Shown in pieces: positions 1-64,000 of a stretch of 64,000 nucleotides of DNA (position 1 is its first letter; the number at the start of each line of letters is the position of its first letter). The position numbers and the translations under genes were made by a program. Below the pieces are notes generated by a model. That model worked only from the letters and a program-made list of their open reading frames with translations, made no database searches and was not told the DNA's origin. The stretch is taken from NCBI GenBank assembly GCA_964470365.1, contig CAYYCO010000002.1, forward strand, positions 76,044 to 140,043. Reading direction: 5' to 3'. Origin of the DNA: an uncultured Anaeromyxobacteraceae bacterium. Its GTDB lineage: Bacteria > Myxococcota_A > UBA9042 > DTJE01.

Positions 1-2
1 AC

Positions 3-470
3 GTGCCGACCACCCCGTTCGTCAAGGCGACGGTCGGCGTGGACTGGGGACACAAGTGGGACGTGGGCAAGACAAACCTGGACCTGTACTTCAACTTCCA
101 GTATGTCCGCGGTTTCTATGACGAATTCAACGACATGTACGGACTGCACAACTACTTCGTGCCGACCGTGAATCTGATGCTGAAGGACAACGAGGTCCAG
201 TTCTCGTTCACCACGGCGCTGAACTGCGACGACCTGTCGATGATGATCTTCCCCAGTTTCACGTGGATCGCCTATCCGGGCATCGAATTGACAGCCGGGT
301 ACATGGGCTTCGTCGGCGAAACGCAGCCGAAGGCCCCGGCAGAACTGGACCTGAACAACCTTGACGAGGCGATTTCGGCCATCATGCCGGCATATGCCGA
401 AAAGTCGCGGTTCGGGCAGCTTGCCAGCGGCCGCAACGTGGTCTTCTTCAAGGTAAAGGCGAGTTGGTGA
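3..470 (+). CDS. C-terminal fragment of a putative outer-membrane beta-barrel protein (5' end lies outside the window)
   Basis: Open frame from the window edge. Alternating hydrophobic/aromatic beta-strand pattern, ending in the aromatic terminal residue typical of OMPs (...FFKVKASW*). Confidence 0.4.
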   Translation: MPTTPFVKATVGVDWGHKWDVGKTNLDLYFNFQYVRGFYDEFNDMYGLHNYFVPTVNLMLKDNEVQFSFTTALNCDDLSMMIFPSFTWIAYPGIELTAGYMGFVGETQPKAPAELDLNNLDEAISAIMPAYAEKSRFGQLASGRNVVFFKVKASW

Positions 471-474
471 CAGC

Positions 475-1461
475 ATGAAGACGATTTTCAGATACGGCGC
501 CGCCACCCTCGCAATCGTGGCAGCCATCGCCATCCAGGGTTGCGGCTGGGGCGTAAACGGCCTCGACAGGATGGATGAAAAGTACCCGAAGGACGCGGAA
601 ACCGACGCCGTGGACGTGATCGGCGACGCGGCCACGGACGACATGGCCGAACAGGACATCATCACGGACACCGCAGTGGCGGAAGTGGCCGATGACGCGG
701 TCGCGGGCGACACCGTCGAGGGTACCGACGCCAACGTGTGGCCCGACGTGTCCTACGAGGGCATCGAGGGCCTGTGGGCCGTCAGGCTGGTTTCCAGCGG
801 CGTGATGACCGTCCCGATCGTCGGCGAGCGCCCGATGCGCACGACCGACCTCTTCCTGGCCACCGGTTCCGGTTCCTCGCTTGAACTCACCTTCTGCGAT
901 GAATTGATCGCGGTCGAACCGACGGCCGATTTCAACAACTCCACAACGACCAAGCAGGCGCTTCGCGACGCACTCGCGTCAAACCCGCTGGTGCTGGCGA
1001 CGGCCGGCAACGCCGTCTTGCCCCAGGACGTCGTGTGGAAGTGGGCGGTGTCCGATTCCATTGCGGACGAAACAGCCCTTCCGGCAGCCGACAAGGACAA
1101 CGAAGACGTCAATTTCCAGAACTACCCCGACATCGACTCGGATTCGCATCCCGGCGTCACGATCGACGTCTCGCTCAGCCTCTGGAACTCACCCACCGTC
1201 GGCGAACGCTACATGGCCAAAAGGGTTAAATTCTCGCTGGCCGAAGGCGCGATGTCCGAAGACGGCAGGTGGATTACCGGGGCAATGACGTTCGCGGTCG
1301 ACGAAGTGGTCCTCGGGGCCGACCAGGCACTGCTGAACAACGGCGCGGCGGTGGCGCCCCTTGCCGATGGCACCTTCTACCAGTTCAGGCGTGTCGATGA
1401 CCTGATGGACTGTGCCGCGCTGGTCGCGAACAACGGGGGCATGTTCCAGGACGCGCCCTGA
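475..1461 (+). CDS. hypothetical acidic lipoprotein
   Basis: N-terminal signal peptide with lipobox (AIAIQGC). Asp/Glu-rich mature region. No recognisable catalytic motif. Confidence 0.5.
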   Translation: MKTIFRYGAATLAIVAAIAIQGCGWGVNGLDRMDEKYPKDAETDAVDVIGDAATDDMAEQDIITDTAVAEVADDAVAGDTVEGTDANVWPDVSYEGIEGLWAVRLVSSGVMTVPIVGERPMRTTDLFLATGSGSSLELTFCDELIAVEPTADFNNSTTTKQALRDALASNPLVLATAGNAVLPQDVVWKWAVSDSIADETALPAADKDNEDVNFQNYPDIDSDSHPGVTIDVSLSLWNSPTVGERYMAKRVKFSLAEGAMSEDGRWITGAMTFAVDEVVLGADQALLNNGAAVAPLADGTFYQFRRVDDLMDCAALVANNGGMFQDAP

Positions 1462-1541
1462 AGCCCCGTGATCCCCGGTATTCAAAGCGACAGGAATTCC
1501 AAATAGAATCAACGCGACTTGCGGATGTTGCCGGAGAACAG

Positions 1542-4166
1542 ATGAATAACAACGACTTTGGCCCCTGGGCGAAACTTCACGCGTTCCTGGTCAGGCACCG
1601 CCTGCCCATGCTGATTGTGGCGGTCATCCTGACCGGCATCTTCCTGAGCCAGTTCCCGCCGGTCCAGGCCGACGACAACGGACCGACGGGTTTCCTGCCG
1701 CAGGACATCGACGAAGTCGTGTTCTGGCAGAACCTGAACAAGCGGTTCGGCGCCCTGAACAACCTGATGATCGGGCTGGAGGAACCGGGCAAGCCCCTGA
1801 CTTCCGACGGCCTGACGCGCGTCGCGAACATCACCCGCGCGCTGGAAGACATGAAGAAGGACGGAATCGTTTCCGTCCGCAGCGTTATCAACGTCGAATC
1901 GACCGAGGTCGATGACGAGGGCACCGTTCACGTCGACAACACCGTTCCGTCGATTCCGATGGACAAGGAAGGTCTGGACGCCCTGTCGGCCAAGATCATG
2001 TCGAACGTGCAGGTTCCCGGCGCCTTCATCTCGAAGGATCAGAAGGCTTACGTCGTGATGGTGAAGCTGGGCGAAAAGGCGGACGGCGCCGTCATGGCCG
2101 ACAGGATCATAAAGGTCGTCGAACGCGAACGGGGCCCGTTGTCCGCTTACTACTTCGGTTCGGCATTCGCCACGTTCCAGGTGTCCAGAAAGATAATCGA
2201 CGGTCTTCGATGGGTCATCCCCGTATTCGCCGCGGGCCTGTTCCTGGTCCTGTTCGCGGGACTCAGGCGCCCGTCCGCGATACTGATGACCCTTTTGTGC
2301 GCCGTGATGCCCCTGCCCTGGTGGCTCGGCACGCTTCACCTTCTCGGCATGCCGGTCACGATGCCGGTGCTCAACGGGGCTCTCCTCCTTCTGACCTTCG
2401 GCGCCCTGGTGTATTCCAGGGCCGCCGAAGGCCGGACGAGGGGGAACGAAACGTTCTTCGGGTTCCTGCCTTTCATGTCGCTGGTCGCTGTCGCCGGCGC
2501 CTTCGGCGTCCTGACGGCCTGGCAGGGACAAGTTAAGCTGTCGGTACCTTTCCTGGACGGATTCGCGGCCGCCATGTCGATCGGCTTCGCGGTTCTTGCC
2601 GTCGCCTCCCTCATCATGGTCATTCCGCTGATGACCATCCTGACCCCGGCGCCCGAGGCCTGCCACCCGGTTCCGGCCAGGCTCCCTGCGCCGTTTGCCA
2701 GGCGCATGGCAGCACTGCTCATCCCGGTTGCCGTGTTCGCCCTGTCGGCCTCGGCCATCGGCAACTTCAGGTTCGCCGTCGCGCTCGAAGACATGTTCTC
2801 TTCGAGGGAGGACGTGGGGCGCGGACTGGATTTCTTCGACCGCAAGATCGGCGGGAACGAAATCATGCAGGTAAGCGTGAAGGGCGACTTCACGACCGCG
2901 GCCGCGCTGAACCGCCTGATGCGTTTCGCCGACCTGGTCGAGGGCACCGGTGAATTCGCGGACGTCCGCTGCATCACGCAGATTGTCGCATACCTGGCCG
3001 ACGGGATGACCGGTACATACTGGATCCCGCCGAAGGACGACCAGCTTTCCGACGTTTTCTTCTACCTTGAGGGAATCGAGGACGTCAAAGCCCTGGTGTC
3101 GGCCGATCGGCAGGAAGCGATGCTCGCCATCAGGATGCCCACCGGCTCGCGCGGACGTTACGTCGAACTGATCGAAACGGTGCGGGCCGCGGCAAACGAT
3201 TCCGCGAAGGCCGGCCCGGACGGGGCCGCGCTGCGGCTGGCAGCCATCGCCAGGATATACGGCGTCACGCTGCCAGACGGCCGCATCGACCATGTCGTCA
3301 CGATGGCGGCCGCCCCGGTGACCGCGGAAGAAAAGACAGTCATGACCGGCTCAATCAGGGAGTGGATCGACTCCGAGGACTCCCCATGGAACCCGTCGCC
3401 GGAAGAATGGACCGCGATCGAACCGTTCGTCCACGGTGGCGCCGGCGCCCTGGCAGCCGCGATCGGGGCGCAGCCGTCGTGGCAGGCCGACGGCAACAGC
3501 CAGGACATGGCCCTGAAGGTGGCCGAATCGATTGGCGTCCGTCTTGAAAGCATGGCCATCGAAAACCGCGCCACACGCCTGGTCGACGAACTGGCCGCCG
3601 GGGTCGAGGCCCCGAAGAATTTCAGGATGCGGGCGCGTGGAATACTGTCCAGCGCGGTGGCCGGCCTTCCCGAGGGATCCCAGGACCTCGACTTCTCCAT
3701 CAGCGGCTATCCCGCCTTCACTAAGGCCTCCGAAGAAAGGCTCCTTGGCGGACTCCAGATGGCGGCGCTGCTGCTTTTCCTGTCCGTGTCGGTTTACGTG
3801 ATGCTGCTTGGATTCGGACGGCCGCATCGCCTGCTGGTGCTGCCGATCGGCGCCGCGGCGACGGCCGCCACCTTTGCGGCGTCGGGCGGACTCGGTCTGA
3901 ACGCCGACCCGAACTCCGCATCGATATACCTCATCGCACCGCTCGCGTGGATATTCCTTGCCGACTTCCTGAACGACGAATCGGGCGCGACCAGCCGCTT
4001 CCCGACCTTCTTCGCGCTTGCCCTTTCGGCCGGGGCCGCGTCGATGGTCATGTTCGGTGTCATGCCGATCGTGCGAATCGGCGGGGCGCTTTGCCTGTCG
4101 TTGACGATCACGGTCGCCCTGTACGCGGCCGTGCGCCGCATCTACTTCAAGCCGGTCAGGGCCTGA
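1542..4166 (+). CDS. RND-superfamily exporter (MMPL/HpnN-like membrane transporter)
   Basis: 874 aa. N-terminal TM helix, a periplasmic domain, then a roughly 5-helix TM bundle. A second large periplasmic domain is followed by a second C-terminal TM bundle. This duplicated architecture is typical of MMPL/RND transporters. Confidence 0.6.
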   Translation: MNNNDFGPWAKLHAFLVRHRLPMLIVAVILTGIFLSQFPPVQADDNGPTGFLPQDIDEVVFWQNLNKRFGALNNLMIGLEEPGKPLTSDGLTRVANITRALEDMKKDGIVSVRSVINVESTEVDDEGTVHVDNTVPSIPMDKEGLDALSAKIMSNVQVPGAFISKDQKAYVVMVKLGEKADGAVMADRIIKVVERERGPLSAYYFGSAFATFQVSRKIIDGLRWVIPVFAAGLFLVLFAGLRRPSAILMTLLCAVMPLPWWLGTLHLLGMPVTMPVLNGALLLLTFGALVYSRAAEGRTRGNETFFGFLPFMSLVAVAGAFGVLTAWQGQVKLSVPFLDGFAAAMSIGFAVLAVASLIMVIPLMTILTPAPEACHPVPARLPAPFARRMAALLIPVAVFALSASAIGNFRFAVALEDMFSSREDVGRGLDFFDRKIGGNEIMQVSVKGDFTTAAALNRLMRFADLVEGTGEFADVRCITQIVAYLADGMTGTYWIPPKDDQLSDVFFYLEGIEDVKALVSADRQEAMLAIRMPTGSRGRYVELIETVRAAANDSAKAGPDGAALRLAAIARIYGVTLPDGRIDHVVTMAAAPVTAEEKTVMTGSIREWIDSEDSPWNPSPEEWTAIEPFVHGGAGALAAAIGAQPSWQADGNSQDMALKVAESIGVRLESMAIENRATRLVDELAAGVEAPKNFRMRARGILSSAVAGLPEGSQDLDFSISGYPAFTKASEERLLGGLQMAALLLFLSVSVYVMLLGFGRPHRLLVLPIGAAATAATFAASGGLGLNADPNSASIYLIAPLAWIFLADFLNDESGATSRFPTFFALALSAGAASMVMFGVMPIVRIGGALCLSLTITVALYAAVRRIYFKPVRA

Positions 4167-5208
4167 ATTCGGCAGTGACCGGAAGGTGATCCGAGTTGCG
4201 CGCCGTACGTGGCACCGAACCGGCGGACCAGTTCAAACCACGATAAAACACATAATCGAGCCGTCTTGTCGGCCTCCCTGCCGGGAAGGTGTGGAAGGCC
4301 ACCTCCGACCAGCCGTGGCCGTCGTCGATGAAGACCTCCCTCATGCCCCGGATTCCGCGAATCGTGTCGATCGTCGTGTCCCCGGTAAAATCGGTGTCCT
4401 CGTCGTCGAAACCCCTGGTCTGGACCGCGAACGGGGGCAACGCATTGAAGTCGCCCGCCATCACCAGCGGCCGGCCCGCGGGGAGTTCCGACACATAATC
4501 CGCGAGAATCCCGGCCTGCTCGACACGGTTGGACCTTGAAAACGCCTCCAGATGGACGTTGACCGCGTCGATCGCAAGGCCGCCGTCGGGGCCGGCCTCG
4601 ATGATGGCGTGCTGAATCGCCCTGTTCAGGAAGAACCTGTTATACCACCATGAGTTTTCCGATGGCTGCGGCAGCGGGATCCGGCGGCATTCCGCGATCG
4701 GGTACCTGCTGAGGATCATCTGGCCGGAGTGCACGCCGCCGATCTGCGACGAGAAAGGGAAATAGGGGAACGGCACGTACCTGTTGCGCCATGTGGACAC
4801 GAAGCACGCGTGAGCCAGCCCCGAATTCTTCAGCAGGTACTCGGCCTGGTCAATCCTGCCGGTCCTCGAAGAAGGCCTGTCGACCTCCTGCAGGAAAACG
4901 ATGTCGGGCGACTGTTCCCTGATGAACGCCGCAATCGCCGCCAGGTTGTCCCTGACCTCCGCCGCGGGATGCCGATCGGTCGGGCCGCCCGCAAGCCCGC
5001 CGCCGAACCCTATGTTCCAGGACATGACCTTCAGTACTGGACGCGGGGCGGGCGCGGGACCCTGACCCGGCAGATCCATGACCGAAGCCTGCCTCAGTTC
5101 GTTGCGGTTCATCCCGGCCGAAGCCCAGGCGAACAGCAGTATCGCGGCAATCACGATTACCACGACAAGTACCGCCACGACCCTGAGCAGGTGTTTCATA
5201 CGACCCAC
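4156..5208 (-). CDS. membrane-anchored endonuclease/exonuclease/phosphatase (EEP) family protein
   Basis: N-terminal TM helix. EEP motifs DIVFLQEV, GDFN and the terminal SDHLPV. Confidence 0.7.
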   Translation of the reverse strand: MGRMKHLLRVVAVLVVVIVIAAILLFAWASAGMNRNELRQASVMDLPGQGPAPAPRPVLKVMSWNIGFGGGLAGGPTDRHPAAEVRDNLAAIAAFIREQSPDIVFLQEVDRPSSRTGRIDQAEYLLKNSGLAHACFVSTWRNRYVPFPYFPFSSQIGGVHSGQMILSRYPIAECRRIPLPQPSENSWWYNRFFLNRAIQHAIIEAGPDGGLAIDAVNVHLEAFSRSNRVEQAGILADYVSELPAGRPLVMAGDFNALPPFAVQTRGFDDEDTDFTGDTTIDTIRGIRGMREVFIDDGHGWSEVAFHTFPAGRPTRRLDYVFYRGLNWSAGSVPRTARNSDHLPVTAEFRP

Positions 5209-5234
5209 CTCCGCCGCCCGTCAGGCTGATACCG

Positions 5235-6650
5235 TCAGGCATCCCTTTCGAGCTTCTCGAGCCTTCTGAGCAGGGCGAACCGGCTGATGCCGAGCATGCG
5301 CGCCGCCTCGGAACGGTTCCCGCCCGCGCGATCCAGAACTTCGCGGATCAACCTTTCTTCGAACGCATCAAGTGTATCAACACCGGGAACGAATCCAAGA
5401 TCGACGACCCCGGCGCGCCCTGCCGTTGCCGGCGGAAGGTCCTGCGGCGCGGCGGCGGGACGATACGGGTTGCGGACGCGATCCGGCAGGTGGCCGGGTT
5501 CGATTACCACCGAATCGGTCAGGATGACGGCGCGTTCGATGATGTTCTTCAACTCGCGGACATTGCCCGGATAGTCGTAGGACAGCAGGCACGCTTCGGT
5601 CTGCGGCGAAAACCGGCGGAGCTGCGTGCCCATCGCGCGGCAGACGTCGGCGATGAATATGCCCGCAAGAATCAGCACATCCGACCCACGCTTGCGCAGC
5701 GGCGGAAGGTTGATCGGAAAAACCGACAGCCGCTGGAACAGATCCAGCCTGAAACGGCCCGCGCCGACCTCGGCCGCAAGATCACGGTTCGTGGCCGCGA
5801 TCACCCTCGCCTCCATCGGCAGTTCCCTGTTGGACCCGACGCGCTTGAAAGTGCGCGATTCAATCACGCGCAGCAGCCTGGTCTGGAGGTCCTGCGGCAT
5901 CTCTCCGATTTCGTCCAGGAATATCGTGCCGTCGCCCGCATCCTGGAAGGCGCCGGTCCGGGTCTGGTCGGCGCCGGTAAACGCGCCCTTCTCGTGCCCG
6001 AAGAGCAGGCTTTCGACGAGATGGGCCGGCAGCGATGCACAGTCCACTGCCACGAACGGGCACCGGCCCCTGCCGGACAGCCTGTGGATCTCGCGCGCCG
6101 CGACCTCCTTGCCCGACCCGGTCTCGCCGGTCAGCAGGACCGTGGCCCCCGATGGCGCAACCCTTTCGATTTCCAGGGCGACCTGCCGCATCGGCGGCGA
6201 TTCGCCCACGAGCCCGCCGGCCGTCTCGCGGCCGCTCCGGTATGAGAGCCTGCGGACATGGATTTCGGTCACCGCATCGACAAGAGGCTGGATGCTGGTC
6301 TGCTTCACCCGGTAATCCTCGGCGCCGTTCCTGATGGCCTGGATTGCGTTCGGGATGGCCTCGAAGGCGGTCATCACGATTATCGAGGCGGCCTTCTGCC
6401 GGCCGAGCATCGACGGGATCATCTCGATACCGTCGCCGTCGGGCAGCTTGTGGTCGAGCAGGATCACGTCCCACTGTCCCTGATCCACCATCTTCAAGGC
6501 ATCCGAGGCCGAATTCGCGACACCGGCTTCGAACCCCTGCCTGGCGAGGGAACGGGCGATCGCCCTGGCGTACAGCACCTCGTCGTCGACCACGAGCACC
6601 CGGAAAGGTTCAACCGGCCGCGCCGGCCGTGGGTCCCTGTCGTCCTGCAT
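5235..6650 (-). CDS. sigma-54-dependent response regulator (NtrC family: receiver + AAA+ + Fis HTH)
   Basis: Receiver domain (VLVVDDE...ILLDHKLPDGDG). Sigma-54 interaction AAA+ domain (GETGSGKEVAAREIH, GAFTGA). C-terminal Fis-type HTH (NRSEAARMLGISRFALLRRL). Confidence 0.85.
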   Translation of the reverse strand: MQDDRDPRPARPVEPFRVLVVDDEVLYARAIARSLARQGFEAGVANSASDALKMVDQGQWDVILLDHKLPDGDGIEMIPSMLGRQKAASIIVMTAFEAIPNAIQAIRNGAEDYRVKQTSIQPLVDAVTEIHVRRLSYRSGRETAGGLVGESPPMRQVALEIERVAPSGATVLLTGETGSGKEVAAREIHRLSGRGRCPFVAVDCASLPAHLVESLLFGHEKGAFTGADQTRTGAFQDAGDGTIFLDEIGEMPQDLQTRLLRVIESRTFKRVGSNRELPMEARVIAATNRDLAAEVGAGRFRLDLFQRLSVFPINLPPLRKRGSDVLILAGIFIADVCRAMGTQLRRFSPQTEACLLSYDYPGNVRELKNIIERAVILTDSVVIEPGHLPDRVRNPYRPAAAPQDLPPATAGRAGVVDLGFVPGVDTLDAFEERLIREVLDRAGGNRSEAARMLGISRFALLRRLEKLERDA

Positions 6651-8627
6651 CTATTTCCCCCGCGCCCCTGAAGGCGCCGGAACGGGAAGCACCACGGCGG
6701 CCCTGCAGCCGCCTTCCTCGCGGTTTCGCAGTGACACCGCGCCCCCGAGGGTCTGCACTATCCTGCGGCAGACGGTCAGCCCGAGCCCGGTGCCATGCGC
6801 CTTGGTGGTGAAGAATGGTTCAAAGACCTCGCGCGGGCCTACCGTGAGGCCCGGTCCGTCATCATCGACGTATATGGCGATGTCGCGTTCGCCGGTGTCG
6901 ACCGACACCGTAATCGTGCCGGAAGCCGACGTCGCCTCGACCGCATTCAGGATCAGGTTGAACATGACATGGCGGATGGCGTCAGGGTCCGCCAGAACCA
7001 GCGCGCCCGACGGCACCGACGACACCAGCCGGCGCGCCCCCCATTTGGACCCACCCCGCATCAGCCTGCCGACGTCGTTCACGACCGTCGCAAGGTCGAC
7101 CGGCGCCACGGCCGCGTTGTGGCGTGCCGCCATGGACAGGTAGTCCCGCAACAGCATGTCGAGGCGGTTTATTTCGCAGCGAAGGCTCTCGAACGTTTCC
7201 AGTTCTTCCGGGTCGCTGCGATCCGCCGCGAGTGATTCCAGCGTCGCGCCGATCGCCAGTATCGGGTTCCGGATTTCGTGGGCGACCTGGGCCCCGAGTT
7301 CACCCATCGTGGCCAGCCGTTCACGCCTGACGAGATGTTCCTCGCCGGCGCCCTTTTCCACCGGCGCCCATTGTTCCCTGATCCTGACGAGGTATCCGAT
7401 CCTGTTTTCGTCGGCATCGACCAGCAGCAGCGCCTCGACGTATCCGGGGAAGCACTCGCCGTCCTTGCGCCGCAGCAGCGCGCACTCCTCGTAGTAACCG
7501 CTGGTCAGGTACATGATCTCGCTGTCCATCAGGTCGCCGATGTCCTGCGCGTCCCTGAATATGGCGTTCACGGTCAGCCCCGCCATGCCGCCATCCTCGT
7601 ACCCGAACAGCCTGTCGGCGGCCTCGTTTTCCGACGTGATGCACAGGTCGGGCCCGACCAGGACGACCGGCGAGGCCTCGCCCAGCGCCATCCTCACGAG
7701 CTGGTGGGTGGCAAGCTGCTGCGGCGCGCGCAATTCGTGCAGCGTCGTCACTGCCAGGTCGTCGCCGCCCCCCACACAGAGCCTGGTCATGGACACTTCG
7801 ACCTGGATCTTGAAACCGGTGCCCACGAGATTCAGGAACACGTCCGGAACGTACTTCACCGGAACGACCCCAGGATCGCCCGATTCGAGGAACTCCGACG
7901 CCCTGCGCCCCAGTTCATCAATGAACGGGCCCGTCAGTTCAAGTCCGGGGAGGCTTCCCCCGTATTCAAACACCAGGCCGCCGCCATCCATCGCCCTCAT
8001 GCCGCGGTTCATCCCGCGCACGCCCCCGCCCGAATCGAAAAGAAACCTGACCATGCCGGTTTCCGCCCGGGAATCGCCGAGCCCGGCCCATCCCGGGATG
8101 GTGACGGCCCTCATATGCAGATCCACGATTTCGCCGACCCGCTGCGCGTACCGAATCAGAAGTTCCCGCTGCTGCGGGCTGAACGGATTCTTCCCAGGTT
8201 TCTCGAATATCAGGACCCCGAACGAAAGGCTCCCGGACATGACCGGCACCAGGAAGAACCTGTGGTCGCCCAGGAAGTCCATCGCCGCCTCGACCCCGGC
8301 GTCCGGCATCAGTTCAGGCCCGATGATTTCGGCCAGCGATGACGTTTCGAGGCTGACCCGCTCCTTCCAGGACCTGTACGCAAGGGCCGACGATGAGATG
8401 GCGCGCAGCGGAAACGCGACGTTCTGAACCGCGCCGACCATGCTTTCGACTTCGCCTATCTGGCTGCGGATGGACGCCATCGTCGCGACCACGACGCGGG
8501 CGGTCTCCGACTTCTCGTCCATCAGGACCATGTTGGCCGACGTGCAGCCGAGCAGCTTGGCCGCGCCCCGCAGTATCGATGTCAGGACCTCCGATATGCC
8601 CGAGGTCGATTCGTACTCCATTGGCAA
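6651..8627 (-). CDS. sensor histidine kinase with N-terminal GAF/PAS-type sensory domains
   Basis: H-box HEIRNPILAIGATLESL. G2 box GTGLGLTVCRRIV. Its stop overlaps the start of the downstream regulator, indicating translational coupling. Confidence 0.8.
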   Translation of the reverse strand: MPMEYESTSGISEVLTSILRGAAKLLGCTSANMVLMDEKSETARVVVATMASIRSQIGEVESMVGAVQNVAFPLRAISSSALAYRSWKERVSLETSSLAEIIGPELMPDAGVEAAMDFLGDHRFFLVPVMSGSLSFGVLIFEKPGKNPFSPQQRELLIRYAQRVGEIVDLHMRAVTIPGWAGLGDSRAETGMVRFLFDSGGGVRGMNRGMRAMDGGGLVFEYGGSLPGLELTGPFIDELGRRASEFLESGDPGVVPVKYVPDVFLNLVGTGFKIQVEVSMTRLCVGGGDDLAVTTLHELRAPQQLATHQLVRMALGEASPVVLVGPDLCITSENEAADRLFGYEDGGMAGLTVNAIFRDAQDIGDLMDSEIMYLTSGYYEECALLRRKDGECFPGYVEALLLVDADENRIGYLVRIREQWAPVEKGAGEEHLVRRERLATMGELGAQVAHEIRNPILAIGATLESLAADRSDPEELETFESLRCEINRLDMLLRDYLSMAARHNAAVAPVDLATVVNDVGRLMRGGSKWGARRLVSSVPSGALVLADPDAIRHVMFNLILNAVEATSASGTITVSVDTGERDIAIYVDDDGPGLTVGPREVFEPFFTTKAHGTGLGLTVCRRIVQTLGGAVSLRNREEGGCRAAVVLPVPAPSGARGK

Positions 8628-8699
8628 ACTCCTTGATCCGGCCAGGCCGCGCCTTGCCGCAAGCGGCGCGTAATGATACCGTAATCGCGCAGTTTCAGG

Positions 8700-10199
8700 T
8701 TGTTCCGGGGGTACCAGATGAATCGCGTGCGTTGTGCCCTTTTCTGCGCCTTGTTTGCCGCCGCCGGCGCGGGATGCTCAGCGGAACCCGTGGCCGGTGA
8801 TGTGCAGGACGGTCTGGCGGCCGACACGGCCCCGGACGAGGGGGCCGCCGACGCGCCCGAAACGATGGCCCCCGACGACACGGTCACGCCCGAAACGACC
8901 GACGCGACCGGTACCCCGGAAACGGATGCGGCGGATGAAGCGGACATCGCGGAACCCGATATCCCGGTCGTCGAAACCTCCGGGGCGTTCAGGTTCGATT
9001 TTGTCGAAACCGCGACCGACCAGCTTGACCGATTCCTGACACTGACGGACAGCGACCGCGGAACCGTGGCGGTCAGCAGATGTAACACGATGGCGACCGT
9101 GTTCATCGACAGGTACCGGGACAACGGCTTCAATGCGTCGCTTGCCCTGGCGCTGGTGAACCTCGAAACACCTCCCGGAATCGACGACCTCGTGCCCCGG
9201 AGGGTTCTGCTCGCCAGGGCATCGCCGGACGCCCCCCCTGCAATGACCGCCACTGTCGCCTGGGACCAGTGCGTCCCGATCGTTTTCGTCCAGACCGACA
9301 CCGGCTGGGACTGGGCCGCAATCGGGGAAGGCGAACCGGTGTGGGCAGCGGTAGACCAGGCCCGGACATACTCCGAAATCCTGTCCATGGGCGCCGCCAC
9401 CGGCCGGGACCACAAGGTTCATCTGTTCTTCCGGGCCAGGCCGAACGGCGGGACAACGCAATGGATGGACGCGGCCTTCAACGGAAACGGCTTCGACGTG
9501 CGCCTGTTCCCCAACCCGGATCCGGCAATGATTTCACCGCTTGGCGCGGCAGCAAACGGCGACGGCAACCTTGTCATCGGTTACCGGAAGGCAGGCATTG
9601 ACTCGCAGGAAGCATGGGTCGCGTCGTGGAACGGAACATCCTGGGACCGGGAACAGGTCACGGGCGTCACGCCGTCCGACCTCGGCGCCTCCTTCGCCAT
9701 CGGCAGCTACGACAGGGAAGGCCTGGCCTGGACCGCAGCGGTCTATTCCGACGACGGCCTGTTGTTGTCGGCATCTCTCAAGTACACATTCAGGGACACC
9801 GACGACAAATTCCGGACCGAAACGGTTACCGTTGAGAACGACGGATACGCCGGCAGCGGTACAAGATTCACCGGTTCGCGGCCCGTGCTGACGATCGACG
9901 GCACCGGCCGCCCGCACATCCTGTATTCAGACCTCGCGGTCAGGACCGACGGAACCGACCAGACGATTTCAAACGGCCAGTTGAGGTATGCCTGGAGGCG
10001 GATCAGCAAGTGGAACCATCTGACCGTGTTCACGCAGGACCCACCGGGGGTTGATGCGCAGCCGTACACCGGTTTCCGCCAGGTCGCAACCAGCCCCGAC
10101 GGCACGATCGCCGGTATTGCGGGCGTCGCCATCGTTCCGGACAGGTTCGGCACTGTTTCGATCGATACGCTCGGATGGGCGATTTCGAACGCGGAATAG
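8700..10199 (+). CDS. hypothetical lipoprotein with an acidic Thr/Pro-rich linker and a beta-rich (propeller-like) C-terminal domain
   Basis: Signal peptide with lipobox (AGAGCS). Low-complexity DTAPDEGAADAPETMAPDD... linker. Repeated W/G/D-rich beta-strand segments. Confidence 0.45.
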   Translation: MFRGYQMNRVRCALFCALFAAAGAGCSAEPVAGDVQDGLAADTAPDEGAADAPETMAPDDTVTPETTDATGTPETDAADEADIAEPDIPVVETSGAFRFDFVETATDQLDRFLTLTDSDRGTVAVSRCNTMATVFIDRYRDNGFNASLALALVNLETPPGIDDLVPRRVLLARASPDAPPAMTATVAWDQCVPIVFVQTDTGWDWAAIGEGEPVWAAVDQARTYSEILSMGAATGRDHKVHLFFRARPNGGTTQWMDAAFNGNGFDVRLFPNPDPAMISPLGAAANGDGNLVIGYRKAGIDSQEAWVASWNGTSWDREQVTGVTPSDLGASFAIGSYDREGLAWTAAVYSDDGLLLSASLKYTFRDTDDKFRTETVTVENDGYAGSGTRFTGSRPVLTIDGTGRPHILYSDLAVRTDGTDQTISNGQLRYAWRRISKWNHLTVFTQDPPGVDAQPYTGFRQVATSPDGTIAGIAGVAIVPDRFGTVSIDTLGWAISNAE

Positions 10200-10235
10200 G
10201 CCTTGCCCGCGCGCGCGGCCCGTTGCCGCGAAAAG

Positions 10236-11023
10236 TCAGTCAAGCCGGTACATCCCGGGCCGCCTGTCGGAAAAAAGATCATTGCGCGCGGTCACGGACT
10301 TGTCGTCCGCCCGGGCGGGATCGATCTCGACCGACACGACCGCGGGGCGATCGCCCGGCCCGTCGGCAAGGACTGCGCCGTCCGGACCGACTATCCTTGA
10401 TCGGCCGGTGAAAGCTGCCGAAAGCCCGGCAACCGATTCGGAACCGATTCTGTTGGCGGTCACCGTGAACACGCCGTTTTCCAGGGCCCTCGTCACCATC
10501 GCGTCCTGGCAGGTCTTCAGAACGAGGTTGGAAGGATGGGCGATTACCCGGGCGCCCGCAAGCGCAAGGGTTCGTGCTGCTTCAGGAAAACGCCAGTCGA
10601 AGCAGATCATGATCCCGACCTGCGTGCCGGCCATGTCAATCACTTTGAAACCGCTGTCGCCAGGGTCGAACCATGCCTTTTCGCTGTCGAAGAGATGGGT
10701 CTTTCGATAGACGCCGCGAAGGCCGCCGGCGTCGACCGCGATTGCCGAATTGAAGATCGCGCCGCCGTCGGTTTCGGGGATCCCTGCGACGAACGCCGTC
10801 CCGAATCGGCGCGCAAGTTCCGTCAGGCGGGCGCAGACCGGGCCGTCGGCAGGCTCCGCGGCGGCGGCAAGTTCGTCCCTGCCGCAGAAAAGGTACCCGC
10901 TGGAAAACAGCTCCGGCAGCACCCAGAGATCCGAGCCGCTGGCAGCCCCGCGCAGGGAGTCCTGAACCATTTCAAGGTTTGCCCCGCGGTCGAGGCGCCG
11001 GGGCATGGTCTGTATGAAGCCGA
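10236..11023 (-). CDS. carbon-nitrogen hydrolase (nitrilase superfamily; possible omega-amidase)
   Basis: Internal ATG (MKIGFIQ...) chosen over the upstream R/G-rich ORF extension. Matches to the catalytic E/K/C triad context (VLPELF..., RKTHLF, MICFDWRFPE). Confidence 0.75.
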
Positions 11024-11062
11024 TTTTCATTGCGCAGCCGGAATGACCGGGCCGGGGCCGGA

Positions 11063-11983
11063 TCAGACGTGGGCGTCGAGCCACGTCCGCAGTTCGGCGA
11101 TGACCTCGTCCCTGTTGATTTCGTTGAGCATTTCGTGACGTCCCCCGGGGAACAGCCGCATGGTGACGTCCTGGATGCCGTATTTCCTGTAGCGTCCGTA
11201 AAGCGCCCGCACGCCCTTTCCGTAACCGCCGACCGGATCCGCCGCGCCGGCAAAGATGTAAATGGGCAGTCCGGTCGGAATCCGGCGTTCGTGAACCGGC
11301 GTCCAGATTGTCTTCAGGAGCCTCAGCAGTTCCAGATAGAAGCTGTTCGGGAAATCGGCGCCGCATTCCGGGTCGTTGAAGTAATCACGAACGACCTTCG
11401 TGTCGCGGGACAGCCAGTCAAGGCCGGTGTCGGTGTCGTGCAGGCCCTTGTTGTACGGCCCGAGCGAGAGCTGGTGAAGCAGGTCGGCCTTCGTGTCGGC
11501 CCCCTTCAGCGCGACGACCGCCCTGGCCACAAGAAGACCGATGCCGACCAGCGGATTGGTGCCGTTGGTGCCCGAAAGGACAACGCCGTCGACCCTGTCC
11601 CCGAACGACTGCATGTAAGCCTGCGACAGGAACGAACCCCAGGAATGTCCCATCAGGAAAACCTTGAGGCCTGGATTTTCCTGCCTGATGATGCCGGTGA
11701 GGTGGGTCGTGGCGGCCAGCACCGATTCCCATCCCCCGGCACCCAGCTTGCCCCTCATGCCGTCAATCAGCGTGCTGCCGTGGCCCCGCGCGTCGGCCGC
11801 GTACACGATGTAGCCAGCCGCCGTGATGTCGCCGGCGAAAGCGGCGTACCGGTATGCAGTTTCCTGCATTCCGTGAACCACCTGGATGACCGCCCTTGCA
11901 TCGCCGTCCGGAGACCATTTGTGGACGTGGACATCAACGCCGGAATTGTCCTTGAACCAGAATTCCAGAGCCTGCATTTTCAC
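11063..11983 (-). CDS. alpha/beta hydrolase (lysophospholipase/monoacylglycerol-lipase-like)
   Basis: Nucleophile elbow GHSWG. Hydrolase_4-like layout. Confidence 0.75.
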   Translation of the reverse strand: MKMQALEFWFKDNSGVDVHVHKWSPDGDARAVIQVVHGMQETAYRYAAFAGDITAAGYIVYAADARGHGSTLIDGMRGKLGAGGWESVLAATTHLTGIIRQENPGLKVFLMGHSWGSFLSQAYMQSFGDRVDGVVLSGTNGTNPLVGIGLLVARAVVALKGADTKADLLHQLSLGPYNKGLHDTDTGLDWLSRDTKVVRDYFNDPECGADFPNSFYLELLRLLKTIWTPVHERRIPTGLPIYIFAGAADPVGGYGKGVRALYGRYRKYGIQDVTMRLFPGGRHEMLNEINRDEVIAELRTWLDAHV

Positions 11984-12001
11984 CCCCCCGGGGATCCCCC
12001 G

Positions 12002-13432
12002 TCAGCAGTCCAGGTGCGTTTCAATCTCCCACGGATGCGGGCGCCCCCTGAGTTCCTCGATTTCGGACTTCGTGTGAATCGAAATCCAGTCCGCAATCAG
12101 CGACTCCGTGAACACGCCACCCTGCAGCAGGTAGTCGTGATCCTGTTCGAACGCCCTGATCGCCTCTTCCAGGCTTCCCGGGAGCGGCTTGATCTTTTCC
12201 GAACGTTCCTTCGGGTCCATCGCAAATACGTTCATGTCGTAGGGGCCATATCCCATCGCCGTCGGGTCCATCTTCTTCAGAACGCCGTCCAGGCCGGCCA
12301 GCAGCATCGCGGCCTCGCTGAGGTACACGTTGCAGGTCGCGTCGGGGGTCCGGAATTCCATTCGCTTCTTGCCGGGCTGCGTGGCGTACTTCGGGATGCG
12401 GATGGCCGCGCTGCGGTTTCCGAGCGAGAAGAACGCGTTCACCGGCGCCTCGAACCCCGGCACCAGCCGGCGGTAGGAGTTCGTGGAAGGATTGGTGATT
12501 GCAAGCAGCGACGGGGCGTGGTGCAGCAGGCCGGCGATATACGCAAGCGCGGTTTCCGACAGCCCGGCGTATCCATTTTCATCGTAGAAGACCGGGCGGC
12601 CGCCCTTGAAAAGATGCTGGTGGAAATGCATCCCGCTGCCGGCCTCGCCGTGGAACGGCTTCGGCATGAATGTCGCCACCATGCCGTGCTTCCTGGCGGT
12701 CATCTTGACGAAATACTTGACCAGGAACGCGACGTCGCCCGCCCGGACAGGGCTGGTCATGTCGACCTCGATTTCCTGCTGGCCCACCGAACCGACTTCG
12801 TGATGATGGTACTTGACCCCGACGCCGGCCTCCTCCAGCAGGACGACCATCTCATTCCTGATGTTGAAGAACGCGTCCTGCGGCGGGCAGGCATGGTACC
12901 CGCGGTGATGTGCAATGGTGACCGGTTCGCGGTGACCCTCGACGGCCGAAAGAGCACCCTCGCGGCAGATGATCTTCGACGAAGCCTCGGCGCACCCGTT
13001 ACGCACCTGCACGTCGTCGGCCAGATAGAATTCGTATTCGGGACCGAAATGGCAGTCGTCGGCGATCCCGGTGGACGTCATGAATTCGCAGGCATGCTTC
13101 AGGATGCCGCGCGGGTCGCGGGGGAAGGGTTCCAGGGTCCCGGCCTCGCGCACGTCGCAAAGCAGCGACAGGGTTTTTTCATCGAAAAACGGATCGATGA
13201 ACGCGGTTTCGATATCGGGCACGATGACCATGTCGCCGGACTCGACCGTTTTGAAACCCGGCATGTTCGACCCGTCGAAACCGATGCCGGTCTCCCAGAT
13301 CGATTCGTCCATCCGGCGGGCCGGCAGCGTCACGTGGTGCGCCTTGCCCTTCAGCGACGTGAATTTGAAATCGACTGTCCTGACGTCTTCTTTACGAATG
13401 AATGCAAGCAGTTCGCGAACGGTGGAAAACAT
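12002..13432 (-). CDS. glnA: glutamine synthetase type I
   Basis: 476 aa. GS signatures (ATFMPKP...GSGMHFHQ, NPSTNSYRRLVPGFEAP). Full-length beta-grasp + catalytic domains. Confidence 0.9.
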   Translation of the reverse strand: MFSTVRELLAFIRKEDVRTVDFKFTSLKGKAHHVTLPARRMDESIWETGIGFDGSNMPGFKTVESGDMVIVPDIETAFIDPFFDEKTLSLLCDVREAGTLEPFPRDPRGILKHACEFMTSTGIADDCHFGPEYEFYLADDVQVRNGCAEASSKIICREGALSAVEGHREPVTIAHHRGYHACPPQDAFFNIRNEMVVLLEEAGVGVKYHHHEVGSVGQQEIEVDMTSPVRAGDVAFLVKYFVKMTARKHGMVATFMPKPFHGEAGSGMHFHQHLFKGGRPVFYDENGYAGLSETALAYIAGLLHHAPSLLAITNPSTNSYRRLVPGFEAPVNAFFSLGNRSAAIRIPKYATQPGKKRMEFRTPDATCNVYLSEAAMLLAGLDGVLKKMDPTAMGYGPYDMNVFAMDPKERSEKIKPLPGSLEEAIRAFEQDHDYLLQGGVFTESLIADWISIHTKSEIEELRGRPHPWEIETHLDC

Positions 13433-13503
13433 GAAGCCTCCAGATTACAAAGGATCACAATGGTTATCCACCCCGCGCCTGCTGTCAACATAATGAAAAC
13501 GCA

Positions 13504-13524
13504 GGGCATTGCACTCCCTGTGCC
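13504..13524 (-). promoter_or_regulatory. candidate sigma-54 (-24/-12) promoter upstream of glnA
   Basis: Minus-strand sequence cGGCACagggagtGCAat matches TGGCAC-N5-TTGCA with the correct GG..GC spacing, about 70 nt upstream of the glnA start. Confidence 0.4.
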
Positions 13525-13643
13525 GACCAGGGAACGCATTCAGGGTCGCGCGCCCGTCCTGTGCCTAACCACTGGACTGCACGGAAACATAATGCATAAT
13601 GCTGGTTCAGATACCGACCAGAACCGACTGAAGCGGGGAACAC

Positions 13644-15380
13644 ATGAACGCCATCCTGGACGCTCTTGACGCCGCGCTGCGCTTCGCGGCCGACCTTGTA
13701 TGGAACACACCGAAGGTGCTGCCGGCAATGGTCGTCCTGCTGCTGTGCACAGGCGTCTACCTGACGATACGGCTCGGATTCGTGCAGTTCCGGCGTCTTG
13801 GACATGCCATCAGGGCAGTGGCCGGGAAATACGACGATCCGAACCATGCCGGCGACGTTTCCCATTACCAGGCGCTGTCGTCGGCCCTGTCCGCCACCGT
13901 CGGAATCGGCAACATCGCCGGGGTCGCGACGGCGGTCCATTACGGTGGACCCGGGGCCGTCTTCTGGCTGTGGCTGACCGGGTTCCTGGGCATGGCCACC
14001 AAATTCGCGGAATGCACGCTCGCACAGAAGTACAGGGTTGTTCACGAAGACGGTTCCGTTTCGGGCGGCCCGATGTATTACATCGAAAAGGGGCTGGGCC
14101 GTCGATGGAAATGGGTCGCGGTCCTGTTCGCCGCCTGCGCCGCCACGGGCGCCCTTGCCACCGGCAATTCGATACAGGCCTTCACGATGGCCGACAGCCT
14201 GCGTTCGGACATGGGGATTCCGACGTGGATCACCGGTCTGGTTTCGGCGACGCTCGTCGGCCTGGTAATCGTTGGCGGGATCAAGCGCATCGGCAGCGTC
14301 ACCGGTCGGCTGGTGCCGTTCATGGGCATCCTCTATGTCAGCAGCGCCCTCCTGGTCGTGATCCTGCACATCTCGAATCTGCCCGACGCAGTCGCCGCCA
14401 TCGTCTCCGGCGCATTTTCGCCGCCCGGCATGATCGGCGGCTTCGCCGGTTCCACGTTCATCTTCACGCTGACATGGGGCGTCAAGCGTGGCCTCTTCTC
14501 GAACGAGGCCGGGCAGGGCAGCGCCCCGATTGCGCACGCGGCGGCCAGGACCGACGAACCGGTCCGTGAGGGCGCCGTCGCCCTGCTCGAACCGTTCATC
14601 GATACCGTGGTGGTCTGTTTCATGACGGGCCTGGTCGTGGTCCTGATGGGTACCTGGAACGAAAAATTCCCCGACAGATACAACCTTGCCGCCGGCAGCG
14701 GCCTGTCGTACATCAAGGCCGCGGCAGTCGTGCAGCCTCGCGGGAAGATCGGCGCGGAACAGGCCTTCGAGGGTACCGCCGCCATATCTGCGGGAAGGAT
14801 GTCCGGCGCCCGCGTCGTCAGGAACCACTCGATCGTGGACGACGCGCTGTTCACGCTTGACGGCAGGCCGTTCGACGGCACCCTGACGATCGATGGCGAC
14901 ATGCAGACCATCAAGGATGCATCGGGAACGGGGGTCCCGGCGTTCAGGGTATACGTGGCCGGAAAAAACCTCCTGAACGGGTCGCCGCTGACCGCCAAAT
15001 CGTTCCAGAAAGGGCTGTCCGGGATCTTCCCCTGGGGTAACTTCATCGTCACCATCAGCGTGTTCCTGTTCGCCATCTCCACCGCAATTTCCTGGTTCTA
15101 TTACGGCGATCGGGCGATCCTCTACCTGTTCGGCCGGAAGGCGACGATTCCGTACAAGGTGCTGTACACCGCGGTACAGTTCATCGGCGCCACGGTCTCG
15201 CTGGAAATGGTGTGGTCTTTCGGTGATGCCGCGCTCGGGCTGATGGCGATACCGAACCTGATCGCCGTGCTGGCTCTTTCCGGTTCGGTCGCCAGGGACT
15301 CGAAAGACTACTTCTCAAGGATGGCCGCAGATGAACTGCGTTCGCTGAAACAAGGGATCACGGGGGCACAGGATGACTGA
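13644..15380 (+). CDS. alanine/glycine:cation symporter (AGCS family)
   Basis: AGCS N-terminal signature (SALSATVGIGNIAGVATA..GGPGAVFWLWLTGFLGMATKFAE). Multi-TM. Confidence 0.85.
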   Translation: MNAILDALDAALRFAADLVWNTPKVLPAMVVLLLCTGVYLTIRLGFVQFRRLGHAIRAVAGKYDDPNHAGDVSHYQALSSALSATVGIGNIAGVATAVHYGGPGAVFWLWLTGFLGMATKFAECTLAQKYRVVHEDGSVSGGPMYYIEKGLGRRWKWVAVLFAACAATGALATGNSIQAFTMADSLRSDMGIPTWITGLVSATLVGLVIVGGIKRIGSVTGRLVPFMGILYVSSALLVVILHISNLPDAVAAIVSGAFSPPGMIGGFAGSTFIFTLTWGVKRGLFSNEAGQGSAPIAHAAARTDEPVREGAVALLEPFIDTVVVCFMTGLVVVLMGTWNEKFPDRYNLAAGSGLSYIKAAAVVQPRGKIGAEQAFEGTAAISAGRMSGARVVRNHSIVDDALFTLDGRPFDGTLTIDGDMQTIKDASGTGVPAFRVYVAGKNLLNGSPLTAKSFQKGLSGIFPWGNFIVTISVFLFAISTAISWFYYGDRAILYLFGRKATIPYKVLYTAVQFIGATVSLEMVWSFGDAALGLMAIPNLIAVLALSGSVARDSKDYFSRMAADELRSLKQGITGAQDD

Positions 15381-16926
15381 CAATTCAACGGAAAAACCGA
15401 AAGGGCAGGCAGGACGCGGCGCTTTCAACAGCCGGCTTGGTTTCATCCTTGCGGCGGCGGGCAGCGCCGTCGGACTCGGGAACCTCTGGCGCTTCCCGTA
15501 CCTGACATACAAATTCGGGGGCGGGGCGGGCGACAAGGCCGGCGCCGGAACCTTCGTCATGATCTACCTGCTGTGCATCGTCCTGGTGTGCCTGCCGGTC
15601 ATGATCGGTGAAATCCTTATCGGGCGGCGGGGCAGACGCAACCCGGTCGGCTCGTTCAACGCCATCAGGCCCGGCACGCGCTGGAACCTTGTCGGATACC
15701 TGGGAATCCTGACGGGGTTCCTGATACTTTCGTATTACACCGTCGTTGCCGGCTGGACCATCGAATACACCTGGAAATCGGCCGTAAACGAATTCGGGCG
15801 CGCAACGACGGCCGTCAGCGACGCATCGGCCATCGCCGGCATGGCGGAAGACTTCCGCAACAGGACGGGATCGCGGGTCGACGACGCGGCCGCGATCGCC
15901 GCAATCCGCGCGGGCGTTGCCGACGACGCGGCCTTCCGGACCCTGGTTGACAAGAAGAAGAACGAAGTCCATCCCCAGCAACTGTTCAACGACTTCCTGG
16001 GCAGCCCCGTCAAGCAGGTCGTCTGGTATCTCGTGTTCATGGCAATGACGGTAGGGCTGGTGCTTGGCGGCGTCTCGGGCGGCATCGAACGCGGAAACAA
16101 GATCATGATGCCCCTGCTGCTGCTGATGCTGGTGGTGCTGGCGATCCGGGCGCTGACCCTGGAGGGCGGCACCCGGATTGTCGGATACCTGTTCAAGCCG
16201 GACTTTTCGCAAATCGGCTGGGAACTGGTCCTGGCGGCAATGGGACAGGCGTTCTTTTCACTTTCGGTCGGCATGGGCGCGCTGCTGACATACGGCAGCT
16301 ACCTGGGTCCCGATGACCGCATCGACACCGCTGCGTACGCGATTCCGATAATCGACACCTCGGTGGCGCTTCTGGCCAGCGTGGTCGTCTGCGGTTCAAT
16401 CTTCGTGTTCGGACTGGTGATGACCGGATCCGGCACCGGAAACGTCTTCACCGCCATCCCGGTCATCTTCCACAGCATGCCGGGGGGGCGATGGCTGGTC
16501 ATACTCTTCTATCTGCTTGTGCTGCTGGCGGCCCTGACATCCACGATTTCGCTGCTGGAGGTCGTTGCGTCATACCTGATTGACGAAAAAAAGATGTCGC
16601 GGCGGCGTGCGGTGCTGATCGCCGCCTCCGGCATCACCGCGCTCGGCCTGGTGTGCGCGCTGTCCTTCAACGTGCTGTCCGGGGCCACCCTGGCCGGCAG
16701 AACGGCTTTCGACATACTCGACTACTTCTGTTCAAACATTGCCCTTCCCGCCGGCGGCATCCTGATCGCAATATTCGTCGGGTGGGTCATGAAACGGGAC
16801 GAAAAACGCGCGGAACTTTCTTCCATGCCTTCGGGCGTTTACCGCACCTGGGACATCCTGCTTAAATTCGTGACGCCGGTCGCAATCGCAGCCGTGTTCG
16901 CCGGGCAGTTTTTCCTGAAATTCTAA
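15373..16926 (+). CDS. sodium-dependent transporter of the neurotransmitter:sodium symporter (SNF/NSS) family
   Basis: Signature GLGNLWRFPYL. 11-12 TM helices. Start overlaps the AGCS stop, suggesting an operon. Confidence 0.85.
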   Translation: MTDNSTEKPKGQAGRGAFNSRLGFILAAAGSAVGLGNLWRFPYLTYKFGGGAGDKAGAGTFVMIYLLCIVLVCLPVMIGEILIGRRGRRNPVGSFNAIRPGTRWNLVGYLGILTGFLILSYYTVVAGWTIEYTWKSAVNEFGRATTAVSDASAIAGMAEDFRNRTGSRVDDAAAIAAIRAGVADDAAFRTLVDKKKNEVHPQQLFNDFLGSPVKQVVWYLVFMAMTVGLVLGGVSGGIERGNKIMMPLLLLMLVVLAIRALTLEGGTRIVGYLFKPDFSQIGWELVLAAMGQAFFSLSVGMGALLTYGSYLGPDDRIDTAAYAIPIIDTSVALLASVVVCGSIFVFGLVMTGSGTGNVFTAIPVIFHSMPGGRWLVILFYLLVLLAALTSTISLLEVVASYLIDEKKMSRRRAVLIAASGITALGLVCALSFNVLSGATLAGRTAFDILDYFCSNIALPAGGILIAIFVGWVMKRDEKRAELSSMPSGVYRTWDILLKFVTPVAIAAVFAGQFFLKF

Positions 16927-16941
16927 AGGCAGGGACGTCGG

Positions 16942-17337
16942 TTACTTGTCGGCGGGTTCTTCGGACCCATCTTCTTCATCGTCGCAACCGCAACAGCAGC
17001 ATTCCTCGTCCTCGAGGTCGTCTTCATCGATGTCGCCACATTCCAGCATTTCATCGAGCAGTTCGTCGATTGCCTCGCGCACGCCCTCGGCCTCGTTTTC
17101 CAGTTCCTCGAGGTACTTGTTGAGAGCTTCCAGCATCTCGGCGCGATTGAAGAACTGTCTCCTGAAACCAAACTCGGGGCATCCCTTTTCTTCCATTTCA
17201 TCTTCCTTTGCCGGCCTTCCGGGCCAGTCGTCGCGTGAGTCTCTCATAGGCCGTCCAGGCCAGTCGCCGCGCCGTTCATCCCTGCATTCGCAGTCGCGGC
17301 CCTGCCAGCGCCCCATACCGCCAAACCTGTCGTTCAT
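16942..17337 (-). CDS. small acidic hypothetical protein with a DWPGRP repeat and a CCCCGC cysteine cluster
   Basis: 131 aa. SD GGGGGA 5 nt upstream. Consensus sigma-70 promoter just upstream. The competing Ser-rich plus-strand ORF overlaps the tRNA and is low-complexity. Confidence 0.5.
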   Translation of the reverse strand: MNDRFGGMGRWQGRDCECRDERRGDWPGRPMRDSRDDWPGRPAKEDEMEEKGCPEFGFRRQFFNRAEMLEALNKYLEELENEAEGVREAIDELLDEMLECGDIDEDDLEDEECCCCGCDDEEDGSEEPADK

Positions 17338-17369
17338 GGCTTCCCCCGTTTTTCCGCCAGCCTGCGTGC

Positions 17370-17398
17370 ACTATATTGCCGACACCGGCATGTGTCAA
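17370..17398 (-). promoter_or_regulatory. near-consensus sigma-70 promoter (TTGACA-17 bp-TATAGT)
   Basis: Minus strand: TTGACA (plus 17393-17398), exact 17-nt spacer, TATAGT (plus 17370-17375), about 30 nt upstream of the small-ORF ATG. Confidence 0.45.
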
Positions 17399-17439
17399 AG
17401 CACTTCAGTTGAATCGTATCCGATGATGTCCGGGATCGG

Positions 17440-17510
<71 letters not shown>

Positions 17511-17598
17511 AGCCCAAAAGCAAAAGGGATTTTACAGGCCGCGCGCAGTCCGTGTCAATGGGACAAATGGCATTGGAACGGTGTGGGGGGGTTAACAT

Positions 17599-17629
17599 GC
17601 CGCCCCCGGTAAGGTTCCCCGGAGGCGGC
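17599..17629 (-). terminator. GC-rich hairpin immediately downstream of the giant gene stop (putative terminator without a U-tract)
   Basis: Minus-strand GCCGCCUCCGG-loop-CCGGGGGCGGC, an 11-bp stem 8 nt after the TAA. No poly-U run, as is common in high-GC genomes. Confidence 0.35.
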
Positions 17630-17636
17630 ATTTCAA

Positions 17637-20600
17637 TTACTGGCAGAGACCGTTAAGGCAGGTTCCCGACACGCAGTCGGTGCCGTACACGCAGTGCTTC
17701 CCGGCAGCGCAGTCCTTGCAGACGCGGCCGCCACAGTCGACGTCGGTTTCCGACTGGTCCTTGACGAAGTTCCAGCAGGAGGTCACGACGGTCACGCCCT
17801 CGAAGGTGCCGAGAGACGTGCCGACGGTCCTGCCGCCGGTGGCCGGCCTGCTGGCCGTTGGCACTGTCGGCGCGAACTGGATGAATCCGGATTCGGTCGA
17901 CAGCGGGCCAGGACCGCTCGGACCAGTCGCGGGCGGATTGGGATAACCAGCGTTGCCGAACGACGGCGTCGCGTTCGTGACCTTGCAGCCGGCGCAGCAT
18001 CCGCCGACGTCGCAGCAGTAACCGGTCTGACAGAATCCCGAGACGCAGTCCGAGTTTTCGTCGCAAGGCTGGTTATTGGCGAGGTTGGCCATGCAGACGG
18101 CATTCGAGTAAGTCGGCGCCACCGGGTCGCAGTGGGCGTTCGGGTCGCAGACGTCGTCGTTTTCGATCTTCGTGCCGCCATCGTAGCAGGTTGTCGGACA
18201 CGGCGGGTCGATCTGGTCGATGCCGCCGTTGCAGAACACCGGCAGATAGTAGCCGCAGTCATCCGAGATATGGCCGGGGTCGTACACGCAGTCGGAGTCT
18301 TCCGGCAGGTATTCCGAACCGCACCGCGCGTCGACGCAGGTCGCCCGCTGTTCGGTACCCTGGCAGGTCTTCCAGTCATCGCAGTTCGCCGGCGCCCAGT
18401 ATCCTTCGCGCGGATCGACGGTCGGGCAGTCGGTGTTGCGGGCGCAGCAGTCGCCGAAATCACAGCAGAAATCGTTCTGGCAGTGACCGATGCCACCCGG
18501 GAGCCACTGCTGGTTCAGGCATTCGAAGTCATTCTCGCAGGGACCGCCGTTGGGTACGAGCGGGATGCAGATGGCGTTTGTCGGATTGTCTTCGTCCCAG
18601 TCGCACCTGGCATCGTCGTCGCACTTGCTGTCGTCCGGCACGCCGGCGGTAAGGCAGGAGGTCAGGCACTCGGTTCCGCCGCCGTCCCACGGTGCAAGCC
18701 AGCCGGCGCCGGGGCAGACGGCCGGGGTCGAGAACGAAGAGACCGGACACCGCGCCGGTATGTAGGCGCCGCAGTTATCGGCGATGGAACCGCCGCACCG
18801 GCAGTCGTCGCGGACGAGCTGGTCGCCGCACTTGTTGTCGACGCAGATCGGGTCCTTCCTGTGGCCTTCGCAGACCAGGTCGCCGGTGATCGGATCGGCC
18901 ACCGTGTCGCAGGAAGCCGGCGTCGTATAGATTGCCGGGCATTCCGCAGCGCCAGCCGCGTCGGCTGTCGGACAGCAATCGCCCTCCGAACAGCAGAAGC
19001 CGTTCTTGCTGTGGCCGGAGATGCAGTCCGAGTCCTCGTTGGATGCGGCGCCGTTCGGCAGGTCGGCGACACAGAACATGGCCCGCAGGGACGGATCCGG
19101 ATCCACATCCGTGGCCACGACCGGATCGCAGTGGGCGTTCGCGTCGCAGTCGGTGTTCGACGTACAGTACGTCAGACAGTCCGGCTTGGACTGTACCTGC
19201 GGGACCAGGACGGAATCGAACGGGCCGTAGTCGCCGCAGAACATGGAGTAGTAGTAGCCGCACCGGTCCGATTCAACCGTGTCGTCACAGGCCGTGTCGT
19301 CCGGAACCTCGGTTTTCACGCACTCGAAATTGACGCACCTGGCATCCCACCGCTTTCCCTGGCAGAAGCTGATCGGGTTGAGCGGGTCGGTGGTGTCCGG
19401 GTCATTGCAGATCGGGTCTTCGCTGTAGACGCCGGCGCCGACGCGGTTGCATACCAGGTCGGTCGTCATCCAGTCCGGGTCGGCCCAAAGCTGGTTCGGG
19501 TCCTCGCCGTCCTGCGGGACGTCCCAGGCCGCGGCCGGGCAGCAGTCGCCGGAGCCGCAGCAGAATCCGTTCTGGCAGTGCAGGCTGACGCAGTCCAGAT
19601 GCTGTTCGCCGAGCACCAGGTCGGTGCAGTCGCCGCCGTTTTCGACCAGCGTCTTGACGCGCAGTTCAAACCTGAAGGGCGTGTACGCGAACATGCCGCT
19701 GTTGGTGTCGACGCCGACGTAGTATTCGCCGGGCTGGAGCTGGACATCGATTTCGGCCGGTTCGGTGTCGGTCGATTCGGCGCACCGTATCGAACCAGCG
19801 GCGCAGGTGGCGCCGTCCGCGCCCTTCAGGAAAAGGATCAGCCGGTTGCCCGGAACCGGCAGGAGCCTGACGGTCACGCGCTTGGCCACGCCCAGGCTGA
19901 ACTTGTAGATGCGGTCGGGGCCATCCAGGCCGCCGCAGCCCGAATCGTTCACGGAGTTGATCGCGCACGCGAGGGTGCCGTCGACGTTGATTGCCGGGTT
20001 CTGGTCCTGGTTCCCGAGGTCGATCGGCGTTTCGCAGCGGCTGCCGAGGTTCAGCGTCGGGTCGTCCGAACCCTTCATGTACAACGAAAATTCGTGCAGG
20101 GTACCGGAATTTCCGGTAGCACCGTCGCACACCTGGACAGTCCATATGCCGTCCATAGCCTCGCCCTTCAGGGCGCACATGGGCTGGCCGGAAGTTTCGT
20201 TCCCCGGGTATGTGATCGGGAACGACACGTCGAAGGTGTTCGCGAAGCCGTCGTTTTCCGCCCCGAGGTTGTTCCAGACGCGGTGCCTCGCGCCCTGCGG
20301 GTCGATAACGTCGATCTGCAGTTCGCCGATTGCCTCGTGACTGATCTTCATTTTCAGTTCGGCGTTCAGGACGTACGCGAAGCCGGTGGTGACAGGCACC
20401 ATGACGTTGGTGCAGCCGTTTCCGTTGACGCGTTCGTTAATCGCCAGATCCACGGTGCCGCTGCTGGCCTTGTAGCACATGCCGTCCGGGCAGGTCGGGT
20501 TGCAGCCGCCGCGCGGGTAGCCGTCGATACCGCCGACGCACGAATCCTCAAATCCGCAGTCGTCGTCACCGGCGTCGAAGGGATGTTCACCGCCACACTG

Positions 20601-23600
20601 GCCGTTGCAGTTGGTCTTGCGTTCATGTTGGCAGTAACCGGCCAGGCAGACGTCGTCGGTGCACGGGTTCGGTTCGTCGGTACATTCGGTCCCGTCCGGG
20701 AAGGCGCCGCGCACGCAGAGGTAATCACCCCATTCGATGTTCTGGCAGATGCCCTCGTTGCAGTCGTCGCCGGTGTCCGAACAGTCGACCATGGTGCCGA
20801 AGCCGCACATGCCGTTATTGCACACGTCGTTCGAACAGCCGAGGCCGTCGAATTCGCACGGGGTGCCATTGTCCCTCTTCCATTCCGAGCACGCGTCGGC
20901 ACCCTCGTCGCAGTAGCCTTCCACGCAGGAAGCACAGTGCCCGTCGGTGCAGTCGATATCGGTGACCGCGCAGTCGCGCGGGCCACCGCCGGTGCAGGCG
21001 CTGATCGAATCCTCGCCGACAAGGCAGTAATCCTGGATCGTGCAGAACATGCCGTCTTCGCACGGGGTGTAGTTCAAAGCGTTGCGCATCTTGCACACGC
21101 CGTCGAACGGGTCGCAGACGTTTGAACGGCACGCGACGCCGGGTTCGGCACAGACGACCGGGGCGTCGGCCAGTTCGCACATCCTGTCGTCGTTGCAGAC
21201 CCAGGTCGTACCGTTGCACTTGTTGCCGTCGTCCCCGCAGGCCGAATCGAGGCCGCTCGGACAGCCGCAGAGGAGCGTCGGCCCGGGCATGCAGAGGCCG
21301 CCCTGGCAGAAGTCGCCGCCATTGCACAATTCACCGTCATTGCAGGGGGTTTCATCGGCGGCCTGGACGATCGTGCACTGATCCAGGTCCTCCGAACATG
21401 TACCCACCGTGCAGGTGCCGGACAGGTAGCCGCAATCCATCGGATCGCCGGCCATGCAACTGCCCGCCTGACAGAAGTCGTCCTCGGTGCAGAAGGAGCC
21501 GTCATCGCACGGAGAACCGTTGGTCGCCGCGGTTTCGACGCACTCGCCGGTGTCGGGCTGGCAGGTGTTTTCCATGCAGGGATTGTCGAGCGGCCTGCAC
21601 TGCTTGAGCGAATGTACGCACACGCCGCCGGCCGATACGTTGGTGCACGAATCAAGGGTGCAGAGGTTGCCGTCGTCGCATTCCGCATTGCGGAAGCAGC
21701 CCGCACTGACGACATAAATCGTGAAGTACACGAGTTGCCCCGTCATCCCGGTTACGTTATCCCAGACCTTGAGGGTCCAGTCGCCTGCGATGGGCAAACG
21801 CTTGAAATCAAGCATCTGGCCGGGGCCGGCAACGGGATCCCAGTCGTACACGTCGTGGAAGCCCGCGTTGGTGCCACCCTTGGCGTCGCGGAGGCGTACG
21901 CACACGTCCTCGTGGCAGAGTTCGGCGCGGAGGTCGCCGGCGGCCGGGTGGATCGTCCGGATCTTGACCTTGACCTTCGACACGTAGCCGTTGGCGTTGA
22001 TTTTGAGAACCTTGGTCAGACCGGCCGGGTCGTTGTCGGGAATGTCGGCCGGAAGGTCGTTGACCCAGTCGTATTCGTAGGGCGTGCCCTCGATCGTGCG
22101 GCACACGCAAAGGGATTCGCCGGTGCCCGGGTCGATGTCGACAGCGGGGTCGCAGACGCGATCTTCCGTGCCGCCGATAAGACAGACCTCGTTCCGGAAG
22201 CAGTCGTCATGGGTGGAGCACGGGCCGCCGCAGGCCTGAATGACTTCATTCACGCATTCGCCGGTTGCGGGATCGCATGAATCGACGGTACACGTCAGGC
22301 CGTCGTCGCAGCCCCTCGGAGTGAACACGCATACGCCCGCCGGGCAGGAAGCGACCTGGCAGAGGGAAGCCGGGCATTCGTCCGCATCGCTGCACGAAAC
22401 GTCGGCCAGTTCGGCGAAGAAATGCCATTCTTCAAACGTACCGTCCGAGAAACTTGGATCGGTGTCTTCGGCAACGACGGTCCATGTGCCGACGGAGCCC
22501 TCGCCGTCGAAAGCGGTGACCGGCTGGAACGACGGAACACCGATGTCATAGGTTTCATAGATGCTGGTTTTCGGGTCGGCGAAGCTGCTGTTGCGGAGTA
22601 TCGCGGAGGTGCCGGCCGGGCTGGTGACGGTAAGTTTGACGTCGCCGCGGTATTCGTGCTGGAGGCCGACCTTGAAGTTCGAATTCGCGACCACGCCGTT
22701 TGCCGGCACGTTAACTGCGCAGGAGGCCATGACGGGCGCGGCGCCGAAGTCGGCCTGGCAGTCGGCGTCGAAACGGAACCCGGGAATGTCGACGCAGTAG
22801 CCCAGGGAGGTGTCACAGGCCTGGTTGATGCCGCACGACGGGGTTCCATCCGGGCGGAACTTGTCGTTTTCACACGGAACACACGGGTTGACCTGCAGAT
22901 TGATGCATTCCCCGACGTTGCAGTAATCGGTGGTGCAGACCTCGAAGTCCTGGCAGTTTTCGACCACCGTGCAGGACGGATAGCCGTATTCGAGGAAGTT
23001 CAGGTACATGGTCATCAACTGGTTCGTCGACATGGCCCCGTTGTACCCGAGGGCGCCGAACGGCAGCGATGAACCGATCGTGCGCCGGTAGAGCGGGTTG
23101 TTGTCGACGTCGACGCCGACCTGTTCTTCGTATGAAACCGCGACGGCGAACGGATCGTTCACGGCAGCGTTTCGGACGATTTCACGGCCGCCACCCTCCG
23201 ACACGTGGCGCAGCTTGTCGATCCACGCGTTGACCGTACCGGTCTGGGACACGTTGAAGGAGGCGCCGTGCAGGAAGTTGTAACCGGAAACCGGGCCGGC
23301 CATGCGCATGACGCCGCCGTCCGAAGTGGCCTCCGTCTTGAAGTACGGATGCAGGACGGTGGATGCCTGCGAACCGGACGTCGTGTAGAAGAAGTCGCCG
23401 CCCTCGAGGTAGACCTTGCCGCCCTGATCAAGGTACAGACGCAGGCGCGCGGCGTTCATCGGGGACAACGGAGCGTAGCGGCCCTTCACGCCGAGTACGG
23501 CGAAGACGCCGGTGTATTTCGTGAGATCGGGAACCATCGACAGGTCGGTGATGATCTGGGCCTTGCGGCCGGAATCGATGATCGCCTGCTTGATCGCGAC

Positions 23601-26243
23601 GGCGCTGGGGTCGGTCACGCCGAGCGGCGACCACACGATGTAGCCGTCCTCCAGGAGCACCGTGAGATCGAATTTGGTCAGCGATTCAAACGGGGCGTGC
23701 AGTCTGTATTTGCCGGTCTTGTCGTATTCGTCCTGGGAAACGAGCCCCATGCGGTACGAACCCGCGTAGTCCTCGTTACAGGACGGCTTCACGTCAACGC
23801 CGCAGTAGTAGTAACCGTCGACCGCCATTGCGGGCACGCCGCAGACAAGCTGGACCATGCCGGGGAGCGTATCGCAGGAGCCGCCCTGACCGACGTCCGG
23901 CGCGCCGGCCGTGAACGGGGGCTGGTCGAGCGGTTCGCCGTCCAGGCGGGACAGGGGGAATCCGAAGAACTGCCAGGTCGAGTTGCTGGCGTCCGGATCC
24001 CGGTAGCACATGAAGATCCTGACCCAGTCGCAGGAGCCGACCGTCAGGGCGGGCATTTCCTTTTCGGCCGGCGACTGGGCGATCAGCGTGGCGTTGTATA
24101 CGCTGCACGCACTGCCGCCCTGCGGGCATCGGTAAGCCTTGGCCTTGATGAATTGGTTGGTCACGCCGGCCGCGACCTTGACGTCGTCGATTTCCCAGGA
24201 ATTCATCATGTATGTCGAACCCGGGGCGGTGTCGAGCAGGAAGCCGATTTTGAGCGACGGCGAATATTTGATCGCTTCGGGCAGTTCGGCTGTCGCGAGC
24301 TGATATTCCAGGTCATGGTTTACCGTGGTTTCCCAGACGACGGCGCCGTTGAGGAAATCGTTGTTGTCGGTCGCGACGACCTTCAGTTTGATGGACTGGC
24401 CGGGAGCCGCGTGTTTGTATGACATGCGCCACTGCAGGGTCGTCTTGCCGAGGTTGTTGAACATGTCGCGTGCGGCGGTGGTGCCGTCAAGCTGCGGCGA
24501 TATGGCGACCGTCTTGACGACGATCGTCGGCAGCGGGTCCCACGTGAACGCCAGGTGCGTGTCGGGACCGAGGTCACCGACGGCCGAATTCAGTTTCCAG
24601 TGATCGACTGAAGCGGTCTGGAAGTCGCGGGTCGTCCAGCCGATCTCGGGCAGGACGGAGACGCCGTCGAACGGTTCGACGTAGGGCAGTTCAAGGGTGC
24701 AAGACGCATCGTAAGGATGCTGACAGGTGAATCTGCCGGAAATCGGTTCCAGCAGGCAGTTTTCGGCGGTGCAGGGGTTGCCGTCGTCGGCGTGTTCCTT
24801 GCACCATTCTTTGTCCCAGCAGCAGTCCGTGGTCGACCACGAATGGCGGCAGCTGCTGAGGAAGCAGGTATCGGTCGTGCAGGGATCGTTGTCTTCGCAG
24901 TCGGCGGCCGTCACGCAGCAGTCGGCCTGCATTTTTTCCCTGGTGCAGACATGGCCCCAGCACATGTCGTAGGTGCACGCGTTTCCGTCGTCGCAGTCGG
25001 AATTCAGGTTGCAGCAGTTTTCGAGGGGTGCGCCCGCCGAGCAGATGTTGGTGCCCATGTCGCAGAAGTCGGGGGTGCAGAATTTCTTGTCGTCGCACTG
25101 GGCGTTGGCGAAAGCGGTACGTTCCAGTTCGCTTGCCCACGGCAGGCCCGTCTTCGGGTTCTTGTCCGCCGGCGCGTAGCAGCAGCCCGGGTTGATGTTG
25201 TACGCCGAGTAGACGCAGCGGTTGCTGGTGCAGTAGTCGGCGTTGCACGGGTTGCCGTCGAAGCATTCCGAAACGTCGTGGCAGCACATCGGGATTTTGT
25301 CGTTGGTGCACCTGAGCGTGTTCAGGTTGCAGACGTCCTGCGTGCAGACCTCGCTGTCGTTGCAGTCGGCATTCACGAGGCAGCATTCGGGCTGGCGCGG
25401 ATTGGTGCATACGCCGGCCGTGCAGGCGTCGAACGTGCAGACGTTCCCGTCGTAGCAGGCCGCATGGTTCTGTTCGACATACCCGTCGTTCCTGGCGCCT
25501 GGCGTACCCTTGTCGCCGGTCCCGAACACCTTGGTGGAAACCACGAAATTGGAGTCTTCCCAGGACGTCGGGTCATTCGGGAGTTCCGGTATGACCATCG
25601 CGGCGTTGTCGAGATACGGGTGCTTGAGTCCGACCGATGCCGCGGCCGGCGCCGAAGTCGTGAAGCCCGCATCCGGGCCGTAGACGACGCGGTCGATTTC
25701 AGCGGCCTGCGGGTCCAGGAGGAGGACCGAGTCGCCGCCGTTGACGAGCGCGAAGTTGGTCAGCTGGTAGGCACAGGTAACGCCGCCGTTCAGGCTGGCA
25801 TTACTGTTGCGGCAAAGCACCAGGTACCCCCCTGAAGGAATGACGAGGCTGCCGACGATCTGATGGATGCCGGGCCCGTCTTCGGCGATGTACCAGCCGG
25901 CCAGGTCGACCGCGGCTGCCGTCGGGTTGTACAGCTCTATCCATTCGCCGTTTGCGTCACCGACGGCAACCGGGTCGATCATCAGTTCGTTGATGACGAC
26001 GTGGTTGACCGTCGGAGTGCACGTCTTGGCATCGCGGGTCTGGAGTTCCCGCGTGGCAACGGCCGATTCGACTGGTTCCTCTTCCACGGCGGCATCGACC
26101 GCCGCAACGTCCGTGACGACCTGGTCGGACGCCGTCAGGGCACCCGCAAGGGCGAGGTTGTCATGGCCGCCTTCAGAGCAACCGGCGATGGCCCCGGCCG
26201 AAAAAACCGCCAGAACCGCAAGACAGAAAGGATGGAGCTTCAT
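17637..26243 (-). CDS. giant cysteine-rich surface lipoprotein of about 2,868 aa (lamin-tail domain, MXAN-type Cys-rich repeats, three proprotein-convertase P-domain-like modules, PPC-like domain)
   Basis: Start set at MKLHPF... (SD AAGGAGG 5 nt upstream; lipobox IAGC). LTD motif VVINELMIDP...GEWIELYNP...DLAGWYI. Dozens of C-x-D-x-N-x-C-T-x-D-x-C repeats. Three GxWTLxVxD...G.L..W/F segments and a PPC-like DxxDxYxF...YYVGV segment. About 230 Cys by hand count. Confidence 0.85.
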   Translation of the reverse strand: MKLHPFCLAVLAVFSAGAIAGCSEGGHDNLALAGALTASDQVVTDVAAVDAAVEEEPVESAVATRELQTRDAKTCTPTVNHVVINELMIDPVAVGDANGEWIELYNPTAAAVDLAGWYIAEDGPGIHQIVGSLVIPSGGYLVLCRNSNASLNGGVTCAYQLTNFALVNGGDSVLLLDPQAAEIDRVVYGPDAGFTTSAPAAASVGLKHPYLDNAAMVIPELPNDPTSWEDSNFVVSTKVFGTGDKGTPGARNDGYVEQNHAACYDGNVCTFDACTAGVCTNPRQPECCLVNADCNDSEVCTQDVCNLNTLRCTNDKIPMCCHDVSECFDGNPCNADYCTSNRCVYSAYNINPGCCYAPADKNPKTGLPWASELERTAFANAQCDDKKFCTPDFCDMGTNICSAGAPLENCCNLNSDCDDGNACTYDMCWGHVCTREKMQADCCVTAADCEDNDPCTTDTCFLSSCRHSWSTTDCCWDKEWCKEHADDGNPCTAENCLLEPISGRFTCQHPYDASCTLELPYVEPFDGVSVLPEIGWTTRDFQTASVDHWKLNSAVGDLGPDTHLAFTWDPLPTIVVKTVAISPQLDGTTAARDMFNNLGKTTLQWRMSYKHAAPGQSIKLKVVATDNNDFLNGAVVWETTVNHDLEYQLATAELPEAIKYSPSLKIGFLLDTAPGSTYMMNSWEIDDVKVAAGVTNQFIKAKAYRCPQGGSACSVYNATLIAQSPAEKEMPALTVGSCDWVRIFMCYRDPDASNSTWQFFGFPLSRLDGEPLDQPPFTAGAPDVGQGGSCDTLPGMVQLVCGVPAMAVDGYYYCGVDVKPSCNEDYAGSYRMGLVSQDEYDKTGKYRLHAPFESLTKFDLTVLLEDGYIVWSPLGVTDPSAVAIKQAIIDSGRKAQIITDLSMVPDLTKYTGVFAVLGVKGRYAPLSPMNAARLRLYLDQGGKVYLEGGDFFYTTSGSQASTVLHPYFKTEATSDGGVMRMAGPVSGYNFLHGASFNVSQTGTVNAWIDKLRHVSEGGGREIVRNAAVNDPFAVAVSYEEQVGVDVDNNPLYRRTIGSSLPFGALGYNGAMSTNQLMTMYLNFLEYGYPSCTVVENCQDFEVCTTDYCNVGECINLQVNPCVPCENDKFRPDGTPSCGINQACDTSLGYCVDIPGFRFDADCQADFGAAPVMASCAVNVPANGVVANSNFKVGLQHEYRGDVKLTVTSPAGTSAILRNSSFADPKTSIYETYDIGVPSFQPVTAFDGEGSVGTWTVVAEDTDPSFSDGTFEEWHFFAELADVSCSDADECPASLCQVASCPAGVCVFTPRGCDDGLTCTVDSCDPATGECVNEVIQACGGPCSTHDDCFRNEVCLIGGTEDRVCDPAVDIDPGTGESLCVCRTIEGTPYEYDWVNDLPADIPDNDPAGLTKVLKINANGYVSKVKVKIRTIHPAAGDLRAELCHEDVCVRLRDAKGGTNAGFHDVYDWDPVAGPGQMLDFKRLPIAGDWTLKVWDNVTGMTGQLVYFTIYVVSAGCFRNAECDDGNLCTLDSCTNVSAGGVCVHSLKQCRPLDNPCMENTCQPDTGECVETAATNGSPCDDGSFCTEDDFCQAGSCMAGDPMDCGYLSGTCTVGTCSEDLDQCTIVQAADETPCNDGELCNGGDFCQGGLCMPGPTLLCGCPSGLDSACGDDGNKCNGTTWVCNDDRMCELADAPVVCAEPGVACRSNVCDPFDGVCKMRNALNYTPCEDGMFCTIQDYCLVGEDSISACTGGGPRDCAVTDIDCTDGHCASCVEGYCDEGADACSEWKRDNGTPCEFDGLGCSNDVCNNGMCGFGTMVDCSDTGDDCNEGICQNIEWGDYLCVRGAFPDGTECTDEPNPCTDDVCLAGYCQHERKTNCNGQCGGEHPFDAGDDDCGFEDSCVGGIDGYPRGGCNPTCPDGMCYKASSGTVDLAINERVNGNGCTNVMVPVTTGFAYVLNAELKMKISHEAIGELQIDVIDPQGARHRVWNNLGAENDGFANTFDVSFPITYPGNETSGQPMCALKGEAMDGIWTVQVCDGATGNSGTLHEFSLYMKGSDDPTLNLGSRCETPIDLGNQDQNPAINVDGTLACAINSVNDSGCGGLDGPDRIYKFSLGVAKRVTVRLLPVPGNRLILFLKGADGATCAAGSIRCAESTDTEPAEIDVQLQPGEYYVGVDTNSGMFAYTPFRFELRVKTLVENGGDCTDLVLGEQHLDCVSLHCQNGFCCGSGDCCPAAAWDVPQDGEDPNQLWADPDWMTTDLVCNRVGAGVYSEDPICNDPDTTDPLNPISFCQGKRWDARCVNFECVKTEVPDDTACDDTVESDRCGYYYSMFCGDYGPFDSVLVPQVQSKPDCLTYCTSNTDCDANAHCDPVVATDVDPDPSLRAMFCVADLPNGAASNEDSDCISGHSKNGFCCSEGDCCPTADAAGAAECPAIYTTPASCDTVADPITGDLVCEGHRKDPICVDNKCGDQLVRDDCRCGGSIADNCGAYIPARCPVSSFSTPAVCPGAGWLAPWDGGGTECLTSCLTAGVPDDSKCDDDARCDWDEDNPTNAICIPLVPNGGPCENDFECLNQQWLPGGIGHCQNDFCCDFGDCCARNTDCPTVDPREGYWAPANCDDWKTCQGTEQRATCVDARCGSEYLPEDSDCVYDPGHISDDCGYYLPVFCNGGIDQIDPPCPTTCYDGGTKIENDDVCDPNAHCDPVAPTYSNAVCMANLANNQPCDENSDCVSGFCQTGYCCDVGGCCAGCKVTNATPSFGNAGYPNPPATGPSGPGPLSTESGFIQFAPTVPTASRPATGGRTVGTSLGTFEGVTVVTSCWNFVKDQSETDVDCGGRVCKDCAAGKHCVYGTDCVSGTCLNGLCQ

Positions 26244-26462
26244 GGCGCCTCCTTGACCGGTGATAGCACCCGTCACGCAAACATTGCACACCTGTGGCAA
26301 CACCATCGACGCAATTATCGACAAAAGCCCAACAAATCCGGGCAGTCTGCCCATATTGCCGGCGGTTCCGCCACAGCGGAATAAAACACCGGGTTTTCTC
26401 GACAGCAGGTTTCGTGCCAATGCAGTCTCCTTCCGGTGCAATTCTCGATCGTGCGGAGGGCG

Positions 26463-26493
26463 CTTCCTGATTCTGAAAAACTGGCGTTATAAT
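26463..26493 (+). promoter_or_regulatory. possible sigma-70 promoter (perfect TATAAT -10) for the divergent lipoprotein gene
   Basis: TATAAT at 26488-26493 with a weak -35 (TTCCTG) 17 bp upstream, 68 nt before the ATG at 26561. Confidence 0.25.
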
Positions 26494-26560
26494 GCCCGCG
26501 GTTGCCGGCCGGAATCCGCCGGACGGTGTTGACGGCTTCGCCGGTTCGCTGGAGGAACAA

Positions 26561-27028
26561 ATGAAACGCGCCATCTTCATCATAGTCGCCGCGACCTTCC
26601 TGACCGCTTTCGCTGCATGCGGTTCCGGTGGCGGCAAGGAACCCGCGACGCCGGAACAGGCCCAGCCCGCGGCCGAACAGGCCCAGCCGGCCCCGGCGCC
26701 TCAACCCGCCGCGCCCGTCGAGGCGGCAAAACCGGCTCCGGAGGCAGCTGCAGCCCAGCCGGCCGCAGCCGAACCCGAGGGCGCCGAGGACCCGGACGAC
26801 GAATCCTGGGGCGGCGACGGCACGGTCGTGGATCGCGACAAGCTGGCGAAGGCCTACGAAGAGGTCTACTGCGCCCAGAAAAAGAACGAAATGGAAAAGA
26901 TTCTGGACATTTACAAGAACTACGGCTTTGAAAAGCCCGAAGATTTCATTTCGATGTGGATGGAAGCTGCGAAGGATACCGGTTGGGTCACGAAGGTCGC
27001 CCACGATGCCGCTTCGAAGTGCAAGTGA
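26561..27028 (+). CDS. small hypothetical lipoprotein with a Pro/Ala/Gln-rich linker
   Basis: Internal ATG (MKRAIFIIVAATFLTAFAACG, lipobox FAAC) preceded by GGAGGAA. C-terminal roughly 80-aa globular region. Confidence 0.5.
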   Translation: MKRAIFIIVAATFLTAFAACGSGGGKEPATPEQAQPAAEQAQPAPAPQPAAPVEAAKPAPEAAAAQPAAAEPEGAEDPDDESWGGDGTVVDRDKLAKAYEEVYCAQKKNEMEKILDIYKNYGFEKPEDFISMWMEAAKDTGWVTKVAHDAASKCK

Positions 27029-27040
27029 ACCCGGATCCCT

Positions 27041-27850
27041 TCACTTCCTTTCCGCGACGTCCGACGGCTTCATCGGCACCACGAACAGCTTCGTATTGAC
27101 CTCGTTCCTTCCGACGTAAAAATCACAGCCGAAGACCTTTTTCAGGACGGGGTAAAGCATTACCTCGTCGGGCCTGCCCGCGGCCACGACGCGACCGCCG
27201 TTCACAAGCACGAGCCTGTCGCAGACCAGCAGCGCCACATTCAGGTCGTGGATGGCGGCGACGACGCAGACTCCCTCCGACGATGCACGGGCGGCAAGCC
27301 CGTCGAGCATCCGGACGGAGTGGGATGCGTCCAGGTTGGCGGTCGGTTCGTCCAGCAGCAGCAGACGCGAGCCCTGGGCAACCGCCCTTGCAAGCAGCAC
27401 GCGCCTCTGTTCGCCGGCCGACAGTTCCATGTACTGCCTGGCGGCAAAATCCGAAACGTCGGCGAATTCCATCGCTTCCCGGACCGCGGCACGGTCCCCG
27501 GACGACTCGAAGACACCCCTGAGGTGGCTGATTCTACCAAGCGCGACCAGTTCGGCGACCGTCAGCGGAAAGCCCACGTGAAGGCTCGACGGCAGGAACG
27601 CGGCAAGCCTGGCCGCCTGCCTGCGCGGGATCGTTGCGGGATCCCTGCCGAAAACCCTGACCGAACCACCGCATGGACTGATGAGGCCGGCGGCAAGCCT
27701 GAGTATCGTCGATTTCCCGGCCCCGTTCGGCCCGAGGATGCCGGTGAAGGTCCCCGGCTCGAAGATTCCCGATACGCCGTCGGCGGCAGGCACCGGGGCA
27801 CCTGGCCATCTGAAAGACACGTCTTCCATCACGAGCGGGATCGGCGTCAT
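27041..27850 (-). CDS. btuD: ABC transporter ATP-binding protein (BtuD/FecE family)
   Basis: Walker A GPNGAGKST. ABC signature LSAGEQRR. Walker B LLLLDEPTANLD. In an operon with FecCD permease and a class-III substrate-binding protein, downstream of a cobalamin riboswitch. Confidence 0.85.
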   Translation of the reverse strand: MTPIPLVMEDVSFRWPGAPVPAADGVSGIFEPGTFTGILGPNGAGKSTILRLAAGLISPCGGSVRVFGRDPATIPRRQAARLAAFLPSSLHVGFPLTVAELVALGRISHLRGVFESSGDRAAVREAMEFADVSDFAARQYMELSAGEQRRVLLARAVAQGSRLLLLDEPTANLDASHSVRMLDGLAARASSEGVCVVAAIHDLNVALLVCDRLVLVNGGRVVAAGRPDEVMLYPVLKKVFGCDFYVGRNEVNTKLFVVPMKPSDVAERK

Positions 27851-28854
27851 CGGTTACCCCTCTTGAGCAGCCAGACGAACACCGGTCCGCCCACCAGCGC
27901 GGTAAGGACGCCCACGGGGGCCTCCGTCTGGAAGACCGGGAAAAGCACCCTGGTGGCGACGTCGGCAAGCACGAGGAAGGCCGCGCCCGCAAGCATCGAG
28001 GCCGGAACGGTGAACCTGTGATCCGAACCGACCAGCGCCCGGACCCCGTGGGGCACGATCAGGCCGACGAACCCGATCATCCCCGACACGGAAACCGCCG
28101 AGGCCACCAGCAGCGACCCCGCCGCCAGCACGATGCGCGTGGTCCGCTGCGTGTCGACGCCGACCGAGGCCGCGTCTTCCTCGCCGACGGTCAGAGCGTT
28201 CAGATCCGGCGACAGCCTGAACAGGACCAGACCGCCGGCCATGGTCATCACGACGGTCAGGATGACCGCCCATGGCCCGCGCACGTCGGACGAAAGGGTT
28301 CCCATGAGCCACATCAGCATTTCCTGGGCCTTCTGGGCGCGCACCACCGATTTCAGAAACATGATCACAGCCGACGCGAAGGTGTTGAATATCACGCCGA
28401 CCAGCAGCACCTCCCAGACGTTCAGACGCCCCCGCGAATCCCTCGACAGCCAGGACGTGCAGGCGATGGCCAGGAGCCCGAATACGAAGGCGAAAATGGA
28501 AACGCCGGCCTGCCCGAGAAACGCGGCGACCGGCAGGATCATGGCGAGGGTGCCGCCGACCGCCGCACCGCCCGCGACACCGATGACGTACGGATCGGCC
28601 AGAGGGTTCTTGAGGATTGCCTGGAAAGCCAGTCCGGCCGCGGCCAGCGACGCCCCGACCGAACCGCCTATGACGGTGCGGGGAAGTCTTTCACGCAGGA
28701 GGATGGCCCGATCGACCGGGGAGTCGCCGGTAATCGCGCCCAAAAAATCCATCCTGGTCGCGCCAAGCAGGATGGACAGCAGCGCCGCGCCGGCGGCGGC
28801 CAGCGCCATGATGACCAGAATTGCGGCCCTTCCGGCTTTCCCGCCCGCCATCAA
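27847..28854 (-). CDS. btuC: FecCD-family ABC permease (BtuC-like)
   Basis: About 9-10 TM helices. FecCD family pattern. 4-nt overlaps with the flanking genes. Confidence 0.85.
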   Translation of the reverse strand: MMAGGKAGRAAILVIMALAAAGAALLSILLGATRMDFLGAITGDSPVDRAILLRERLPRTVIGGSVGASLAAAGLAFQAILKNPLADPYVIGVAGGAAVGGTLAMILPVAAFLGQAGVSIFAFVFGLLAIACTSWLSRDSRGRLNVWEVLLVGVIFNTFASAVIMFLKSVVRAQKAQEMLMWLMGTLSSDVRGPWAVILTVVMTMAGGLVLFRLSPDLNALTVGEEDAASVGVDTQRTTRIVLAAGSLLVASAVSVSGMIGFVGLIVPHGVRALVGSDHRFTVPASMLAGAAFLVLADVATRVLFPVFQTEAPVGVLTALVGGPVFVWLLKRGNR

Positions 28855-29699
28855 TCATCCCCCTGCGGGGCAAGCGCCCTGATTTTTTCCGCCAGGGCCG
28901 CAGCCGCGACGACGGCGCCGGGTCCCGGAAGAAGTATCCCGTCGTCCGGGATGTGAATCACGGGGGCTTTCACGCCCGCATCCGACAGAATCGCCGCGGA
29001 CGGCTCGCCCCCCGCAATCCCGTCGATTATCAAGTCCGGCCCGGACTTTATCACCTGTTCAAGCGACCATGTGGGAAATCCGGTAGAGGACGGCCCGACC
29101 ACGTTGTCGAGCCCCATGGCCGACATGAGCTGGCCCTGGAAGGACGATGGTCCCGCGACCACCAGCGGCCTGGTTCCAACCACGAACATGGCCTTCATTC
29201 CCGGCATCCCGTTTCCCAGTTCGGACAGGCCACGATCGAATTCCGCCACCAGGCTCGAAGCCTCTGCGGGACGCCCCACCGCCGCGCCGATTGCTTTGAT
29301 TCCCGTCCGCACGTCATCGAAATCCTCAAACGCGAGCGGCAGAAACCGGACCCCGGCCGGAGCGAGGATCTCGACCAGCCTGCCTTTCAGTACGGCCGGT
29401 GAGCCGATGACGATATCCGGCCTGGCCGCCGCCACCGCCTCCACCGAGACGTCGAGGATGCCGCCGACGCGCGGTATGGCGCGGGCGGCCGCCGGTCTTT
29501 CGCAGTATCGCGTGGCCCCGACAATCTGTCCCCCGGCGCCGAGCTCGAACAGGATCAGCGTGACCCCGGGCACGAGCGAAACCACCCGGGCTTCGCGCCC
29601 CCTGCCATGTGTAACCGGCCCCGTGCCGCCGCTTCCGCACGCAGCCAGGGTCAGGGCGCACAGCACCATCATCGCGCCTGCGGTCCAGCGCATGCTCAC
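28851..29699 (-). CDS. btuF: periplasmic cobalamin/iron-complex substrate-binding lipoprotein (BtuF-like, Peripla_BP_2)
   Basis: Lipobox LAAC. RVVSLVPGVTLILFELGAGGQIVGAT...PDIVIG pattern of class-III SBPs. Confidence 0.75.
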   Translation of the reverse strand: MSMRWTAGAMMVLCALTLAACGSGGTGPVTHGRGREARVVSLVPGVTLILFELGAGGQIVGATRYCERPAAARAIPRVGGILDVSVEAVAAARPDIVIGSPAVLKGRLVEILAPAGVRFLPLAFEDFDDVRTGIKAIGAAVGRPAEASSLVAEFDRGLSELGNGMPGMKAMFVVGTRPLVVAGPSSFQGQLMSAMGLDNVVGPSSTGFPTWSLEQVIKSGPDLIIDGIAGGEPSAAILSDAGVKAPVIHIPDDGILLPGPGAVVAAAALAEKIRALAPQGDD

Positions 29700-30889
29700 T
29701 CGACCTCCAGCAGTGAACCGTCGCCGGTTTCGAGCCTGACGACGCTGTCGTTCTTCAGGCAGGTCACCCAGACCGTGACGGCAGCTTCATCAGGCCCCAC
29801 TGCGAGATCCCAGGGATTGCAGTTCACCGGCAGGCCGAAATCCCGCCGCGCGCCCGTCGCGGTGTCGATGACGGCCAGGCTGTTGTCGCCGGAATTGACG
29901 ACGTACAGGGATCCATACAGAAGTTTCATCCTGTTCGGCGAAAGCAGGCCGCCGGCCAGTTTCCTGACCCCCGCCGCTGGTCCGGCCCCGGTGTCGAAAT
30001 CGATTACCTGGTTCGCAAGGTTCAGCAGGACATAGGTGCGCGTCGCGTCCTGCTCGATGTCGATGATGCCGTCCATCATCCCCTGCTGACCGACGACCGA
30101 CGGCGCCCACGGGACGTCGACCCGGATCCGCGCGGCCGGGTCGAAAAGCAGCAGCGTGTCGTCGTTGAACAGGCCCAGGGTCATGAGTCCGCCGGGTCCC
30201 GGCCCCACGACCGTAGTGTTCTGTGTGGTCTCAACCGACAGATTCACGGGTTCCGAACCATCCCGCAGAACGGTGCCGGAAACGAGGTCTACCAGGAACA
30301 GCGCCGCCGTGGTGCCGCTGGCGATCCACGCCAGATCACCATCGATAAACATCCCGGACGGGTACCCGACCAGCGACCCGGGCGCCGTGGCAATCGGGAT
30401 CGCGACCGACACGGCGACCGCGGAATCGATACCCTCGAGCTCGATTCCCGCAAGACCGCCGGAGGTACTGGACACCACCGTCGAGTCGGCCTGGTTCCAC
30501 TCCGTGGTTCCGGAGCAGAGTACCCACGCCATATCGCCAGAAACGACAACCTCCTGCGGATTCTCGAACGGAAGCGGAATGATGTTGACCACCGCGCCAG
30601 TCTCCCGGTCGATCACCGTCAGGAAACCCTTTCCGTACGAAAGGCGGGATCCCTGATACGCAAAGTTTGCGTTGGTAACCAGAACCCTGTTATTCCATAT
30701 TGTTATGCCTTCAGGCGCCGAGAAGCTGCGATCCGGGGGAATGCCTGGCAGGTCGACTTCGACGACGTCTCCCGAATCGGCCCCGACCCAGGGCTCCGTG
30801 GCACACCCGGCGAGGCACGCCAGTCCGGCGGCCAGGAAGAACACCGGGATCCGCCCGCATTGAAGGGAATGAACGATGCGCGTCATCAT
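29696..30889 (-). CDS. beta-propeller surface lipoprotein encoded inside the B12 uptake operon (BtuG-like candidate)
   Basis: Lipobox LAGC. Repeated roughly 40-residue beta-blade segments (YVTN-type). Sits between the btuB and btuF genes. Confidence 0.5.
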   Translation of the reverse strand: MMTRIVHSLQCGRIPVFFLAAGLACLAGCATEPWVGADSGDVVEVDLPGIPPDRSFSAPEGITIWNNRVLVTNANFAYQGSRLSYGKGFLTVIDRETGAVVNIIPLPFENPQEVVVSGDMAWVLCSGTTEWNQADSTVVSSTSGGLAGIELEGIDSAVAVSVAIPIATAPGSLVGYPSGMFIDGDLAWIASGTTAALFLVDLVSGTVLRDGSEPVNLSVETTQNTTVVGPGPGGLMTLGLFNDDTLLLFDPAARIRVDVPWAPSVVGQQGMMDGIIDIEQDATRTYVLLNLANQVIDFDTGAGPAAGVRKLAGGLLSPNRMKLLYGSLYVVNSGDNSLAVIDTATGARRDFGLPVNCNPWDLAVGPDEAAVTVWVTCLKNDSVVRLETGDGSLLEVE

Positions 30890-32799
30890 AATTCAACCAC
30901 CACCGACCCGAACGCCGAGAAGCCCGGGAGAGGCTGCTGCAGGGAGTCCACGGAATCGGATTTGTCCGTGATGTTCAACAAGTCCAGCGCCAGCTTCAGG
31001 AATGGCTTCGGCCTGACCTCCAGCCTGACGTCAAGGCGGAACCTGCCCTCCTCGCCGACCGACTCGAATGCGTCCAGGAAGAAACCGGACTGCCACGACG
31101 GCATCAGGGCCAGCCTGAAGGGGCCGCCCGAAAAAGCCAGTTCGCCGGCAATCACGTGTTCCGGCCTGGCAGGCATGGCGTTTCCGGTGGCCGTGACCTC
31201 CGAAAACAGCCAGGTGTATGCGAGTCCTGCCTTGAACCAGCGCCACTGGACCGAACCCGACGCCTCGACGCCCCGCAGCACGGCCGAACCCGAATTCGCG
31301 GCCCGGATGACGAAGGCGGAAACCGGCTGGAAGGTGATCAGGTTGAAACCGTAATTCTCGAAGTACGCTGCCTTCACGTTGAACCAGCGGCCCCGCCCCA
31401 CCTCGATCCCGACGTCCCAGGCGATCGAGTCCTCCGGCTCCAGCGCAGGATTTCCCTGGACGAACCCGGTGTCGAAATACAGCTCTTCCAGCGTGGGCAG
31501 GCGGAATGACCTCCCGGCGTTCGCGGACAGCCTCACCAGCGGGTGCGGTTCGTACCATACGCCCAGCGCGGGCACGGCCCGGAAGCCAGAGCCGGAATCA
31601 TATTCAAGCCTTACATCGGCACTGACCTGCCACGGATCGGCGGGCGCGCCAGCGACGAGACCGACCGTCCCGGCGAAGGCGCCACGGCCGGGAGAGTATG
31701 GCGGCTGGCCGACCCTCCTGACCCGTCCGCCCTCGTAACCGCCGTCAATCCCGAGTCGGAGCGCCAGCCGCTCGATCGGTGCGTCGATCGTCGAAAAACC
31801 GGCGCCGATGCCGCCGGAAACCAGTCCGGTGTCCTGCGGCGGTCCCATGTAGGGAACCGGATCGCTGAAATTGAACATCAGGAACCTGCCCCACACCCAG
31901 GCCGAAGTCGCGCCGCGCAGGCCGAAAAGACGCGGGCCGCGCCAGCCGACCCTGGCAAGCACCCTGGTGTCGTCCTGGACGGCCGTGGCCGACGGGAACT
32001 GGTCCATTCCGGCCACCTCGCGGTCGTCGCGCCAGAATTCGACCAGCGCATCGACGCGGTGATCCGCGCCCGCTTCCGACTCGACCTTGATCAACGCCTC
32101 GCAGGCCGTCGACGCGTTGTGTTCCCTGTCGCGCCCGACCCCGTTCGAATCCGTGTATCTGAAACCGCCGCCCGAATGGAGCACGCCGGCCGACGCCATC
32201 ACGCCGGTGGCGCCGGCGGCGGCATCGAACAGGTGTGAATGCGAAGCCTTCAGCTTGAACGTGCCCGAGGAACCGCCCGAGACGACGGCACGCGTCAGGG
32301 TGCCCGACTCCATGACCGACGGCGTCCGGGCATCCACTGCCCCGCCTGCCGCGTCGTTTCCCCTGGCCGCGCCCTGTCCGCCGCGCACGATGTCGATGGA
32401 TCCCAGGGAAACCAGACCGAGCGAATTGAGGTCCGCCCCTCCCATGAACGGGGAGTTGAGCGGGATTCCGTCAAGCGTCACGAGCGTCGACCTCGGGTCG
32501 GATCCGCGGATGGAAACGGAAACCGACTGGCCGGCGCCGCCGCTCTCGCGCACAAGCACTGCGGGAACGGCCCTGACGGCGGCGGCAGGCCCGGCCGGCG
32601 AGTCGACCGCCCCGCCACCTTCGATTGTGGACGCCTGGCTGCTTTCCCTGGCCGTCGGATCGGCCGGGACCGGGTCGCCGGTCACGTCGATTTCGGGGAC
32701 CTCCACGGCGGTGGCGGCATCCTGCGCCCGGGAAGGAAGCGGGCAGGCCGAAGACAGCAGCAGAAGAAACAGAAAGGAAGGTGGTAACCGCGCAGACAT
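30886..32799 (-). CDS. btuB: TonB-dependent outer-membrane receptor (BtuB-like)
   Basis: Signal peptide. Plug-domain motifs (VTLDGIPLNSPFMGGADLNSL...IDIVRGGQGAARGN). Large beta-barrel region. First gene after the cobalamin riboswitch. Confidence 0.8.
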   Translation of the reverse strand: MSARLPPSFLFLLLLSSACPLPSRAQDAATAVEVPEIDVTGDPVPADPTARESSQASTIEGGGAVDSPAGPAAAVRAVPAVLVRESGGAGQSVSVSIRGSDPRSTLVTLDGIPLNSPFMGGADLNSLGLVSLGSIDIVRGGQGAARGNDAAGGAVDARTPSVMESGTLTRAVVSGGSSGTFKLKASHSHLFDAAAGATGVMASAGVLHSGGGFRYTDSNGVGRDREHNASTACEALIKVESEAGADHRVDALVEFWRDDREVAGMDQFPSATAVQDDTRVLARVGWRGPRLFGLRGATSAWVWGRFLMFNFSDPVPYMGPPQDTGLVSGGIGAGFSTIDAPIERLALRLGIDGGYEGGRVRRVGQPPYSPGRGAFAGTVGLVAGAPADPWQVSADVRLEYDSGSGFRAVPALGVWYEPHPLVRLSANAGRSFRLPTLEELYFDTGFVQGNPALEPEDSIAWDVGIEVGRGRWFNVKAAYFENYGFNLITFQPVSAFVIRAANSGSAVLRGVEASGSVQWRWFKAGLAYTWLFSEVTATGNAMPARPEHVIAGELAFSGGPFRLALMPSWQSGFFLDAFESVGEEGRFRLDVRLEVRPKPFLKLALDLLNITDKSDSVDSLQQPLPGFSAFGSVVVEL

Positions 32800-32854
32800 G
32801 CCCCTGTCCCCGAGGAGTTCAGTCCATCTGTTCCGGGCAGGTCTCCTGGCTTCG

Positions 32855-33005
32855 GGGGATCGGCCGTGGCCGAAGGTCTTTCCGCCTTCCCGGCAGGTGC
32901 CAGTGGCATACCGGAAAGACCCCGGAAATCATTCCCCCCCCGTTACAGTGGCGGGACCGCGCGGGAATCACACCCGCTTCCCTCTCCGGGACGCCGTCGT
33001 GTCCA
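32855..33005 (-). promoter_or_regulatory. cobalamin (AdoCbl) riboswitch in the btuB leader
   Basis: Minus-strand RNA ...GAGAGGGAAGCGGGUGUGAUUCCCGCGCGGUCCCGCCACUGUAACGG...GCCACUGGCACCUGCCGGGAAGGCGG... Carries the B12-box and conserved GGGAA, GGUGnnAUUCC, CCCGCcACUGU and GCCACUG elements of RF00174. Confidence 0.8.
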
Positions 33006-33095
33006 CCCGGAAAGAACGCGCAATCAATCGCACGACCGCGACGATTCGTCAACCTTGAACGAAGGGAACGCGGAAGGGGGGAGGAACGGGTGGTG

Positions 33096-33932
33096 TCATG
33101 CCGGGCAGGGGCACTTCTGGGCGCACGCCTGGGTGACGCTGCCGGGTTCGCCGGCGGCGGGGCAGTTCAGCAGTTCGCACTTGTTCCGGTAGTCCTTGCC
33201 GTCGGAACCGCATACGGCCGCATCCGGAACGGCTTCGCACGGAACGCAGATCGGTTCGGCGCATTCGCCGAAATATCCGATGAGGTCGTCGAGGACGGCG
33301 GCGCAATGGTTTTTCGCCTTCAGGTCGCAGAGATCCGTGTATTCGGTTTCGCCGTCGATTCCGCAGACGACGCCGCAGGATTCGATCGGCTGGACCTGCG
33401 CCTCGCATTCGTCGGCGAGAATGCACGGACATTCGTCGCAACTGGTCCTGCGGAGCAGGAAGTTGGTGTCGCCGGAAGTGTCGCAGTCGATTTCGCCACC
33501 GCAGCCGGGGCAGTCCGGCGCGTCGGCGCACAGTTCGCAGGCGGCGCAGTTGGCGCTTGCGTACGTCACCTCGTCAACGCCGCAGACCGGTTCATTGACG
33601 TTCTGGTCGCAGGGACACATCGGCTTGACGAATTCGTCTTCAACGATGTCGACCACGTCCGGGGGAACGTCCGGCGCCACATCCGGAACGTTGACATCGG
33701 CCACGTCGGGCGTCACGTTGGTGTCCACACCCTCGTCGGGCGTCACGTTCGTGTCCACCGGAACGTCCTGGACGATGTCGGGGGTCGCCGTGTCGCGGCC
33801 GGTGTCGGGAGTGATCGTGTCTTCCTGCCCCGGGTCGTTCACGATGTCCTGCGGCGGACCGTCATCCCCGCACGCGATAGCGAAGGTCGCTGCGGCCGCC
33901 ATTATTAAGAACAGGAATGATTTTCTGGACAT
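33096..33932 (-). CDS. lipoprotein with three Kazal-type serine-protease-inhibitor domains
   Basis: Start at MSRKSF (SD GGGGGA). Lipobox IACG. Acidic Pro/Val/Asp linker. Three Kazal cores (PVCGVDEVTYASANCAAC; VCGIDGETEYTDLCDLKAKNHC; AVCGSDGKDYRNKCELLNC). Confidence 0.7.
   Translation of the reverse strand: MSRKSFLFLIMAAAATFAIACGDDGPPQDIVNDPGQEDTITPDTGRDTATPDIVQDVPVDTNVTPDEGVDTNVTPDVADVNVPDVAPDVPPDVVDIVEDEFVKPMCPCDQNVNEPVCGVDEVTYASANCAACELCADAPDCPGCGGEIDCDTSGDTNFLLRRTSCDECPCILADECEAQVQPIESCGVVCGIDGETEYTDLCDLKAKNHCAAVLDDLIGYFGECAEPICVPCEAVPDAAVCGSDGKDYRNKCELLNCPAAGEPGSVTQACAQKCPCPA
33706..33765. repeat. imperfect 30-nt tandem duplication inside the Kazal-lipoprotein linker
   Basis: tcgggcgtcacgttggtgtccacaccc / tcgggcgtcacgttcgtgtccaccgga. 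Encodes a duplicated ...GVDTNVTPDE... segment. Confidence 0.5.
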
Positions 33933-34031
33933 CTGATCCCCCTGAAGCATCCGTTAAGTCGGACGACCGCCCCCGGCACAGCCACGGGCCAAACGTATAA
34001 TGCCGTCGAAAAGTTTATTCTAATCGGGCTT

Positions 34032-34979
34032 TCAGGGCAAGAACACTCGAACGGTGGTCTGAAGATAGAAACCGCCCGCGTCCCACACGTCGTGCGCATA
34101 ACCGACATCGACCGCCACTATCTTTGAAACGTAACCGATTCCCAGGGAGACGCGCATTTCCTCGACCGCCTTGCCGTCGGTGCCGAAATGGCCCACCCGG
34201 TCCCAGTTGAAGCCCGCCCGGATGGCGACCACGTTGCCGGCGATGACCTCAAGGCCGCCCATCAGACTGGGAGTGGCGGTCCCGAATGTTGAGAAGTCGA
34301 TGTCGCAGTCGAGGCCGAAATTGACGATCGAATACGAAAAGCCTATGCCCACGCCCAGCTTCCTGGGAGCGAGCGTCCAGGTCCGGCGTCCGAATCCCGT
34401 CGTATTCTTGATTTCGACCTCGGCGAGGTTCTTGTCCTGGGCAAGGTTCTGGATCAGGTTCTGACCGGTCACGCCGATGTAGAACACGTTCATGATTCCC
34501 AGAACCAGCCCGATATCCATGTCGGTGTACCAGGTGGAATCGGTGACGTCCGAGCGCAGGTTCATCACCCGCATGGTCAGCCCGGCGCCGAAGAATATCT
34601 TGTCGTTCGCGTATTTGGTGGCAAGAGCGGATCTGATGTCGTGCGTCATCGTGTCGTCGCCGAGATCGGCATAACCGAACGTATACGACAGGCCGCCCGA
34701 AACCCATTTGTTGGTCGTGGAGTCGACGAACGAAGCCGAAGCCTGGTGCCACTGGGTCCAGTGGGAATAGGCATATCCCATGTTCACCGAATACTGGTTG
34801 ATCTGGGGTATCGACGCGGGATTGAAGAAAAGTCCGTCCGCACCCATGCCCACCGCCCGGACGGCGTCGCCCATTGCCAGCGCCCTCGCCGTCGAACCGT
34901 CGGTTCTGGCGGACGCGGGGCCTGGAAGAAGCATGAAGGCCGCCAGCAAACATGCGGAAACACTGATAACCGGCTTCAT
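34032..34979 (-). CDS. putative outer-membrane beta-barrel protein
   Basis: Start at MKPVISVSACLLAAFMLLPGPASA (cleavable signal). Alternating amphipathic Gly/aromatic-rich strands throughout. Confidence 0.5.
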   Translation of the reverse strand: MKPVISVSACLLAAFMLLPGPASARTDGSTARALAMGDAVRAVGMGADGLFFNPASIPQINQYSVNMGYAYSHWTQWHQASASFVDSTTNKWVSGGLSYTFGYADLGDDTMTHDIRSALATKYANDKIFFGAGLTMRVMNLRSDVTDSTWYTDMDIGLVLGIMNVFYIGVTGQNLIQNLAQDKNLAEVEIKNTTGFGRRTWTLAPRKLGVGIGFSYSIVNFGLDCDIDFSTFGTATPSLMGGLEVIAGNVVAIRAGFNWDRVGHFGTDGKAVEEMRVSLGIGYVSKIVAVDVGYAHDVWDAGGFYLQTTVRVFLP

Positions 34980-35199
34980 GTCGACAACCGCCAGCCAGAG
35001 GGGGAAAACCGGGTCACATCCGCGCGCGCTCCTGAAATCGGGGTTGCGCGCACGCAACGATAACGGTATTGATGCTGCCGGTAACTGTCAAGAAATCGGC
35101 GGGATTATCGACAGATCCCGGATCGGCCGGTCTGGAAGGTACGGCCGGGGCGTGATAGTCTTCGAACCGGAAAGCTGAACAGGAACCGGAGGAAACATC

Positions 35200-35916
35200 A
35201 TGCCAGATCATCGAACAATCGTCGTGATTCCGACATACAACGAGGCCGAAAACGTGCGCCTCATCGTCCCGCAGGTGCTTGAGGCCCTGCCTGGCGCCGA
35301 CGTGCTGATCGTCGACGACTCCTCGCCCGACGGCACCGGCGACATCGTGAAGGAAATGGCCCTCGGGGAACCCAGGATCCGGCTGCTGTCCCGGAAGGGC
35401 AAGGAGGGACTGGGGAAGGCCTACATCGCCGGGTTCAAGCGCTGCCTCGCGGAAGGCTACGACGTCATCTTCCAGATGGACTGCGATTTCTCGCACCAGC
35501 CGTCGCACCTCCGGGATTTCATGGCGCAGATCGACGACTTCGATTTCGTGATCGGTTCCAGGTACATGCCGGGCGGCGCGACCACCGACTGGGGATTCCA
35601 CCGTAAATTCCTGTCCCGCGGCGGAAACCTGTACGCGCGAATCATCCTGGGCGTGCCCGTGTCCGATCTGACAGGCGGCTTCAAGTGCTGGCGGCGCGAG
35701 GTGCTGGAGGGGATCGACCTGGACACCATCGCCGCGGCCGGATATGCCTTCCAGATGGAAATGACGTTCCGGTCGCTTAAAAAGGGCTTCAGGCTCAAGG
35801 AAATCCCGATCGTCTTCCCGGATCGCACGAAGGGCGAATCGAAGCTGGTCGGCGGAATATTCTGGGAAAGCCTGGGAATCCCGTGGCGGATAAGGTTCGG
35901 GCGGAACAGGGCCTGA
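35200..35916 (+). CDS. GT2 polyprenyl-phosphate mannose/glucose synthase (Dpm1/Ppm1-like)
   Basis: IVVIPTYNEAENV...DVLIVDDSSPDGT...DCDFSHQP. Characteristic DxD/GT-A motifs of the Dpm1 family. Confidence 0.8.
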   Translation: MPDHRTIVVIPTYNEAENVRLIVPQVLEALPGADVLIVDDSSPDGTGDIVKEMALGEPRIRLLSRKGKEGLGKAYIAGFKRCLAEGYDVIFQMDCDFSHQPSHLRDFMAQIDDFDFVIGSRYMPGGATTDWGFHRKFLSRGGNLYARIILGVPVSDLTGGFKCWRREVLEGIDLDTIAAAGYAFQMEMTFRSLKKGFRLKEIPIVFPDRTKGESKLVGGIFWESLGIPWRIRFGRNRA

Positions 35917-35920
35917 CCGG

Positions 35921-37096
35921 TCAGACCAGAATCAGTTCTTCCTGCTGCGGGCCGCTCACCTCTACGCTGCCGTCCTTCTTGATGAACACGTCGATTTCGG
36001 TCCTGACCGCCATGCGGCCGGGCAGGTAGATCCCGGGCTCGACCGAAAAGCAGATACACGGAACCAGGCGGCGGAGATCCCTGGTTTCAAGGTTGTCGAT
36101 GTTCACGCCGTTGCCGTGGACGTTCACGCCGATCGAATGGCCTGTCCGGTGGATGAAAAATTCACCGTAACCGGCCGCCTGCACGACCGACCTGCACGCA
36201 TCGTCAACCTCGTATCCGAAGCACTGCTGGCGACGCGCGAACCGTTCGCGGACGAATTCGACCGCGGCCTTCCTGGCGTCGCGCACGACACGGAAGATCC
36301 TTTCATATTCTTCCGGCGGGTTGGTTCCGACGAAGCCGACCCACGTGATGTCGTAGAAGATCGCGCCCGGCCGGGCCAGCTTGGCCCAGAGGTCGATAAG
36401 GACAGTGTCGCCATCGCGGATTGCGACCGTGTTCGACGGCGTCGGTTCGAAATGCGGGTCGGAAGGATGGCCGTTGACGCCGACGATCGGGAATTCGCCC
36501 ATGCAGTCGAGTCCGTCCTCGCCGAAACGGCGGATGATGAACCGCTGTACGTCGTATTCGGTGATTTCACGGCCGTTATCGATCGAATCGCGGATGAGCG
36601 CGAAGGCCTCGTCCTTGATGGCGTGAATCAGCCGGCCCGCCTCGACGTGGCTTTCATACCCGCCGTCGTCGATGATGGCCTCGAAGATCTGTACCAGGTC
36701 GGCCGAAGAACCCACGCGGGCGCCGGCGCCCCTGACCAGATCCAGCATGCCCGCGTCGACCAGGCTGACGTAGGGTATTGCATCGTCCGGGGAGTACTGC
36801 ATCGCAACAAACCTGCCGTGGACCAGTTTTTCCAGTTCCTCGGCCAGGTCGCGCCATGACAGGTAGAAACGTTTTTCCCCGGGAAGCGCGTCGAGACGGG
36901 AAGGTTCGACCCTGCTGACGAGGCGCACGGGATCGCCGGACGCAGGCACCAGGTAGAACCAGCGCCGGGAAGTAAATTTTTCGAAGTCCAGACCGAGGAT
37001 GCGGTAGGCAATCGCGTCCCTGTTGTGGAAATCGCAGAACAGCCAGCCGTCGAACCCGGCATCCCTGACCGCCTTCTGAATGACCTTGACGTCCAT
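35921..37096 (-). CDS. M24-family Xaa-Pro aminopeptidase (creatinase-N + pita-bread domain)
   Basis: Start at MDVKVIQ (SD GGAGGG). Metal-ligand motifs HRTGHSIGVNVHG and SVEPGIY. Confidence 0.8.
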   Translation of the reverse strand: MDVKVIQKAVRDAGFDGWLFCDFHNRDAIAYRILGLDFEKFTSRRWFYLVPASGDPVRLVSRVEPSRLDALPGEKRFYLSWRDLAEELEKLVHGRFVAMQYSPDDAIPYVSLVDAGMLDLVRGAGARVGSSADLVQIFEAIIDDGGYESHVEAGRLIHAIKDEAFALIRDSIDNGREITEYDVQRFIIRRFGEDGLDCMGEFPIVGVNGHPSDPHFEPTPSNTVAIRDGDTVLIDLWAKLARPGAIFYDITWVGFVGTNPPEEYERIFRVVRDARKAAVEFVRERFARRQQCFGYEVDDACRSVVQAAGYGEFFIHRTGHSIGVNVHGNGVNIDNLETRDLRRLVPCICFSVEPGIYLPGRMAVRTEIDVFIKKDGSVEVSGPQQEELILV

Positions 37097-37140
37097 ATTG
37101 CCCTCCATTTCCCGTGTGCTGCTCGAAAACAGGTCGAGAA

Positions 37141-37554
37141 TTATGCCTCCGCCCGCCCCGGCGCACAAGCGGCGGGTGGCCCGTCGACCTCGGCCACGTG
37201 CCCCTGGACAGCCAGGGTGCGCACGAAAACGGCAACCCTTTCAAGGGCCATCGACTGATCGGGGTTCGCGGCGGCGAACCTTTCGGCCACGTCGGCCACG
37301 GTCGATTCGCCGTCCAGAGCGGCCCATACGAACGACCCGAACGCGTCGAGCCTGATTCTGAAAAACGGATTTTTCAGCCGCGGCATCAGGATGCGGGACA
37401 GCAGCGCGCCGTCGAACCGGGGGACGAGTATTGCCTGCAGGCCGTCATCGACGGTTTCCGACGACCTCACACGGACGAAGCGCCGCCACATGATGTCTTC
37501 GACCACTACGCCCAGCTTCGTGGATGACGCGCCCGCGCCGCCGCCGTCTGTCAT
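37141..37554 (-). CDS. PqqD-family protein (RiPP recognition element-like)
   Basis: Internal ATG (MTDGG...; SD AGGGGGA). FGSFVWAALDGESTVADVAERFAAANPDQSMALERVAVFVRTLAVQGHV matches the PqqD WxxLDGxxTVxxI...D.l.Fl..L...Gli pattern. Confidence 0.5.
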   Translation of the reverse strand: MTDGGGAGASSTKLGVVVEDIMWRRFVRVRSSETVDDGLQAILVPRFDGALLSRILMPRLKNPFFRIRLDAFGSFVWAALDGESTVADVAERFAAANPDQSMALERVAVFVRTLAVQGHVAEVDGPPAACAPGRAEA

Positions 37555-37577
37555 CGGTTCCCCCTGCGTCCGACAGG

Positions 37578-38402
37578 TCACACGCCCGCAAGTTCCCGAA
37601 CGAACCTGCAGAGTGCGCCCGGTTCCATCGCGAAGCCCTTTTCCGAAAGGCCGTGGTATTCGACCCAGCCGGCGCGGGGTATCCATTTTTCGACCGGCGC
37701 GAATCCCGGCAGCCGCTGGCCATGCCAGGTGCCCTGCACCGAAACCCTGACCTGAAGCCCGTACCGCGGCGGAAAAACCGTTGGATTCGTCGTTACCTCG
37801 ACGCGGGCCCCCTGCAGCCACCCGGACGCTGAACCGCACTCGAAAAGCGTTGGCGGTTCGAACACGTCAAGTCCCAGGGATTCCAGGGCCCTGATTTCCG
37901 TCAGAAGATTTTCGCGCGGACGAAAGACGAAGCGATACCAGAATGAACCGTGCGCAGGCAGTACGACGAGGCTCGAGCCGAAGAAGGCAAATGCCGCGAG
38001 CGCCGACGCGAAAAGGGATATGAGAGGAACGGGCGCCAGGAAGCTGAGATCGATCTTGCGCTCGGCCATCAGCATCACGACGATGAGCAGTCCGGTCTGG
38101 ACCGTCGCCAGGCAACCTGCCCACCCGCGGAACCTGTCTCCGTGGATGAGGATTCCGGCGATCGAAATCACGGCCAGCATGTGGGGAAAGGCGAGCCAGG
38201 CGAAACGGTCCAGCGCGATCGATATGCCGCTGGTTTCGACCCACGAGTGCCCCCAGTCGACGAACAGCAGGGCCACGAATACAAGCTGGACCGCCACCGC
38301 GATCAGCAGGAGCCAGTCTGCCGCGCGACGACCATAGCGGATGGCCCAGACAAGGGCCGCTGTCCCGAGGACGAGGCAGGTGATTCCGAAAAGCAGTTCC
38401 AA
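37578..38402 (-). CDS. hypothetical membrane protein (about 5 TM helices + cytoplasmic C-terminal domain)
   Basis: Hydrophobic helices throughout the N-terminal 170 aa. No recognisable motif. Confidence 0.45.
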   Translation of the reverse strand: MELLFGITCLVLGTAALVWAIRYGRRAADWLLLIAVAVQLVFVALLFVDWGHSWVETSGISIALDRFAWLAFPHMLAVISIAGILIHGDRFRGWAGCLATVQTGLLIVVMLMAERKIDLSFLAPVPLISLFASALAAFAFFGSSLVVLPAHGSFWYRFVFRPRENLLTEIRALESLGLDVFEPPTLFECGSASGWLQGARVEVTTNPTVFPPRYGLQVRVSVQGTWHGQRLPGFAPVEKWIPRAGWVEYHGLSEKGFAMEPGALCRFVRELAGV

Positions 38403-38450
38403 AGCACCCCCGCGCCGGTTATGCCGCCAGCCGGTGGCGGCCAGGCGCCG

Positions 38451-39890
38451 TCACCAGACGCCGGTCCGAAGGTACAGGTCGATTGACCGTGCGGCCCGGC
38501 GACCGTCGCCCATCGCAAGGATGACCGTGGCGCCGCCCCTTACGATGTCGCCGCCCGCAAACACGCCCCGCATGGACGTCCTGCCCGTTTCGGCGTCGGC
38601 GACGATGTTGCCCCACTTGTTCGTCGATATCGCGGGCGTGGCCTCCGTGATGATCGGGTTCGCGCCGTTTCCGATTGCGACAATCACGACGTCGGCGGGG
38701 ATTACGAATTCGCTGCCCTCGATCGGCACCGGCCTTGGCCGGCCGCTTCGGTCCGGTTCGCCGAGCGCCATCTTGAGGCACTTCACGCCCGTCACCCAGC
38801 CGTTTTCGTCGGCGAGTATCTCGATGCCGTCCTGCAGCAGCTCGAAACGGACGCCCTCTTCCCTGGCGTGATGGATTTCCTCGATCCTCGCCGGCATTTC
38901 GCTTTCGCCGCGCCGGTAGACGATGATCGATTCTTCCGCCCCCAGGCGGAGCGCCGTGCGGGCGGCGTCCATCGCGACGTTGCCGCCGCCGAACGTCACG
39001 ACCCGCCTGCCCCGCATCACCGGCGTGCCGGACGACGCGCCGAAGTTGTACGCGTCCATCAGGTTGGCCCTGGTCAGGTATTCGTTGGCCGAGTAGACCC
39101 CGAGGGAGTCCTCGCCCGGAATCTTCTTGAACCATGGAAGCCCGGCGCCGGTCGCGATAAAGATCGCCTCGAAACCGTCGTCGAACAGTTCCTGAATCGA
39201 CGTGGACTTGCCGATGGCCATGTTCCTGACGATTTTCACGCCCCGCGACCTCAGGGCATCGACCTCGAAGTCCACAATGGCCTTCGGGAGGCGGAATTCC
39301 GGGATGCCGTAGACGAGTACCCCGCCGGTGCGGTGGAGCGCCTCGAAAATGGTGACGTCGTAACCGAGTGCGTTCAGGTCGCCGGCCGCGGTCAACCCGC
39401 CTGGACCGGAGCCGATCACGGCGACCCGGCGGCCGGTCGGCGCGGCAGCGGCGGGATTGTCACCGCCGGCCCCGTTTTCCCGGTCCCAGTCGGCGACGAA
39501 CCGTTCCAGCTTGCCGATCTGGACGCTCTTCGCCGGATCCTTGCGGGATTTGGCGACGGTACAGACCGCCTGACACTGTTCCTCCTGGGGACAGACACGG
39601 CCGCAGACGGCTGGCAGGCAGTTGGTTTCCCTGATGCGTTCGGCGGCATCGTGGAACCTGCCTTCGGAGACCATTTCAATGAATCCCGGGATGTCGACGG
39701 CAACGGGGCACCCGGCGACGCACGGTCTGGTCCTGCACAGAAGACATCGCCGCGCCTCCTGCATTGCCTCATCCGGTGAGTATCCGAGCGGCACTTCGCG
39801 GATATTGCGGCGGCGCACTTCCGGATCCTGTTCCCTCATCGGCACCGGTTCGATGGCGAGTCTTTCGCGGGGTGTCAGTTTTTCAGCCAC
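38451..39890 (-). CDS. nfnB: NfnB/SudA/GltD-like FAD- and 2x[4Fe-4S]-containing NAD(P)H oxidoreductase large subunit
   Basis: N-terminal Cys clusters (CLLCRTRPCVAGCP...CGRVCPQEEQCQAVC). Rossmann GSGPGGLTAAGDL. Second dinucleotide fold. 8-nt overlap with the upstream partner gene. Confidence 0.75.
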   Translation of the reverse strand: MAEKLTPRERLAIEPVPMREQDPEVRRRNIREVPLGYSPDEAMQEARRCLLCRTRPCVAGCPVAVDIPGFIEMVSEGRFHDAAERIRETNCLPAVCGRVCPQEEQCQAVCTVAKSRKDPAKSVQIGKLERFVADWDRENGAGGDNPAAAAPTGRRVAVIGSGPGGLTAAGDLNALGYDVTIFEALHRTGGVLVYGIPEFRLPKAIVDFEVDALRSRGVKIVRNMAIGKSTSIQELFDDGFEAIFIATGAGLPWFKKIPGEDSLGVYSANEYLTRANLMDAYNFGASSGTPVMRGRRVVTFGGGNVAMDAARTALRLGAEESIIVYRRGESEMPARIEEIHHAREEGVRFELLQDGIEILADENGWVTGVKCLKMALGEPDRSGRPRPVPIEGSEFVIPADVVIVAIGNGANPIITEATPAISTNKWGNIVADAETGRTSMRGVFAGGDIVRGGATVILAMGDGRRAARSIDLYLRTGVW

Positions 39891-40767
39891 GTTTCAGCTC
39901 CCTGATCCTGGCGTCGAGCCTGCAGGCGTGATCCTTCCTGAACGCTTCGTAAGATTCCTTCTCATCGGACACGTACATCCGCTGCCTGCGCATCATGGCG
40001 TCGAAGTCGACCCCGTGGCCGTCGAATTCGGGCCCGTCCACGCACACGAATTTCGTTTCACCGTTCACGTTGACGCGGCAGCCGCCGCACATGCCGGTTC
40101 CATCGATCATGACGGTGTTCAGGCTGACCAGCGTCCGGACCCCGAATTCCCGCGTAAGCTGCGAGACCGCCTTCATCATGATCGGCGGGCCGATCGCCAC
40201 GACGAGATCGATCCCGGCGCCGGGAGCCGCCAGCATGTCCCGCAGCGCGTCGGTTACGAACCCCTTCCTGCCGTAGGAACCGTCGTCGGTGACGCAGATG
40301 ACGTCGTCAGAGGCCGCACGCATCTCGGCTTCCATGATCAGAAGTTCGCGGGTGCGCGCCCCGATTATGGAAGTGACATGGTTGCCGGCCTTCTTCATGG
40401 CCTGCGCAATCGGGTGTGACGGGGCGACCCCGATCCCGCCGCCAACGCACACCACATGACCGAATTTTTCGATGTGGGTGGGCCGCCCGAGCGGCCCCGC
40501 GATATCGGCGAGTTCGCCGCCTGCCTCGATGAGTGCCATTTCCGCGGTGGTTCGGCCGACGACCTGGTAAACCAGTGTGATGGTCCCGGCGTCCGGCGAC
40601 GCGTCGGCAATCGTCAGGGGTATCCTTTCCCCGCCCGCGCCCGGCCGGACTATGACGAACTGGCCGGCCTTGCGGTGCCCGGCGATGTGCGGGGCCTCGA
40701 CCACCATCCTGAACACGGACGGGGCGATGGGATCATTGCAGTGAATCCTGAAGCCAGGCTGCGACAT
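39883..40767 (-). CDS. nfnA: NfnA/SudB/PyrK-like FAD + [2Fe-2S] electron-transfer subunit
   Basis: Start at MSQPGF (SD GGAGGA). The 97-aa R/S/P-rich upstream extension of the ORF is rejected. Ferredoxin-NADP-reductase-like barrel and C-terminal Cys cluster (GMCGGCRV...FVCVDGP). Confidence 0.7.
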   Translation of the reverse strand: MSQPGFRIHCNDPIAPSVFRMVVEAPHIAGHRKAGQFVIVRPGAGGERIPLTIADASPDAGTITLVYQVVGRTTAEMALIEAGGELADIAGPLGRPTHIEKFGHVVCVGGGIGVAPSHPIAQAMKKAGNHVTSIIGARTRELLIMEAEMRAASDDVICVTDDGSYGRKGFVTDALRDMLAAPGAGIDLVVAIGPPIMMKAVSQLTREFGVRTLVSLNTVMIDGTGMCGGCRVNVNGETKFVCVDGPEFDGHGVDFDAMMRRQRMYVSDEKESYEAFRKDHACRLDARIRELKRG

Positions 40768-40786
40768 ACGATCCTCCGGGGTGGGA

Positions 40787-42586
40787 TCAGTTATTTCCAG
40801 ATTCGGGGGTAACGGGTTCTTCGGGCTGCGCGGGTGTGGGAACCGGTTCCGAGGGGGCGGCCGCTTCGTCGCGGGCGCGTTCCTCGTCGGCGATCTTCTT
40901 CGCGAGAATCTCGAGTTCCACCAGTTCGCCCGCCGCGGCGGCATTGGCGCGCAGCGTGTCGTACCAGTCGCGCCACATGGCGAGCCGCTTGAACAGGCCG
41001 AGTTCCGCCGTGACCTGCTGGATTTCCGCCTCGGTCGGCTCGACGTTCGAAATTTCACCCTTCAGCCTGACTGCAAAAACGCTTGCGCTGCCCTCGGGCC
41101 GGACCGGCTTGGCAAGAACGCGGGCCGCGGGAGTCAGGGACGCGAGATCATCGGTCAGTCCTTCGGCCTTCCCGAGCCCTGGAATGATCCCGGGGTTGTA
41201 ATCCATCATGGCCCCGATGTTTTCGGGAACCGCCGCGATGTCGCCCGTTTCGCCGACGTGAACCGGCGTGTGGGGCGCGTACTGCGCGTTCAGCTGCGTG
41301 GCGACGTCAATCAAGGCGGCGTCCGGCGCGGACTGCAGCGCGGCGATGGCGCGGGTCGCCAGCGCGTCGAGTTCGACGGCGGACTTTTCTTCGCCGAGAA
41401 GCTTGCGGGCAATCACCTCGAAGGAACGATCGAAGTCCGGTTCGGACTTCGGACGCCGCGAATCGAGCATCACGATGAAGAAGCCCTTGTCGGACTTGAT
41501 GACCGGTGACGCCTGCATTTCGACAAGGCCGTCCAGCGCCGCGGCCACCTCGGCGCCGTAGAGCGTCGAAACCGCTTCCGGGGAGAGCGCCGTCATTGCG
41601 CGGCCACCCAGCGTACGGGTGTCGGCATCTTCGGATTCGGCCTTCGCCAGCGCCTCGATCGCGTCGCGCAGATCGCTGCCGACCCGCCCCTTCAGCCCTT
41701 CCGCGGCGGCGTTCGCCCTGGCCGCGTCGGAGTATTTCACGACGTGGAAGTCGAACCCGGCCTCGACCGCGAAGTCGGCCTGGTGCTGTTCGAAGTAGGC
41801 GCGCGCCTTTTCCCTGTTGGCCTTCATCCAGGCCGTCACTTCCCGCTGATCGCCGACGAGGGCGGCAGCCAGGAGCGCCGGGGAGATTTCAAGATATTCG
41901 TACGAACGGACGTTCTTGCGCTGCGCGGCGACGAAGCGGGCCTCGCGCTCCGGGACGACCTGGCCGGCGGTGACCAGCCCGATCATCTTTTCGCGCTCGA
42001 TTTCGCGCGCCACGAAATCCTCGAATTCCTGGAACGTGGCGTGCAGTTCCCAGCGAACCCAGTTCTGGTAGTACCTGGACTTGAATTCGCCGGTCGACGG
42101 GTCCCTGAACTGAGACACGATGCGTTCCCGCACCTCTTCGGGGCTGGCGATGAAGCCGTTCTTCCTGGCCTCTTCGGACACGAGCCACGTTTCGATGAGA
42201 TCGTCCGCGACCTTGCGGTACTTAGTCATCGAAACCCTGCGCGGATCCGAACCGAACGCCATGAAGCGCTGGTCGCCGGGGAAACGCTGGAAACGGCCGC
42301 GCATGTACGCCATGGCCTGGCGGATCATGTCTTCCGACGGTTCCTGACCCGGACGGGGAGGATCGATCGTCAGGCGCAGGCCCATTTCCAGGTCCTGGGT
42401 GTCGATGACGCCGTCGCCGACCTTGATCAGTTCGGCGGCCGCTTCAGCCTTGGGTCCGGCAGCGCCGGCATTCCCGCGGCGCCGCGAACCGGCCATGTTG
42501 AACGACAGCACGAAGACGACGATGATGACGCCAAAAAGCACGTAAATGATTACGGATTTGGAGTGTTTCCTGAGCTCTGCAAGCAT
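40787..42586 (-). CDS. membrane-anchored periplasmic chaperone of the SurA-N/PpiD family
   Basis: N-terminal TM anchor. Long helical SurA_N-like region. Degenerate parvulin-like segment. Ala/Pro/Glu-rich tail. Confidence 0.5.
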   Translation of the reverse strand: MLAELRKHSKSVIIYVLFGVIIVVFVLSFNMAGSRRRGNAGAAGPKAEAAAELIKVGDGVIDTQDLEMGLRLTIDPPRPGQEPSEDMIRQAMAYMRGRFQRFPGDQRFMAFGSDPRRVSMTKYRKVADDLIETWLVSEEARKNGFIASPEEVRERIVSQFRDPSTGEFKSRYYQNWVRWELHATFQEFEDFVAREIEREKMIGLVTAGQVVPEREARFVAAQRKNVRSYEYLEISPALLAAALVGDQREVTAWMKANREKARAYFEQHQADFAVEAGFDFHVVKYSDAARANAAAEGLKGRVGSDLRDAIEALAKAESEDADTRTLGGRAMTALSPEAVSTLYGAEVAAALDGLVEMQASPVIKSDKGFFIVMLDSRRPKSEPDFDRSFEVIARKLLGEEKSAVELDALATRAIAALQSAPDAALIDVATQLNAQYAPHTPVHVGETGDIAAVPENIGAMMDYNPGIIPGLGKAEGLTDDLASLTPAARVLAKPVRPEGSASVFAVRLKGEISNVEPTEAEIQQVTAELGLFKRLAMWRDWYDTLRANAAAAGELVELEILAKKIADEERARDEAAAPSEPVPTPAQPEEPVTPESGNN

Positions 42587-42671
42587 TCAATGGCTCCTGG
42601 GATCAAAAAGACAAAAGCGGCAGGAGTTTACTTCAAGTAAGTGCCCTGCGCAACAGCAGGAAAAAGGGTCT

Positions 42672-43898
42672 TCAAACCTTTTCGAGCAGGTGCCCCATCC
42701 GTGATTTCTTGGTTTCCAGGTAGGCCTTGTCGCGACTGCCGCGGGGCGGAACCTCTATCTGCACGCGCTCGACCACCTCAAGACCGAATCCGGACAGGCC
42801 TACTATCTTGCGCGGATTGTTGGTGAGCAGCCGCAGTTTCCGGAGGCCGAGGTGTGCAAGTATCTGGGCGCCCGTGCCGTAATCGCGGAGATCGGGCGCG
42901 AAGCCGAGGCTGGTGTTTGCATCGACAGTGTCCAGCCCTGAGTCCTGGAGCGCGTACGCCTTGATCTTGTTGGCGATCCCGATGCCGCGCCCTTCCTGCC
43001 TGAGGTAAAGAATGACCCCGCCTTCTGCGGCGATGCGCCTGATGGAATATTCAAGCTGGAGCCCGCAGTCGCAGCGCTGCGAATGGAACACGTCGCCGGT
43101 CAGGCATTCGGAATGGACACGGACCAGGGTCGGGCCGGGACCGATGTCCCCGCGGACCATCGCCACGTGGGCCCCGCCCCGCAGGGTGTCTTCGTAGACG
43201 ACCGCCCGGAAGGGGCCCCATTCCGTCCGGACCATCGCCGAACCGACTGCGTGGACAAGAAGTTCCTTCTGCATGCGCCAGGCGATGACGTCGGCGACCG
43301 TCACGACGGGAATTCCGTTGCGGCGGCCGATTTCCATCAGTTCGTCGAACGTGGCGGCCGAACCGTCCTCGGAAAGGATCTGGCTGATCACGGCCGCCGG
43401 CGTACGTCCGGCCATGCGGCACAGGTCCACCGACGCCTCAGTCTGGCCGGCGCGGTTCAGCACGCCGCCCGGCACCGCCCGCAGCGGGAATACGTGTCCG
43501 GGAACGACAAAATCCGCCATCGACGCATGGTCGCTGCACAGGTCCTCGATGGTCCTCGCGCGGTCGAAAGCCGAAATGCCCGTCGTCGTCCCGGCACGGG
43601 AATCGACGGACACGGTGAATGCCGAACCGAAATGCGCCGTATTGCGGCTGGACATCATCGGGATGCCCGCGCGATCGACCATTTCATGCGTCATCGCCAC
43701 GCAGACCAGTCCGCTGGCAATCTTGGTCATGCGGTTCACCGATTCCGGCGTCACCGTGTCGGCCGCGAAGACCAGGTCGCCCTCGTCGCCGCGTTCGCGA
43801 TCATCGACGATGATGACCATTCCGCCCAGCCGCAGCGAATCGACCGCTTCCACGACCGATGCCGTCCCGCGCGCCCTGTCAGCAGATCCCCTTGCCAT
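42672..43898 (-). CDS. ribBA: bifunctional 3,4-dihydroxy-2-butanone-4-phosphate synthase / GTP cyclohydrolase II
   Basis: DHBP synthase motifs (VDDRERGDEGDL, RMTKIASGLVC). GTP cyclohydrolase II Zn motif (ECLTGDVFHSQRCDCG). Start at MARGS. Confidence 0.9.
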   Translation of the reverse strand: MARGSADRARGTASVVEAVDSLRLGGMVIIVDDRERGDEGDLVFAADTVTPESVNRMTKIASGLVCVAMTHEMVDRAGIPMMSSRNTAHFGSAFTVSVDSRAGTTTGISAFDRARTIEDLCSDHASMADFVVPGHVFPLRAVPGGVLNRAGQTEASVDLCRMAGRTPAAVISQILSEDGSAATFDELMEIGRRNGIPVVTVADVIAWRMQKELLVHAVGSAMVRTEWGPFRAVVYEDTLRGGAHVAMVRGDIGPGPTLVRVHSECLTGDVFHSQRCDCGLQLEYSIRRIAAEGGVILYLRQEGRGIGIANKIKAYALQDSGLDTVDANTSLGFAPDLRDYGTGAQILAHLGLRKLRLLTNNPRKIVGLSGFGLEVVERVQIEVPPRGSRDKAYLETKKSRMGHLLEKV

Positions 43899-44063
43899 GC
43901 GGAGTCCCACCTCGAAACCGGCCGAATGATGACAGCCTAACCGCCCCAAGTCAACGCACCGGGGCGTGTGGACGCCCGTTGTCACGGCGCCTGGCGCCGG
44001 CTTCGGGTGGCCGGTGCATAAATGCTATAATCCGCCGCGGCACAAGCCGATTCGGAGGGTCTC

Positions 44064-44771
44064 ATGGATGCCGGCGTTCCGGAATCTTTTGGAATCAACG
44101 TGTTCGAGCAGGTCGTGGCCTCGCGGGGCATGGTCCTTTTCGTCCTGCTGCTGCTCATCGCCATGTCTCTGGTGTGCTGGTTCATCATCGGCGTGAAGGC
44201 CTGGTCCTTCCGCAGGATGCGCCGGCAGACCGAAGAATTCATCAAGGCGTTCTGGGCGGCACAGAACCTGGACGAAGTACGCGAATCGGCACGGCGCCTG
44301 GCGGACTCGCCTGTGTCGCGCATCTTTTCGGCCGCCTACACCGAAATGAAACGAAACAAGGAGGGCCATGGCAGCAGCGGCCCCATCAGTGTGGACTCGG
44401 ACTTCGGGTTTGAAAACGTCGAACGCACCCTCCGCAGGACGGTCCAGGAGGAAACCACGCGCCTTGAGAAGCTGACGCCGTTCCTGGCGACCACCGGATC
44501 CGCCGCGCCCTTCATCGGGCTGTTCGGCACCGTCTGGGGAATCATGAACGCCTTCGCGTACATATCGCCCGACCGCCCCGTTCTCGAAACCGTCACGCCG
44601 CACATCGCCCAGGCCCTGGTCGCCACCGCGATCGGCCTGCTGGCCGCCATCCCGGCGGTAATGGCGTTCAACTTCTTCAATTCGAAGATCCGGGTGCTGG
44701 TGGTCGAGATGGAAAACTTCTCAATCGACTTCCTGAACATCCTGAAGCGCCACTTTTTCAGGGAACGGTGA
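44064..44771 (+). CDS. tolQ: TolQ/ExbB/MotA-family proton channel
   Basis: 3 TM helices. Conserved C-terminal TolQ region (GLFGTVWGIMNAF...ALVATAIGLLAAIPAV). Confidence 0.85.
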   Translation: MDAGVPESFGINVFEQVVASRGMVLFVLLLLIAMSLVCWFIIGVKAWSFRRMRRQTEEFIKAFWAAQNLDEVRESARRLADSPVSRIFSAAYTEMKRNKEGHGSSGPISVDSDFGFENVERTLRRTVQEETTRLEKLTPFLATTGSAAPFIGLFGTVWGIMNAFAYISPDRPVLETVTPHIAQALVATAIGLLAAIPAVMAFNFFNSKIRVLVVEMENFSIDFLNILKRHFFRER

Positions 44772-44819
44772 GGGCGCGGGGGCCTTCGCGGCCCCGGACA
44801 GGCGTCCCGGGAGGGTCCG

Positions 44820-45410
44820 ATGGGTATGGGAGGAAGCGGCGGCAGCCACCGCGGAATGATGGCCGACATCAACGTCACCCCGCTGGTCGACGTGATGCTG
44901 GTGCTGCTGATCATCTTCATGATCTCCTCGTCGATTGAGACGATGCAGGTCCAGCAGGAAAAGCAGCGCATCGAAAAGACGGCGGAGCAGCAGAACCTGG
45001 ACCGGAACGTGCCGGTCAACCTGCCGAAGACCAACGCCGAGCCGGTCAACCTGGCCGAGGAACAGAAACTGGTTCTGTCGATAACGCCGGACGTGAAATT
45101 CTTCCTGGGCGAAACCATGATCCTCGACTGCCTGGCGGTCGCTCCGGGCATCAGGCCGGCGGTCGCGACCGATTCGCGGCGCTCGTGGGGCGAGGGAGAT
45201 GACGCGGCATTCGTGCCCTGCCTGGACTCCCTGGTCAAGAAGCTGGAACCGAACGCGAAGCTCCAGACCGACAAGGAATTGTACCTGCGTGCCGACCGCA
45301 GCCTGCCGTACGGCCTGACGCTCAAGGTGATGGCCCGGATCAGGGCGGCGGGGGTCGGGAAGTTCGGACTGGTGTCGGACTCGGAACCGGATGCCGGCGA
45401 CGGCGGTTGA
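44820..45410 (+). CDS. tolR: TolR/ExbD biopolymer transport protein
   Basis: INVTPLVDVMLVLLIIFM TM helix with the conserved Asp. Periplasmic domain. Confidence 0.8.
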   Translation: MGMGGSGGSHRGMMADINVTPLVDVMLVLLIIFMISSSIETMQVQQEKQRIEKTAEQQNLDRNVPVNLPKTNAEPVNLAEEQKLVLSITPDVKFFLGETMILDCLAVAPGIRPAVATDSRRSWGEGDDAAFVPCLDSLVKKLEPNAKLQTDKELYLRADRSLPYGLTLKVMARIRAAGVGKFGLVSDSEPDAGDGG

Positions 45411-45454
45411 CGGGTTGAATCTGCCCGCCTGACGGCGCGGCACGGGGCTTTACG

Positions 45455-46360
45455 ATGGCGTTTCTGGACAGGACGGCCGCGGGCCTGGGACTTCCCGACA
45501 GGAAACACCTCCTGTTCGGCGTGGTACTGACGATTGCCGTCCACATCGTTATCGTCGTCGCGCTGGCCACTGCCGGCGGCGGACAGGGCGATCCGCTGGC
45601 ATCGCTGATGGCCGGACCGCAGCGCATGTGCGGCGACGCCAGGTGTCCAGAACCGCCGTTCATGTCCCTGCGGCGCGGCCCCGACGCGATGGACGTGATG
45701 GACGCCGGGATTGTCGAGGCGTCGGTGGTGCCGATGCTGGGCATGGCGAAAAAGATGCCCGGCCAGCTTCCGCGTTTCCAGAAATACGAGCAGGCGGCGC
45801 GCACGGACGAGGCCGTCAACATATCGAAGAAAAACCAGGACACCAGGGAAATCAAAAACAAGGACGTCAAGGCGAAGGATGCTGAACTGGATCGCCGCCG
45901 CAAGAAAAAGGACCTCGGCGACATCCTCGACGACGTGCCGGACAACGATGACCCGCGCGCCAGGGCGACGGCGCTCGACAAGATACTCGGTTCGGAAAAC
46001 GGTTCCGTCAACGGTTTCGGCACCGAGGCGAAGGAAGGCAGCGAATACGGCGCCAGGGTGGGCGAAGCCATCAGGGCGCAGTTCACCATTCCTCCTTACC
46101 TGACCGATGCCCAGCTCAAGAGGCTCAGCGTCAGCATCCAGATTTCAAAGATCAGCGCGGCCGGCCAGATCATTGAATACAAGGTTGTCAGCACGTCGTC
46201 CGACAACAACTTCAACAACGCGGCACTGTACGCCATCAAACGATTTTCACAGAAGGACGGCGGCAGCGCGTTCCTTCCGGCACCCGACATGAAGACGCTC
46301 GACTTCGTCAACCGGCGCGGAATCAGGGTGGATCTGAACGGCGCCCTGTTCAGGAGATGA
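45455..46360 (+). CDS. tolA: TolA/TonB-like energy-transducing protein
   Basis: N-terminal TM. Lys/Asp/Glu-rich extended middle region. C-terminal TonB_C/TolA_III-like domain. Confidence 0.6.
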   Translation: MAFLDRTAAGLGLPDRKHLLFGVVLTIAVHIVIVVALATAGGGQGDPLASLMAGPQRMCGDARCPEPPFMSLRRGPDAMDVMDAGIVEASVVPMLGMAKKMPGQLPRFQKYEQAARTDEAVNISKKNQDTREIKNKDVKAKDAELDRRRKKKDLGDILDDVPDNDDPRARATALDKILGSENGSVNGFGTEAKEGSEYGARVGEAIRAQFTIPPYLTDAQLKRLSVSIQISKISAAGQIIEYKVVSTSSDNNFNNAALYAIKRFSQKDGGSAFLPAPDMKTLDFVNRRGIRVDLNGALFRR

Positions 46361-46361
46361 A

Positions 46362-47759
46362 TTGACCGGTTCCGCATCCATGCCGGCCGCGGCCGCCCTC
46401 TCAATCATCCTGTCCGCGCTGTTACCGGCGGGCGCCGGGGCAGCTCCCGGTGACGTATCGACCGGGTTGCCGGCGGCATTCGAAAATCCCGCCCCGGCGG
46501 ACGACAGATGCGGCGAATTCGGCTGGAACCCGGCGGTGCAGGCATCGGTCCCGGTCGCCTGGCCGCTCATTCTCGACCTGTCCCCGGCGGGCGCGCTTGA
46601 ACAGGAGGCGGTCAGGCTCGCGGACGCGGCGGCCGGTTACCTTTCCCTGACCGGCGCCTTCGAGGTTCTCGGGCGCGACGTCGCCCCGACCGGCGGCGCG
46701 ATAACCTGGATTTCACCGCTCGCATTCGACTACCTGGGCTGGCGGCAGGCCGGGTGCTGGATGGTCGTGACGGGAACCATCGCCCCGGCCGACGGCGGCC
46801 TCGTCAGCGTCGAACTCGCCGCCTGGCTCACCGAAGAAGGCAACAGCCTTCGGATATCCGGCCGGACGGCAGTGATTCCGCCGGCCGACATCGCCCTGTT
46901 CGCGTCCAGGTTCGTCGAGGCGGTCGCGGCCTGCGTCACCGGCGTCCCGGGCATGCTCGACACCAGGGTGGCATATGCCAGGAAAAAGGCTGGCGGCGTA
47001 AAGGAAATCTGGGTTTCCGACATCGGATCGGGAGGACAGAAACAGGTCAGTTCCGACGGGGTGCTGGCCGTGCTGCCGGCGTGGGGTCCCGGGGGCACGG
47101 TGGCCTGGACCGGATACGCTGCCGGGAATCCCGACGTGTACCTCGACGGTCGCCGCTTCGGGGATCGGGAGGGCATGAGCACCGGAATCGCCTTCTCACC
47201 CGACGGTAAGTTCGCTGCCGTCACCTGGGCGCGCGAGGCGTCGTCCGACATCTACCTCGTGGATCCCGGCGACGGTGGCGAGGTCGCGCGCCTGACGACG
47301 TCCCACGGCGACGACATGAGCCCGGCCTGGTCGCCGGATTCCGGCAGGATCGCATTTGTCTCCGACCGCTTCGGCTACCCCAGCATATTCGTCATGAACC
47401 GCGACGGAACGGAACAGGAACAGCTCCCGCTCCCGGGCAACTACAACACCGGGCCGGACTGGTCGCCGGACGGAACCAGGATCGCCTGGCAGAGCCGCGG
47501 CGCGAAGTCGCGCTTCTCGATCTGGACTTACGACGTGCAGACGGGGCAGGCACGGAAGATCAGCAGGGACGCCCATAACAACGAGGAACCGTCATGGTCC
47601 TCGGACGGAAGGTTCATCGTCTACACGTCGACACGCGGCGGCCGCAAGATGCTTTACATCATGAACGCCGACGGTTCGGGCGCCAGGCCGGTCTTCCAGG
47701 ACGACGCCGAATACTACACGCCGGCGTGGGAAAGACGCATACCCCGGATCCGGCCGTGA
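46362..47759 (+). CDS. tolB: TolB periplasmic beta-propeller protein
   Basis: Repeated ...SP(D/A)WSPDG...IAF...G...IY... blades typical of the TolB C-terminal propeller. Confidence 0.8.
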   Translation: MTGSASMPAAAALSIILSALLPAGAGAAPGDVSTGLPAAFENPAPADDRCGEFGWNPAVQASVPVAWPLILDLSPAGALEQEAVRLADAAAGYLSLTGAFEVLGRDVAPTGGAITWISPLAFDYLGWRQAGCWMVVTGTIAPADGGLVSVELAAWLTEEGNSLRISGRTAVIPPADIALFASRFVEAVAACVTGVPGMLDTRVAYARKKAGGVKEIWVSDIGSGGQKQVSSDGVLAVLPAWGPGGTVAWTGYAAGNPDVYLDGRRFGDREGMSTGIAFSPDGKFAAVTWAREASSDIYLVDPGDGGEVARLTTSHGDDMSPAWSPDSGRIAFVSDRFGYPSIFVMNRDGTEQEQLPLPGNYNTGPDWSPDGTRIAWQSRGAKSRFSIWTYDVQTGQARKISRDAHNNEEPSWSSDGRFIVYTSTRGGRKMLYIMNADGSGARPVFQDDAEYYTPAWERRIPRIRP

Positions 47760-47775
47760 GGATGCCGCGGCACAA

Positions 47776-49137
47776 GTGGTATCATCGGCATGTTCATTCC
47801 GCGAGGAACTGATGGGTGGCGCTTTCGGACAGAAGGGTGGCACGCGGCGGACCTCGGCGGCGCTCGGGGCGCTCGGCAGGCGCGAGGCGCCCGGCGTGAC
47901 GGCCGGCGCGGACGCCTTCCCGATAGTGATTTCGGGTGCCTCCGGCGCCAGGGTGCGGGACGCGGACGGCAACCGCTACATCGACATGACGTCGTTCTTC
48001 GGCGCCTGCCTGGCCGGGCACCGGAACCCGGCCGTTACAACCGCGGCCAGGCGCGCGATCGGGCATCTCGTCCACGGGATGGGCGACGTCTATCCGGACG
48101 AAACACGTGCAAAACTGCTTGAATTGGTCTGCGGCCTGATGCCGGCCGGCGACTACCGCGGGCTCCTTTCGCTGAACGGTTCGGACGCTGTGGAAACCGC
48201 CCTGAAATTCGCCGCTGCGGCGACCGGCAGGGGCGGGGCCGTCGCATTTCAGGGGTCCTACCACGGCCTGTCTGGAAACGCGCTGGAAGTAACCAGCCGC
48301 GACACGTTCAGGACGCCTTTCGAATCCTCGATGTCCGGCCGGGCGGTTTTCGCGCCCTGGCCCGCGCAGGACGGCTCCGACGCTGACCGCGTGCTTGAAA
48401 TCGTTTACGGCATGGCCCGCGCGCCTGTCGTCAACAGATGGGGCGTCGATATCGGAAGGCCGGGCGCCCTCATCGTCGAACCGATTCAGGGCCGAGGCGG
48501 CATGCGGGTGCCTCCCCCCGGGTTCCTGCGCGGACTGGCGGGGATATGCCGCGACAACGGCATCGTCTTCATAACCGACGAAATTTTTTCCGGAACCTTC
48601 AGGACGGGCCGGTTCCTGGCCGGCGACTTCGACGGTGTCGCGCCCGATGCGGTCTGCCTCGGAAAGGCGCTTGGCGGGGGATTCCCGTTGTCGGCGGCCA
48701 TGATGCGGCCATGGCTCGCCGATGCGGTTGCCCGCGACCGGGGCGAGGCGGTCCACACGTCCACGTTCATGGGATGGCCGGTCGCCTGCGCTGCCGCGAC
48801 AGCCAACATCCGGCAACTGCGGCGGCTCGACCCGGCCGCCGGCGCGGCGCGCATCGAACGCGCCGTCAGGGCGGCGGCGGAAGGCTGGACGCGGCGCTTC
48901 CCGGCAGTGGCCGGGGTTCGGGGGCGGGGGGCCATGCTTGGCCTTGAATTTGCAGGTCCCGCCAGGGGTGAAACGGTGATTGCGGTCGTGCGCGAATCTC
49001 TGCGCCTCGGCCTCCTGGTGCTGCCGGAGGGACCGGAACCGTGCGTGATTTCACTGACGCCGCCGTTGTCGATTGGCGCCGACCTTGACGGGGCGCTAAC
49101 CATCCTGGAAAAGGCGCTGGAAAAGGTGTGCGGATGA
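47776..49137 (+). CDS. class-III PLP-dependent aminotransferase (omega-transaminase family)
   Basis: Class-III fold motifs (GNRYIDMTSFFGA, ITDEIFSGTFRTG, CLGKALGGG with the Schiff-base Lys). The start may instead be the ATG at 47812, which has a GAGGAA SD. Confidence 0.8.
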   Translation: MVSSACSFREELMGGAFGQKGGTRRTSAALGALGRREAPGVTAGADAFPIVISGASGARVRDADGNRYIDMTSFFGACLAGHRNPAVTTAARRAIGHLVHGMGDVYPDETRAKLLELVCGLMPAGDYRGLLSLNGSDAVETALKFAAAATGRGGAVAFQGSYHGLSGNALEVTSRDTFRTPFESSMSGRAVFAPWPAQDGSDADRVLEIVYGMARAPVVNRWGVDIGRPGALIVEPIQGRGGMRVPPPGFLRGLAGICRDNGIVFITDEIFSGTFRTGRFLAGDFDGVAPDAVCLGKALGGGFPLSAAMMRPWLADAVARDRGEAVHTSTFMGWPVACAAATANIRQLRRLDPAAGAARIERAVRAAAEGWTRRFPAVAGVRGRGAMLGLEFAGPARGETVIAVVRESLRLGLLVLPEGPEPCVISLTPPLSIGADLDGALTILEKALEKVCG

Positions 49138-50207
49138 TGGATCCAGTTTTGATTGAGGCCGTCAGGGACCTGATTGCCTCTGCGGTCGGCGGCGCGGAAA
49201 TACCCGATCGCGACTTCGTGCGGCTCGCCGTCGACATCGCGCGTGAACAGGGCCTGGTCGTGGAAGGCCGTCCCCTGACCGGCGATCGGTGCGGCCTGGA
49301 TGTCATCGACCCGATGCCGGAAACCGCCTTCAAGATGATGACGGTCGCGTCATTCCCACCGTCCGCGGCGGCGGCAGAATTCGTGACGTCGGGAACGACC
49401 ACGGGCCGGCCCGGAAGGCTGCTCGTCCGCGACATTGATCTGTACAGGCAGTCGGTGGTGGCGGGTTTCAGGATGTTCTGCATGTACGGCAACGCGCCCC
49501 GCCGTTTCCTGAGCCTGATCCCGTCCGGGCCTGCCCGTCCCGGCTCCTCGCTGTCATGGATGGCATCCTTCCTGATGGATGAATTCGACGAAGGCCGCGG
49601 CGTTTTCGCAGGTGACGGCGGGCGACTGGACGGCGGTGCGGTCATTGAAACCCTGTCCGAATCGGGACTTTCGGGTCAGCCGCTGTTCATCCTGGGCACC
49701 TCCCTTGACTTCATGACGCTCTACGAATTCCTCGTCTCAACGCCCGCGCGCCCCATTCCGGCCGCTGGAACGCGCATCATGCATACGGGCGGGGCCAAGG
49801 CATCCGGCCGCGAAATAACCAGGCCCGAACTGATCTCGGCGGCCGGCCGTCTCCTTGGCGCTGCCCCGGATGACGTGATCGAGGAATTCGGGATGACCGA
49901 ACTGTTTTCCCAGGCCTATGACTCGCCGGCGGTCACCCCGGGTCCCAGGCGGCTGGTGCCGGTGCCCTGGATGAGGACGCGTGTTCTCAATCCCGGGACG
50001 CTCGCCGACGTGGCGGACGGCGAACGTGGAATCCTGGTCCATTATGACCTGGCCGCCGCCTGGACGTGCGTCGCGCTCATGGCGGCGGACACGGCAGTCA
50101 GGAAGGACGGCGGATTCTGCGACATAAAACGTTCCGTCGGCGCCCCCGCGCGGGGATGTTCCAGCGAGGCGGCCTCCGGCGTTGACATGCGGGACGGCAA
50201 ACCATGA
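49128..50207 (+). CDS. LuxE-like acyl-protein synthetase
   Basis: FVTSGTTTGRPG (compare LuxE FTSSGTNG) and IMHTGGAKA (compare LuxE IITGGGWK). Length and motif spacing fit PF04443. Confidence 0.65.
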   Translation: MRMMDPVLIEAVRDLIASAVGGAEIPDRDFVRLAVDIAREQGLVVEGRPLTGDRCGLDVIDPMPETAFKMMTVASFPPSAAAAEFVTSGTTTGRPGRLLVRDIDLYRQSVVAGFRMFCMYGNAPRRFLSLIPSGPARPGSSLSWMASFLMDEFDEGRGVFAGDGGRLDGGAVIETLSESGLSGQPLFILGTSLDFMTLYEFLVSTPARPIPAAGTRIMHTGGAKASGREITRPELISAAGRLLGAAPDDVIEEFGMTELFSQAYDSPAVTPGPRRLVPVPWMRTRVLNPGTLADVADGERGILVHYDLAAAWTCVALMAADTAVRKDGGFCDIKRSVGAPARGCSSEAASGVDMRDGKP

Positions 50208-51367
50208 AGGAACCCTTTGACCTGCTACGCGAAATGCGTGACGGCTGGATGCAGTCCGTCGGCGATCGCGCCCTCGTGCCGGGCCCCTTCCTGACGTCCG
50301 GCGAAATTGCCCTCCTTTCGGCATCCACAGGCTGGACGGGCCTCCACCTGGCAGAGGCGGTCAGGCGTGCCTTCTCGCCTTACGGTGACCCGGAACTCGC
50401 CCTGATGTGCGGGAAGACGCCCCGGGCGCGCAAGCGGCCGCTGCTGCTGGCCATAACGGCCGGACGCGTGCCCGCACTGGCGGCCCGCGTGGTATTCCAC
50501 GGGATGGCGGCAGGCATGGACGTGTCCGTCAAGCCCTCGTCCGCCGAGCCGGTGTTCGCGGAGCTGCTTCGGCGATCGGCGGTTGCCTGCGATCCGGACG
50601 CCGGCGTTTCGATCGCGCCGAACGACGGTCCCGGACTGGCCGGACTCGTGGCTTCGGCGCCGGCCTGCGTCGCGTACGGTTCCGACGCCACCGTGCGGCG
50701 CATCCGTGAAGCGAGGCCGGGGCTTCCAACCCTGGTCGGCCCCCACATGGAATCGCTGTCGGTGGTATTCGTGGAATCGATCGCTTCCGTCACTGCGGCA
50801 GGCAGCGTGGCGGCTTCAATCGCCGCGGACACGGCGATTTACGACCAGGACGGGTGCCTGTCGCCGATCGCGGTCCTGGTTTCGGAAGGTGGTGCGGTTA
50901 CATCCGCAAAATTCGCCGAACTCCTGCTGGCCGCGCTTCTGTCCAGCCCGTTCGAACCGGGCGTTGCGAACATCGAAACGCTGGCCGCAGTGCGCATGTT
51001 CGAACGGGAAGCGTCCGTGATGCACGGCCACGAATCGGTGATGAGGGGCAGCAGGGCCTGCCCGCCGCTGGTCGTGTTGTGCGACCGGGTCAGGCCGGGC
51101 CCGGGCAGCCGAACGCTGCAGGTCGTCCCCTTCGGGCCCGCGCACTCGCTCCCGGACCTCGACGCCATGGTCCCGCACCTTCGCGGCCGGGTCCAGGGCA
51201 TGTCCCTGTCCGGCGGCGACGATCGTGCGGCGGCGCTTTTCGCCGCCAACCCGCTCTTCCGGCCGAACTACACCTGCCCGCACGGCCGTCTGCAGGATCC
51301 CCCGGCGCGGTGGCGTGAAAACGGCATCGTTCTGTGCGATGAACTGCGAAGGATTCGGGAGGGATGA
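50204..51367 (+). CDS. LuxC-like acyl-CoA/acyl-protein reductase (aldehyde-forming)
   Basis: ALDH-like fold with a candidate catalytic Cys (DQDGCLSPIAV). Translationally coupled to the LuxE-like gene. Confidence 0.55.
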   Translation: MKEPFDLLREMRDGWMQSVGDRALVPGPFLTSGEIALLSASTGWTGLHLAEAVRRAFSPYGDPELALMCGKTPRARKRPLLLAITAGRVPALAARVVFHGMAAGMDVSVKPSSAEPVFAELLRRSAVACDPDAGVSIAPNDGPGLAGLVASAPACVAYGSDATVRRIREARPGLPTLVGPHMESLSVVFVESIASVTAAGSVAASIAADTAIYDQDGCLSPIAVLVSEGGAVTSAKFAELLLAALLSSPFEPGVANIETLAAVRMFEREASVMHGHESVMRGSRACPPLVVLCDRVRPGPGSRTLQVVPFGPAHSLPDLDAMVPHLRGRVQGMSLSGGDDRAAALFAANPLFRPNYTCPHGRLQDPPARWRENGIVLCDELRRIREG

Positions 51368-51407
51368 AAACCGGCGACTTCCGCGCGTCGGGGCGGTAAT
51401 CCGCGGC

Positions 51408-53804
51408 TCACATGCCGAGGCCGGCCGTTTCGGCTTCCTCGGGGGGCGCGACCGGCTTAGGCTCCGGTTCGTCCAATTCCGGGCTGTCGTCCGTGATCGG
51501 AGTCGCCATCACAAGGCTGAAATAGTCGCTTTCCCAGTGAACGGTTTCGACCTTCCACGAACGGATATTGCCGAACCCGTCGACGCCGCCGTCGCGCAGC
51601 GCCCTGGTTTCCTTGTCCAGCGAGGACTTGAGGCTTGAAGCGCGGTTCGGCTGGGTCAGCGCGAAGAACCGTTTCCCGTGGTTCAATTCCTCGAGATACG
51701 CCTTGAGCTGCGTCGCCTTCATCAGCGGCTTGATTTCGCTGTGCGTGAAGTACGTTTCGCCACGCCAGGTGATCAGCCACGCGACGACATCCTCCCGGCA
51801 CACCCGCTTGGTGTTGTAACCCAGCGCGTCCGGAATGAACCCGAGGCCGGCCTTCTTGAGGAGGGGCGTATACGTGTCCTCGACCTCGGGGGTGTTCGGC
51901 ATCAGTTCGCATCGCCTGAAATAGTCTTCAAAAAGGTATTTCTGGGACCACGACGGCGACAGCGTGGGCATGTAGAAATTCAGGCACCACCAGGCAAGGG
52001 CCAGCGATATCCCCCAGAGCGCGGCCAGGCCCCCTTTCCGCAGGCGTCCGGCGAAGATCATGGCCACGAAACAGAGTCCGCCAACCACCAGCCAGGCGGT
52101 CAGGAACGTCTTGTACTGCAGCGCCGGCGCCGTGATGATCTTCTTGACGGACGGGCTGATGAATTCATAGAAAGTGGAATCCTTCCACTTGATGTCGGTG
52201 CCCTCCGCGACCGCCGCCTCCGGGTCGTTCGGAAGATGCGAAGGCATCGGCCTGTCGTACTTGTAGGTGAACATCTGCCTGAACACCTGCATGTCCGAAC
52301 GTATGAAAAGACCGACGGAAAGCATGATGCCGAGCCCCGCGACCGCGACGAGCCTGGCGATCCATGTGCGATCCTCGAGGAAGTCCTTCAGGAGCAGGGC
52401 GACGATGAAGATCGTCGGGAACACCGCCGGGAAGATGTAGTGGTGATACTTCGTGGCCGACAGCGTGAAAAGCACATACGAGAAAAACGCCCAGACGTAC
52501 AGGAGCAGACGCATCCTGGCTTTCGGATCGGTGTCGCGCAGGCGCAGCCTGAAGAGGCCGAGCAGGACGAGCGGCATGAAGGCGATCCAGGGGAACGTGC
52601 CGATAGACAGCCAGCGCATGAAATGTTCGAAGGTCCCGGTGTCGATCTGGTGGACGCCGGCGCCGAGCCTGTTGAAGTGATCGTGCACCAGGAAGCGGTT
52701 GTAGAAGCCCATGCCGTGACGGCAGAACATGCCGGCGTACCAGGGCACCATGACCAGCCCGAAGAATGACAGGCCGCGCCCCAGGTCCAGCTTCCTGAGC
52801 AGGCGCCATTCACCGGTCAGCAGAAGATAGAAGACCACAATCGCGCCGGGCAGGCAGAAACCGAGCAGCCCCTTCCCGAGCGTGGCGTATCCGAAGAACA
52901 TGTAGGCGGTCCACAGGATGAAGCGGCGTATCCACCTGTCCCGGCCTTCCGGGGTCAGCAGCCGGCCGGCGCGCCATTCCCTGTACATCGGCACCAGGAC
53001 GGCCGCCAGCAGCGCGACGGTAGCCACCGCATACATGATCGCGTGGATCCAGCCGCTTTTCTGGAAAAGGAAAAGCACCCGGTTGATCCCGGTGTACCTG
53101 GACAGGTTGCCCTCCGGGAAGAGATCGAGGCCGACGTTGACGAACTGCGGCACGGCGGTGATCAGGAACAGCGCCAGCACGCCCAGGAACCTGACGAGGA
53201 ACCCCCTGTTCGAAGCCTCGAAGCGGGGCGCGAAGATGGCGCCGGCAAGGAAAAGCATGCCGATCGACATCGTGCCGGCGTAAGGGAGATCGGTAATCGC
53301 CTGGCGCGACAGGAAGAAGAACATCGGCGCGGTCATCAGCAGGCCGGCGGCGGCCAGGCCCGTGCGCCGGTTGAAGATGAGCGAGAAATTCACATACGCG
53401 AACAGGACGACCAGCGCCCCCAGGAACGCCCACGAAATCCTGATGGCCCAGTCGCCGAACCCGAGCAGGTGCATGCCGATGATGTCGCCGTACATGATCA
53501 GCACGGGCTTCGAAAAGAACCATTCGCCGGTGGGCGATTCGCCGCCGATCTTGTCCTTGTATCCCCACCACGGCGAAAGCGTGTCGTGGTTTTCGAACAT
53601 GTACCGGGCAGTCTCGCCGTAATGCGTTTCCCAGCAGTCCCACAGCCCGAAAGAGCCGGCGCCGATGAAGAACAGCAGGGCGGCGGCAAGGAAGACGGCG
53701 GTCCTGACGAGCCACTCGCGCCGAAGCGGCGCCCGCGTCGGTATATCGTTGAATTCGGTGCACAGCAAAGGCGAAACCGACGTGACCGGGGCGTCTTCCA
53801 TCAT
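51408..53804 (-). CDS. large polytopic membrane glycosyltransferase of the ArnT/PMT (GT83/GT39-like) family with a soluble C-terminal domain
   Basis: At least 12 TM helices. First periplasmic loop contains YGETARYMFE, resembling the ArnT DETRYAE motif. C-terminal roughly 250-aa globular domain. Confidence 0.45.
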   Translation of the reverse strand: MMEDAPVTSVSPLLCTEFNDIPTRAPLRREWLVRTAVFLAAALLFFIGAGSFGLWDCWETHYGETARYMFENHDTLSPWWGYKDKIGGESPTGEWFFSKPVLIMYGDIIGMHLLGFGDWAIRISWAFLGALVVLFAYVNFSLIFNRRTGLAAAGLLMTAPMFFFLSRQAITDLPYAGTMSIGMLFLAGAIFAPRFEASNRGFLVRFLGVLALFLITAVPQFVNVGLDLFPEGNLSRYTGINRVLFLFQKSGWIHAIMYAVATVALLAAVLVPMYREWRAGRLLTPEGRDRWIRRFILWTAYMFFGYATLGKGLLGFCLPGAIVVFYLLLTGEWRLLRKLDLGRGLSFFGLVMVPWYAGMFCRHGMGFYNRFLVHDHFNRLGAGVHQIDTGTFEHFMRWLSIGTFPWIAFMPLVLLGLFRLRLRDTDPKARMRLLLYVWAFFSYVLFTLSATKYHHYIFPAVFPTIFIVALLLKDFLEDRTWIARLVAVAGLGIMLSVGLFIRSDMQVFRQMFTYKYDRPMPSHLPNDPEAAVAEGTDIKWKDSTFYEFISPSVKKIITAPALQYKTFLTAWLVVGGLCFVAMIFAGRLRKGGLAALWGISLALAWWCLNFYMPTLSPSWSQKYLFEDYFRRCELMPNTPEVEDTYTPLLKKAGLGFIPDALGYNTKRVCREDVVAWLITWRGETYFTHSEIKPLMKATQLKAYLEELNHGKRFFALTQPNRASSLKSSLDKETRALRDGGVDGFGNIRSWKVETVHWESDYFSLVMATPITDDSPELDEPEPKPVAPPEEAETAGLGM

Positions 53805-54132
53805 GATGAAACCTGAACCTCAAAGCCTCAAATCGGGCGAATTTTAACGGGTTGGGCAGAATTTGCAAGGAAGCCGGCCGGTTCAGGACATGGTGTTCCC
53901 CGGCGCCGGTCGAAGGCTGCAAAGGCCGTTGCCCCGACCGAAATGTTTACAAAACGTAAAAGCGGTTAAACGCCGGTAAAAGTTAGCATCCCGCCGCCGC
54001 CGCCCCCTTGACTTGGGGCATGCGGGTGAACAGACTTGCACCCGTTGAACGCTGCCATGTCCGCGGCAGACGATGCGGCGCCCGGGCCCGGCCCGGGCCG
54101 CTGCCCGATGAAACGAATTCTGGAGGCCCTAA

Positions 54133-55122
54133 ATGGAACAGGATGTTCGTGTTCTTACGGAAATGGTCCGGCAGGAAAGCGCCTTCGTCGACCGCCTGAC
54201 CAGCGAAATCGGACGCGTGATCGTCGGCCAGAGGGACCTGGTCGACCGGATACTGATCGCCCTTCTCTGCCGCGGCCACGTCCTGATCGAGGGCGTTCCC
54301 GGACTGGCGAAGACGCTGACGGTCAAAACCATCGCCGACGCGCTGGACTCGTCGTTCTCGCGCGTGCAGTTCACGCCGGACCTTCTGCCCGCCGACCTCA
54401 CGGGCACCCAGATTTACAACCAGGCGGCCGGCACGTTCTCGGTGCGGAAGGGACCGATCTTCGCGGGCATCGTCCTTGCCGACGAAATCAACCGCGCCCC
54501 GGCCAAGGTGCAGAGCGCCCTGCTGGAGGCGATGCAGGAACGCCAGGTGACCATCGGCGACAAGGCTTTCCCGCTGCCCGACCCGTTCCTTGTCCTGGCA
54601 ACGCAGAACCCGATCGAGCAGGAAGGAACCTACCCGCTTCCTGAAGCCCAGATCGACAGGTTCATGCTGATGGTCCGCGTCACGTACCCGTCCAAGGAAG
54701 AAGAACTGCAGATTATGGATCGCATGGCCCTGTCGGCGCCGACAAAGGTCGAAAAGGTGCTTTCCATCGCCGAGCTGCAGCGGGCGCGGTCGATGATGTC
54801 CGAAATCTACATGGATCAGAAGGTCAAGCAGTACATCGTCGACCTGGTTTTCGCGACGCGCGACCCGGAGGCCGCCGGCGTGGACAACGTGGCCGACTAC
54901 GTCAGGTACGGGGCGTCGCCGCGCGCGACCATCGCACTGTCCGAGGCCGCGAGGGCGCACGCCTTCCTGCGTCACCGGGGTTACGTCATCCCCGAAGACG
55001 TCAAGGCCGTCGGACTCGACGTGCTGCGCCACAGGGTGATCCTGTCGTACGAGGCCGAGGCCGAAAACCTGACGGCCGAGGACCTGCTGACCAGGATCTT
55101 CGATTCGGTACAGGTTCCCTAG
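54133..55122 (+). CDS. moxR: MoxR-family AAA+ ATPase
   Basis: Walker A GVPGLAKT. Walker B/sensor motifs (LADEINRAPAKVQSALLEAMQERQVTI). Confidence 0.9.
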   Translation: MEQDVRVLTEMVRQESAFVDRLTSEIGRVIVGQRDLVDRILIALLCRGHVLIEGVPGLAKTLTVKTIADALDSSFSRVQFTPDLLPADLTGTQIYNQAAGTFSVRKGPIFAGIVLADEINRAPAKVQSALLEAMQERQVTIGDKAFPLPDPFLVLATQNPIEQEGTYPLPEAQIDRFMLMVRVTYPSKEEELQIMDRMALSAPTKVEKVLSIAELQRARSMMSEIYMDQKVKQYIVDLVFATRDPEAAGVDNVADYVRYGASPRATIALSEAARAHAFLRHRGYVIPEDVKAVGLDVLRHRVILSYEAEAENLTAEDLLTRIFDSVQVP

Positions 55123-55135
55123 CCGGTAACGGGGC

Positions 55136-56068
55136 TTGGAAATGAACGCTGACAAGGATCTGCGCACCCTGCTGTCGAGAGTCCGTCGAATCGAGATAAC
55201 GGCCCAGCGGCTGGTCAACGAACAGCTTTCGGGCCGCTACCATTCGGTCTTCAAGGGCAGGGGCATGAGCTTCGACGAGGTCCGCCCCTACTCGCCCGGC
55301 GACGAAGTCCGGATGATCGACTGGAACGTCACGGCCAGGACCGGCGATCCTTACATCAAGCGCTTCGTCGAGGAACGCGAGCTGACCATAATGATCCTCG
55401 CGGACGCCTCGCTTTCGATGGACTTCGGCCTTTCCAGCTTCCCGTTCAAGGAACGGCGCGGGACTGTCGAGATCCAGGACACCAAGCGCGAACTCGCCGC
55501 ACAGATCGCGGCGGCGATCGCACTTTCTGCCCAGATGAACAACGACCGGGTCGGGCTCATCACGTTCGGCGGCCAGGTAACGAATTTCATCCCGCCGCGC
55601 AAGGGCCGCAGGCACGCGCTCCACGTCATCCGGGAAGTGCTTTCGATGGAGGCCGGCGGCGGCACGACGGACCTGGCTGCCGCACTGGGGTACCTTGGAA
55701 AGGTCGTCAAGAGGCGCACGGCGGTGTTCATCCTTTCGGACTTCGAGGTGCCGCCGTTTGAAAAGGAACTGCGCGTGGCGGCCAGACGGCACGACATTCA
55801 CGGAATGATCGTGCGCGACCGCTTCGAAGACGAACTTTTCGAGGGCGGCATCGTGACGCTGCGCGACCAGGAAACAGGGGCCTTCCTCCCGGTCAGCACC
55901 GATCGCGCGTTCCTCGAAAGGTACAGGGAAGACGTGCGGCGCCACATCGACGGGACCGAAATGGTGTTCCGGCGACTCCGCCTGCCCGTGTCCAGGTTTT
56001 CGACGGCCGAGCCGTGGGACCGGACGCTGTCCGGCCACTTCGCCCGCCTGAAGGGCAAGGCTTTGTGA
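55136..56068 (+). CDS. DUF58 protein (MoxR partner, degenerate VWA)
   Basis: HSVFKGRGMSFDEVRPYSPGDEVRMIDWNVTAR motif diagnostic of DUF58. Confidence 0.8.
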   Translation: MEMNADKDLRTLLSRVRRIEITAQRLVNEQLSGRYHSVFKGRGMSFDEVRPYSPGDEVRMIDWNVTARTGDPYIKRFVEERELTIMILADASLSMDFGLSSFPFKERRGTVEIQDTKRELAAQIAAAIALSAQMNNDRVGLITFGGQVTNFIPPRKGRRHALHVIREVLSMEAGGGTTDLAAALGYLGKVVKRRTAVFILSDFEVPPFEKELRVAARRHDIHGMIVRDRFEDELFEGGIVTLRDQETGAFLPVSTDRAFLERYREDVRRHIDGTEMVFRRLRLPVSRFSTAEPWDRTLSGHFARLKGKAL

Positions 56069-56078
56069 TCCGGGGGCT

Positions 56079-57080
56079 TTGATGAAACGCCTGCTGATTT
56101 GTGCCGTGCTGATGCTCGCCGCGATTCCATTGGCGGCCGCTGCCCAGGAACCGCAGCCTGGCGGTGTCACCGTGGCCGTGGATCCGGTTCAGCCTGTCAA
56201 GGTCGGGCAGCAGTTCACGCTGACGTACCGGTTCGGTTACGAACAGGGCACGAAGCTGTACTTCCCCGACCGCCCCGTCACCGCGCCGTTCGTCTTCGTG
56301 ACGTCATCGGCCGATCGCCCCGGTGTACTCGGCACCGGGACCTCCGAAAGCCATTCCATCACTCTGATGGCGGTCAAGGCGGGTTCGGCCGAAATGGCGC
56401 CGTTCGACGTACCAGTCGTGCTGGCCGACGGAACGACCGGCATGGTAAGGACGCCAGCGGCGGCCATCGAAGTGGTTTCCACCATCGGCAATGAAAACGA
56501 TCCACAGGTCGCGCAGTTCGCGACACCGGCGCCGCTGATCGTCAGGAACGACCTGCTGCTGTGGATTCTCGGCGCAGTGCTGGTCGCCGCCGTCGCCGCG
56601 GCCGCGGGCATTCTCGGCTACCGTCGGTACCGCGCATGGGTGCTTGCGCATACCCCGCCGCCTCCGCCCGAACCGGCCCACGTAACTGCATACCGCAGGC
56701 TGGCCGAAATCGAGGCGATGGGGCTCATCGATGCTTTCCGCTTCAAGGAGCTCGCACTGCTGCTTTCGGAGGTCGTCAGGGAATTCCTGGGCGCCAGGCT
56801 CGGCTTCCCGGGCTCCGACTCGACGACCTGGGAAACCCTTGATTTCGTCAAGGCTGCCGGACCGGGTGGCGCGTCAGGACGGCTCGATCCCGCGGAACTC
56901 GAGGACTTCCTCAGCCTGTGCGATCTCATCAAGTTCGCGAAGTTCCAGCCGACCGTGGCCGACGGGGCGGCCCTCCTGAAAAGAGGCCGCGGAATCGTGG
57001 ATCGAGTGATGAATGCCGACGACGCGCCCGCCGTGGCCACGATCACCGCCGAAGATCGGGGAGGCGAAGATGCGGTTTGA
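56079..57080 (+). CDS. hypothetical secreted/membrane protein in the Bat operon
   Basis: Signal peptide plus a central TM helix. Position equivalent to DUF4381-type proteins in Bat operons. Confidence 0.4.
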   Translation: MMKRLLICAVLMLAAIPLAAAAQEPQPGGVTVAVDPVQPVKVGQQFTLTYRFGYEQGTKLYFPDRPVTAPFVFVTSSADRPGVLGTGTSESHSITLMAVKAGSAEMAPFDVPVVLADGTTGMVRTPAAAIEVVSTIGNENDPQVAQFATPAPLIVRNDLLLWILGAVLVAAVAAAAGILGYRRYRAWVLAHTPPPPPEPAHVTAYRRLAEIEAMGLIDAFRFKELALLLSEVVREFLGARLGFPGSDSTTWETLDFVKAAGPGGASGRLDPAELEDFLSLCDLIKFAKFQPTVADGAALLKRGRGIVDRVMNADDAPAVATITAEDRGGEDAV

Positions 57081-58176
57081 TTCCCCGCTTATGTTCCTGC
57101 TGCTCATTCCCGTGGCAGCCGTCGCCGTCTTCGGACTGCTGCGGATGCTGCGACGGCCTTCGCACCTGCGGTTCCCGACCACCTCCCATGCAACGGTGGC
57201 CGGTCGCGGAATCCGCGCGAAGCTGGCCATCATGCCGGTCGCACTCATCCTCGCCGGCATGGTGGCCGGCGTCTTCGCCCTTGCGCGGCCCCAGGTCCGC
57301 GACCATGAAAACCTGAACGGCGAAGGCGTCGATTTCGTTATTGCCCTGGACATGTCGTCGTCCATGAACGCCGTGGACATACCGCTGGAAAAGATCAAGG
57401 CGCTCCAGCTGGTCGGACAGGAACCGCCCAACAGGTTCGAGACCGCCAGGAAAATCCTGAAGGAATTCATCTCGACCAGGGAATTCGACCGGATCGGGCT
57501 GGTCGTTTTCGCGTCGCAGGCCTGGGTTAAGTTCCCGCTGACCCTGGATCGCCAGACGGTCGCCCGCATGCTTGACGGCCTGATACTGGACAACGGCCTG
57601 CGGAACGAGGCCGGCCAGTGCACGAACGGCTGCACGATCATGGGCGATTCCACGGCGATCGGCGACGCGCTCGCCAGGTCCTTCAAGCGCCTTGAGGATT
57701 CAAAGACGAAAAGCCGGAACATCATCCTGATCACGGACGGCAACAACAACTCCGGGGCGGCGGCCCCCGCCAGCATCGCCGATTTCATCGCCACGGAATC
57801 GGCGGATCGCCCGGTCCGGGTGTTCCCTTTCCTGATCGGCGACAACGTGGACACGTTCTGGCCCGCCATCCACCCTATGACGGGACAGCAGATGGTCGGG
57901 CCTGACGGCCTGAAGCTCTACCAGCCGATCAACGACCAGGCGAACGTCAACCCGGACCTGCTCAAGGAGATCGCGGAGGTCACGAAAGGAAAGCTGTACG
58001 TGGCCCCGTCCGCTAAGGATTTTGAAAAGGATTTCAAGGATCTTGAAAGGACCGAATTCTCGGCGCCGGCAGTCAGCAACTGGAAGGAAGCGTTCACGTG
58101 GCCGCTCGGACTGGCGATCATCTTCTGCCTTTCCGGTGCCGTGCTGTCGATGACGGTGCTCCGCCGCTGGCCGTAA
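57070..58176 (+). CDS. BatA-like VWA-domain membrane protein
   Basis: Start at MRFDSPL (SD GGGGAGG). N-terminal TM helices. VWA MIDAS motif DFVIALDMSSSM. C-terminal TM. Confidence 0.75.
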   Translation: MRFDSPLMFLLLIPVAAVAVFGLLRMLRRPSHLRFPTTSHATVAGRGIRAKLAIMPVALILAGMVAGVFALARPQVRDHENLNGEGVDFVIALDMSSSMNAVDIPLEKIKALQLVGQEPPNRFETARKILKEFISTREFDRIGLVVFASQAWVKFPLTLDRQTVARMLDGLILDNGLRNEAGQCTNGCTIMGDSTAIGDALARSFKRLEDSKTKSRNIILITDGNNNSGAAAPASIADFIATESADRPVRVFPFLIGDNVDTFWPAIHPMTGQQMVGPDGLKLYQPINDQANVNPDLLKEIAEVTKGKLYVAPSAKDFEKDFKDLERTEFSAPAVSNWKEAFTWPLGLAIIFCLSGAVLSMTVLRRWP

Positions 58177-58191
58177 CCGCAGGGGTGAAAC

Positions 58192-60780
58192 GTGTTCAAT
58201 TTCGAAGCCATTCACTGGGGAAACGGCGATATGTGGTGGCTGCTTCTGCTGCCGCTCGCACTTGTTCCCGCCTGGATTTCCTACGAACTCTTCCATCGGC
58301 GGGTCGCCAGGTCCTTCGGGGGCCGCAGACTGGTCGGCCGGATGATCGGCGGCGCCGGATTCGGACGCAGGCTTGCCACCTTCGCATGCGTCTTCGTCGC
58401 GCTCGAACTGCTGTCCGTGGCCGCGATGCGCCCGAAATACGGGCTCAGGGACGTGACGTTAAGCGGAGCGGGGGTCGACGTGGCAATCGTCGTGGATGCA
58501 AGCCGTTCCATGAAGGCCGCCGACGTCATGCCGGATCGCCTTGGCATGTCGGTGATCACCGTGTCGCACGTTCTTGAGGCGGCAGCGGGAAACAGGTTCT
58601 CGCTGGTTCCTTTCGCCGGAATCGCATTCATACAGAGTCCCCTGACCGTTGATTACGGCATTATCAGGCAATACCTGAACGACCTCCGGGTCACCGACAT
58701 GCCGGTGCCGGGAACCGCGCTCGGGAGGGCGCTTTCAACGGCGGCCCGGTCGCTCGGAATCGATTCGCCCGGCTTCAAGGGTTCCTCGGGCAAGGCCATC
58801 ATCGTCCTGACGGACGGCGAAAACCACGAGGGGGAGCCGGAGCAGGTGGCGGCCGACCTGGCCGGCAAGGGCGTGCGGATATTCACGGTCGGGGTCGGCA
58901 CGCCGGAGGGCAGGCCGATTCCGGAACTTGATGAAAAGGGCACCATAACCGGGCTGGCGCTGCAGGAAGACGGCGTTTCGCCCGTTATTTCAAAACTGGA
59001 CGAAGAACTGCTGCGGAAGATCTCGGAAAAGACCGGCGGCCGCTACTACTCTCTGTCATCGGTGGCATCGGTGGCAGCGGTGTCGCAGGGACTCGCGGCC
59101 GACCTTGAATCGATGCAGCGGGACGAGTACCTGACCGCGGTTGAAAGGCTGCTTGAAGAGCGGTTCCAGTACCCCCTGGCGGCCGGCCTGATCCTGCTGG
59201 CCCTGCCCTTCCTCTGGACCGGGGGGCGCAGAAGGATCGCCGGAACCATGGCCGCGCTGGTGATCCTTTCGGCGGCGCCGGCATCGGCGGAACCGTTCGA
59301 GCATCCGGTCCTTGCCGCGCTCTTCAACCGCCAGCAGCCGGACATCAGGAAGGCCGCGCGCATGATCGACGACGGCAAGTACGGCGACGCACTGAAACTG
59401 CTGCAGGAAATTTCGAAAAAACTCCCGCCCGCGCCGGCCATCGAATACGACACCGCCATCGCGGCCATGAAGGCCGGGGATCTCCAGGTCGCCCAGGACG
59501 CGATCGGGCGCGCAGTCGAACTCAACCGCGGGCTGGCGCCTGCATCGCCGCAGCGGCTGTCCGATTCGGCCCTGTTTGCCACCAAGGGGTCAATCCTTGT
59601 CGAAAAAGCCAGGAAGACCCAGACGGACGGCGGCGACAGGAAGGAGGCTATCAGGGTGTACAGGGAGGCCGTCGAGGCATTCACCGCGGCGCTGCTGCTC
59701 GACCCTTCCAGCGAACAAATCCGCCGAAACCTTGAAATCGTGTCACTCGCGGCCTTTCCCTCGTGTTCGAGCCTGGATGACGGCTACGAGGCCAACGAGT
59801 CGGCCGGGGCTGCGAAGATGCTGACGCCTGACGCGCAGACCGGTGCCGTGAACGAACGCATGCTGCTCTGCCCGGACAACCAGGACTGGTTTGCCATACG
59901 GCTGAGGCCGGGCGAAACACTGTCGGTGTCGGTGGAAAAACCGGCCCCGGCAGGCCAGCAGGCAGCTGTGCAGCAGCCCGCTCAGGGTCAGGCGCAGGCA
60001 CCGGCGGCGAAGCCGGAACCGGCCGACGTGGACATCCGGCTTGTCGGCCCGGACGGGACGGAACAGGCAGCGGCGGGCAAGTCCGCCAGGTTCACTTCGC
60101 GCGACGCGGTCGATTCCACGGTGCTGCTGCACGTGACCGGCCCGGCGGTCGAGGACGGCGTCGACTATGTCGTCAACGCGAACCTGATACCGTCCTGCGC
60201 CGCCGGGGGCGATGACAGGATGGAGGACAACGACGGCATGGCGGCGGCAGCGTCGATATCGGACGGCGACCTCGATCTGCGCCTGTGCCCCCTTGACGAC
60301 GACTTCTTTGCATATACCCTTCCAAAGGACGCCGCCCGTCAGGTCAAGCTGTCGTTCAGCGCGCAGGACGGGCCGATGGAACTGGCGGTCCTGGCAGCGG
60401 ACGGTACCCCCGTGGACGTGCAGACGTCGGTCGGGGACGCCGGGACCGAAAAGGTTGCCCTGCTGCCGGAATCGACCGGGGACGCACAGTTTGCAATCGC
60501 CGTCGCCGGCGGTGGCTACGAGGGCTTCTACCGACTCTCGATCGGCGAACCCGAGGGCGGGAAGGACAAGAACCAGGACGACAAACAGGATCAGGACAAA
60601 AAGGACGAAAACAAGGACGGCGACAACGAAAGGCAGGACGGGCAGGATCAGCAGCCGAAGGGTTCCCCGGCGATTCGCCAGCTGATCGACGAACTGGACG
60701 CCAACCGCAGCAACATCGACGCCGAGGAGGCGGCACGGACCTCGGCGCTTGGCGACCACACGCCCGACAAGGACTGGTGA
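58192..60780 (+). CDS. BatB/BatC-like fusion: VWA + TPR protein with two PPC-like beta-sandwich modules and a Lys/Asp/Gln-rich tail
   Basis: VWA motif VAIVVDASRSM. TPR-like helical repeats. DxDWFAIRL... and DDDFFAYTL... PPC-type segments. KDKNQDDKQDQDKKDENKDGDNERQDGQDQQ tail. Confidence 0.65.
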   Translation: MFNFEAIHWGNGDMWWLLLLPLALVPAWISYELFHRRVARSFGGRRLVGRMIGGAGFGRRLATFACVFVALELLSVAAMRPKYGLRDVTLSGAGVDVAIVVDASRSMKAADVMPDRLGMSVITVSHVLEAAAGNRFSLVPFAGIAFIQSPLTVDYGIIRQYLNDLRVTDMPVPGTALGRALSTAARSLGIDSPGFKGSSGKAIIVLTDGENHEGEPEQVAADLAGKGVRIFTVGVGTPEGRPIPELDEKGTITGLALQEDGVSPVISKLDEELLRKISEKTGGRYYSLSSVASVAAVSQGLAADLESMQRDEYLTAVERLLEERFQYPLAAGLILLALPFLWTGGRRRIAGTMAALVILSAAPASAEPFEHPVLAALFNRQQPDIRKAARMIDDGKYGDALKLLQEISKKLPPAPAIEYDTAIAAMKAGDLQVAQDAIGRAVELNRGLAPASPQRLSDSALFATKGSILVEKARKTQTDGGDRKEAIRVYREAVEAFTAALLLDPSSEQIRRNLEIVSLAAFPSCSSLDDGYEANESAGAAKMLTPDAQTGAVNERMLLCPDNQDWFAIRLRPGETLSVSVEKPAPAGQQAAVQQPAQGQAQAPAAKPEPADVDIRLVGPDGTEQAAAGKSARFTSRDAVDSTVLLHVTGPAVEDGVDYVVNANLIPSCAAGGDDRMEDNDGMAAAASISDGDLDLRLCPLDDDFFAYTLPKDAARQVKLSFSAQDGPMELAVLAADGTPVDVQTSVGDAGTEKVALLPESTGDAQFAIAVAGGGYEGFYRLSIGEPEGGKDKNQDDKQDQDKKDENKDGDNERQDGQDQQPKGSPAIRQLIDELDANRSNIDAEEAARTSALGDHTPDKDW

Positions 60781-62624
60781 TGGACACCGGAAACACCGGA
60801 TTGCGCGCACGATGGACGCTCCTGGCGGTCGCCGCGGCCACCGCTGCCGTCGCCTTTTCGCTGGCCGGCGCAACCGCCGGCGCGCGGAACGGTCCGACGC
60901 TGTCGGTCAACGTAGATCGGACGACCATCTACAGGAACGAACAACTGTCCGTGGACATCGTGATGTCCGGGGAATACGACGACCTTTCCGGCCCGTCGCT
61001 GGACGGGTTCGACATCCTCGGACGTTCGGAGGGCCGCTCCTTCTCGTTCGGCATGGGCGGCTCGACCAGCGAAAGAACTATCAGCCTGACGCTGGCGCCG
61101 ACAAAAACCGGCAAACTGCTAATCGGGGCGGCCCGGCTTACGGACGGTGGCAAGGTGGTTGCCTCGTCACGGCCCGTCGAGATCACGGTGCGCGACGAGG
61201 ACGCCCCGGTCACGCGCCAGCGTCAGGGACGCAGATCCGGGATCATGTCGCTTTTTCCGCAGATCGCCACGCCGCAGATGGAAACCGTCAAGGCCCCGCT
61301 GGTGGAGGCAAGGCTGTTTCCACCCGAGGCCGCGGCAGGCAGGCCCGTATACCCCGGCCAGCCGTTGATCCTTAAATATGTACTTCTCACTCCGATGCCG
61401 CCGGAATACTGGTCGGTCGCCGTCACCGCCAAGCCGGACATGAAGGGACTGGTGGTGCGCGAGTCGCCCCGCGGCGATGAAAAGACCGCCGAGGTCCGCA
61501 GGGACGACGGCATCTGGTACGAAACAGTCATCTGGAAGGCCGCCGTGACGCCGATCGACCCGGGTGCAGTTGAGATCGGCCCGATGCGGCTGGACGCCGG
61601 GTTCAGGGGTTTCCAGAATTTCAGCGTGGCATCCGGGGCCATCGACCTGACCGTCGCGCCCATACCGTCGGAAGGCACGCCGGACGGCTTCGTGCCTGGC
61701 ACGCTGGGCAGCTTCCGGATGGAGGCGCGTCTCGAGAATCCCCGAATCGCACTGGGCGAATCGGCCACACTGACGGTGACCGTCAAGGGTTCCGGAAACA
61801 TCGCGGCAGTCGCGGAACCGGCCATCTCGGTTCCCGACGGCCTCAAGGTCGACGAATTCGCGAACGGCCAGGCCGGCGACGAAATCGTCATCGGCGACGA
61901 GGGCATGACCGGAACGAAGACATTCAAGTTCCTGCTGACCCCGGGAAGGATGCCCGACGGAAAGGACGGCGGCGACTTCACGATCGGCGTTGCGCCGCTC
62001 GTCTACTTCGATTACGCGTCAGGTTCGTGGGAGCGCGCCGCCGTCGAGGATCTGACACTCGAGGTCCGCGGGTCGACGCTTGCGGACAAACGGGACGAAG
62101 CCCGCGTCCCGCAGCTCGGCGTCATCGAAAAAAGCTCCCTCAGGCCACCGGCTCCTCAACGCCGCGAATGGTACACAGGCAGGCTTGTTGCCGGGTTGAT
62201 GGCGGTTCCGGTGCTGCTCCTGGCGGTTGTGGAGATCGTCGCGGCCGCCCGCAGGCGCCTCGCGGCGAACGGTTTCCGCTCCACCTCCAGGAAGGCCCTG
62301 AAGAAGGCTCTCGCGGAACTGGCGCGTCTCGAAAGGGACGGTGGGGGCGATGCGGCCTTCTGGACTGAACTGGAAATGATAATACGCCGCTTCGTCGAGG
62401 CTCGATTCGGCATCGGGACCGGTGCGCTCACCGGGGCGGCAATCGCGTCCGAACTGGCCCGCAGGGGCGCCCCGACCGCGGAATCCGATGCTCTGCTCGA
62501 TCTGCTCAACCTCTGTTCGCTCGCCAGGTTCGCGGGTCAGCATGGGGCAGGGGATGCGGGGGATGCCGCCCGTCGCGTTCGGGAATGCCTGTCGTCGCTC
62601 GACAGGGCGGGAGGTGCGTCATGA
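60777..62624 (+). CDS. BatD-like protein
   Basis: Signal peptide. Beta-rich N-terminal region. C-terminal TM helix and cytoplasmic tail as in BatD. Confidence 0.6.
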   Translation: MMDTGNTGLRARWTLLAVAAATAAVAFSLAGATAGARNGPTLSVNVDRTTIYRNEQLSVDIVMSGEYDDLSGPSLDGFDILGRSEGRSFSFGMGGSTSERTISLTLAPTKTGKLLIGAARLTDGGKVVASSRPVEITVRDEDAPVTRQRQGRRSGIMSLFPQIATPQMETVKAPLVEARLFPPEAAAGRPVYPGQPLILKYVLLTPMPPEYWSVAVTAKPDMKGLVVRESPRGDEKTAEVRRDDGIWYETVIWKAAVTPIDPGAVEIGPMRLDAGFRGFQNFSVASGAIDLTVAPIPSEGTPDGFVPGTLGSFRMEARLENPRIALGESATLTVTVKGSGNIAAVAEPAISVPDGLKVDEFANGQAGDEIVIGDEGMTGTKTFKFLLTPGRMPDGKDGGDFTIGVAPLVYFDYASGSWERAAVEDLTLEVRGSTLADKRDEARVPQLGVIEKSSLRPPAPQRREWYTGRLVAGLMAVPVLLLAVVEIVAAARRRLAANGFRSTSRKALKKALAELARLERDGGGDAAFWTELEMIIRRFVEARFGIGTGALTGAAIASELARRGAPTAESDALLDLLNLCSLARFAGQHGAGDAGDAARRVRECLSSLDRAGGAS

Positions 62625-63418
62625 GGCTCCTGCCCGCATTCGCCTGCGCAGCGCTCGTCCTCGCGTCCGCCCCGGCTTCGGCCGTCACGGTCCAGGAGAC
62701 TTTCCAGCAGGGGGTTTCGGAATACCGCAACGCCGCATCCCCCGCCGATTACGCCCGTGCGGCCGAAACGTTCAGGGCGCTCGACGAAACCTGGGGCGCG
62801 GGCTCGCCCGAGGTCCTCCTGAACCTGGGTACCGCTCAGTTCCTGTCGAACGGCGCCGGAACGGGCGATCGGACGGGCGAGGCGATGCTGAACCTGCACC
62901 GTGCCATCAAGTCGGCCCCGGAAAGCCTTGCGGCCGGGCTTGCCGCGAAAAACCTGGAAAGCATCAGGCACGGGCTGAACGAAAAACATTCCGCAAAGGG
63001 CGGCACGGGATTCGTTTTCGCGGCCTACAACGACGGATGGACCGCGCTCTTCTCATGGATCCCGGCGGGACCGGCGGTGGCCGTGTTCCTGGCGTTCTGG
63101 ACCTGCCTTTTCGGCCTTCTGGCCGCAAGACGCATGATGCCGCGAAGGATCGTGCTGATCCTGCTGGCCAGCTTTGCAGTCCTGACGGCCGCTGCCGGGG
63201 TCTGCGCGGGCGGATCCGCCCGAATCCTTGGATATTCGACCGGCGTCATAATTGAAGACGCGCCCATCTACGATCAGTTCCAGTCTGTCGAACCGGCCGG
63301 CGAACTGCCGGAAGGACTGGAATTCAGGGTTCTCCGCCACAGGGATCAGAGGATCGAAATCCGCCTGTCTTCAGGCCGGATCGGGTGGGTTCCTGAAGAC
63401 CGGGCAGGACTCCCCTGA
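62621..63418 (+). CDS. BatE-like TPR/SH3-type protein
   Basis: Start at MRLLPAF (ATGA overlap with the upstream stop). Signal peptide. TPR-like helices. Two TM helices. C-terminal SH3-like beta region. Confidence 0.45.
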   Translation: MRLLPAFACAALVLASAPASAVTVQETFQQGVSEYRNAASPADYARAAETFRALDETWGAGSPEVLLNLGTAQFLSNGAGTGDRTGEAMLNLHRAIKSAPESLAAGLAAKNLESIRHGLNEKHSAKGGTGFVFAAYNDGWTALFSWIPAGPAVAVFLAFWTCLFGLLAARRMMPRRIVLILLASFAVLTAAAGVCAGGSARILGYSTGVIIEDAPIYDQFQSVEPAGELPEGLEFRVLRHRDQRIEIRLSSGRIGWVPEDRAGLP

Positions 63419-63530
63419 CCTTTCCGTTTCCGCCAGCACCTCGCACGCAACAATTCATTCCGCAACGGAAGTTGTTCAATGGTCGATCCGTGAATAGAAT
63501 TAGTCTTCATCTTCGACTCCGGGTGTAAGC

Positions 63531-64000
63531 ATGGACCTGCTCGCAATTCAAATCGAATCGCCTGGGCATGTGGCCTGGGCCGCCAGGGAGGCGGCCGCAG
63601 ACGCGACCCCTATGGACTCCGCCATGATGATCCTTTACGCAGCCCACCGGCTGCTCAGGATCACGTGCAGCGGCTGCAGGGGCTTCGGCGCCGAACGGAT
63701 GGGAAGGCTACCCGACATGGCCGGGTTCCTGCTGGACGGTTCGACGCAGGAGGGGGCTGGCGCCTCGTCCGGCCTTTCGCAGGCGGTGCTGTCCGCGCTT
63801 CGCACCCAGACCGTGCGCGATGCCCTCAGGGATCTGGCGACCACGTCCGAAGCGCTGGTTGTCCCGGACGCGGCCGCGTCGCGCACCACGCGCGAATGGC
63901 AGGCGACGGCCGAAGGCCTGGCGACCGTTCTCAAGGCACTTCTTCCGCTTGCATCTGCGATACGCACGGCCGCCGGGGACGGAAGGGGCGGTCTTCATGT
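63531..64000 (+). CDS. 5' part of a hypothetical protein (runs off the window)
   Basis: Stop-free frame to the window end with high GC3. Competes with two shorter, overlapping minus-strand ORFs of Arg-rich composition. Confidence 0.25.
   Translation, partial: MDLLAIQIESPGHVAWAAREAAADATPMDSAMMILYAAHRLLRITCSGCRGFGAERMGRLPDMAGFLLDGSTQEGAGASSGLSQAVLSALRTQTVRDALRDLATTSEALVVPDAAASRTTREWQATAEGLATVLKALLPLASAIRTAAGDGRGGLH

Follow-up and report, generated by a model that had tools for sequence, protein, structure and literature searches.

Metallothioneins of the SmtA type fold around a Zn4 cluster, have no coiled coil, and are genetically paired with the ArsR-family repressor SmtB. The metallochaperones CopZ (copYZAB) and ArsD (arsRDABC) are encoded within their operons and adopt ferredoxin-like and thioredoxin-like folds, respectively. 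His/Cys-rich metal-binding tails are carried by SlyD, HypB, UreE, Hpn and H. pylori GroES, and in SlyD, HypB and Hpn these low-complexity tails are always present while their exact pattern is variable. A further described pairing is that of the HAAS domain, a PadR partner domain with three helices, of which the third is kinked and has a conserved GxP; HAAS mostly occurs in fusion with membrane sensor domains, and is always coupled to a gene for a PadR-like winged helix-turn-helix (wHTH) protein (PMC11237479). Literature searches for pairs of ArsR or PadR with a His/Cys-rich protein returned no prior description.

The locus described here lies in a 64-kb window (the whole stretch of 64,000 nucleotides that was analysed) of an uncultured Myxococcota bacterium, where the minus-strand coding sequence 16942..17337 is a genuine, monocistronic gene. 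Its product may be a stand-alone, highly expressed, oligomeric metal-binding protein with thiolate and carboxylate ligands, a reading which is drawn from composition and from relatives and to which a probability of roughly 0.45 is given.

The coding sequence comprises 131 codons, as was read in the preliminary description, and a TAA stop, with the ATG at position 17337, and encodes a protein of 15.3 kDa with a pI of 4.1, a net charge of -27, nine Cys and no His. Ten homologues of the protein were obtained, the identical 131-aa protein is present on two other metagenome contigs, and the sense-frame dN/dS against relatives is 0.12–0.18. The related loci L001, L002 and L007–L009 come from samples of the anaerobic-digester type. 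The gene has 58% GC and a GC3 of 0.67, against a GC3 of 0.80–0.83 in its neighbours, and the GC content of the window is 64.0%, not the 67% given earlier.

A Ser-rich ORF on the plus strand (16946..17458), open over 170 codons in the window, was the competing candidate, and the preliminary description had left room for this frame being the conserved one. The two frames share their wobble position, which makes codon-position statistics uninformative, and stop codons in the relatives were used instead: the Ser-rich frame carries two to seven of them in every relative, and was on this ground rejected as a real gene. It also crosses the tRNA-Cys gene and the promoter of the small gene, and it is open because the sense codons are GAN-rich, while the sense frame has the low dN/dS given above and homologues across phyla. 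That the real gene is the plus-strand ORF, or that there is no gene at all, is already refuted by the stop codons and has a probability close to nil.

Upstream of the gene stands the promoter TTGACA-17-TATAGT, earlier called a textbook one, which indeed matches the consensus in 11 of 12 positions and has a spacer of 17 nt. The -35 hexamer TTGACA (17393..17398, minus strand) is invariant in four diverged Myxococcota lineages, and so are all 11 positions of the extended -10 block GGCAATATAGT (17370..17380, minus strand), which includes the -10 hexamer TATAGT at 17375..17370. In the same four lineages, the remaining spacer and a 45-nt stretch downstream of the extended -10 block show no conservation, and of the 25 nt upstream of the -35 hexamer 4% are invariant; the -35, -10 and GGCAA blocks are 100% invariant against 0–4% in the flanks, and, as judged from these alignments, the promoter is under strong purifying selection. 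The exact TTGACA-N17-TATAGT stands upstream of the gene in 13 of 13 loci of close relatives, and stand-alone relatives in other lineages have promoters with 9–10 of 12 matches, 25–46 nt from the ATG.

Only two sites with at least 11 of 12 sigma-70 consensus matches were found in the 64-kb window when both strands were searched, i.e. this promoter and that of the tRNA-Cys gene, against a mean of 0.09 such sites in shuffled sequence. The hexamers are spaced within 17±1 nt, conserved, and correctly placed before the gene, as in promoters of the sigma-70 type. The small gene is probably transcribed strongly from this near-consensus promoter of its own, and it is probably among the most strongly transcribed small genes of the organism. 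A start site 7 nt past the -10 hexamer would fall at about 17363, the same position as was guessed in the preliminary description, and a 5′ UTR of 26 nt (17338..17363, minus strand) is predicted from it. The ribosome-binding site GGGGGAA (17347..17341, minus strand) is separated from the ATG by 3 nt (17340..17338), and GGAGG-like sites are kept 3–5 nt before the ATG in relatives. A search of the locus for RNA elements of the Rfam type returned only the tRNA, and none in the predicted 5′ UTR.

The adjacent tRNA-Cys(GCA) gene (17438..17510, minus strand) is a conserved neighbour: a check of relatives, as had been suggested at the outset, placed tRNA-Cys upstream in every relative with a contig long enough. 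The tRNA gene has its own promoter, TTGACA-18-TAAAAT (17529..17558, minus strand), located 160 nt upstream of the small-gene promoter, with TTGACA and GGCCTGTA[AG]AAT conserved across lineages. A convergent gene for an SNF amino-acid transporter has its stop codon only 15 nt from the small ORF, an arrangement which is likewise conserved; the synteny of tRNA-Cys, small gene and convergent SNF gene is known from fairly close relatives only. Besides tRNA-Cys, the small gene has genes for a giant secreted protein and two Na+/amino-acid symporters as its neighbours in the window, and no regulator, exporter or metal gene adjoins it there.

The same arrangement would suit a translational sensor, in which the Cys codons make translation at the 3′ end of the ORF sensitive to the supply of Cys-tRNA, and so alter how far the strong transcript runs antisense into the convergent SNF gene. 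The run of four to five Cys codons lies beside tRNA-Cys and is kept in all members of the clade to which the window protein belongs (the window clade), both neighbours are conserved, and a search of the minus strand past the end of the ORF found no intrinsic terminator. However, strong purifying selection acts on the protein core, hundreds of families that lack the Cys run or such neighbours share this core, and the synteny reaches no further than the close relatives mentioned above. A role as Cys-codon sensor is therefore considered very improbable.

The 131-aa product is modelled as a very acidic 15-kDa cytoplasmic protein, composed of a disordered N-terminal tail, an FGFRRxF motif with a 36-residue helix, and a disordered poly-Asp/Glu tail containing CCCCGC. 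AlphaFold2 predicted a single confident helix at residues 65–100 (pLDDT >90) and disorder in the remainder, and the amphipathic acidic helix noticed earlier is thereby borne out. The N-terminal tail (residues 1–54; 17176..17337, minus strand; pLDDT <50) is predicted to be disordered and contains a CxC (C16, C18) and C53, with Cys number and positions differing across the alignment of the window clade. Within this tail, residues 22–45 (17203..17274, minus strand) form a tandem of 12-residue units, RRGDWPGRPMRD and SRDDWPGRPAKE, and the two DWPGRP repeats of the preliminary description are found in them at residues 25–30 (unit 22–33) and 37–42 (unit 34–45). Of the seven clade members that have kept an N-terminal tail, six (P0001-P0003, P0005-P0007) have both DWPG[RK]P copies and one, P0004, has a first copy degraded to GHNGRP, and a related WGPG motif is located ahead of F-x-RR-F in the Chloroflexi-type members of the wider family.

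The family-defining core (residues 55–100; 17038..17175, minus strand) comprises the EFGFRRQF motif and the amphipathic helix with five a/d heptads, and the clade alignment has 23 invariant columns. The heptad register of the helix is of the coiled-coil type, with nine of 11 a/d positions hydrophobic and a net charge of -9. The acidic C-terminal tail (residues 101–131; 16945..17037, minus strand) has a net charge of -16 and contains the Cys cluster CCCCGC (TGC TGC TGT TGC GGT TGC; residues 113–118; 16984..17001, minus strand). The earlier statement that the protein ends in a Cys4-Gly-Cys cluster set in acidic sequence holds for the cluster and its surroundings, but not for its position, which is 13 residues short of the C-terminus. 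Every clade member has a cluster with at least three Cys, in varying patterns (CCCCEC, CCCC, CGCGCC, CDCEAC, CECEDC, CCC), and this variable but ever-present cluster in an acidic tail is, by analogy, counted in favour of metal binding. Among 158 family members examined, a C-terminal tail with at least two Cys is found only in the window clade and P0052.

The succession of conserved helix and variable Cys-rich tail also resembles the leader and the hypervariable C-terminal core of a RiPP precursor, and Radical-SAM/SPASM genes are located near two distant family members (L013 and L011). Against such a precursor, maturase, protease and exporter genes are absent within 8–10 kb in the window and in the syntenic loci, most family members stop right after the helix and have their Cys/His on its N-terminal side, and a poly-Asp/Glu core without a recognisable cleavage motif would be atypical; a RiPP is thus still less credible than the codon sensor. 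The proposal of an anti-sigma or anti-sigma-like factor, made in the preliminary description, could draw on the small size, the acidity and the helix, and is otherwise unsupported: no sigma factor gene adjoins the small gene in any locus examined, the HxxxCxxC motif of zinc anti-sigma (ZAS) factors is absent from a protein that has no His, and no family match was obtained. Among the functions considered for the protein, it is the least probable.

The window protein had been said to belong to no nameable family, and sequence searches against Pfam, NCBIfam and PDB agree, returning only chance-level coiled-coil matches. With a profile seeded by its core (FGFRRxF...YLxELExEAxGVREAI), small proteins in 302 clusters (at 50% identity) were retrieved at E≤1e-3, 26 of these clusters at E≤1e-10; the 302 clusters span Chloroflexota, Myxococcota and Micrarchaeota. 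Conversely, the window ORF is matched at E = 6.7e-23 by a profile of 77 diverse members, which has no other match in the 64 kb, and no paralogue was found there; the window protein conforms to the core pattern F-x-RR-F ... Y-L-x-x-L-E-x-E-A-x-x-V-x-E-x-I. These profile matches place the gene in a large family of small proteins which is uncurated and has the helix as its defining element.

The N-terminal tails of the family are composed of 19% G, 13% H, 11% C and 10% R, with at least two Cys in 122 and at least four His in 75 of the 158 members. The window protein, with no His and three Cys in residues 1–54, has no such His/Cys-rich tail, and its clade forms an atypical branch, in which His is missing, DWPGRP occurs as two repeats, the acidic tail with the Cys cluster is specific to the clade, and no regulator is adjacent.

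Curated families were matched at sub-threshold level by the relatives. Among the weak Pfam matches, that to DUF5320 (PF17253) was the commonest: 18 of 64 family members gave it, at 12–17 bits against a gathering cut-off of 27, with alignments to the C-terminal two-thirds of the model, and one member (P0264) is named a DUF5320 domain protein in one NCBI record. The window protein itself had no match to DUF5320 even at E≤10, and relevant literature on DUF5320 or PF17253 was not found. HAAS was matched weakly in 11 of 64 members (12–14 bits against a cut-off of 27), and a metallothionein family of the SmtA/BmtA type was not among the Pfam and NCBIfam matches of the window protein and the 64 relatives.

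In the Chloroflexi-type subfamily, the close co-directional upstream gene encodes ArsR or PadR in 48 of 49 cases (ArsR 33, PadR 15), at a median spacing of ca. 5 bp and with many overlaps, including those of stop and start codons. Among the family loci, PadR is 5 bp upstream of the small gene in L011, L012, L014 and L015. Downstream genes encode ABC ATPases (23/56) as well as chromate, MatE and ArsP transporters, with ABC-2 permeases and ArsP in the second shell of neighbours, and cation-efflux (CDF) genes are found near L011 and L016. This context, together with the His/Cys-rich tails of the family, lends indirect support to the guess of a small metal-binding protein made in the preliminary description.

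The near-universal pairing with winged-helix regulators fits a regulatory partner as well as a buffer. According to this main alternative, the acidic helix would dock on ArsR, PadR or MarR, or mimic DNA for them, with the ligand-rich tails modulating the contact, and the window-clade protein would act in trans on a partner encoded elsewhere. The spacing and overlap of the gene pairs, the net charge of the core helix, the weak matches to HAAS as a PadR partner domain (PMC11237479), and a natural fusion of a MarR domain with the family helix (P0139) argue for it. The fusion, however, is a single cluster, the HAAS scores are far below the cut-off, and ArsR or PadR directly upstream is absent in the window and its clade, and in most of the nearest subfamily, which is also stand-alone and located beside Ldh/Mdh or FAD oxidoreductase; a scan of the small ORFs in the 64 kb for a wHTH domain found none. 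Moreover, the partner ArsR proteins retain several conserved Cys positions of their own and therefore need no external sensor, and the small protein as a sensor for ligand-less ArsR partners was rejected on this ground. A regulatory partner is accordingly held to be unlikely, although a combination with metal binding, after the model of the CopZ-CopY hand-over, is conceivable.

Both roles may be joined, if speculatively, in a single module, and this is about as doubtful as the regulatory partner, perhaps slightly more so. The helix family would then be an unrecognised, widespread class of metal- or metalloid-binding partners of ArsR/PadR/MarR regulators, in which the acidic helix engages the regulator and the His/Cys tail senses or hands over the ligand, in the order regulator, small protein, exporter. 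The window clade would represent a derived, constitutive stand-alone version, with the polyacidic Cys tail replacing the His/Cys N-terminal tail.

Thiol chemistry as such offers a further explanation, i.e. an acidic, disordered redox-thiol protein acting as thiol/disulfide or reactive-sulfur buffer or as stress protectant, with no specific metal role. BigR and SqrR are of the persulfide-sensing type, and the Cys pairs of the partner ArsR proteins resemble theirs. Nine Cys in a cytoplasmic protein with a strong promoter, and the Thioredoxin_3, OsmC, DGC-domain and TauE genes at loci of the wider family, are in agreement with such a role. The 13% His of typical tails nevertheless points to metal ligation over thiol chemistry, and the window locus has no redox enzyme, which makes the redox-thiol protein improbable.

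Under the preferred reading, that of a stand-alone metal-binding protein, the helix would drive homo-oligomerisation, as suggested by the heptad pattern alone, and the oligomer would gather several tails rich in thiolates and carboxylates. The assembled tails could bind metal ions, with the Cys clusters taking up soft cations, for instance Zn, Cd or Cu(I), and the carboxylates harder ones, and thus act as a metallothionein-like buffer or as a chaperone. In the window clade, the ligand-rich module would have moved from the usual His/Cys-rich N-terminal tail to the Cys-containing acidic C-terminal tail, and expression would have become stand-alone and strong instead of being tied to a regulator-exporter operon. 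Speaking against metal binding, the window clade has no His, three Cys in the N-terminal tail, and no regulator, exporter or metal gene alongside, the nearest subfamily likewise stands alone, and the commonest partner exporters are ABC-2 transporters of unknown substrate, which could carry drugs instead.

Low-complexity proteins of small size are commonly passed over with the label 'hypothetical', and the window protein matches no curated family. From this one gene, a family of hundreds of clusters was reached, with a large subfamily in near-invariant partnership with ArsR/PadR regulators (48/49) and exporters. For metal and metalloid homeostasis in bacteria, the family would be a concrete addition that is open to testing, either as a new metallothionein-like or chaperone architecture, in which a coiled coil is combined with ligand-rich disordered tails, or as a new kind of regulator partner. 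The promoters of the small gene and of tRNA-Cys, in turn, offer for uncultured Myxococcota a clean example of a promoter architecture delineated by phylogenetic footprinting.

Compared with the known systems, the Chloroflexi-type subfamily resembles SmtA/BmtA with SmtB as a small Cys/His-rich protein paired with a regulator of the ArsR/SmtB type and with an inferred metal-buffering role, whereas a sequence relationship is absent and the window gene has no adjacent regulator. CopZ and ArsD are similar in that a small Cys-bearing protein is encoded between repressor and export ATPase genes, as in the order of regulator, small protein and ABC ATPase in Chloroflexi-type loci, but their folds are globular and not homologous to the helix family, and the window gene is outside such an operon. 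With DUF5320, the protein shares the plan of small bacterial and archaeal proteins in which a low-complexity N-terminal region is followed by one C-terminal coiled-coil helix; yet the relatives score below the cut-off, the window protein is unmatched, and DUF5320 is itself a family of unknown function.

The HAAS-PadR dyad is similar to part of the wider family, where the gene for a stand-alone PadR wHTH protein is directly followed by that for a helical protein, and coupling to PadR is seen in 15 of the 49 Chloroflexi-type cases, though not in the window. Membership in the HAAS superfamily (PF22564, DUF1700) was considered for this adjacency and for the weak matches, and rejected on the definition by three helices and GxP: the family described here has one continuous helix (65–100), no GxP in the conserved core, and no membrane segment. 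The tails of SlyD, HypB, UreE, Hpn and GroES provide the parallel of fast-evolving, ligand-rich, low-complexity sequence attached to a conserved structured element, with composition kept and pattern variable; those tails, however, are on folded enzymes or chaperones with known partners, whereas here the structured element is a single coiled-coil helix.

The small gene occupies a 131-codon ORF (16942..17337, minus strand) preceded by the ribosome-binding site GGGGGAA (17347..17341, minus strand), which is separated from the ATG by 3 nt (17340..17338). The product is a 15.3 kDa protein with a pI of 4.1, net charge of -27, nine Cys residues and no His. The features ascribed to a 131-aa product in the preliminary description were all located in this minus-strand frame: the DWPGRP motif occurs at residues 25-30 and again at 37-42, within tandem units of 12 residues, an acidic helix is present, and the CCCCGC cluster spans residues 113-118 of a tail whose net charge is -16. 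The GC3 of the gene (0.67, with GC 0.58) is far under that of its neighbours (0.80-0.83), the low values being partly due to use of GAA and GAT codons.

The promoter was found as previously described, with -35 TTGACA (17398..17393, minus strand), a 17-nt spacer and -10 TATAGT (17375..17370, minus strand), in a window measured at 64.0% GC instead of the 67% first stated. Transcription would start 7 nt past the -10 hexamer, near 17363, giving a 26-nt leader. On both strands of the whole window, only two sites reached at least 11/12 consensus (mean of 0.09 in shuffles), namely this promoter and that of the adjacent tRNA-Cys gene. Exact TTGACA-N17-TATAGT was present upstream of the gene in 13/13 close loci, nine from exact or near relatives (L001-L009) and four from Myxococcota MAGs (L018-L021), some of them with the label Anaeromyxobacteraceae. 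In a hexamer-anchored alignment of four independent lineages, the -35, the -10 and GGCAA, the five bases before the -10, were 100% invariant, as against 4% of the preceding 25 nt, 35% of the spacer (made up solely of GGCAA and the C that follows the -35) and 0% of the 45 nt that come next. Conserved hexamers amid diverged flanks are, as judged from this alignment, the phylogenetic footprint of a functional promoter under selection. A footprint of the same kind was seen across lineages for the tRNA-Cys promoter TTGACA-N18-TAAAAT (17558..17529, minus strand). In both promoters, a conserved GGC precedes the -10 by about 3-5 nt (GGCCTG TAAAAT and GGCAA TATAGT); it may represent a lineage-specific promoter element.

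The small gene is a real gene. Ten homologues of the protein were identified in a large protein database, the close ones with 61-78% identity and one labelled Myxococcota, and the identical protein was encoded on two further metagenome contigs. Against three diverged relatives, sense-frame dN/dS was 0.12-0.18, dS being saturated or nearly so. In each relative examined, the Ser-rich ORF of the plus strand (16946..17458), whose conservation had been named as a refuting case, contains 2-7 stop codons, and in the window it crosses the tRNA gene and the promoter; it was on these grounds ruled out; as the two frames share their wobble position, position-specific substitution counts cannot tell them apart. 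The spurious 170-codon frame is explained by GAN-rich sense codons, which keep antisense frames open. An Rfam scan of the region returned the tRNA only.

The gene is located between tRNA-Cys and the convergent transporter gene SNF, which an adjoining Na+/alanine symporter gene precedes; these tandem Na+-coupled amino-acid transporter genes (Na_Ala_symp, then SNF; 13644-16926, plus strand) overlap by 8 nt. On the far side lies the gene for a giant secreted Cys-rich protein of 2934 aa (17637-26441, minus strand), ending 126 nt before the tRNA-Cys gene, an arrangement kept in relatives, with a FecCD-type ABC importer beyond. Cys makes up 7.9% of the giant protein (231 residues), which has a Lamin Tail Domain and a pair of proprotein-convertase P-domains and weakly matches a Dictyostelium CTDC-like repeat. 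The order of giant LTD/P_proprotein protein, tRNA-Cys, small gene and SNF, of which the tRNA-Cys adjacency had been proposed as a check, was retained wherever relatives' contigs reach far enough; since they all belong to a single part of Myxococcota, the conserved order argues only weakly for a functional link. The row of a very Cys-rich gene, a tRNA-Cys gene and a Cys-cluster gene may be coincidence. Only 15 nt separate the stop codon of SNF from that of the small gene on the opposite strand; the transcripts must accordingly either overlap or each end within the opposing gene. From this arrangement and from the neighbouring tRNA-Cys, one could picture a translational sensor based on the Cys codons and coupled to antisense read-through into SNF, a reading regarded as very unlikely. 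Further upstream of the transporters, an 879-codon ORF (11030-13669, plus strand) lacks a Pfam match and stands out for its low GC3 (0.62), and in the ca. 830 nt ahead of it (10200-11029) a crude greedy ORF filter kept no ORF; the long ORF may be spurious, or this stretch may be of foreign origin or non-coding.

AlphaFold2, run with the 11-sequence alignment, modelled residues 65-100 as a helix (pLDDT >90) and nothing else with confidence, pLDDT being <50 over the first 54 residues and over the C-terminal tail. The model thus presents one amphipathic helix whose flanking, ligand-bearing tails are predicted as disordered. A regular a/d heptad (F62, L69, L72, L76, L79, A83, V86, I90, L93, M97) marks the helix, with large hydrophobic residues at 9/11 a/d positions, and the helix would form a coiled-coil oligomer. 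That the protein is a RiPP precursor is very unlikely.

The preliminary description could name no family and suggested a profile search; curated libraries indeed failed to recognise the protein. The window clade, i.e. its closest homologues, shares an invariant core, EFGF[RK]RxF...YLEELENEAEGVREAI, with variable tails on either side. A profile of the 54-residue core, searched exhaustively against 1.84 billion cluster representatives, matched 302 proteins at E≤1e-3, of which 26 reached E≤1e-10; with few exceptions they are 45-170 residues long and have the helix near the C-terminus. By these profile matches, the protein belongs to a large uncurated family. N-tails of the family consist of 19% Gly, 13% His, 11% Cys and 10% Arg, with at least two Cys in 122/158 members and at least four His in 75/158, and 53 members start with Met-Cys. 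Among the 158 members, C-tails with at least two Cys were restricted to the window clade and cluster P0052, which also has an acidic CC tail; the window clade, without His, with few N-tail Cys, DWPGRP repeats and a new polyacidic Cys tail, is therefore a derived branch. A related motif, WGPG, precedes F-x-RR-F in members of the large Chloroflexi-type subfamily. Basic C-tails are frequent in the subfamily closest to the window clade, and some resemble AT-hooks (PRGRPRK in cluster P0012, KRGRPKTK in locus L022), which indicates that the tail past the helix is a variable module. In one cluster, P0139 (245 aa), a MarR-family domain is naturally fused to the family helix, which lies at the C-terminal end; the best NCBIfam match of this protein is 'radical SAM mobile pair system MarR regulator'.

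In a subfamily other than that of the window gene, the family is tightly linked to ArsR or PadR regulators and exporters. A pattern recurs in four long-contig examples of Chloroflexota-type members, the small gene starting 5 bp after the end of a PadR gene in L011/L012 and L014/L015. An unbiased census of 80 metagenome loci of the Chloroflexi-type subfamily (L023-L102), with ORFs called anew and neighbours bulk-scanned, identified 48/49 co-directional upstream neighbours within 200 bp as winged-helix regulators (33 ArsR-type, HTH_5, and 15 PadR), at a median spacing of ca. 5 bp and with overlaps common. Downstream neighbours were ABC ATPases in 23/56 cases and also chromate, MatE and ArsP transporters, followed in the second shell by ABC-2 permeases (8) and ArsP (5). 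The order of ArsR or PadR, small His/Cys-rich helix protein, ABC ATPase and ABC-2 permease is highly recurrent, and the typical family member is thus an accessory protein in a regulator, small protein and exporter module. From this linkage, the helix could contact winged-helix regulators and the protein act as a co-regulator, at the window locus in trans; the ArsR partners retain several conserved Cys of their own and therefore probably sense directly, the regulator and exporter context is absent at the window locus, and no small wHTH regulator was found in the 64-kb window. We consider this main alternative less probable than the metal-ion role favoured below. A search of the window for a paralogue of the small gene also gave none. 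The anti-sigma role suggested earlier is very unlikely. ArsR, cation-efflux (CDF), ArsP, chromate transporter, DGC-domain and thioredoxin genes occur near L011/L012 and L016/L017; thiol or reactive-sulfur buffering, to which the last of these and the nine Cys may be related, is unlikely.

The nearest subfamily (LENEA[QE]GVREAI) is mostly stand-alone, with ArsR upstream only in L106. A co-directional Ldh/Mdh-type dehydrogenase gene follows the small gene in three lineages (L010 8447-9454, L103 5392-6399, L107 773-1786), and a convergent FAD-dependent oxidoreductase faces it in L013 and L109. Promoter matches of 9-10/12 lie 25-46 nt ahead of the ATG in the stand-alone genes, which also have GGAGG sites, and strong independent expression thus seems to be a trait of this part of the family. 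A member of the typical type in another Myxococcota MAG (L022, 3716-4132, plus strand) has a His-rich region, CxC runs (CRCGCGC...CDCGC...CTCGCGCGC) and its AT-hook-like basic tail. Its gene immediately follows a tRNA-Lys gene and the terminator of the latter, has the promoter TTGACT-18-GATAAT, and is a second case of a family member adjoining a tRNA gene.

The window gene is atypical for the family and poor in context, so that conclusions on its own function stay inferential. We favour, with a probability of roughly 0.45, a metal-ion buffer or chaperone, in which the helix would oligomerise and the Cys/carboxylate tails would bind metal ions. The metal-buffer and co-regulator readings are compatible, not exclusive.

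No description of the architecture, of the family or of the regulator, helix protein and exporter module was found in the literature, and the family is not curated. Its most frequent weak Pfam match was DUF5320 (18/64 members, best E 0.0018), followed by generic coiled-coil models and HAAS (11/64 members, 12-14 bits). The DUF5320 matches cover the C-terminal two-thirds of the model at 12-17 bits against a cut-off of 27, and one NCBI record calls a family member a DUF5320 domain protein. The family is possibly a distant DUF5320 relative; with scores under the cut-off, no described function for DUF5320 found in the literature and HAAS membership rejected, it was treated as uncurated. HAAS has three helices, the third with a GxP kink, and is always paired with PadR (PMC11237479), whereas the present family has a single unkinked helix. 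In kind, the protein is of a sort already known: small, ligand-rich and probably metal-binding.

What the first reader, a model, noticed from the sequence alone, without database searches (positions are those of the whole stretch)
33096..33932. Lipoprotein carrying three Kazal-type protease-inhibitor domains
Kazal domains are mainly eukaryotic. Here three canonical Kazal cores are strung behind a lipobox and an acidic repetitive linker. The linker contains a recent 30-nt tandem duplication (33706-33765). The protein would be anchored on the cell surface, and the gene sits just upstream of the B12 locus. A protective inhibitor against its own or a competitor's secreted serine proteases is a plausible function, but there is no direct evidence for it.
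Basis: partly seen in the sequence, partly recalled or inferred. Interest (0 to 1): 0.5.

Follow-up and report, generated by a model that had tools for sequence, protein, structure and literature searches.

The report
Myxobacterial lipoprotein with Kazal-fold domains
This gene encodes a lipid-anchored, cysteine-rich envelope protein from an uncultured myxobacterium, with one clear and two divergent Kazal (protease-inhibitor-type) domains; it is real and belongs to a small family always encoded next to a FadL/PorV-like outer-membrane barrel, but it is a fairly ordinary domain finding and inhibitor activity is unproven.

Summary
The ORF is real: 33096-33932, minus strand, 278 aa. It has a signal peptide with a lipobox (…FAIA|C21-G), an 82-residue acidic Asp/Val/Pro/Thr tether with a lineage-specific 30-nt tandem duplication, and a 175-residue core with 26 conserved cysteines.

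Pfam Kazal_2 and Kazal_1 pass their thresholds for the whole protein. Taken alone, only domain 3 is a canonical (non-classical type) Kazal. Domains 1 and 2 are divergent Kazal homologues with extra disulfide cysteines.

An AF2 model (pLDDT 82.6) matches only Kazal and follistatin structures.

The family is small: about 21 clusters at 50% identity among 1.84 billion representatives. All come from uncultured Myxococcota MAGs or metagenomes.

Base composition, synteny and depth of divergence argue against recent transfer from eukaryotes.

The B12 locus downstream has its own cobalamin riboswitch and is not functionally tied to this gene. The conserved partner is instead the upstream gene, a 14-stranded FadL/PorV-like barrel. 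This pair survives in an unrelated neighbourhood.

Protease inhibition is plausible but unproven. The putative P1 residues (Gln, Ala, Ala) and acidic P2 residues are atypical. The Pro-Arg/Lys reactive site found in long-form relatives lies in a domain this protein lacks.

Verdict: new member of a known kind, modest interest.

The parts
33096..33932 (-). CDS of the Kazal-domain lipoprotein (278 aa plus stop codon)
   Evidence: ORF list and translation. Homologues all start MSRK. The public gene call P0001 starts 10 codons later and truncates the signal peptide.
33937..33942 (-). Shine-Dalgarno-like GGGGGA, 4 nt upstream of the ATG at 33932
   Evidence: Read directly from the sequence.
33870..33932 (-). 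Signal peptide with lipobox (res 1-21: MSRKSFLFLIMAAAATFAIA|C)
   Evidence: Fits the PROSITE-type lipobox rule, with a positive n-region and a hydrophobic h-region. Cys21-Gly22 are invariant in 16 homologues.
33624..33869 (-). Acidic Asp/Val/Pro/Thr-rich tether (res 22-103)
   Evidence: Composition and pI. Its length and sequence vary among homologues.
33701..33760 (-). 30-nt tandem duplication inside the tether (VDTNVTPDEG / VDTNVTPDVA)
   Evidence: the repeat finder family D1: 28 nt, 93% identity, spacing 30. Absent from homologues.
33432..33623 (-). Domain 1 (res 104-167): divergent Kazal with 10 Cys, including an invariant C-x2-C-x2-C-x5-C-x2-C-x5-C stretch (C129-C150)
   Evidence: Kazal_2 20.5 bits over profile positions 3-35. 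hhalign 94.6% to a eukaryotic Kazal profile, covering C1-C5. Invariant Cys columns.
33255..33431 (-). Domain 2 (res 168-226): divergent Kazal with 8 Cys and an enlarged C2-C3 loop holding an extra Cys
   Evidence: Kazal_2 12.6 bits, E 0.15, profile positions 14-48. hhalign 93.9% to a eukaryotic Kazal profile and 85% to D3.
33099..33254 (-). Domain 3 (res 227-278): canonical non-classical Kazal (C229, C232, C241, C252, C257, C274) plus C270 and C276 in a CxxxCPC tail
   Evidence: Kazal_2 23.8 bits and Kazal_1 22.8 bits, both above cut-off. hhalign 98.3%, E 2.6e-14. PDB sequence hits to rhodniin, infestin and ovomucoid.
34032..34979 (-). Partner gene: 315-aa FadL/PorV-like 14-stranded outer-membrane beta-barrel, 99 nt upstream on the same strand
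32819..33025 (-). Cobalamin riboswitch; marks the start of the separate downstream B12-uptake unit and is not part of the Kazal module
   Evidence: Rfam RF00174, 105.3 bits, E 2.7e-26.

Best explanation
The gene encodes an exported lipoprotein, most likely in the outer membrane, of an uncultured Myxococcota bacterium. It carries three disulfide-rich Kazal-fold modules on an ~80-residue acidic flexible tether. It is probably co-transcribed with the upstream FadL/PorV-like outer-membrane barrel.

The most likely activity is tight, non-catalytic binding of proteins through the exposed Kazal loops. The specific proposal is substrate-like ('standard mechanism') inhibition or trapping of serine proteases at the cell envelope. 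This would protect envelope proteins, perhaps including the partner barrel, from the cell's own or foreign secreted proteases.

Shown:
- the ORF, lipobox and tether;
- Kazal homology and fold;
- the small Myxococcota-specific family;
- the conserved pairing with the barrel;
- independence from the B12 operon.

Inferred:
- outer-membrane location;
- co-transcription with the barrel gene;
- protease inhibition;
- the protective role.
For: Kazal homology and fold:
- Kazal_2 and Kazal_1 score above their cut-offs.
- D3 is a full-length Kazal with the invariant spacer Asn250.
- AF2 model: pLDDT 82.6 with three hairpin-helix-strand units.

Reactive-site signals:
- Long-form relatives carry a further domain with a classic Cys-Pro-Arg/Lys site; P1 is basic (Arg/Lys/His) in 7 of 9. 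The family therefore probably contains real trypsin-type inhibitor domains.
- In the 7 closest homologues the D1 loop C106-G118 is invariant except at the positions corresponding to P1 and P1'. Hypervariable contact residues of this kind are known from Kazal inhibitors (own knowledge, Laskowski's ovomucoid work).
- The gene is the fastest-evolving of its region: 60% identity against 75-92% for its neighbours.

Export:
- The lipobox Cys is invariant and the mature protein has an even number of cysteines (26).
- Position +2 is Gly, not Lys, and position +7 is Pro, not Ala. The M. xanthus inner-membrane and matrix sorting signals are therefore absent (PMC3222651).

Partner barrel:
- The barrel-lipoprotein pair is kept 55-100 nt apart in every syntenic locus and also in a quite different neighbourhood, L018.
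Against: - No inhibition assay exists for any bacterial Kazal protein in the searched literature.
- Putative P1 residues here are Gln110, Ala178 and Ala234. P2 is acidic in all three domains (Asp109, Glu177, Glu233) rather than the usual Thr or Pro.
- Across the family P1 is often Gly, Asp, Glu, Thr or Pro, which bind poorly in ovomucoid P1-variant studies (own knowledge).
- The D3 C2-C3 loop varies from 8 to 17 residues, and the D2 loop is enlarged with an extra Cys.
- The window protein lacks the domain with the Pro-Arg/Lys site.
- No S1 or S8 catalytic motif occurs in any plausible ORF of the 64-kb window, so no target is in sight.
- Many eukaryotic Kazal/FS domains (follistatin, agrin, SPARC) are not inhibitors, and follistatin is the top Foldseek hit.
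Confidence: 0.45

Rival explanations
1. The protein is a non-inhibitory binding module. Like follistatin, agrin or SPARC FS/Kazal domains, the three modules would bind a non-protease ligand or act as an adhesin or cap. It would work as the dedicated lipoprotein partner of the FadL/PorV-like barrel, for example by capturing or handing over a substrate, or by being displayed or held by the barrel.
For: - The barrel-lipoprotein cassette is conserved in different neighbourhoods.
- The barrel resembles PorV (a cargo-binding shuttle) and the FadL-like BamG as closely as it resembles FadL.
- The best-conserved features are the extra cysteines of D1 (C129-C150 stretch, Gly146), not the reactive loops.
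- P1 and P2 are atypical and the loops carry indels.
- The top Foldseek hits are follistatin.
Against: - Long-form relatives have a textbook Pro-Arg/Lys reactive site.
- P1/P1' hypervariability within an otherwise invariant D1 loop looks inhibitor-like.
- No ligand or precedent is known for a FadL-family barrel with a Kazal partner.
- The most divergent members of each family (P0016 and L019) occur unpaired.
Confidence: 0.35
2. The protein is an accessory of vitamin B12 uptake. It would be a surface lipoprotein that captures cobalamin for the adjacent TonB-dependent receptor, functionally like Bacteroides BtuG.
For: - The gene lies immediately upstream of a riboswitch-controlled operon of TonB receptor, BtuF-like, FecCD and ABC genes.
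- This adjacency is kept in most related loci.
Against: - The riboswitch lies downstream of the Kazal gene, so the gene is outside the regulated unit.
- L014 and L015 have lost the receptor and riboswitch but keep the Kazal gene.
- L018 keeps the barrel-Kazal pair with no B12 genes nearby.
- The whole 20-kb region is syntenic, so adjacency carries little information.
- The Kazal fold has no known corrinoid binding.
Confidence: 0.04
3. The protein is a cysteine-rich metal-binding or redox protein. The invariant CxxC…CxxC stretch in D1 (C132-x2-C135-x5-C141-x2-C144) would coordinate a metal rather than form disulfides.
For: - Two CxxC knuckles are invariant in all 15 full-length members.
Against: - Those hits are at noise level.
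- The protein is exported to an oxidising compartment, and the cysteine count is even.
- C132 aligns with Kazal C5.
- The confident AF2 model folds as Kazal units.
Confidence: 0.05
4. The gene was recently acquired from a eukaryote, or it is eukaryotic contamination in the assembly.
For: Kazal domains are mostly eukaryotic, and the nearest named non-family hits are metazoan.
Against: - GC is 0.64 and GC3 0.80, the same as the neighbours.
- The gene has a bacterial lipobox and ribosome-binding site.
- It sits in conserved synteny in at least six distinct Myxococcota lineages that have diverged to 32-60% identity.
- Metazoan hits are only about 30% identical, and they score through summing many domains.
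Confidence: 0.02

Closest known systems
Non-classical Kazal inhibitors of blood-feeding insects (rhodniin, infestin, dipetalin; MEROPS family I1)
   Different: - This protein is bacterial and lipid-anchored, with a long acidic tether.
- P2 is acidic and P1 is Gln or Ala, not the Pro/Phe-Arg/His seen in the insect inhibitors.
- D3 has an extra cysteine pair (CxxxCPC tail).
- D1 and D2 have extra disulfide cysteines and altered spacing.
- Inhibition is not shown.
Follistatin / FS-domain proteins (follistatin, FSTL3, agrin, SPARC)
   Same: Both are strings of Kazal-like modules that carry more cysteines than the classic six. Follistatin is the top Foldseek hit over about 220 alignment columns (5jhw_D, E 1.5e-4). 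These proteins show that Kazal folds can act as non-inhibitory binders.
   Different: - Global TM-scores are low (0.2), so the domain arrangement differs.
- The extra cysteines here follow the helix in D1 and precede C3 in D2. They do not form an N-terminal EGF-like subdomain.
- No growth-factor partner exists in bacteria.
Oomycete extracellular Kazal-like inhibitors EPI1/EPI10 (Phytophthora infestans)
   Same: Both are microbial, secreted, multi-domain Kazal-like proteins with atypical cysteine patterns. EPI1 and EPI10 inhibit a foreign subtilase (cited in PMC9904509). They are a precedent for a protective, offensive extracellular role.
   Different: EPI1/EPI10 are eukaryotic and soluble and have a proven target (tomato P69B). 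The protein here is lipid-anchored with no known target.
Bacterial envelope protease inhibitors: ecotin, and the lipoprotein alpha-2-macroglobulin (own knowledge for the latter)
   Same: The proposed role is the same, namely guarding the envelope against exogenous serine proteases. Bacterial alpha-2-macroglobulin is likewise a lipoprotein of a 'eukaryotic' inhibitor family. Ecotin is reviewed in PMC9904509.
   Different: The folds and mechanisms are unrelated. Both of those have biochemical proof, and this protein has none.
FadL / TodX / PorV family of 14-stranded outer-membrane barrels (for the partner gene)
   Different: - The partner is shorter: 315 aa against 345-445.
- It has no Pfam hit even at E 5.
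- Its N-terminal segment is modelled with low confidence.
- A dedicated Kazal lipoprotein partner has not been described for this family.

Membership tests
Kazal domain (Pfam PF07648/PF00050; MEROPS I1) | Profile HMM score above the curated cut-off | tested here: met
   Whole protein: Kazal_2 28.8 bits (cut-off 22.8) and Kazal_1 24.1 bits (cut-off 21). D3 alone scores 23.8 and 22.8 bits. D1 alone (20.5) and D2 alone (12.6) fall below the cut-off.
Kazal domain (Pfam PF07648/PF00050; MEROPS I1) | Six-cysteine framework with a C3-G-x-D-G-x-x-Y-x-N-x-C4 core | tested here: met
   D3 shows C229-x2-C232-x8-C241-GSDGKDYRNK-C252-x4-C257-x16-C274, aligned full-length to a eukaryotic Kazal profile (98.3%, E 2.6e-14). 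D1 matches C1-C5 only, and D2 matches C3, C4 and C6, with ambiguous C1, C2 and C5 and extra cysteines. The feature is therefore met for D3 and only partly met for D1 and D2.
Kazal domain (Pfam PF07648/PF00050; MEROPS I1) | Disulfide connectivity C1-C5, C2-C4, C3-C6 | not testable with these tools
   The structure tool returns pLDDT and secondary structure but no coordinates. The connectivity is inferred only from the alignment and from close superposition on solved Kazals.
Kazal domain (Pfam PF07648/PF00050; MEROPS I1) | Fold: beta-hairpin, short alpha-helix, third strand | tested here: met
   [not shown]
Canonical (standard-mechanism) Kazal serine-protease inhibitor | Reactive-site loop C2-P2-P1-P1' of fixed length, with a protease-compatible P1 and the spacer Asn | tested here: inconclusive
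   - The spacer Asn250 is invariant in D3; D2 has Asp and D1 has Ser/Asn at that place.
- P2-P1 is Asp-Gln in D1, Glu-Ala in D2 and Glu-Ala in D3.
- Family P1 residues are often Gly, Asp, Glu, Thr or Pro.
- The D3 loop is 8-17 residues long, and the D2 loop is enlarged with an extra Cys.
- Only long-form relatives carry a Pro-Arg/Lys site, in a domain absent here.
Canonical (standard-mechanism) Kazal serine-protease inhibitor | Measured inhibition and reactive-site cleavage | not testable with these tools
   This needs biochemistry. No published assay of a bacterial Kazal protein was found.
Bacterial lipoprotein (Lgt/LspA substrate) | Positive n-region, hydrophobic h-region, and a lipobox [LVI..][ASTVI][GAS]-C with a conserved Cys | tested here: met
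   The signal is MSRK-SFLFLIMAAAATF-AIA-C, and Cys21-Gly22 are invariant in 16 homologues. This was checked by rule, as no SignalP or LipoP tool is available.
Bacterial lipoprotein (Lgt/LspA substrate) | Outer-membrane or surface location | not testable with these tools
   There is only indirect evidence: +2 is Gly and +7 is Pro, so the M. xanthus +2 Lys (inner membrane) and +7 Ala (matrix) signals are absent (PMC3222651). Surface exposure is unknown.
FadL/TodX/PorV outer-membrane barrel (partner gene 34032-34979) | 14-stranded barrel with an N-terminal hatch segment carrying an NPA-type motif | tested here: met
   [not shown]
Cobalamin riboswitch-controlled B12 uptake operon (as possible host unit of the gene) | The gene lies downstream of the riboswitch in the same transcription unit | tested here: not met
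   The riboswitch at 32819-33025 (-) lies downstream of the Kazal stop codon at 33096. The pair persists without B12 genes.

The most novel reading that the evidence does not exclude
The FadL/PorV-like barrel and the tethered multi-Kazal lipoprotein form a previously undescribed two-component outer-membrane device in Myxococcota. One version is a barrel that displays or holds a surface-exposed protease-trapping 'fishing line'. Another is a Kazal-capped uptake channel. In both, fast-evolving reactive loops would track the proteases of competitors or prey.
Probability: 0.15. Interest if true: 0.6.

Novelty: new member of a known kind. Interest (0 to 1): 0.3.

Why it matters
No bacterial Kazal protein appears to have been characterised. 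A lipid-anchored one would be a convenient entry point to two questions. The first is whether bacteria use this 'eukaryotic' inhibitor fold for envelope defence. The second is what a FadL/PorV-type barrel does with a dedicated lipoprotein partner.

In practical terms, the public gene call for this protein starts 10 codons too late and hides its lipoprotein signal. As it stands, the finding is mainly a correct domain annotation in an uncultured lineage. It does not open a long-standing question.

Tried and rejected
- TRF at minimum score 30 did not report the 30-nt duplication. The repeat finder did report it.
- NCBIfam gave only a noise hit to KdpC, caused by the low-complexity linker (the same artefact appears).
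- The search for related loci with the 16-sequence alignment failed for lack of conserved stretches. The 6-sequence alignment worked.
- Literature: six full-text searches for bacterial, myxobacterial or lipoprotein Kazal proteins found nothing relevant. The prokaryotic inhibitor review PMC2952067 is not held. The 'Kazal' hits in PMC13055281 are an author's name.
- A motif scan of all window ORFs of 150 aa or more for S1 and S8 catalytic motifs found none in plausible coding frames.
- The 2934-aa neighbour has P_proprotein domains but no peptidase domain. I therefore rejected it as a cognate protease.
- The afdb50 fold library was unavailable. This prevented a taxonomic survey of structurally similar bacterial proteins.
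- I considered and rejected the B12 link and recent HGT.
- dN/dS was not attempted, because the closest homologue with DNA is only 60% identical, so synonymous sites are presumed saturated.
- The partial gene downstream of the most divergent homologue (L016) is not the barrel.

Full report
**1. What is in the sequence**

The minus strand carries an ORF at 33096-33950. The biologically sensible start is ATG 33932, giving 278 aa. It is preceded by GGGGGA 4 nt upstream, and all close homologues begin MSRK. The public gene call (P0001, 268 aa) starts at Met11 and so cuts off the n-region of the signal peptide.

The N-terminus, MSRKSFLFLIMAAAATFAIA|C21-G, is a textbook lipoprotein signal. Cys21 and Gly22 are invariant in all 16 family members aligned.

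Residues 22-103 form a tether with 23% Asp, 20% Val, 15% Pro and 11% Thr. Inside it, 33701-33728 and 33731-33758 are 93% identical at 30-nt spacing, encoding VDTNVTPDEG/VDTNVTPDVA. Homologues lack this duplication, and their tethers differ in length and sequence. It is therefore a lineage-specific expansion of a low-complexity spacer. TRF did not score it.

Residues 104-278 hold 26 cysteines. All 26 are invariant among the close homologues.

**2. Are there three Kazal domains?**

Pfam Kazal_2 (28.8 bits, cut-off 22.8, three stretches) and Kazal_1 (24.1 bits, cut-off 21) pass for the whole protein. Results for each domain scanned alone and compared with a profile of eukaryotic non-classical Kazal domains:

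| Domain | Pfam Kazal_2 alone | hhalign to eukaryotic Kazal profile |
|---|---|---|
| D3 | 23.8 bits, full profile (also Kazal_1 22.8 bits) | 98.3%, E 2.6e-14, full length; C229, C232, C241, C252, C257 and C274 are C1-C6 |
| D1 | 20.5 bits, profile positions 3-35 only | 94.6%, C1-C5 only |
| D2 | 12.6 bits (E 0.15) | 93.9%, from a putative C2 at Cys176 through C3, C4 and C6 |

D1 has ten cysteines, including an invariant C129-x2-C132-x2-C135-x5-C141-x2-C144-x5-C150 stretch. D2 has eight, with an enlarged C2-C3 loop that holds an extra Cys. D3 has eight, ending in a CxxxCPC tail.

An AF2 model of residues 100-278, built on a 15-sequence alignment, has mean pLDDT 82.6 and three hairpin-helix-strand units.
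- Foldseek against the PDB finds follistatin over about 220 columns, the two-domain Kazal rhodniin (prob 1.0) and single Kazal inhibitors.

Conclusion: one canonical Kazal domain and two divergent Kazal homologues with extra disulfide cysteines. 'Three canonical cores' overstates it.

**3. Who has it**

The word-indexed search of 5.8 billion proteins found only 6 relatives with the single sequence and 16 family members with the profile. The exhaustive HMM search of 1.84 billion 50%-identity representatives found 520 hits at E<=1e-3. About 21 of these match the whole profile from lipobox to D3.

The other top hits with names are metazoan agrin-like or dipetalogastin-like multi-Kazal proteins. 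They score by summing many domains.

Named family members and genome hits are MAGs labelled Myxococcota, 'uncultured Anaeromyxobacteraceae' or Deltaproteobacteria, one of them apparently, judging by its isolate name, from a sludge digester. One homologue is already auto-named 'Kazal-type serine protease inhibitor domain-containing protein'.

Two architectures exist: a short form of about 280 aa with three domains, as here, and a long form of about 480-550 aa with about four more Kazal domains.

**4. Context**

Downstream on the same strand lie a cobalamin riboswitch (32819-33025, 105 bits) and an operon of TonB receptor, an unknown 397-aa protein, a BtuF-like binding protein, FecCD and ABC genes. 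The riboswitch separates that unit from the Kazal gene.

The whole region of about 20 kb is syntenic in relatives down to 32% Kazal identity, so adjacency by itself says little. Two observations break the tie:
- L014 and L015 have lost the riboswitch, the receptor and the 397-aa gene but keep the Kazal gene.
- In L018 the neighbourhood is entirely different (Crp regulator, CxxCxxCC protein, GH4). The Kazal family member there still sits 58 nt after a homologue of the window's upstream gene. The contig carrying P0194 also has a partly different left flank and keeps the pair.

The functional unit is therefore a FadL/PorV-like barrel plus the Kazal lipoprotein, not the B12 locus. Only the most divergent members of each family occur unpaired.

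**5. Origin**

GC is 0.64 and GC3 is 0.80, matching the neighbours. The gene has bacterial translation and lipidation signals. It has diverged with its genomic background: 60, 56, 49, 45, 37 and 32% identity across loci whose neighbours diverge in parallel. Nothing points to recent acquisition from a eukaryote. An ancient transfer in either direction cannot be assessed with these tools.

**6. Function**

Points in favour of a standard-mechanism inhibitor:
- The fold is that of Kazal inhibitors.
- The spacer Asn is invariant in D3.
- Long-form relatives carry a classic Cys-Pro-Arg/Lys site in their sixth domain. P1 is basic (Arg/Lys/His) in 7 of 9.
- In the seven closest homologues the D1 loop CPCD-x-x-VNEPVCG is invariant except at the P1 and P1' positions.
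- The gene evolves faster than all its neighbours apart from the unknown 397-aa gene. Against L017 it is 60% identical (core 65%), compared with 90% for the barrel, 92% for GT2, 86% for M24 and 75% for the receptor.

Points against:
- P2 is acidic in all three domains.
- P1 is Gln, Ala and Ala here, and often Gly, Asp, Glu, Thr or Pro in relatives.
- The D3 loop length varies from 8 to 17 residues, and the D2 loop is enlarged.
- This short form lacks the Pro-Arg/Lys domain.
- No serine-protease gene lies in the window.
- Many Kazal/FS domains are non-inhibitory binders (own knowledge).

Sorting: position +2 is Gly and +7 is Pro. This avoids the M. xanthus inner-membrane and matrix signals (PMC3222651), so the outer membrane is the default. 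Surface exposure is not demonstrable.

I put envelope-tethered protease inhibition at about 0.45. A non-inhibitory binding partner of the barrel gets about 0.35. The remaining alternatives are minor.

**7. Comparison and verdict**

The nearest known proteins are the non-classical Kazal inhibitors (rhodniin, infestin) for D3 and follistatin-type strings for the overall shape. Functional analogues are ecotin and bacterial lipoprotein alpha-2-macroglobulin. No paper in the searched library describes a bacterial Kazal protein.

The 'three canonical' claim, the surface claim and the B12 link are overstated or wrong. The conserved barrel partner is the one addition of note. Overall this is a new member of a known domain family in an uncultured lineage, and interest is modest at 0.3.

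Noticed in passing
[not shown]
   Followed up: yes
window 32819-33025 (-): A full-length cobalamin riboswitch (RF00174, 105 bits) heads the operon of TonB receptor, unknown 397-aa protein, BtuF-like, FecCD and ABC genes at 27041-32799.
   Followed up: partly
window 29696-30889 (-): A 397-aa protein with no family hit (only a weak NHL repeat, E 0.01) sits between the B12 TonB receptor and the BtuF-like gene. It evolves as fast as the Kazal gene (49-60% identity). In L014/L015 it is lost together with the receptor and riboswitch. It may be a receptor-associated B12-capture protein.
   Followed up: no
window 17637-26441 (-): A giant 2934-aa ORF has a lamin-tail domain, two proprotein-convertase P-domains and Dictyostelium-type Cys repeats, but no detectable peptidase domain. 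It is conserved at the same position in all syntenic loci.
   Followed up: partly
window 33902 vs 33932 (-): The public gene call for this protein (P0001, 268 aa) starts at Met11. This removes the charged n-region, so automatic pipelines would miss the lipoprotein signal.
   Followed up: yes
long-form homologues P0005 and P0009-P0016; L018 5853-7358: Relatives of about 480-550 aa add about four further Kazal domains. The sixth has a classic C-P-R/K trypsin-type reactive site in most members. The window protein is the short form without it.
   Followed up: partly
L014 and L015 (9467-9523 in L014): In this lineage the riboswitch, the TonB receptor and the 397-aa gene are absent. The BtuF-like gene starts 55 nt after the Kazal gene, leaving a BtuFCD-like transporter with no detected riboswitch.
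   Followed up: partly
window 37141-37839 (-) and 35921-37168 (-): A PqqD-like (RiPP-recognition-type) domain protein lies next to an M24 metallopeptidase. Both are conserved upstream in the syntenic loci. No link to the Kazal gene is evident.
   Followed up: no
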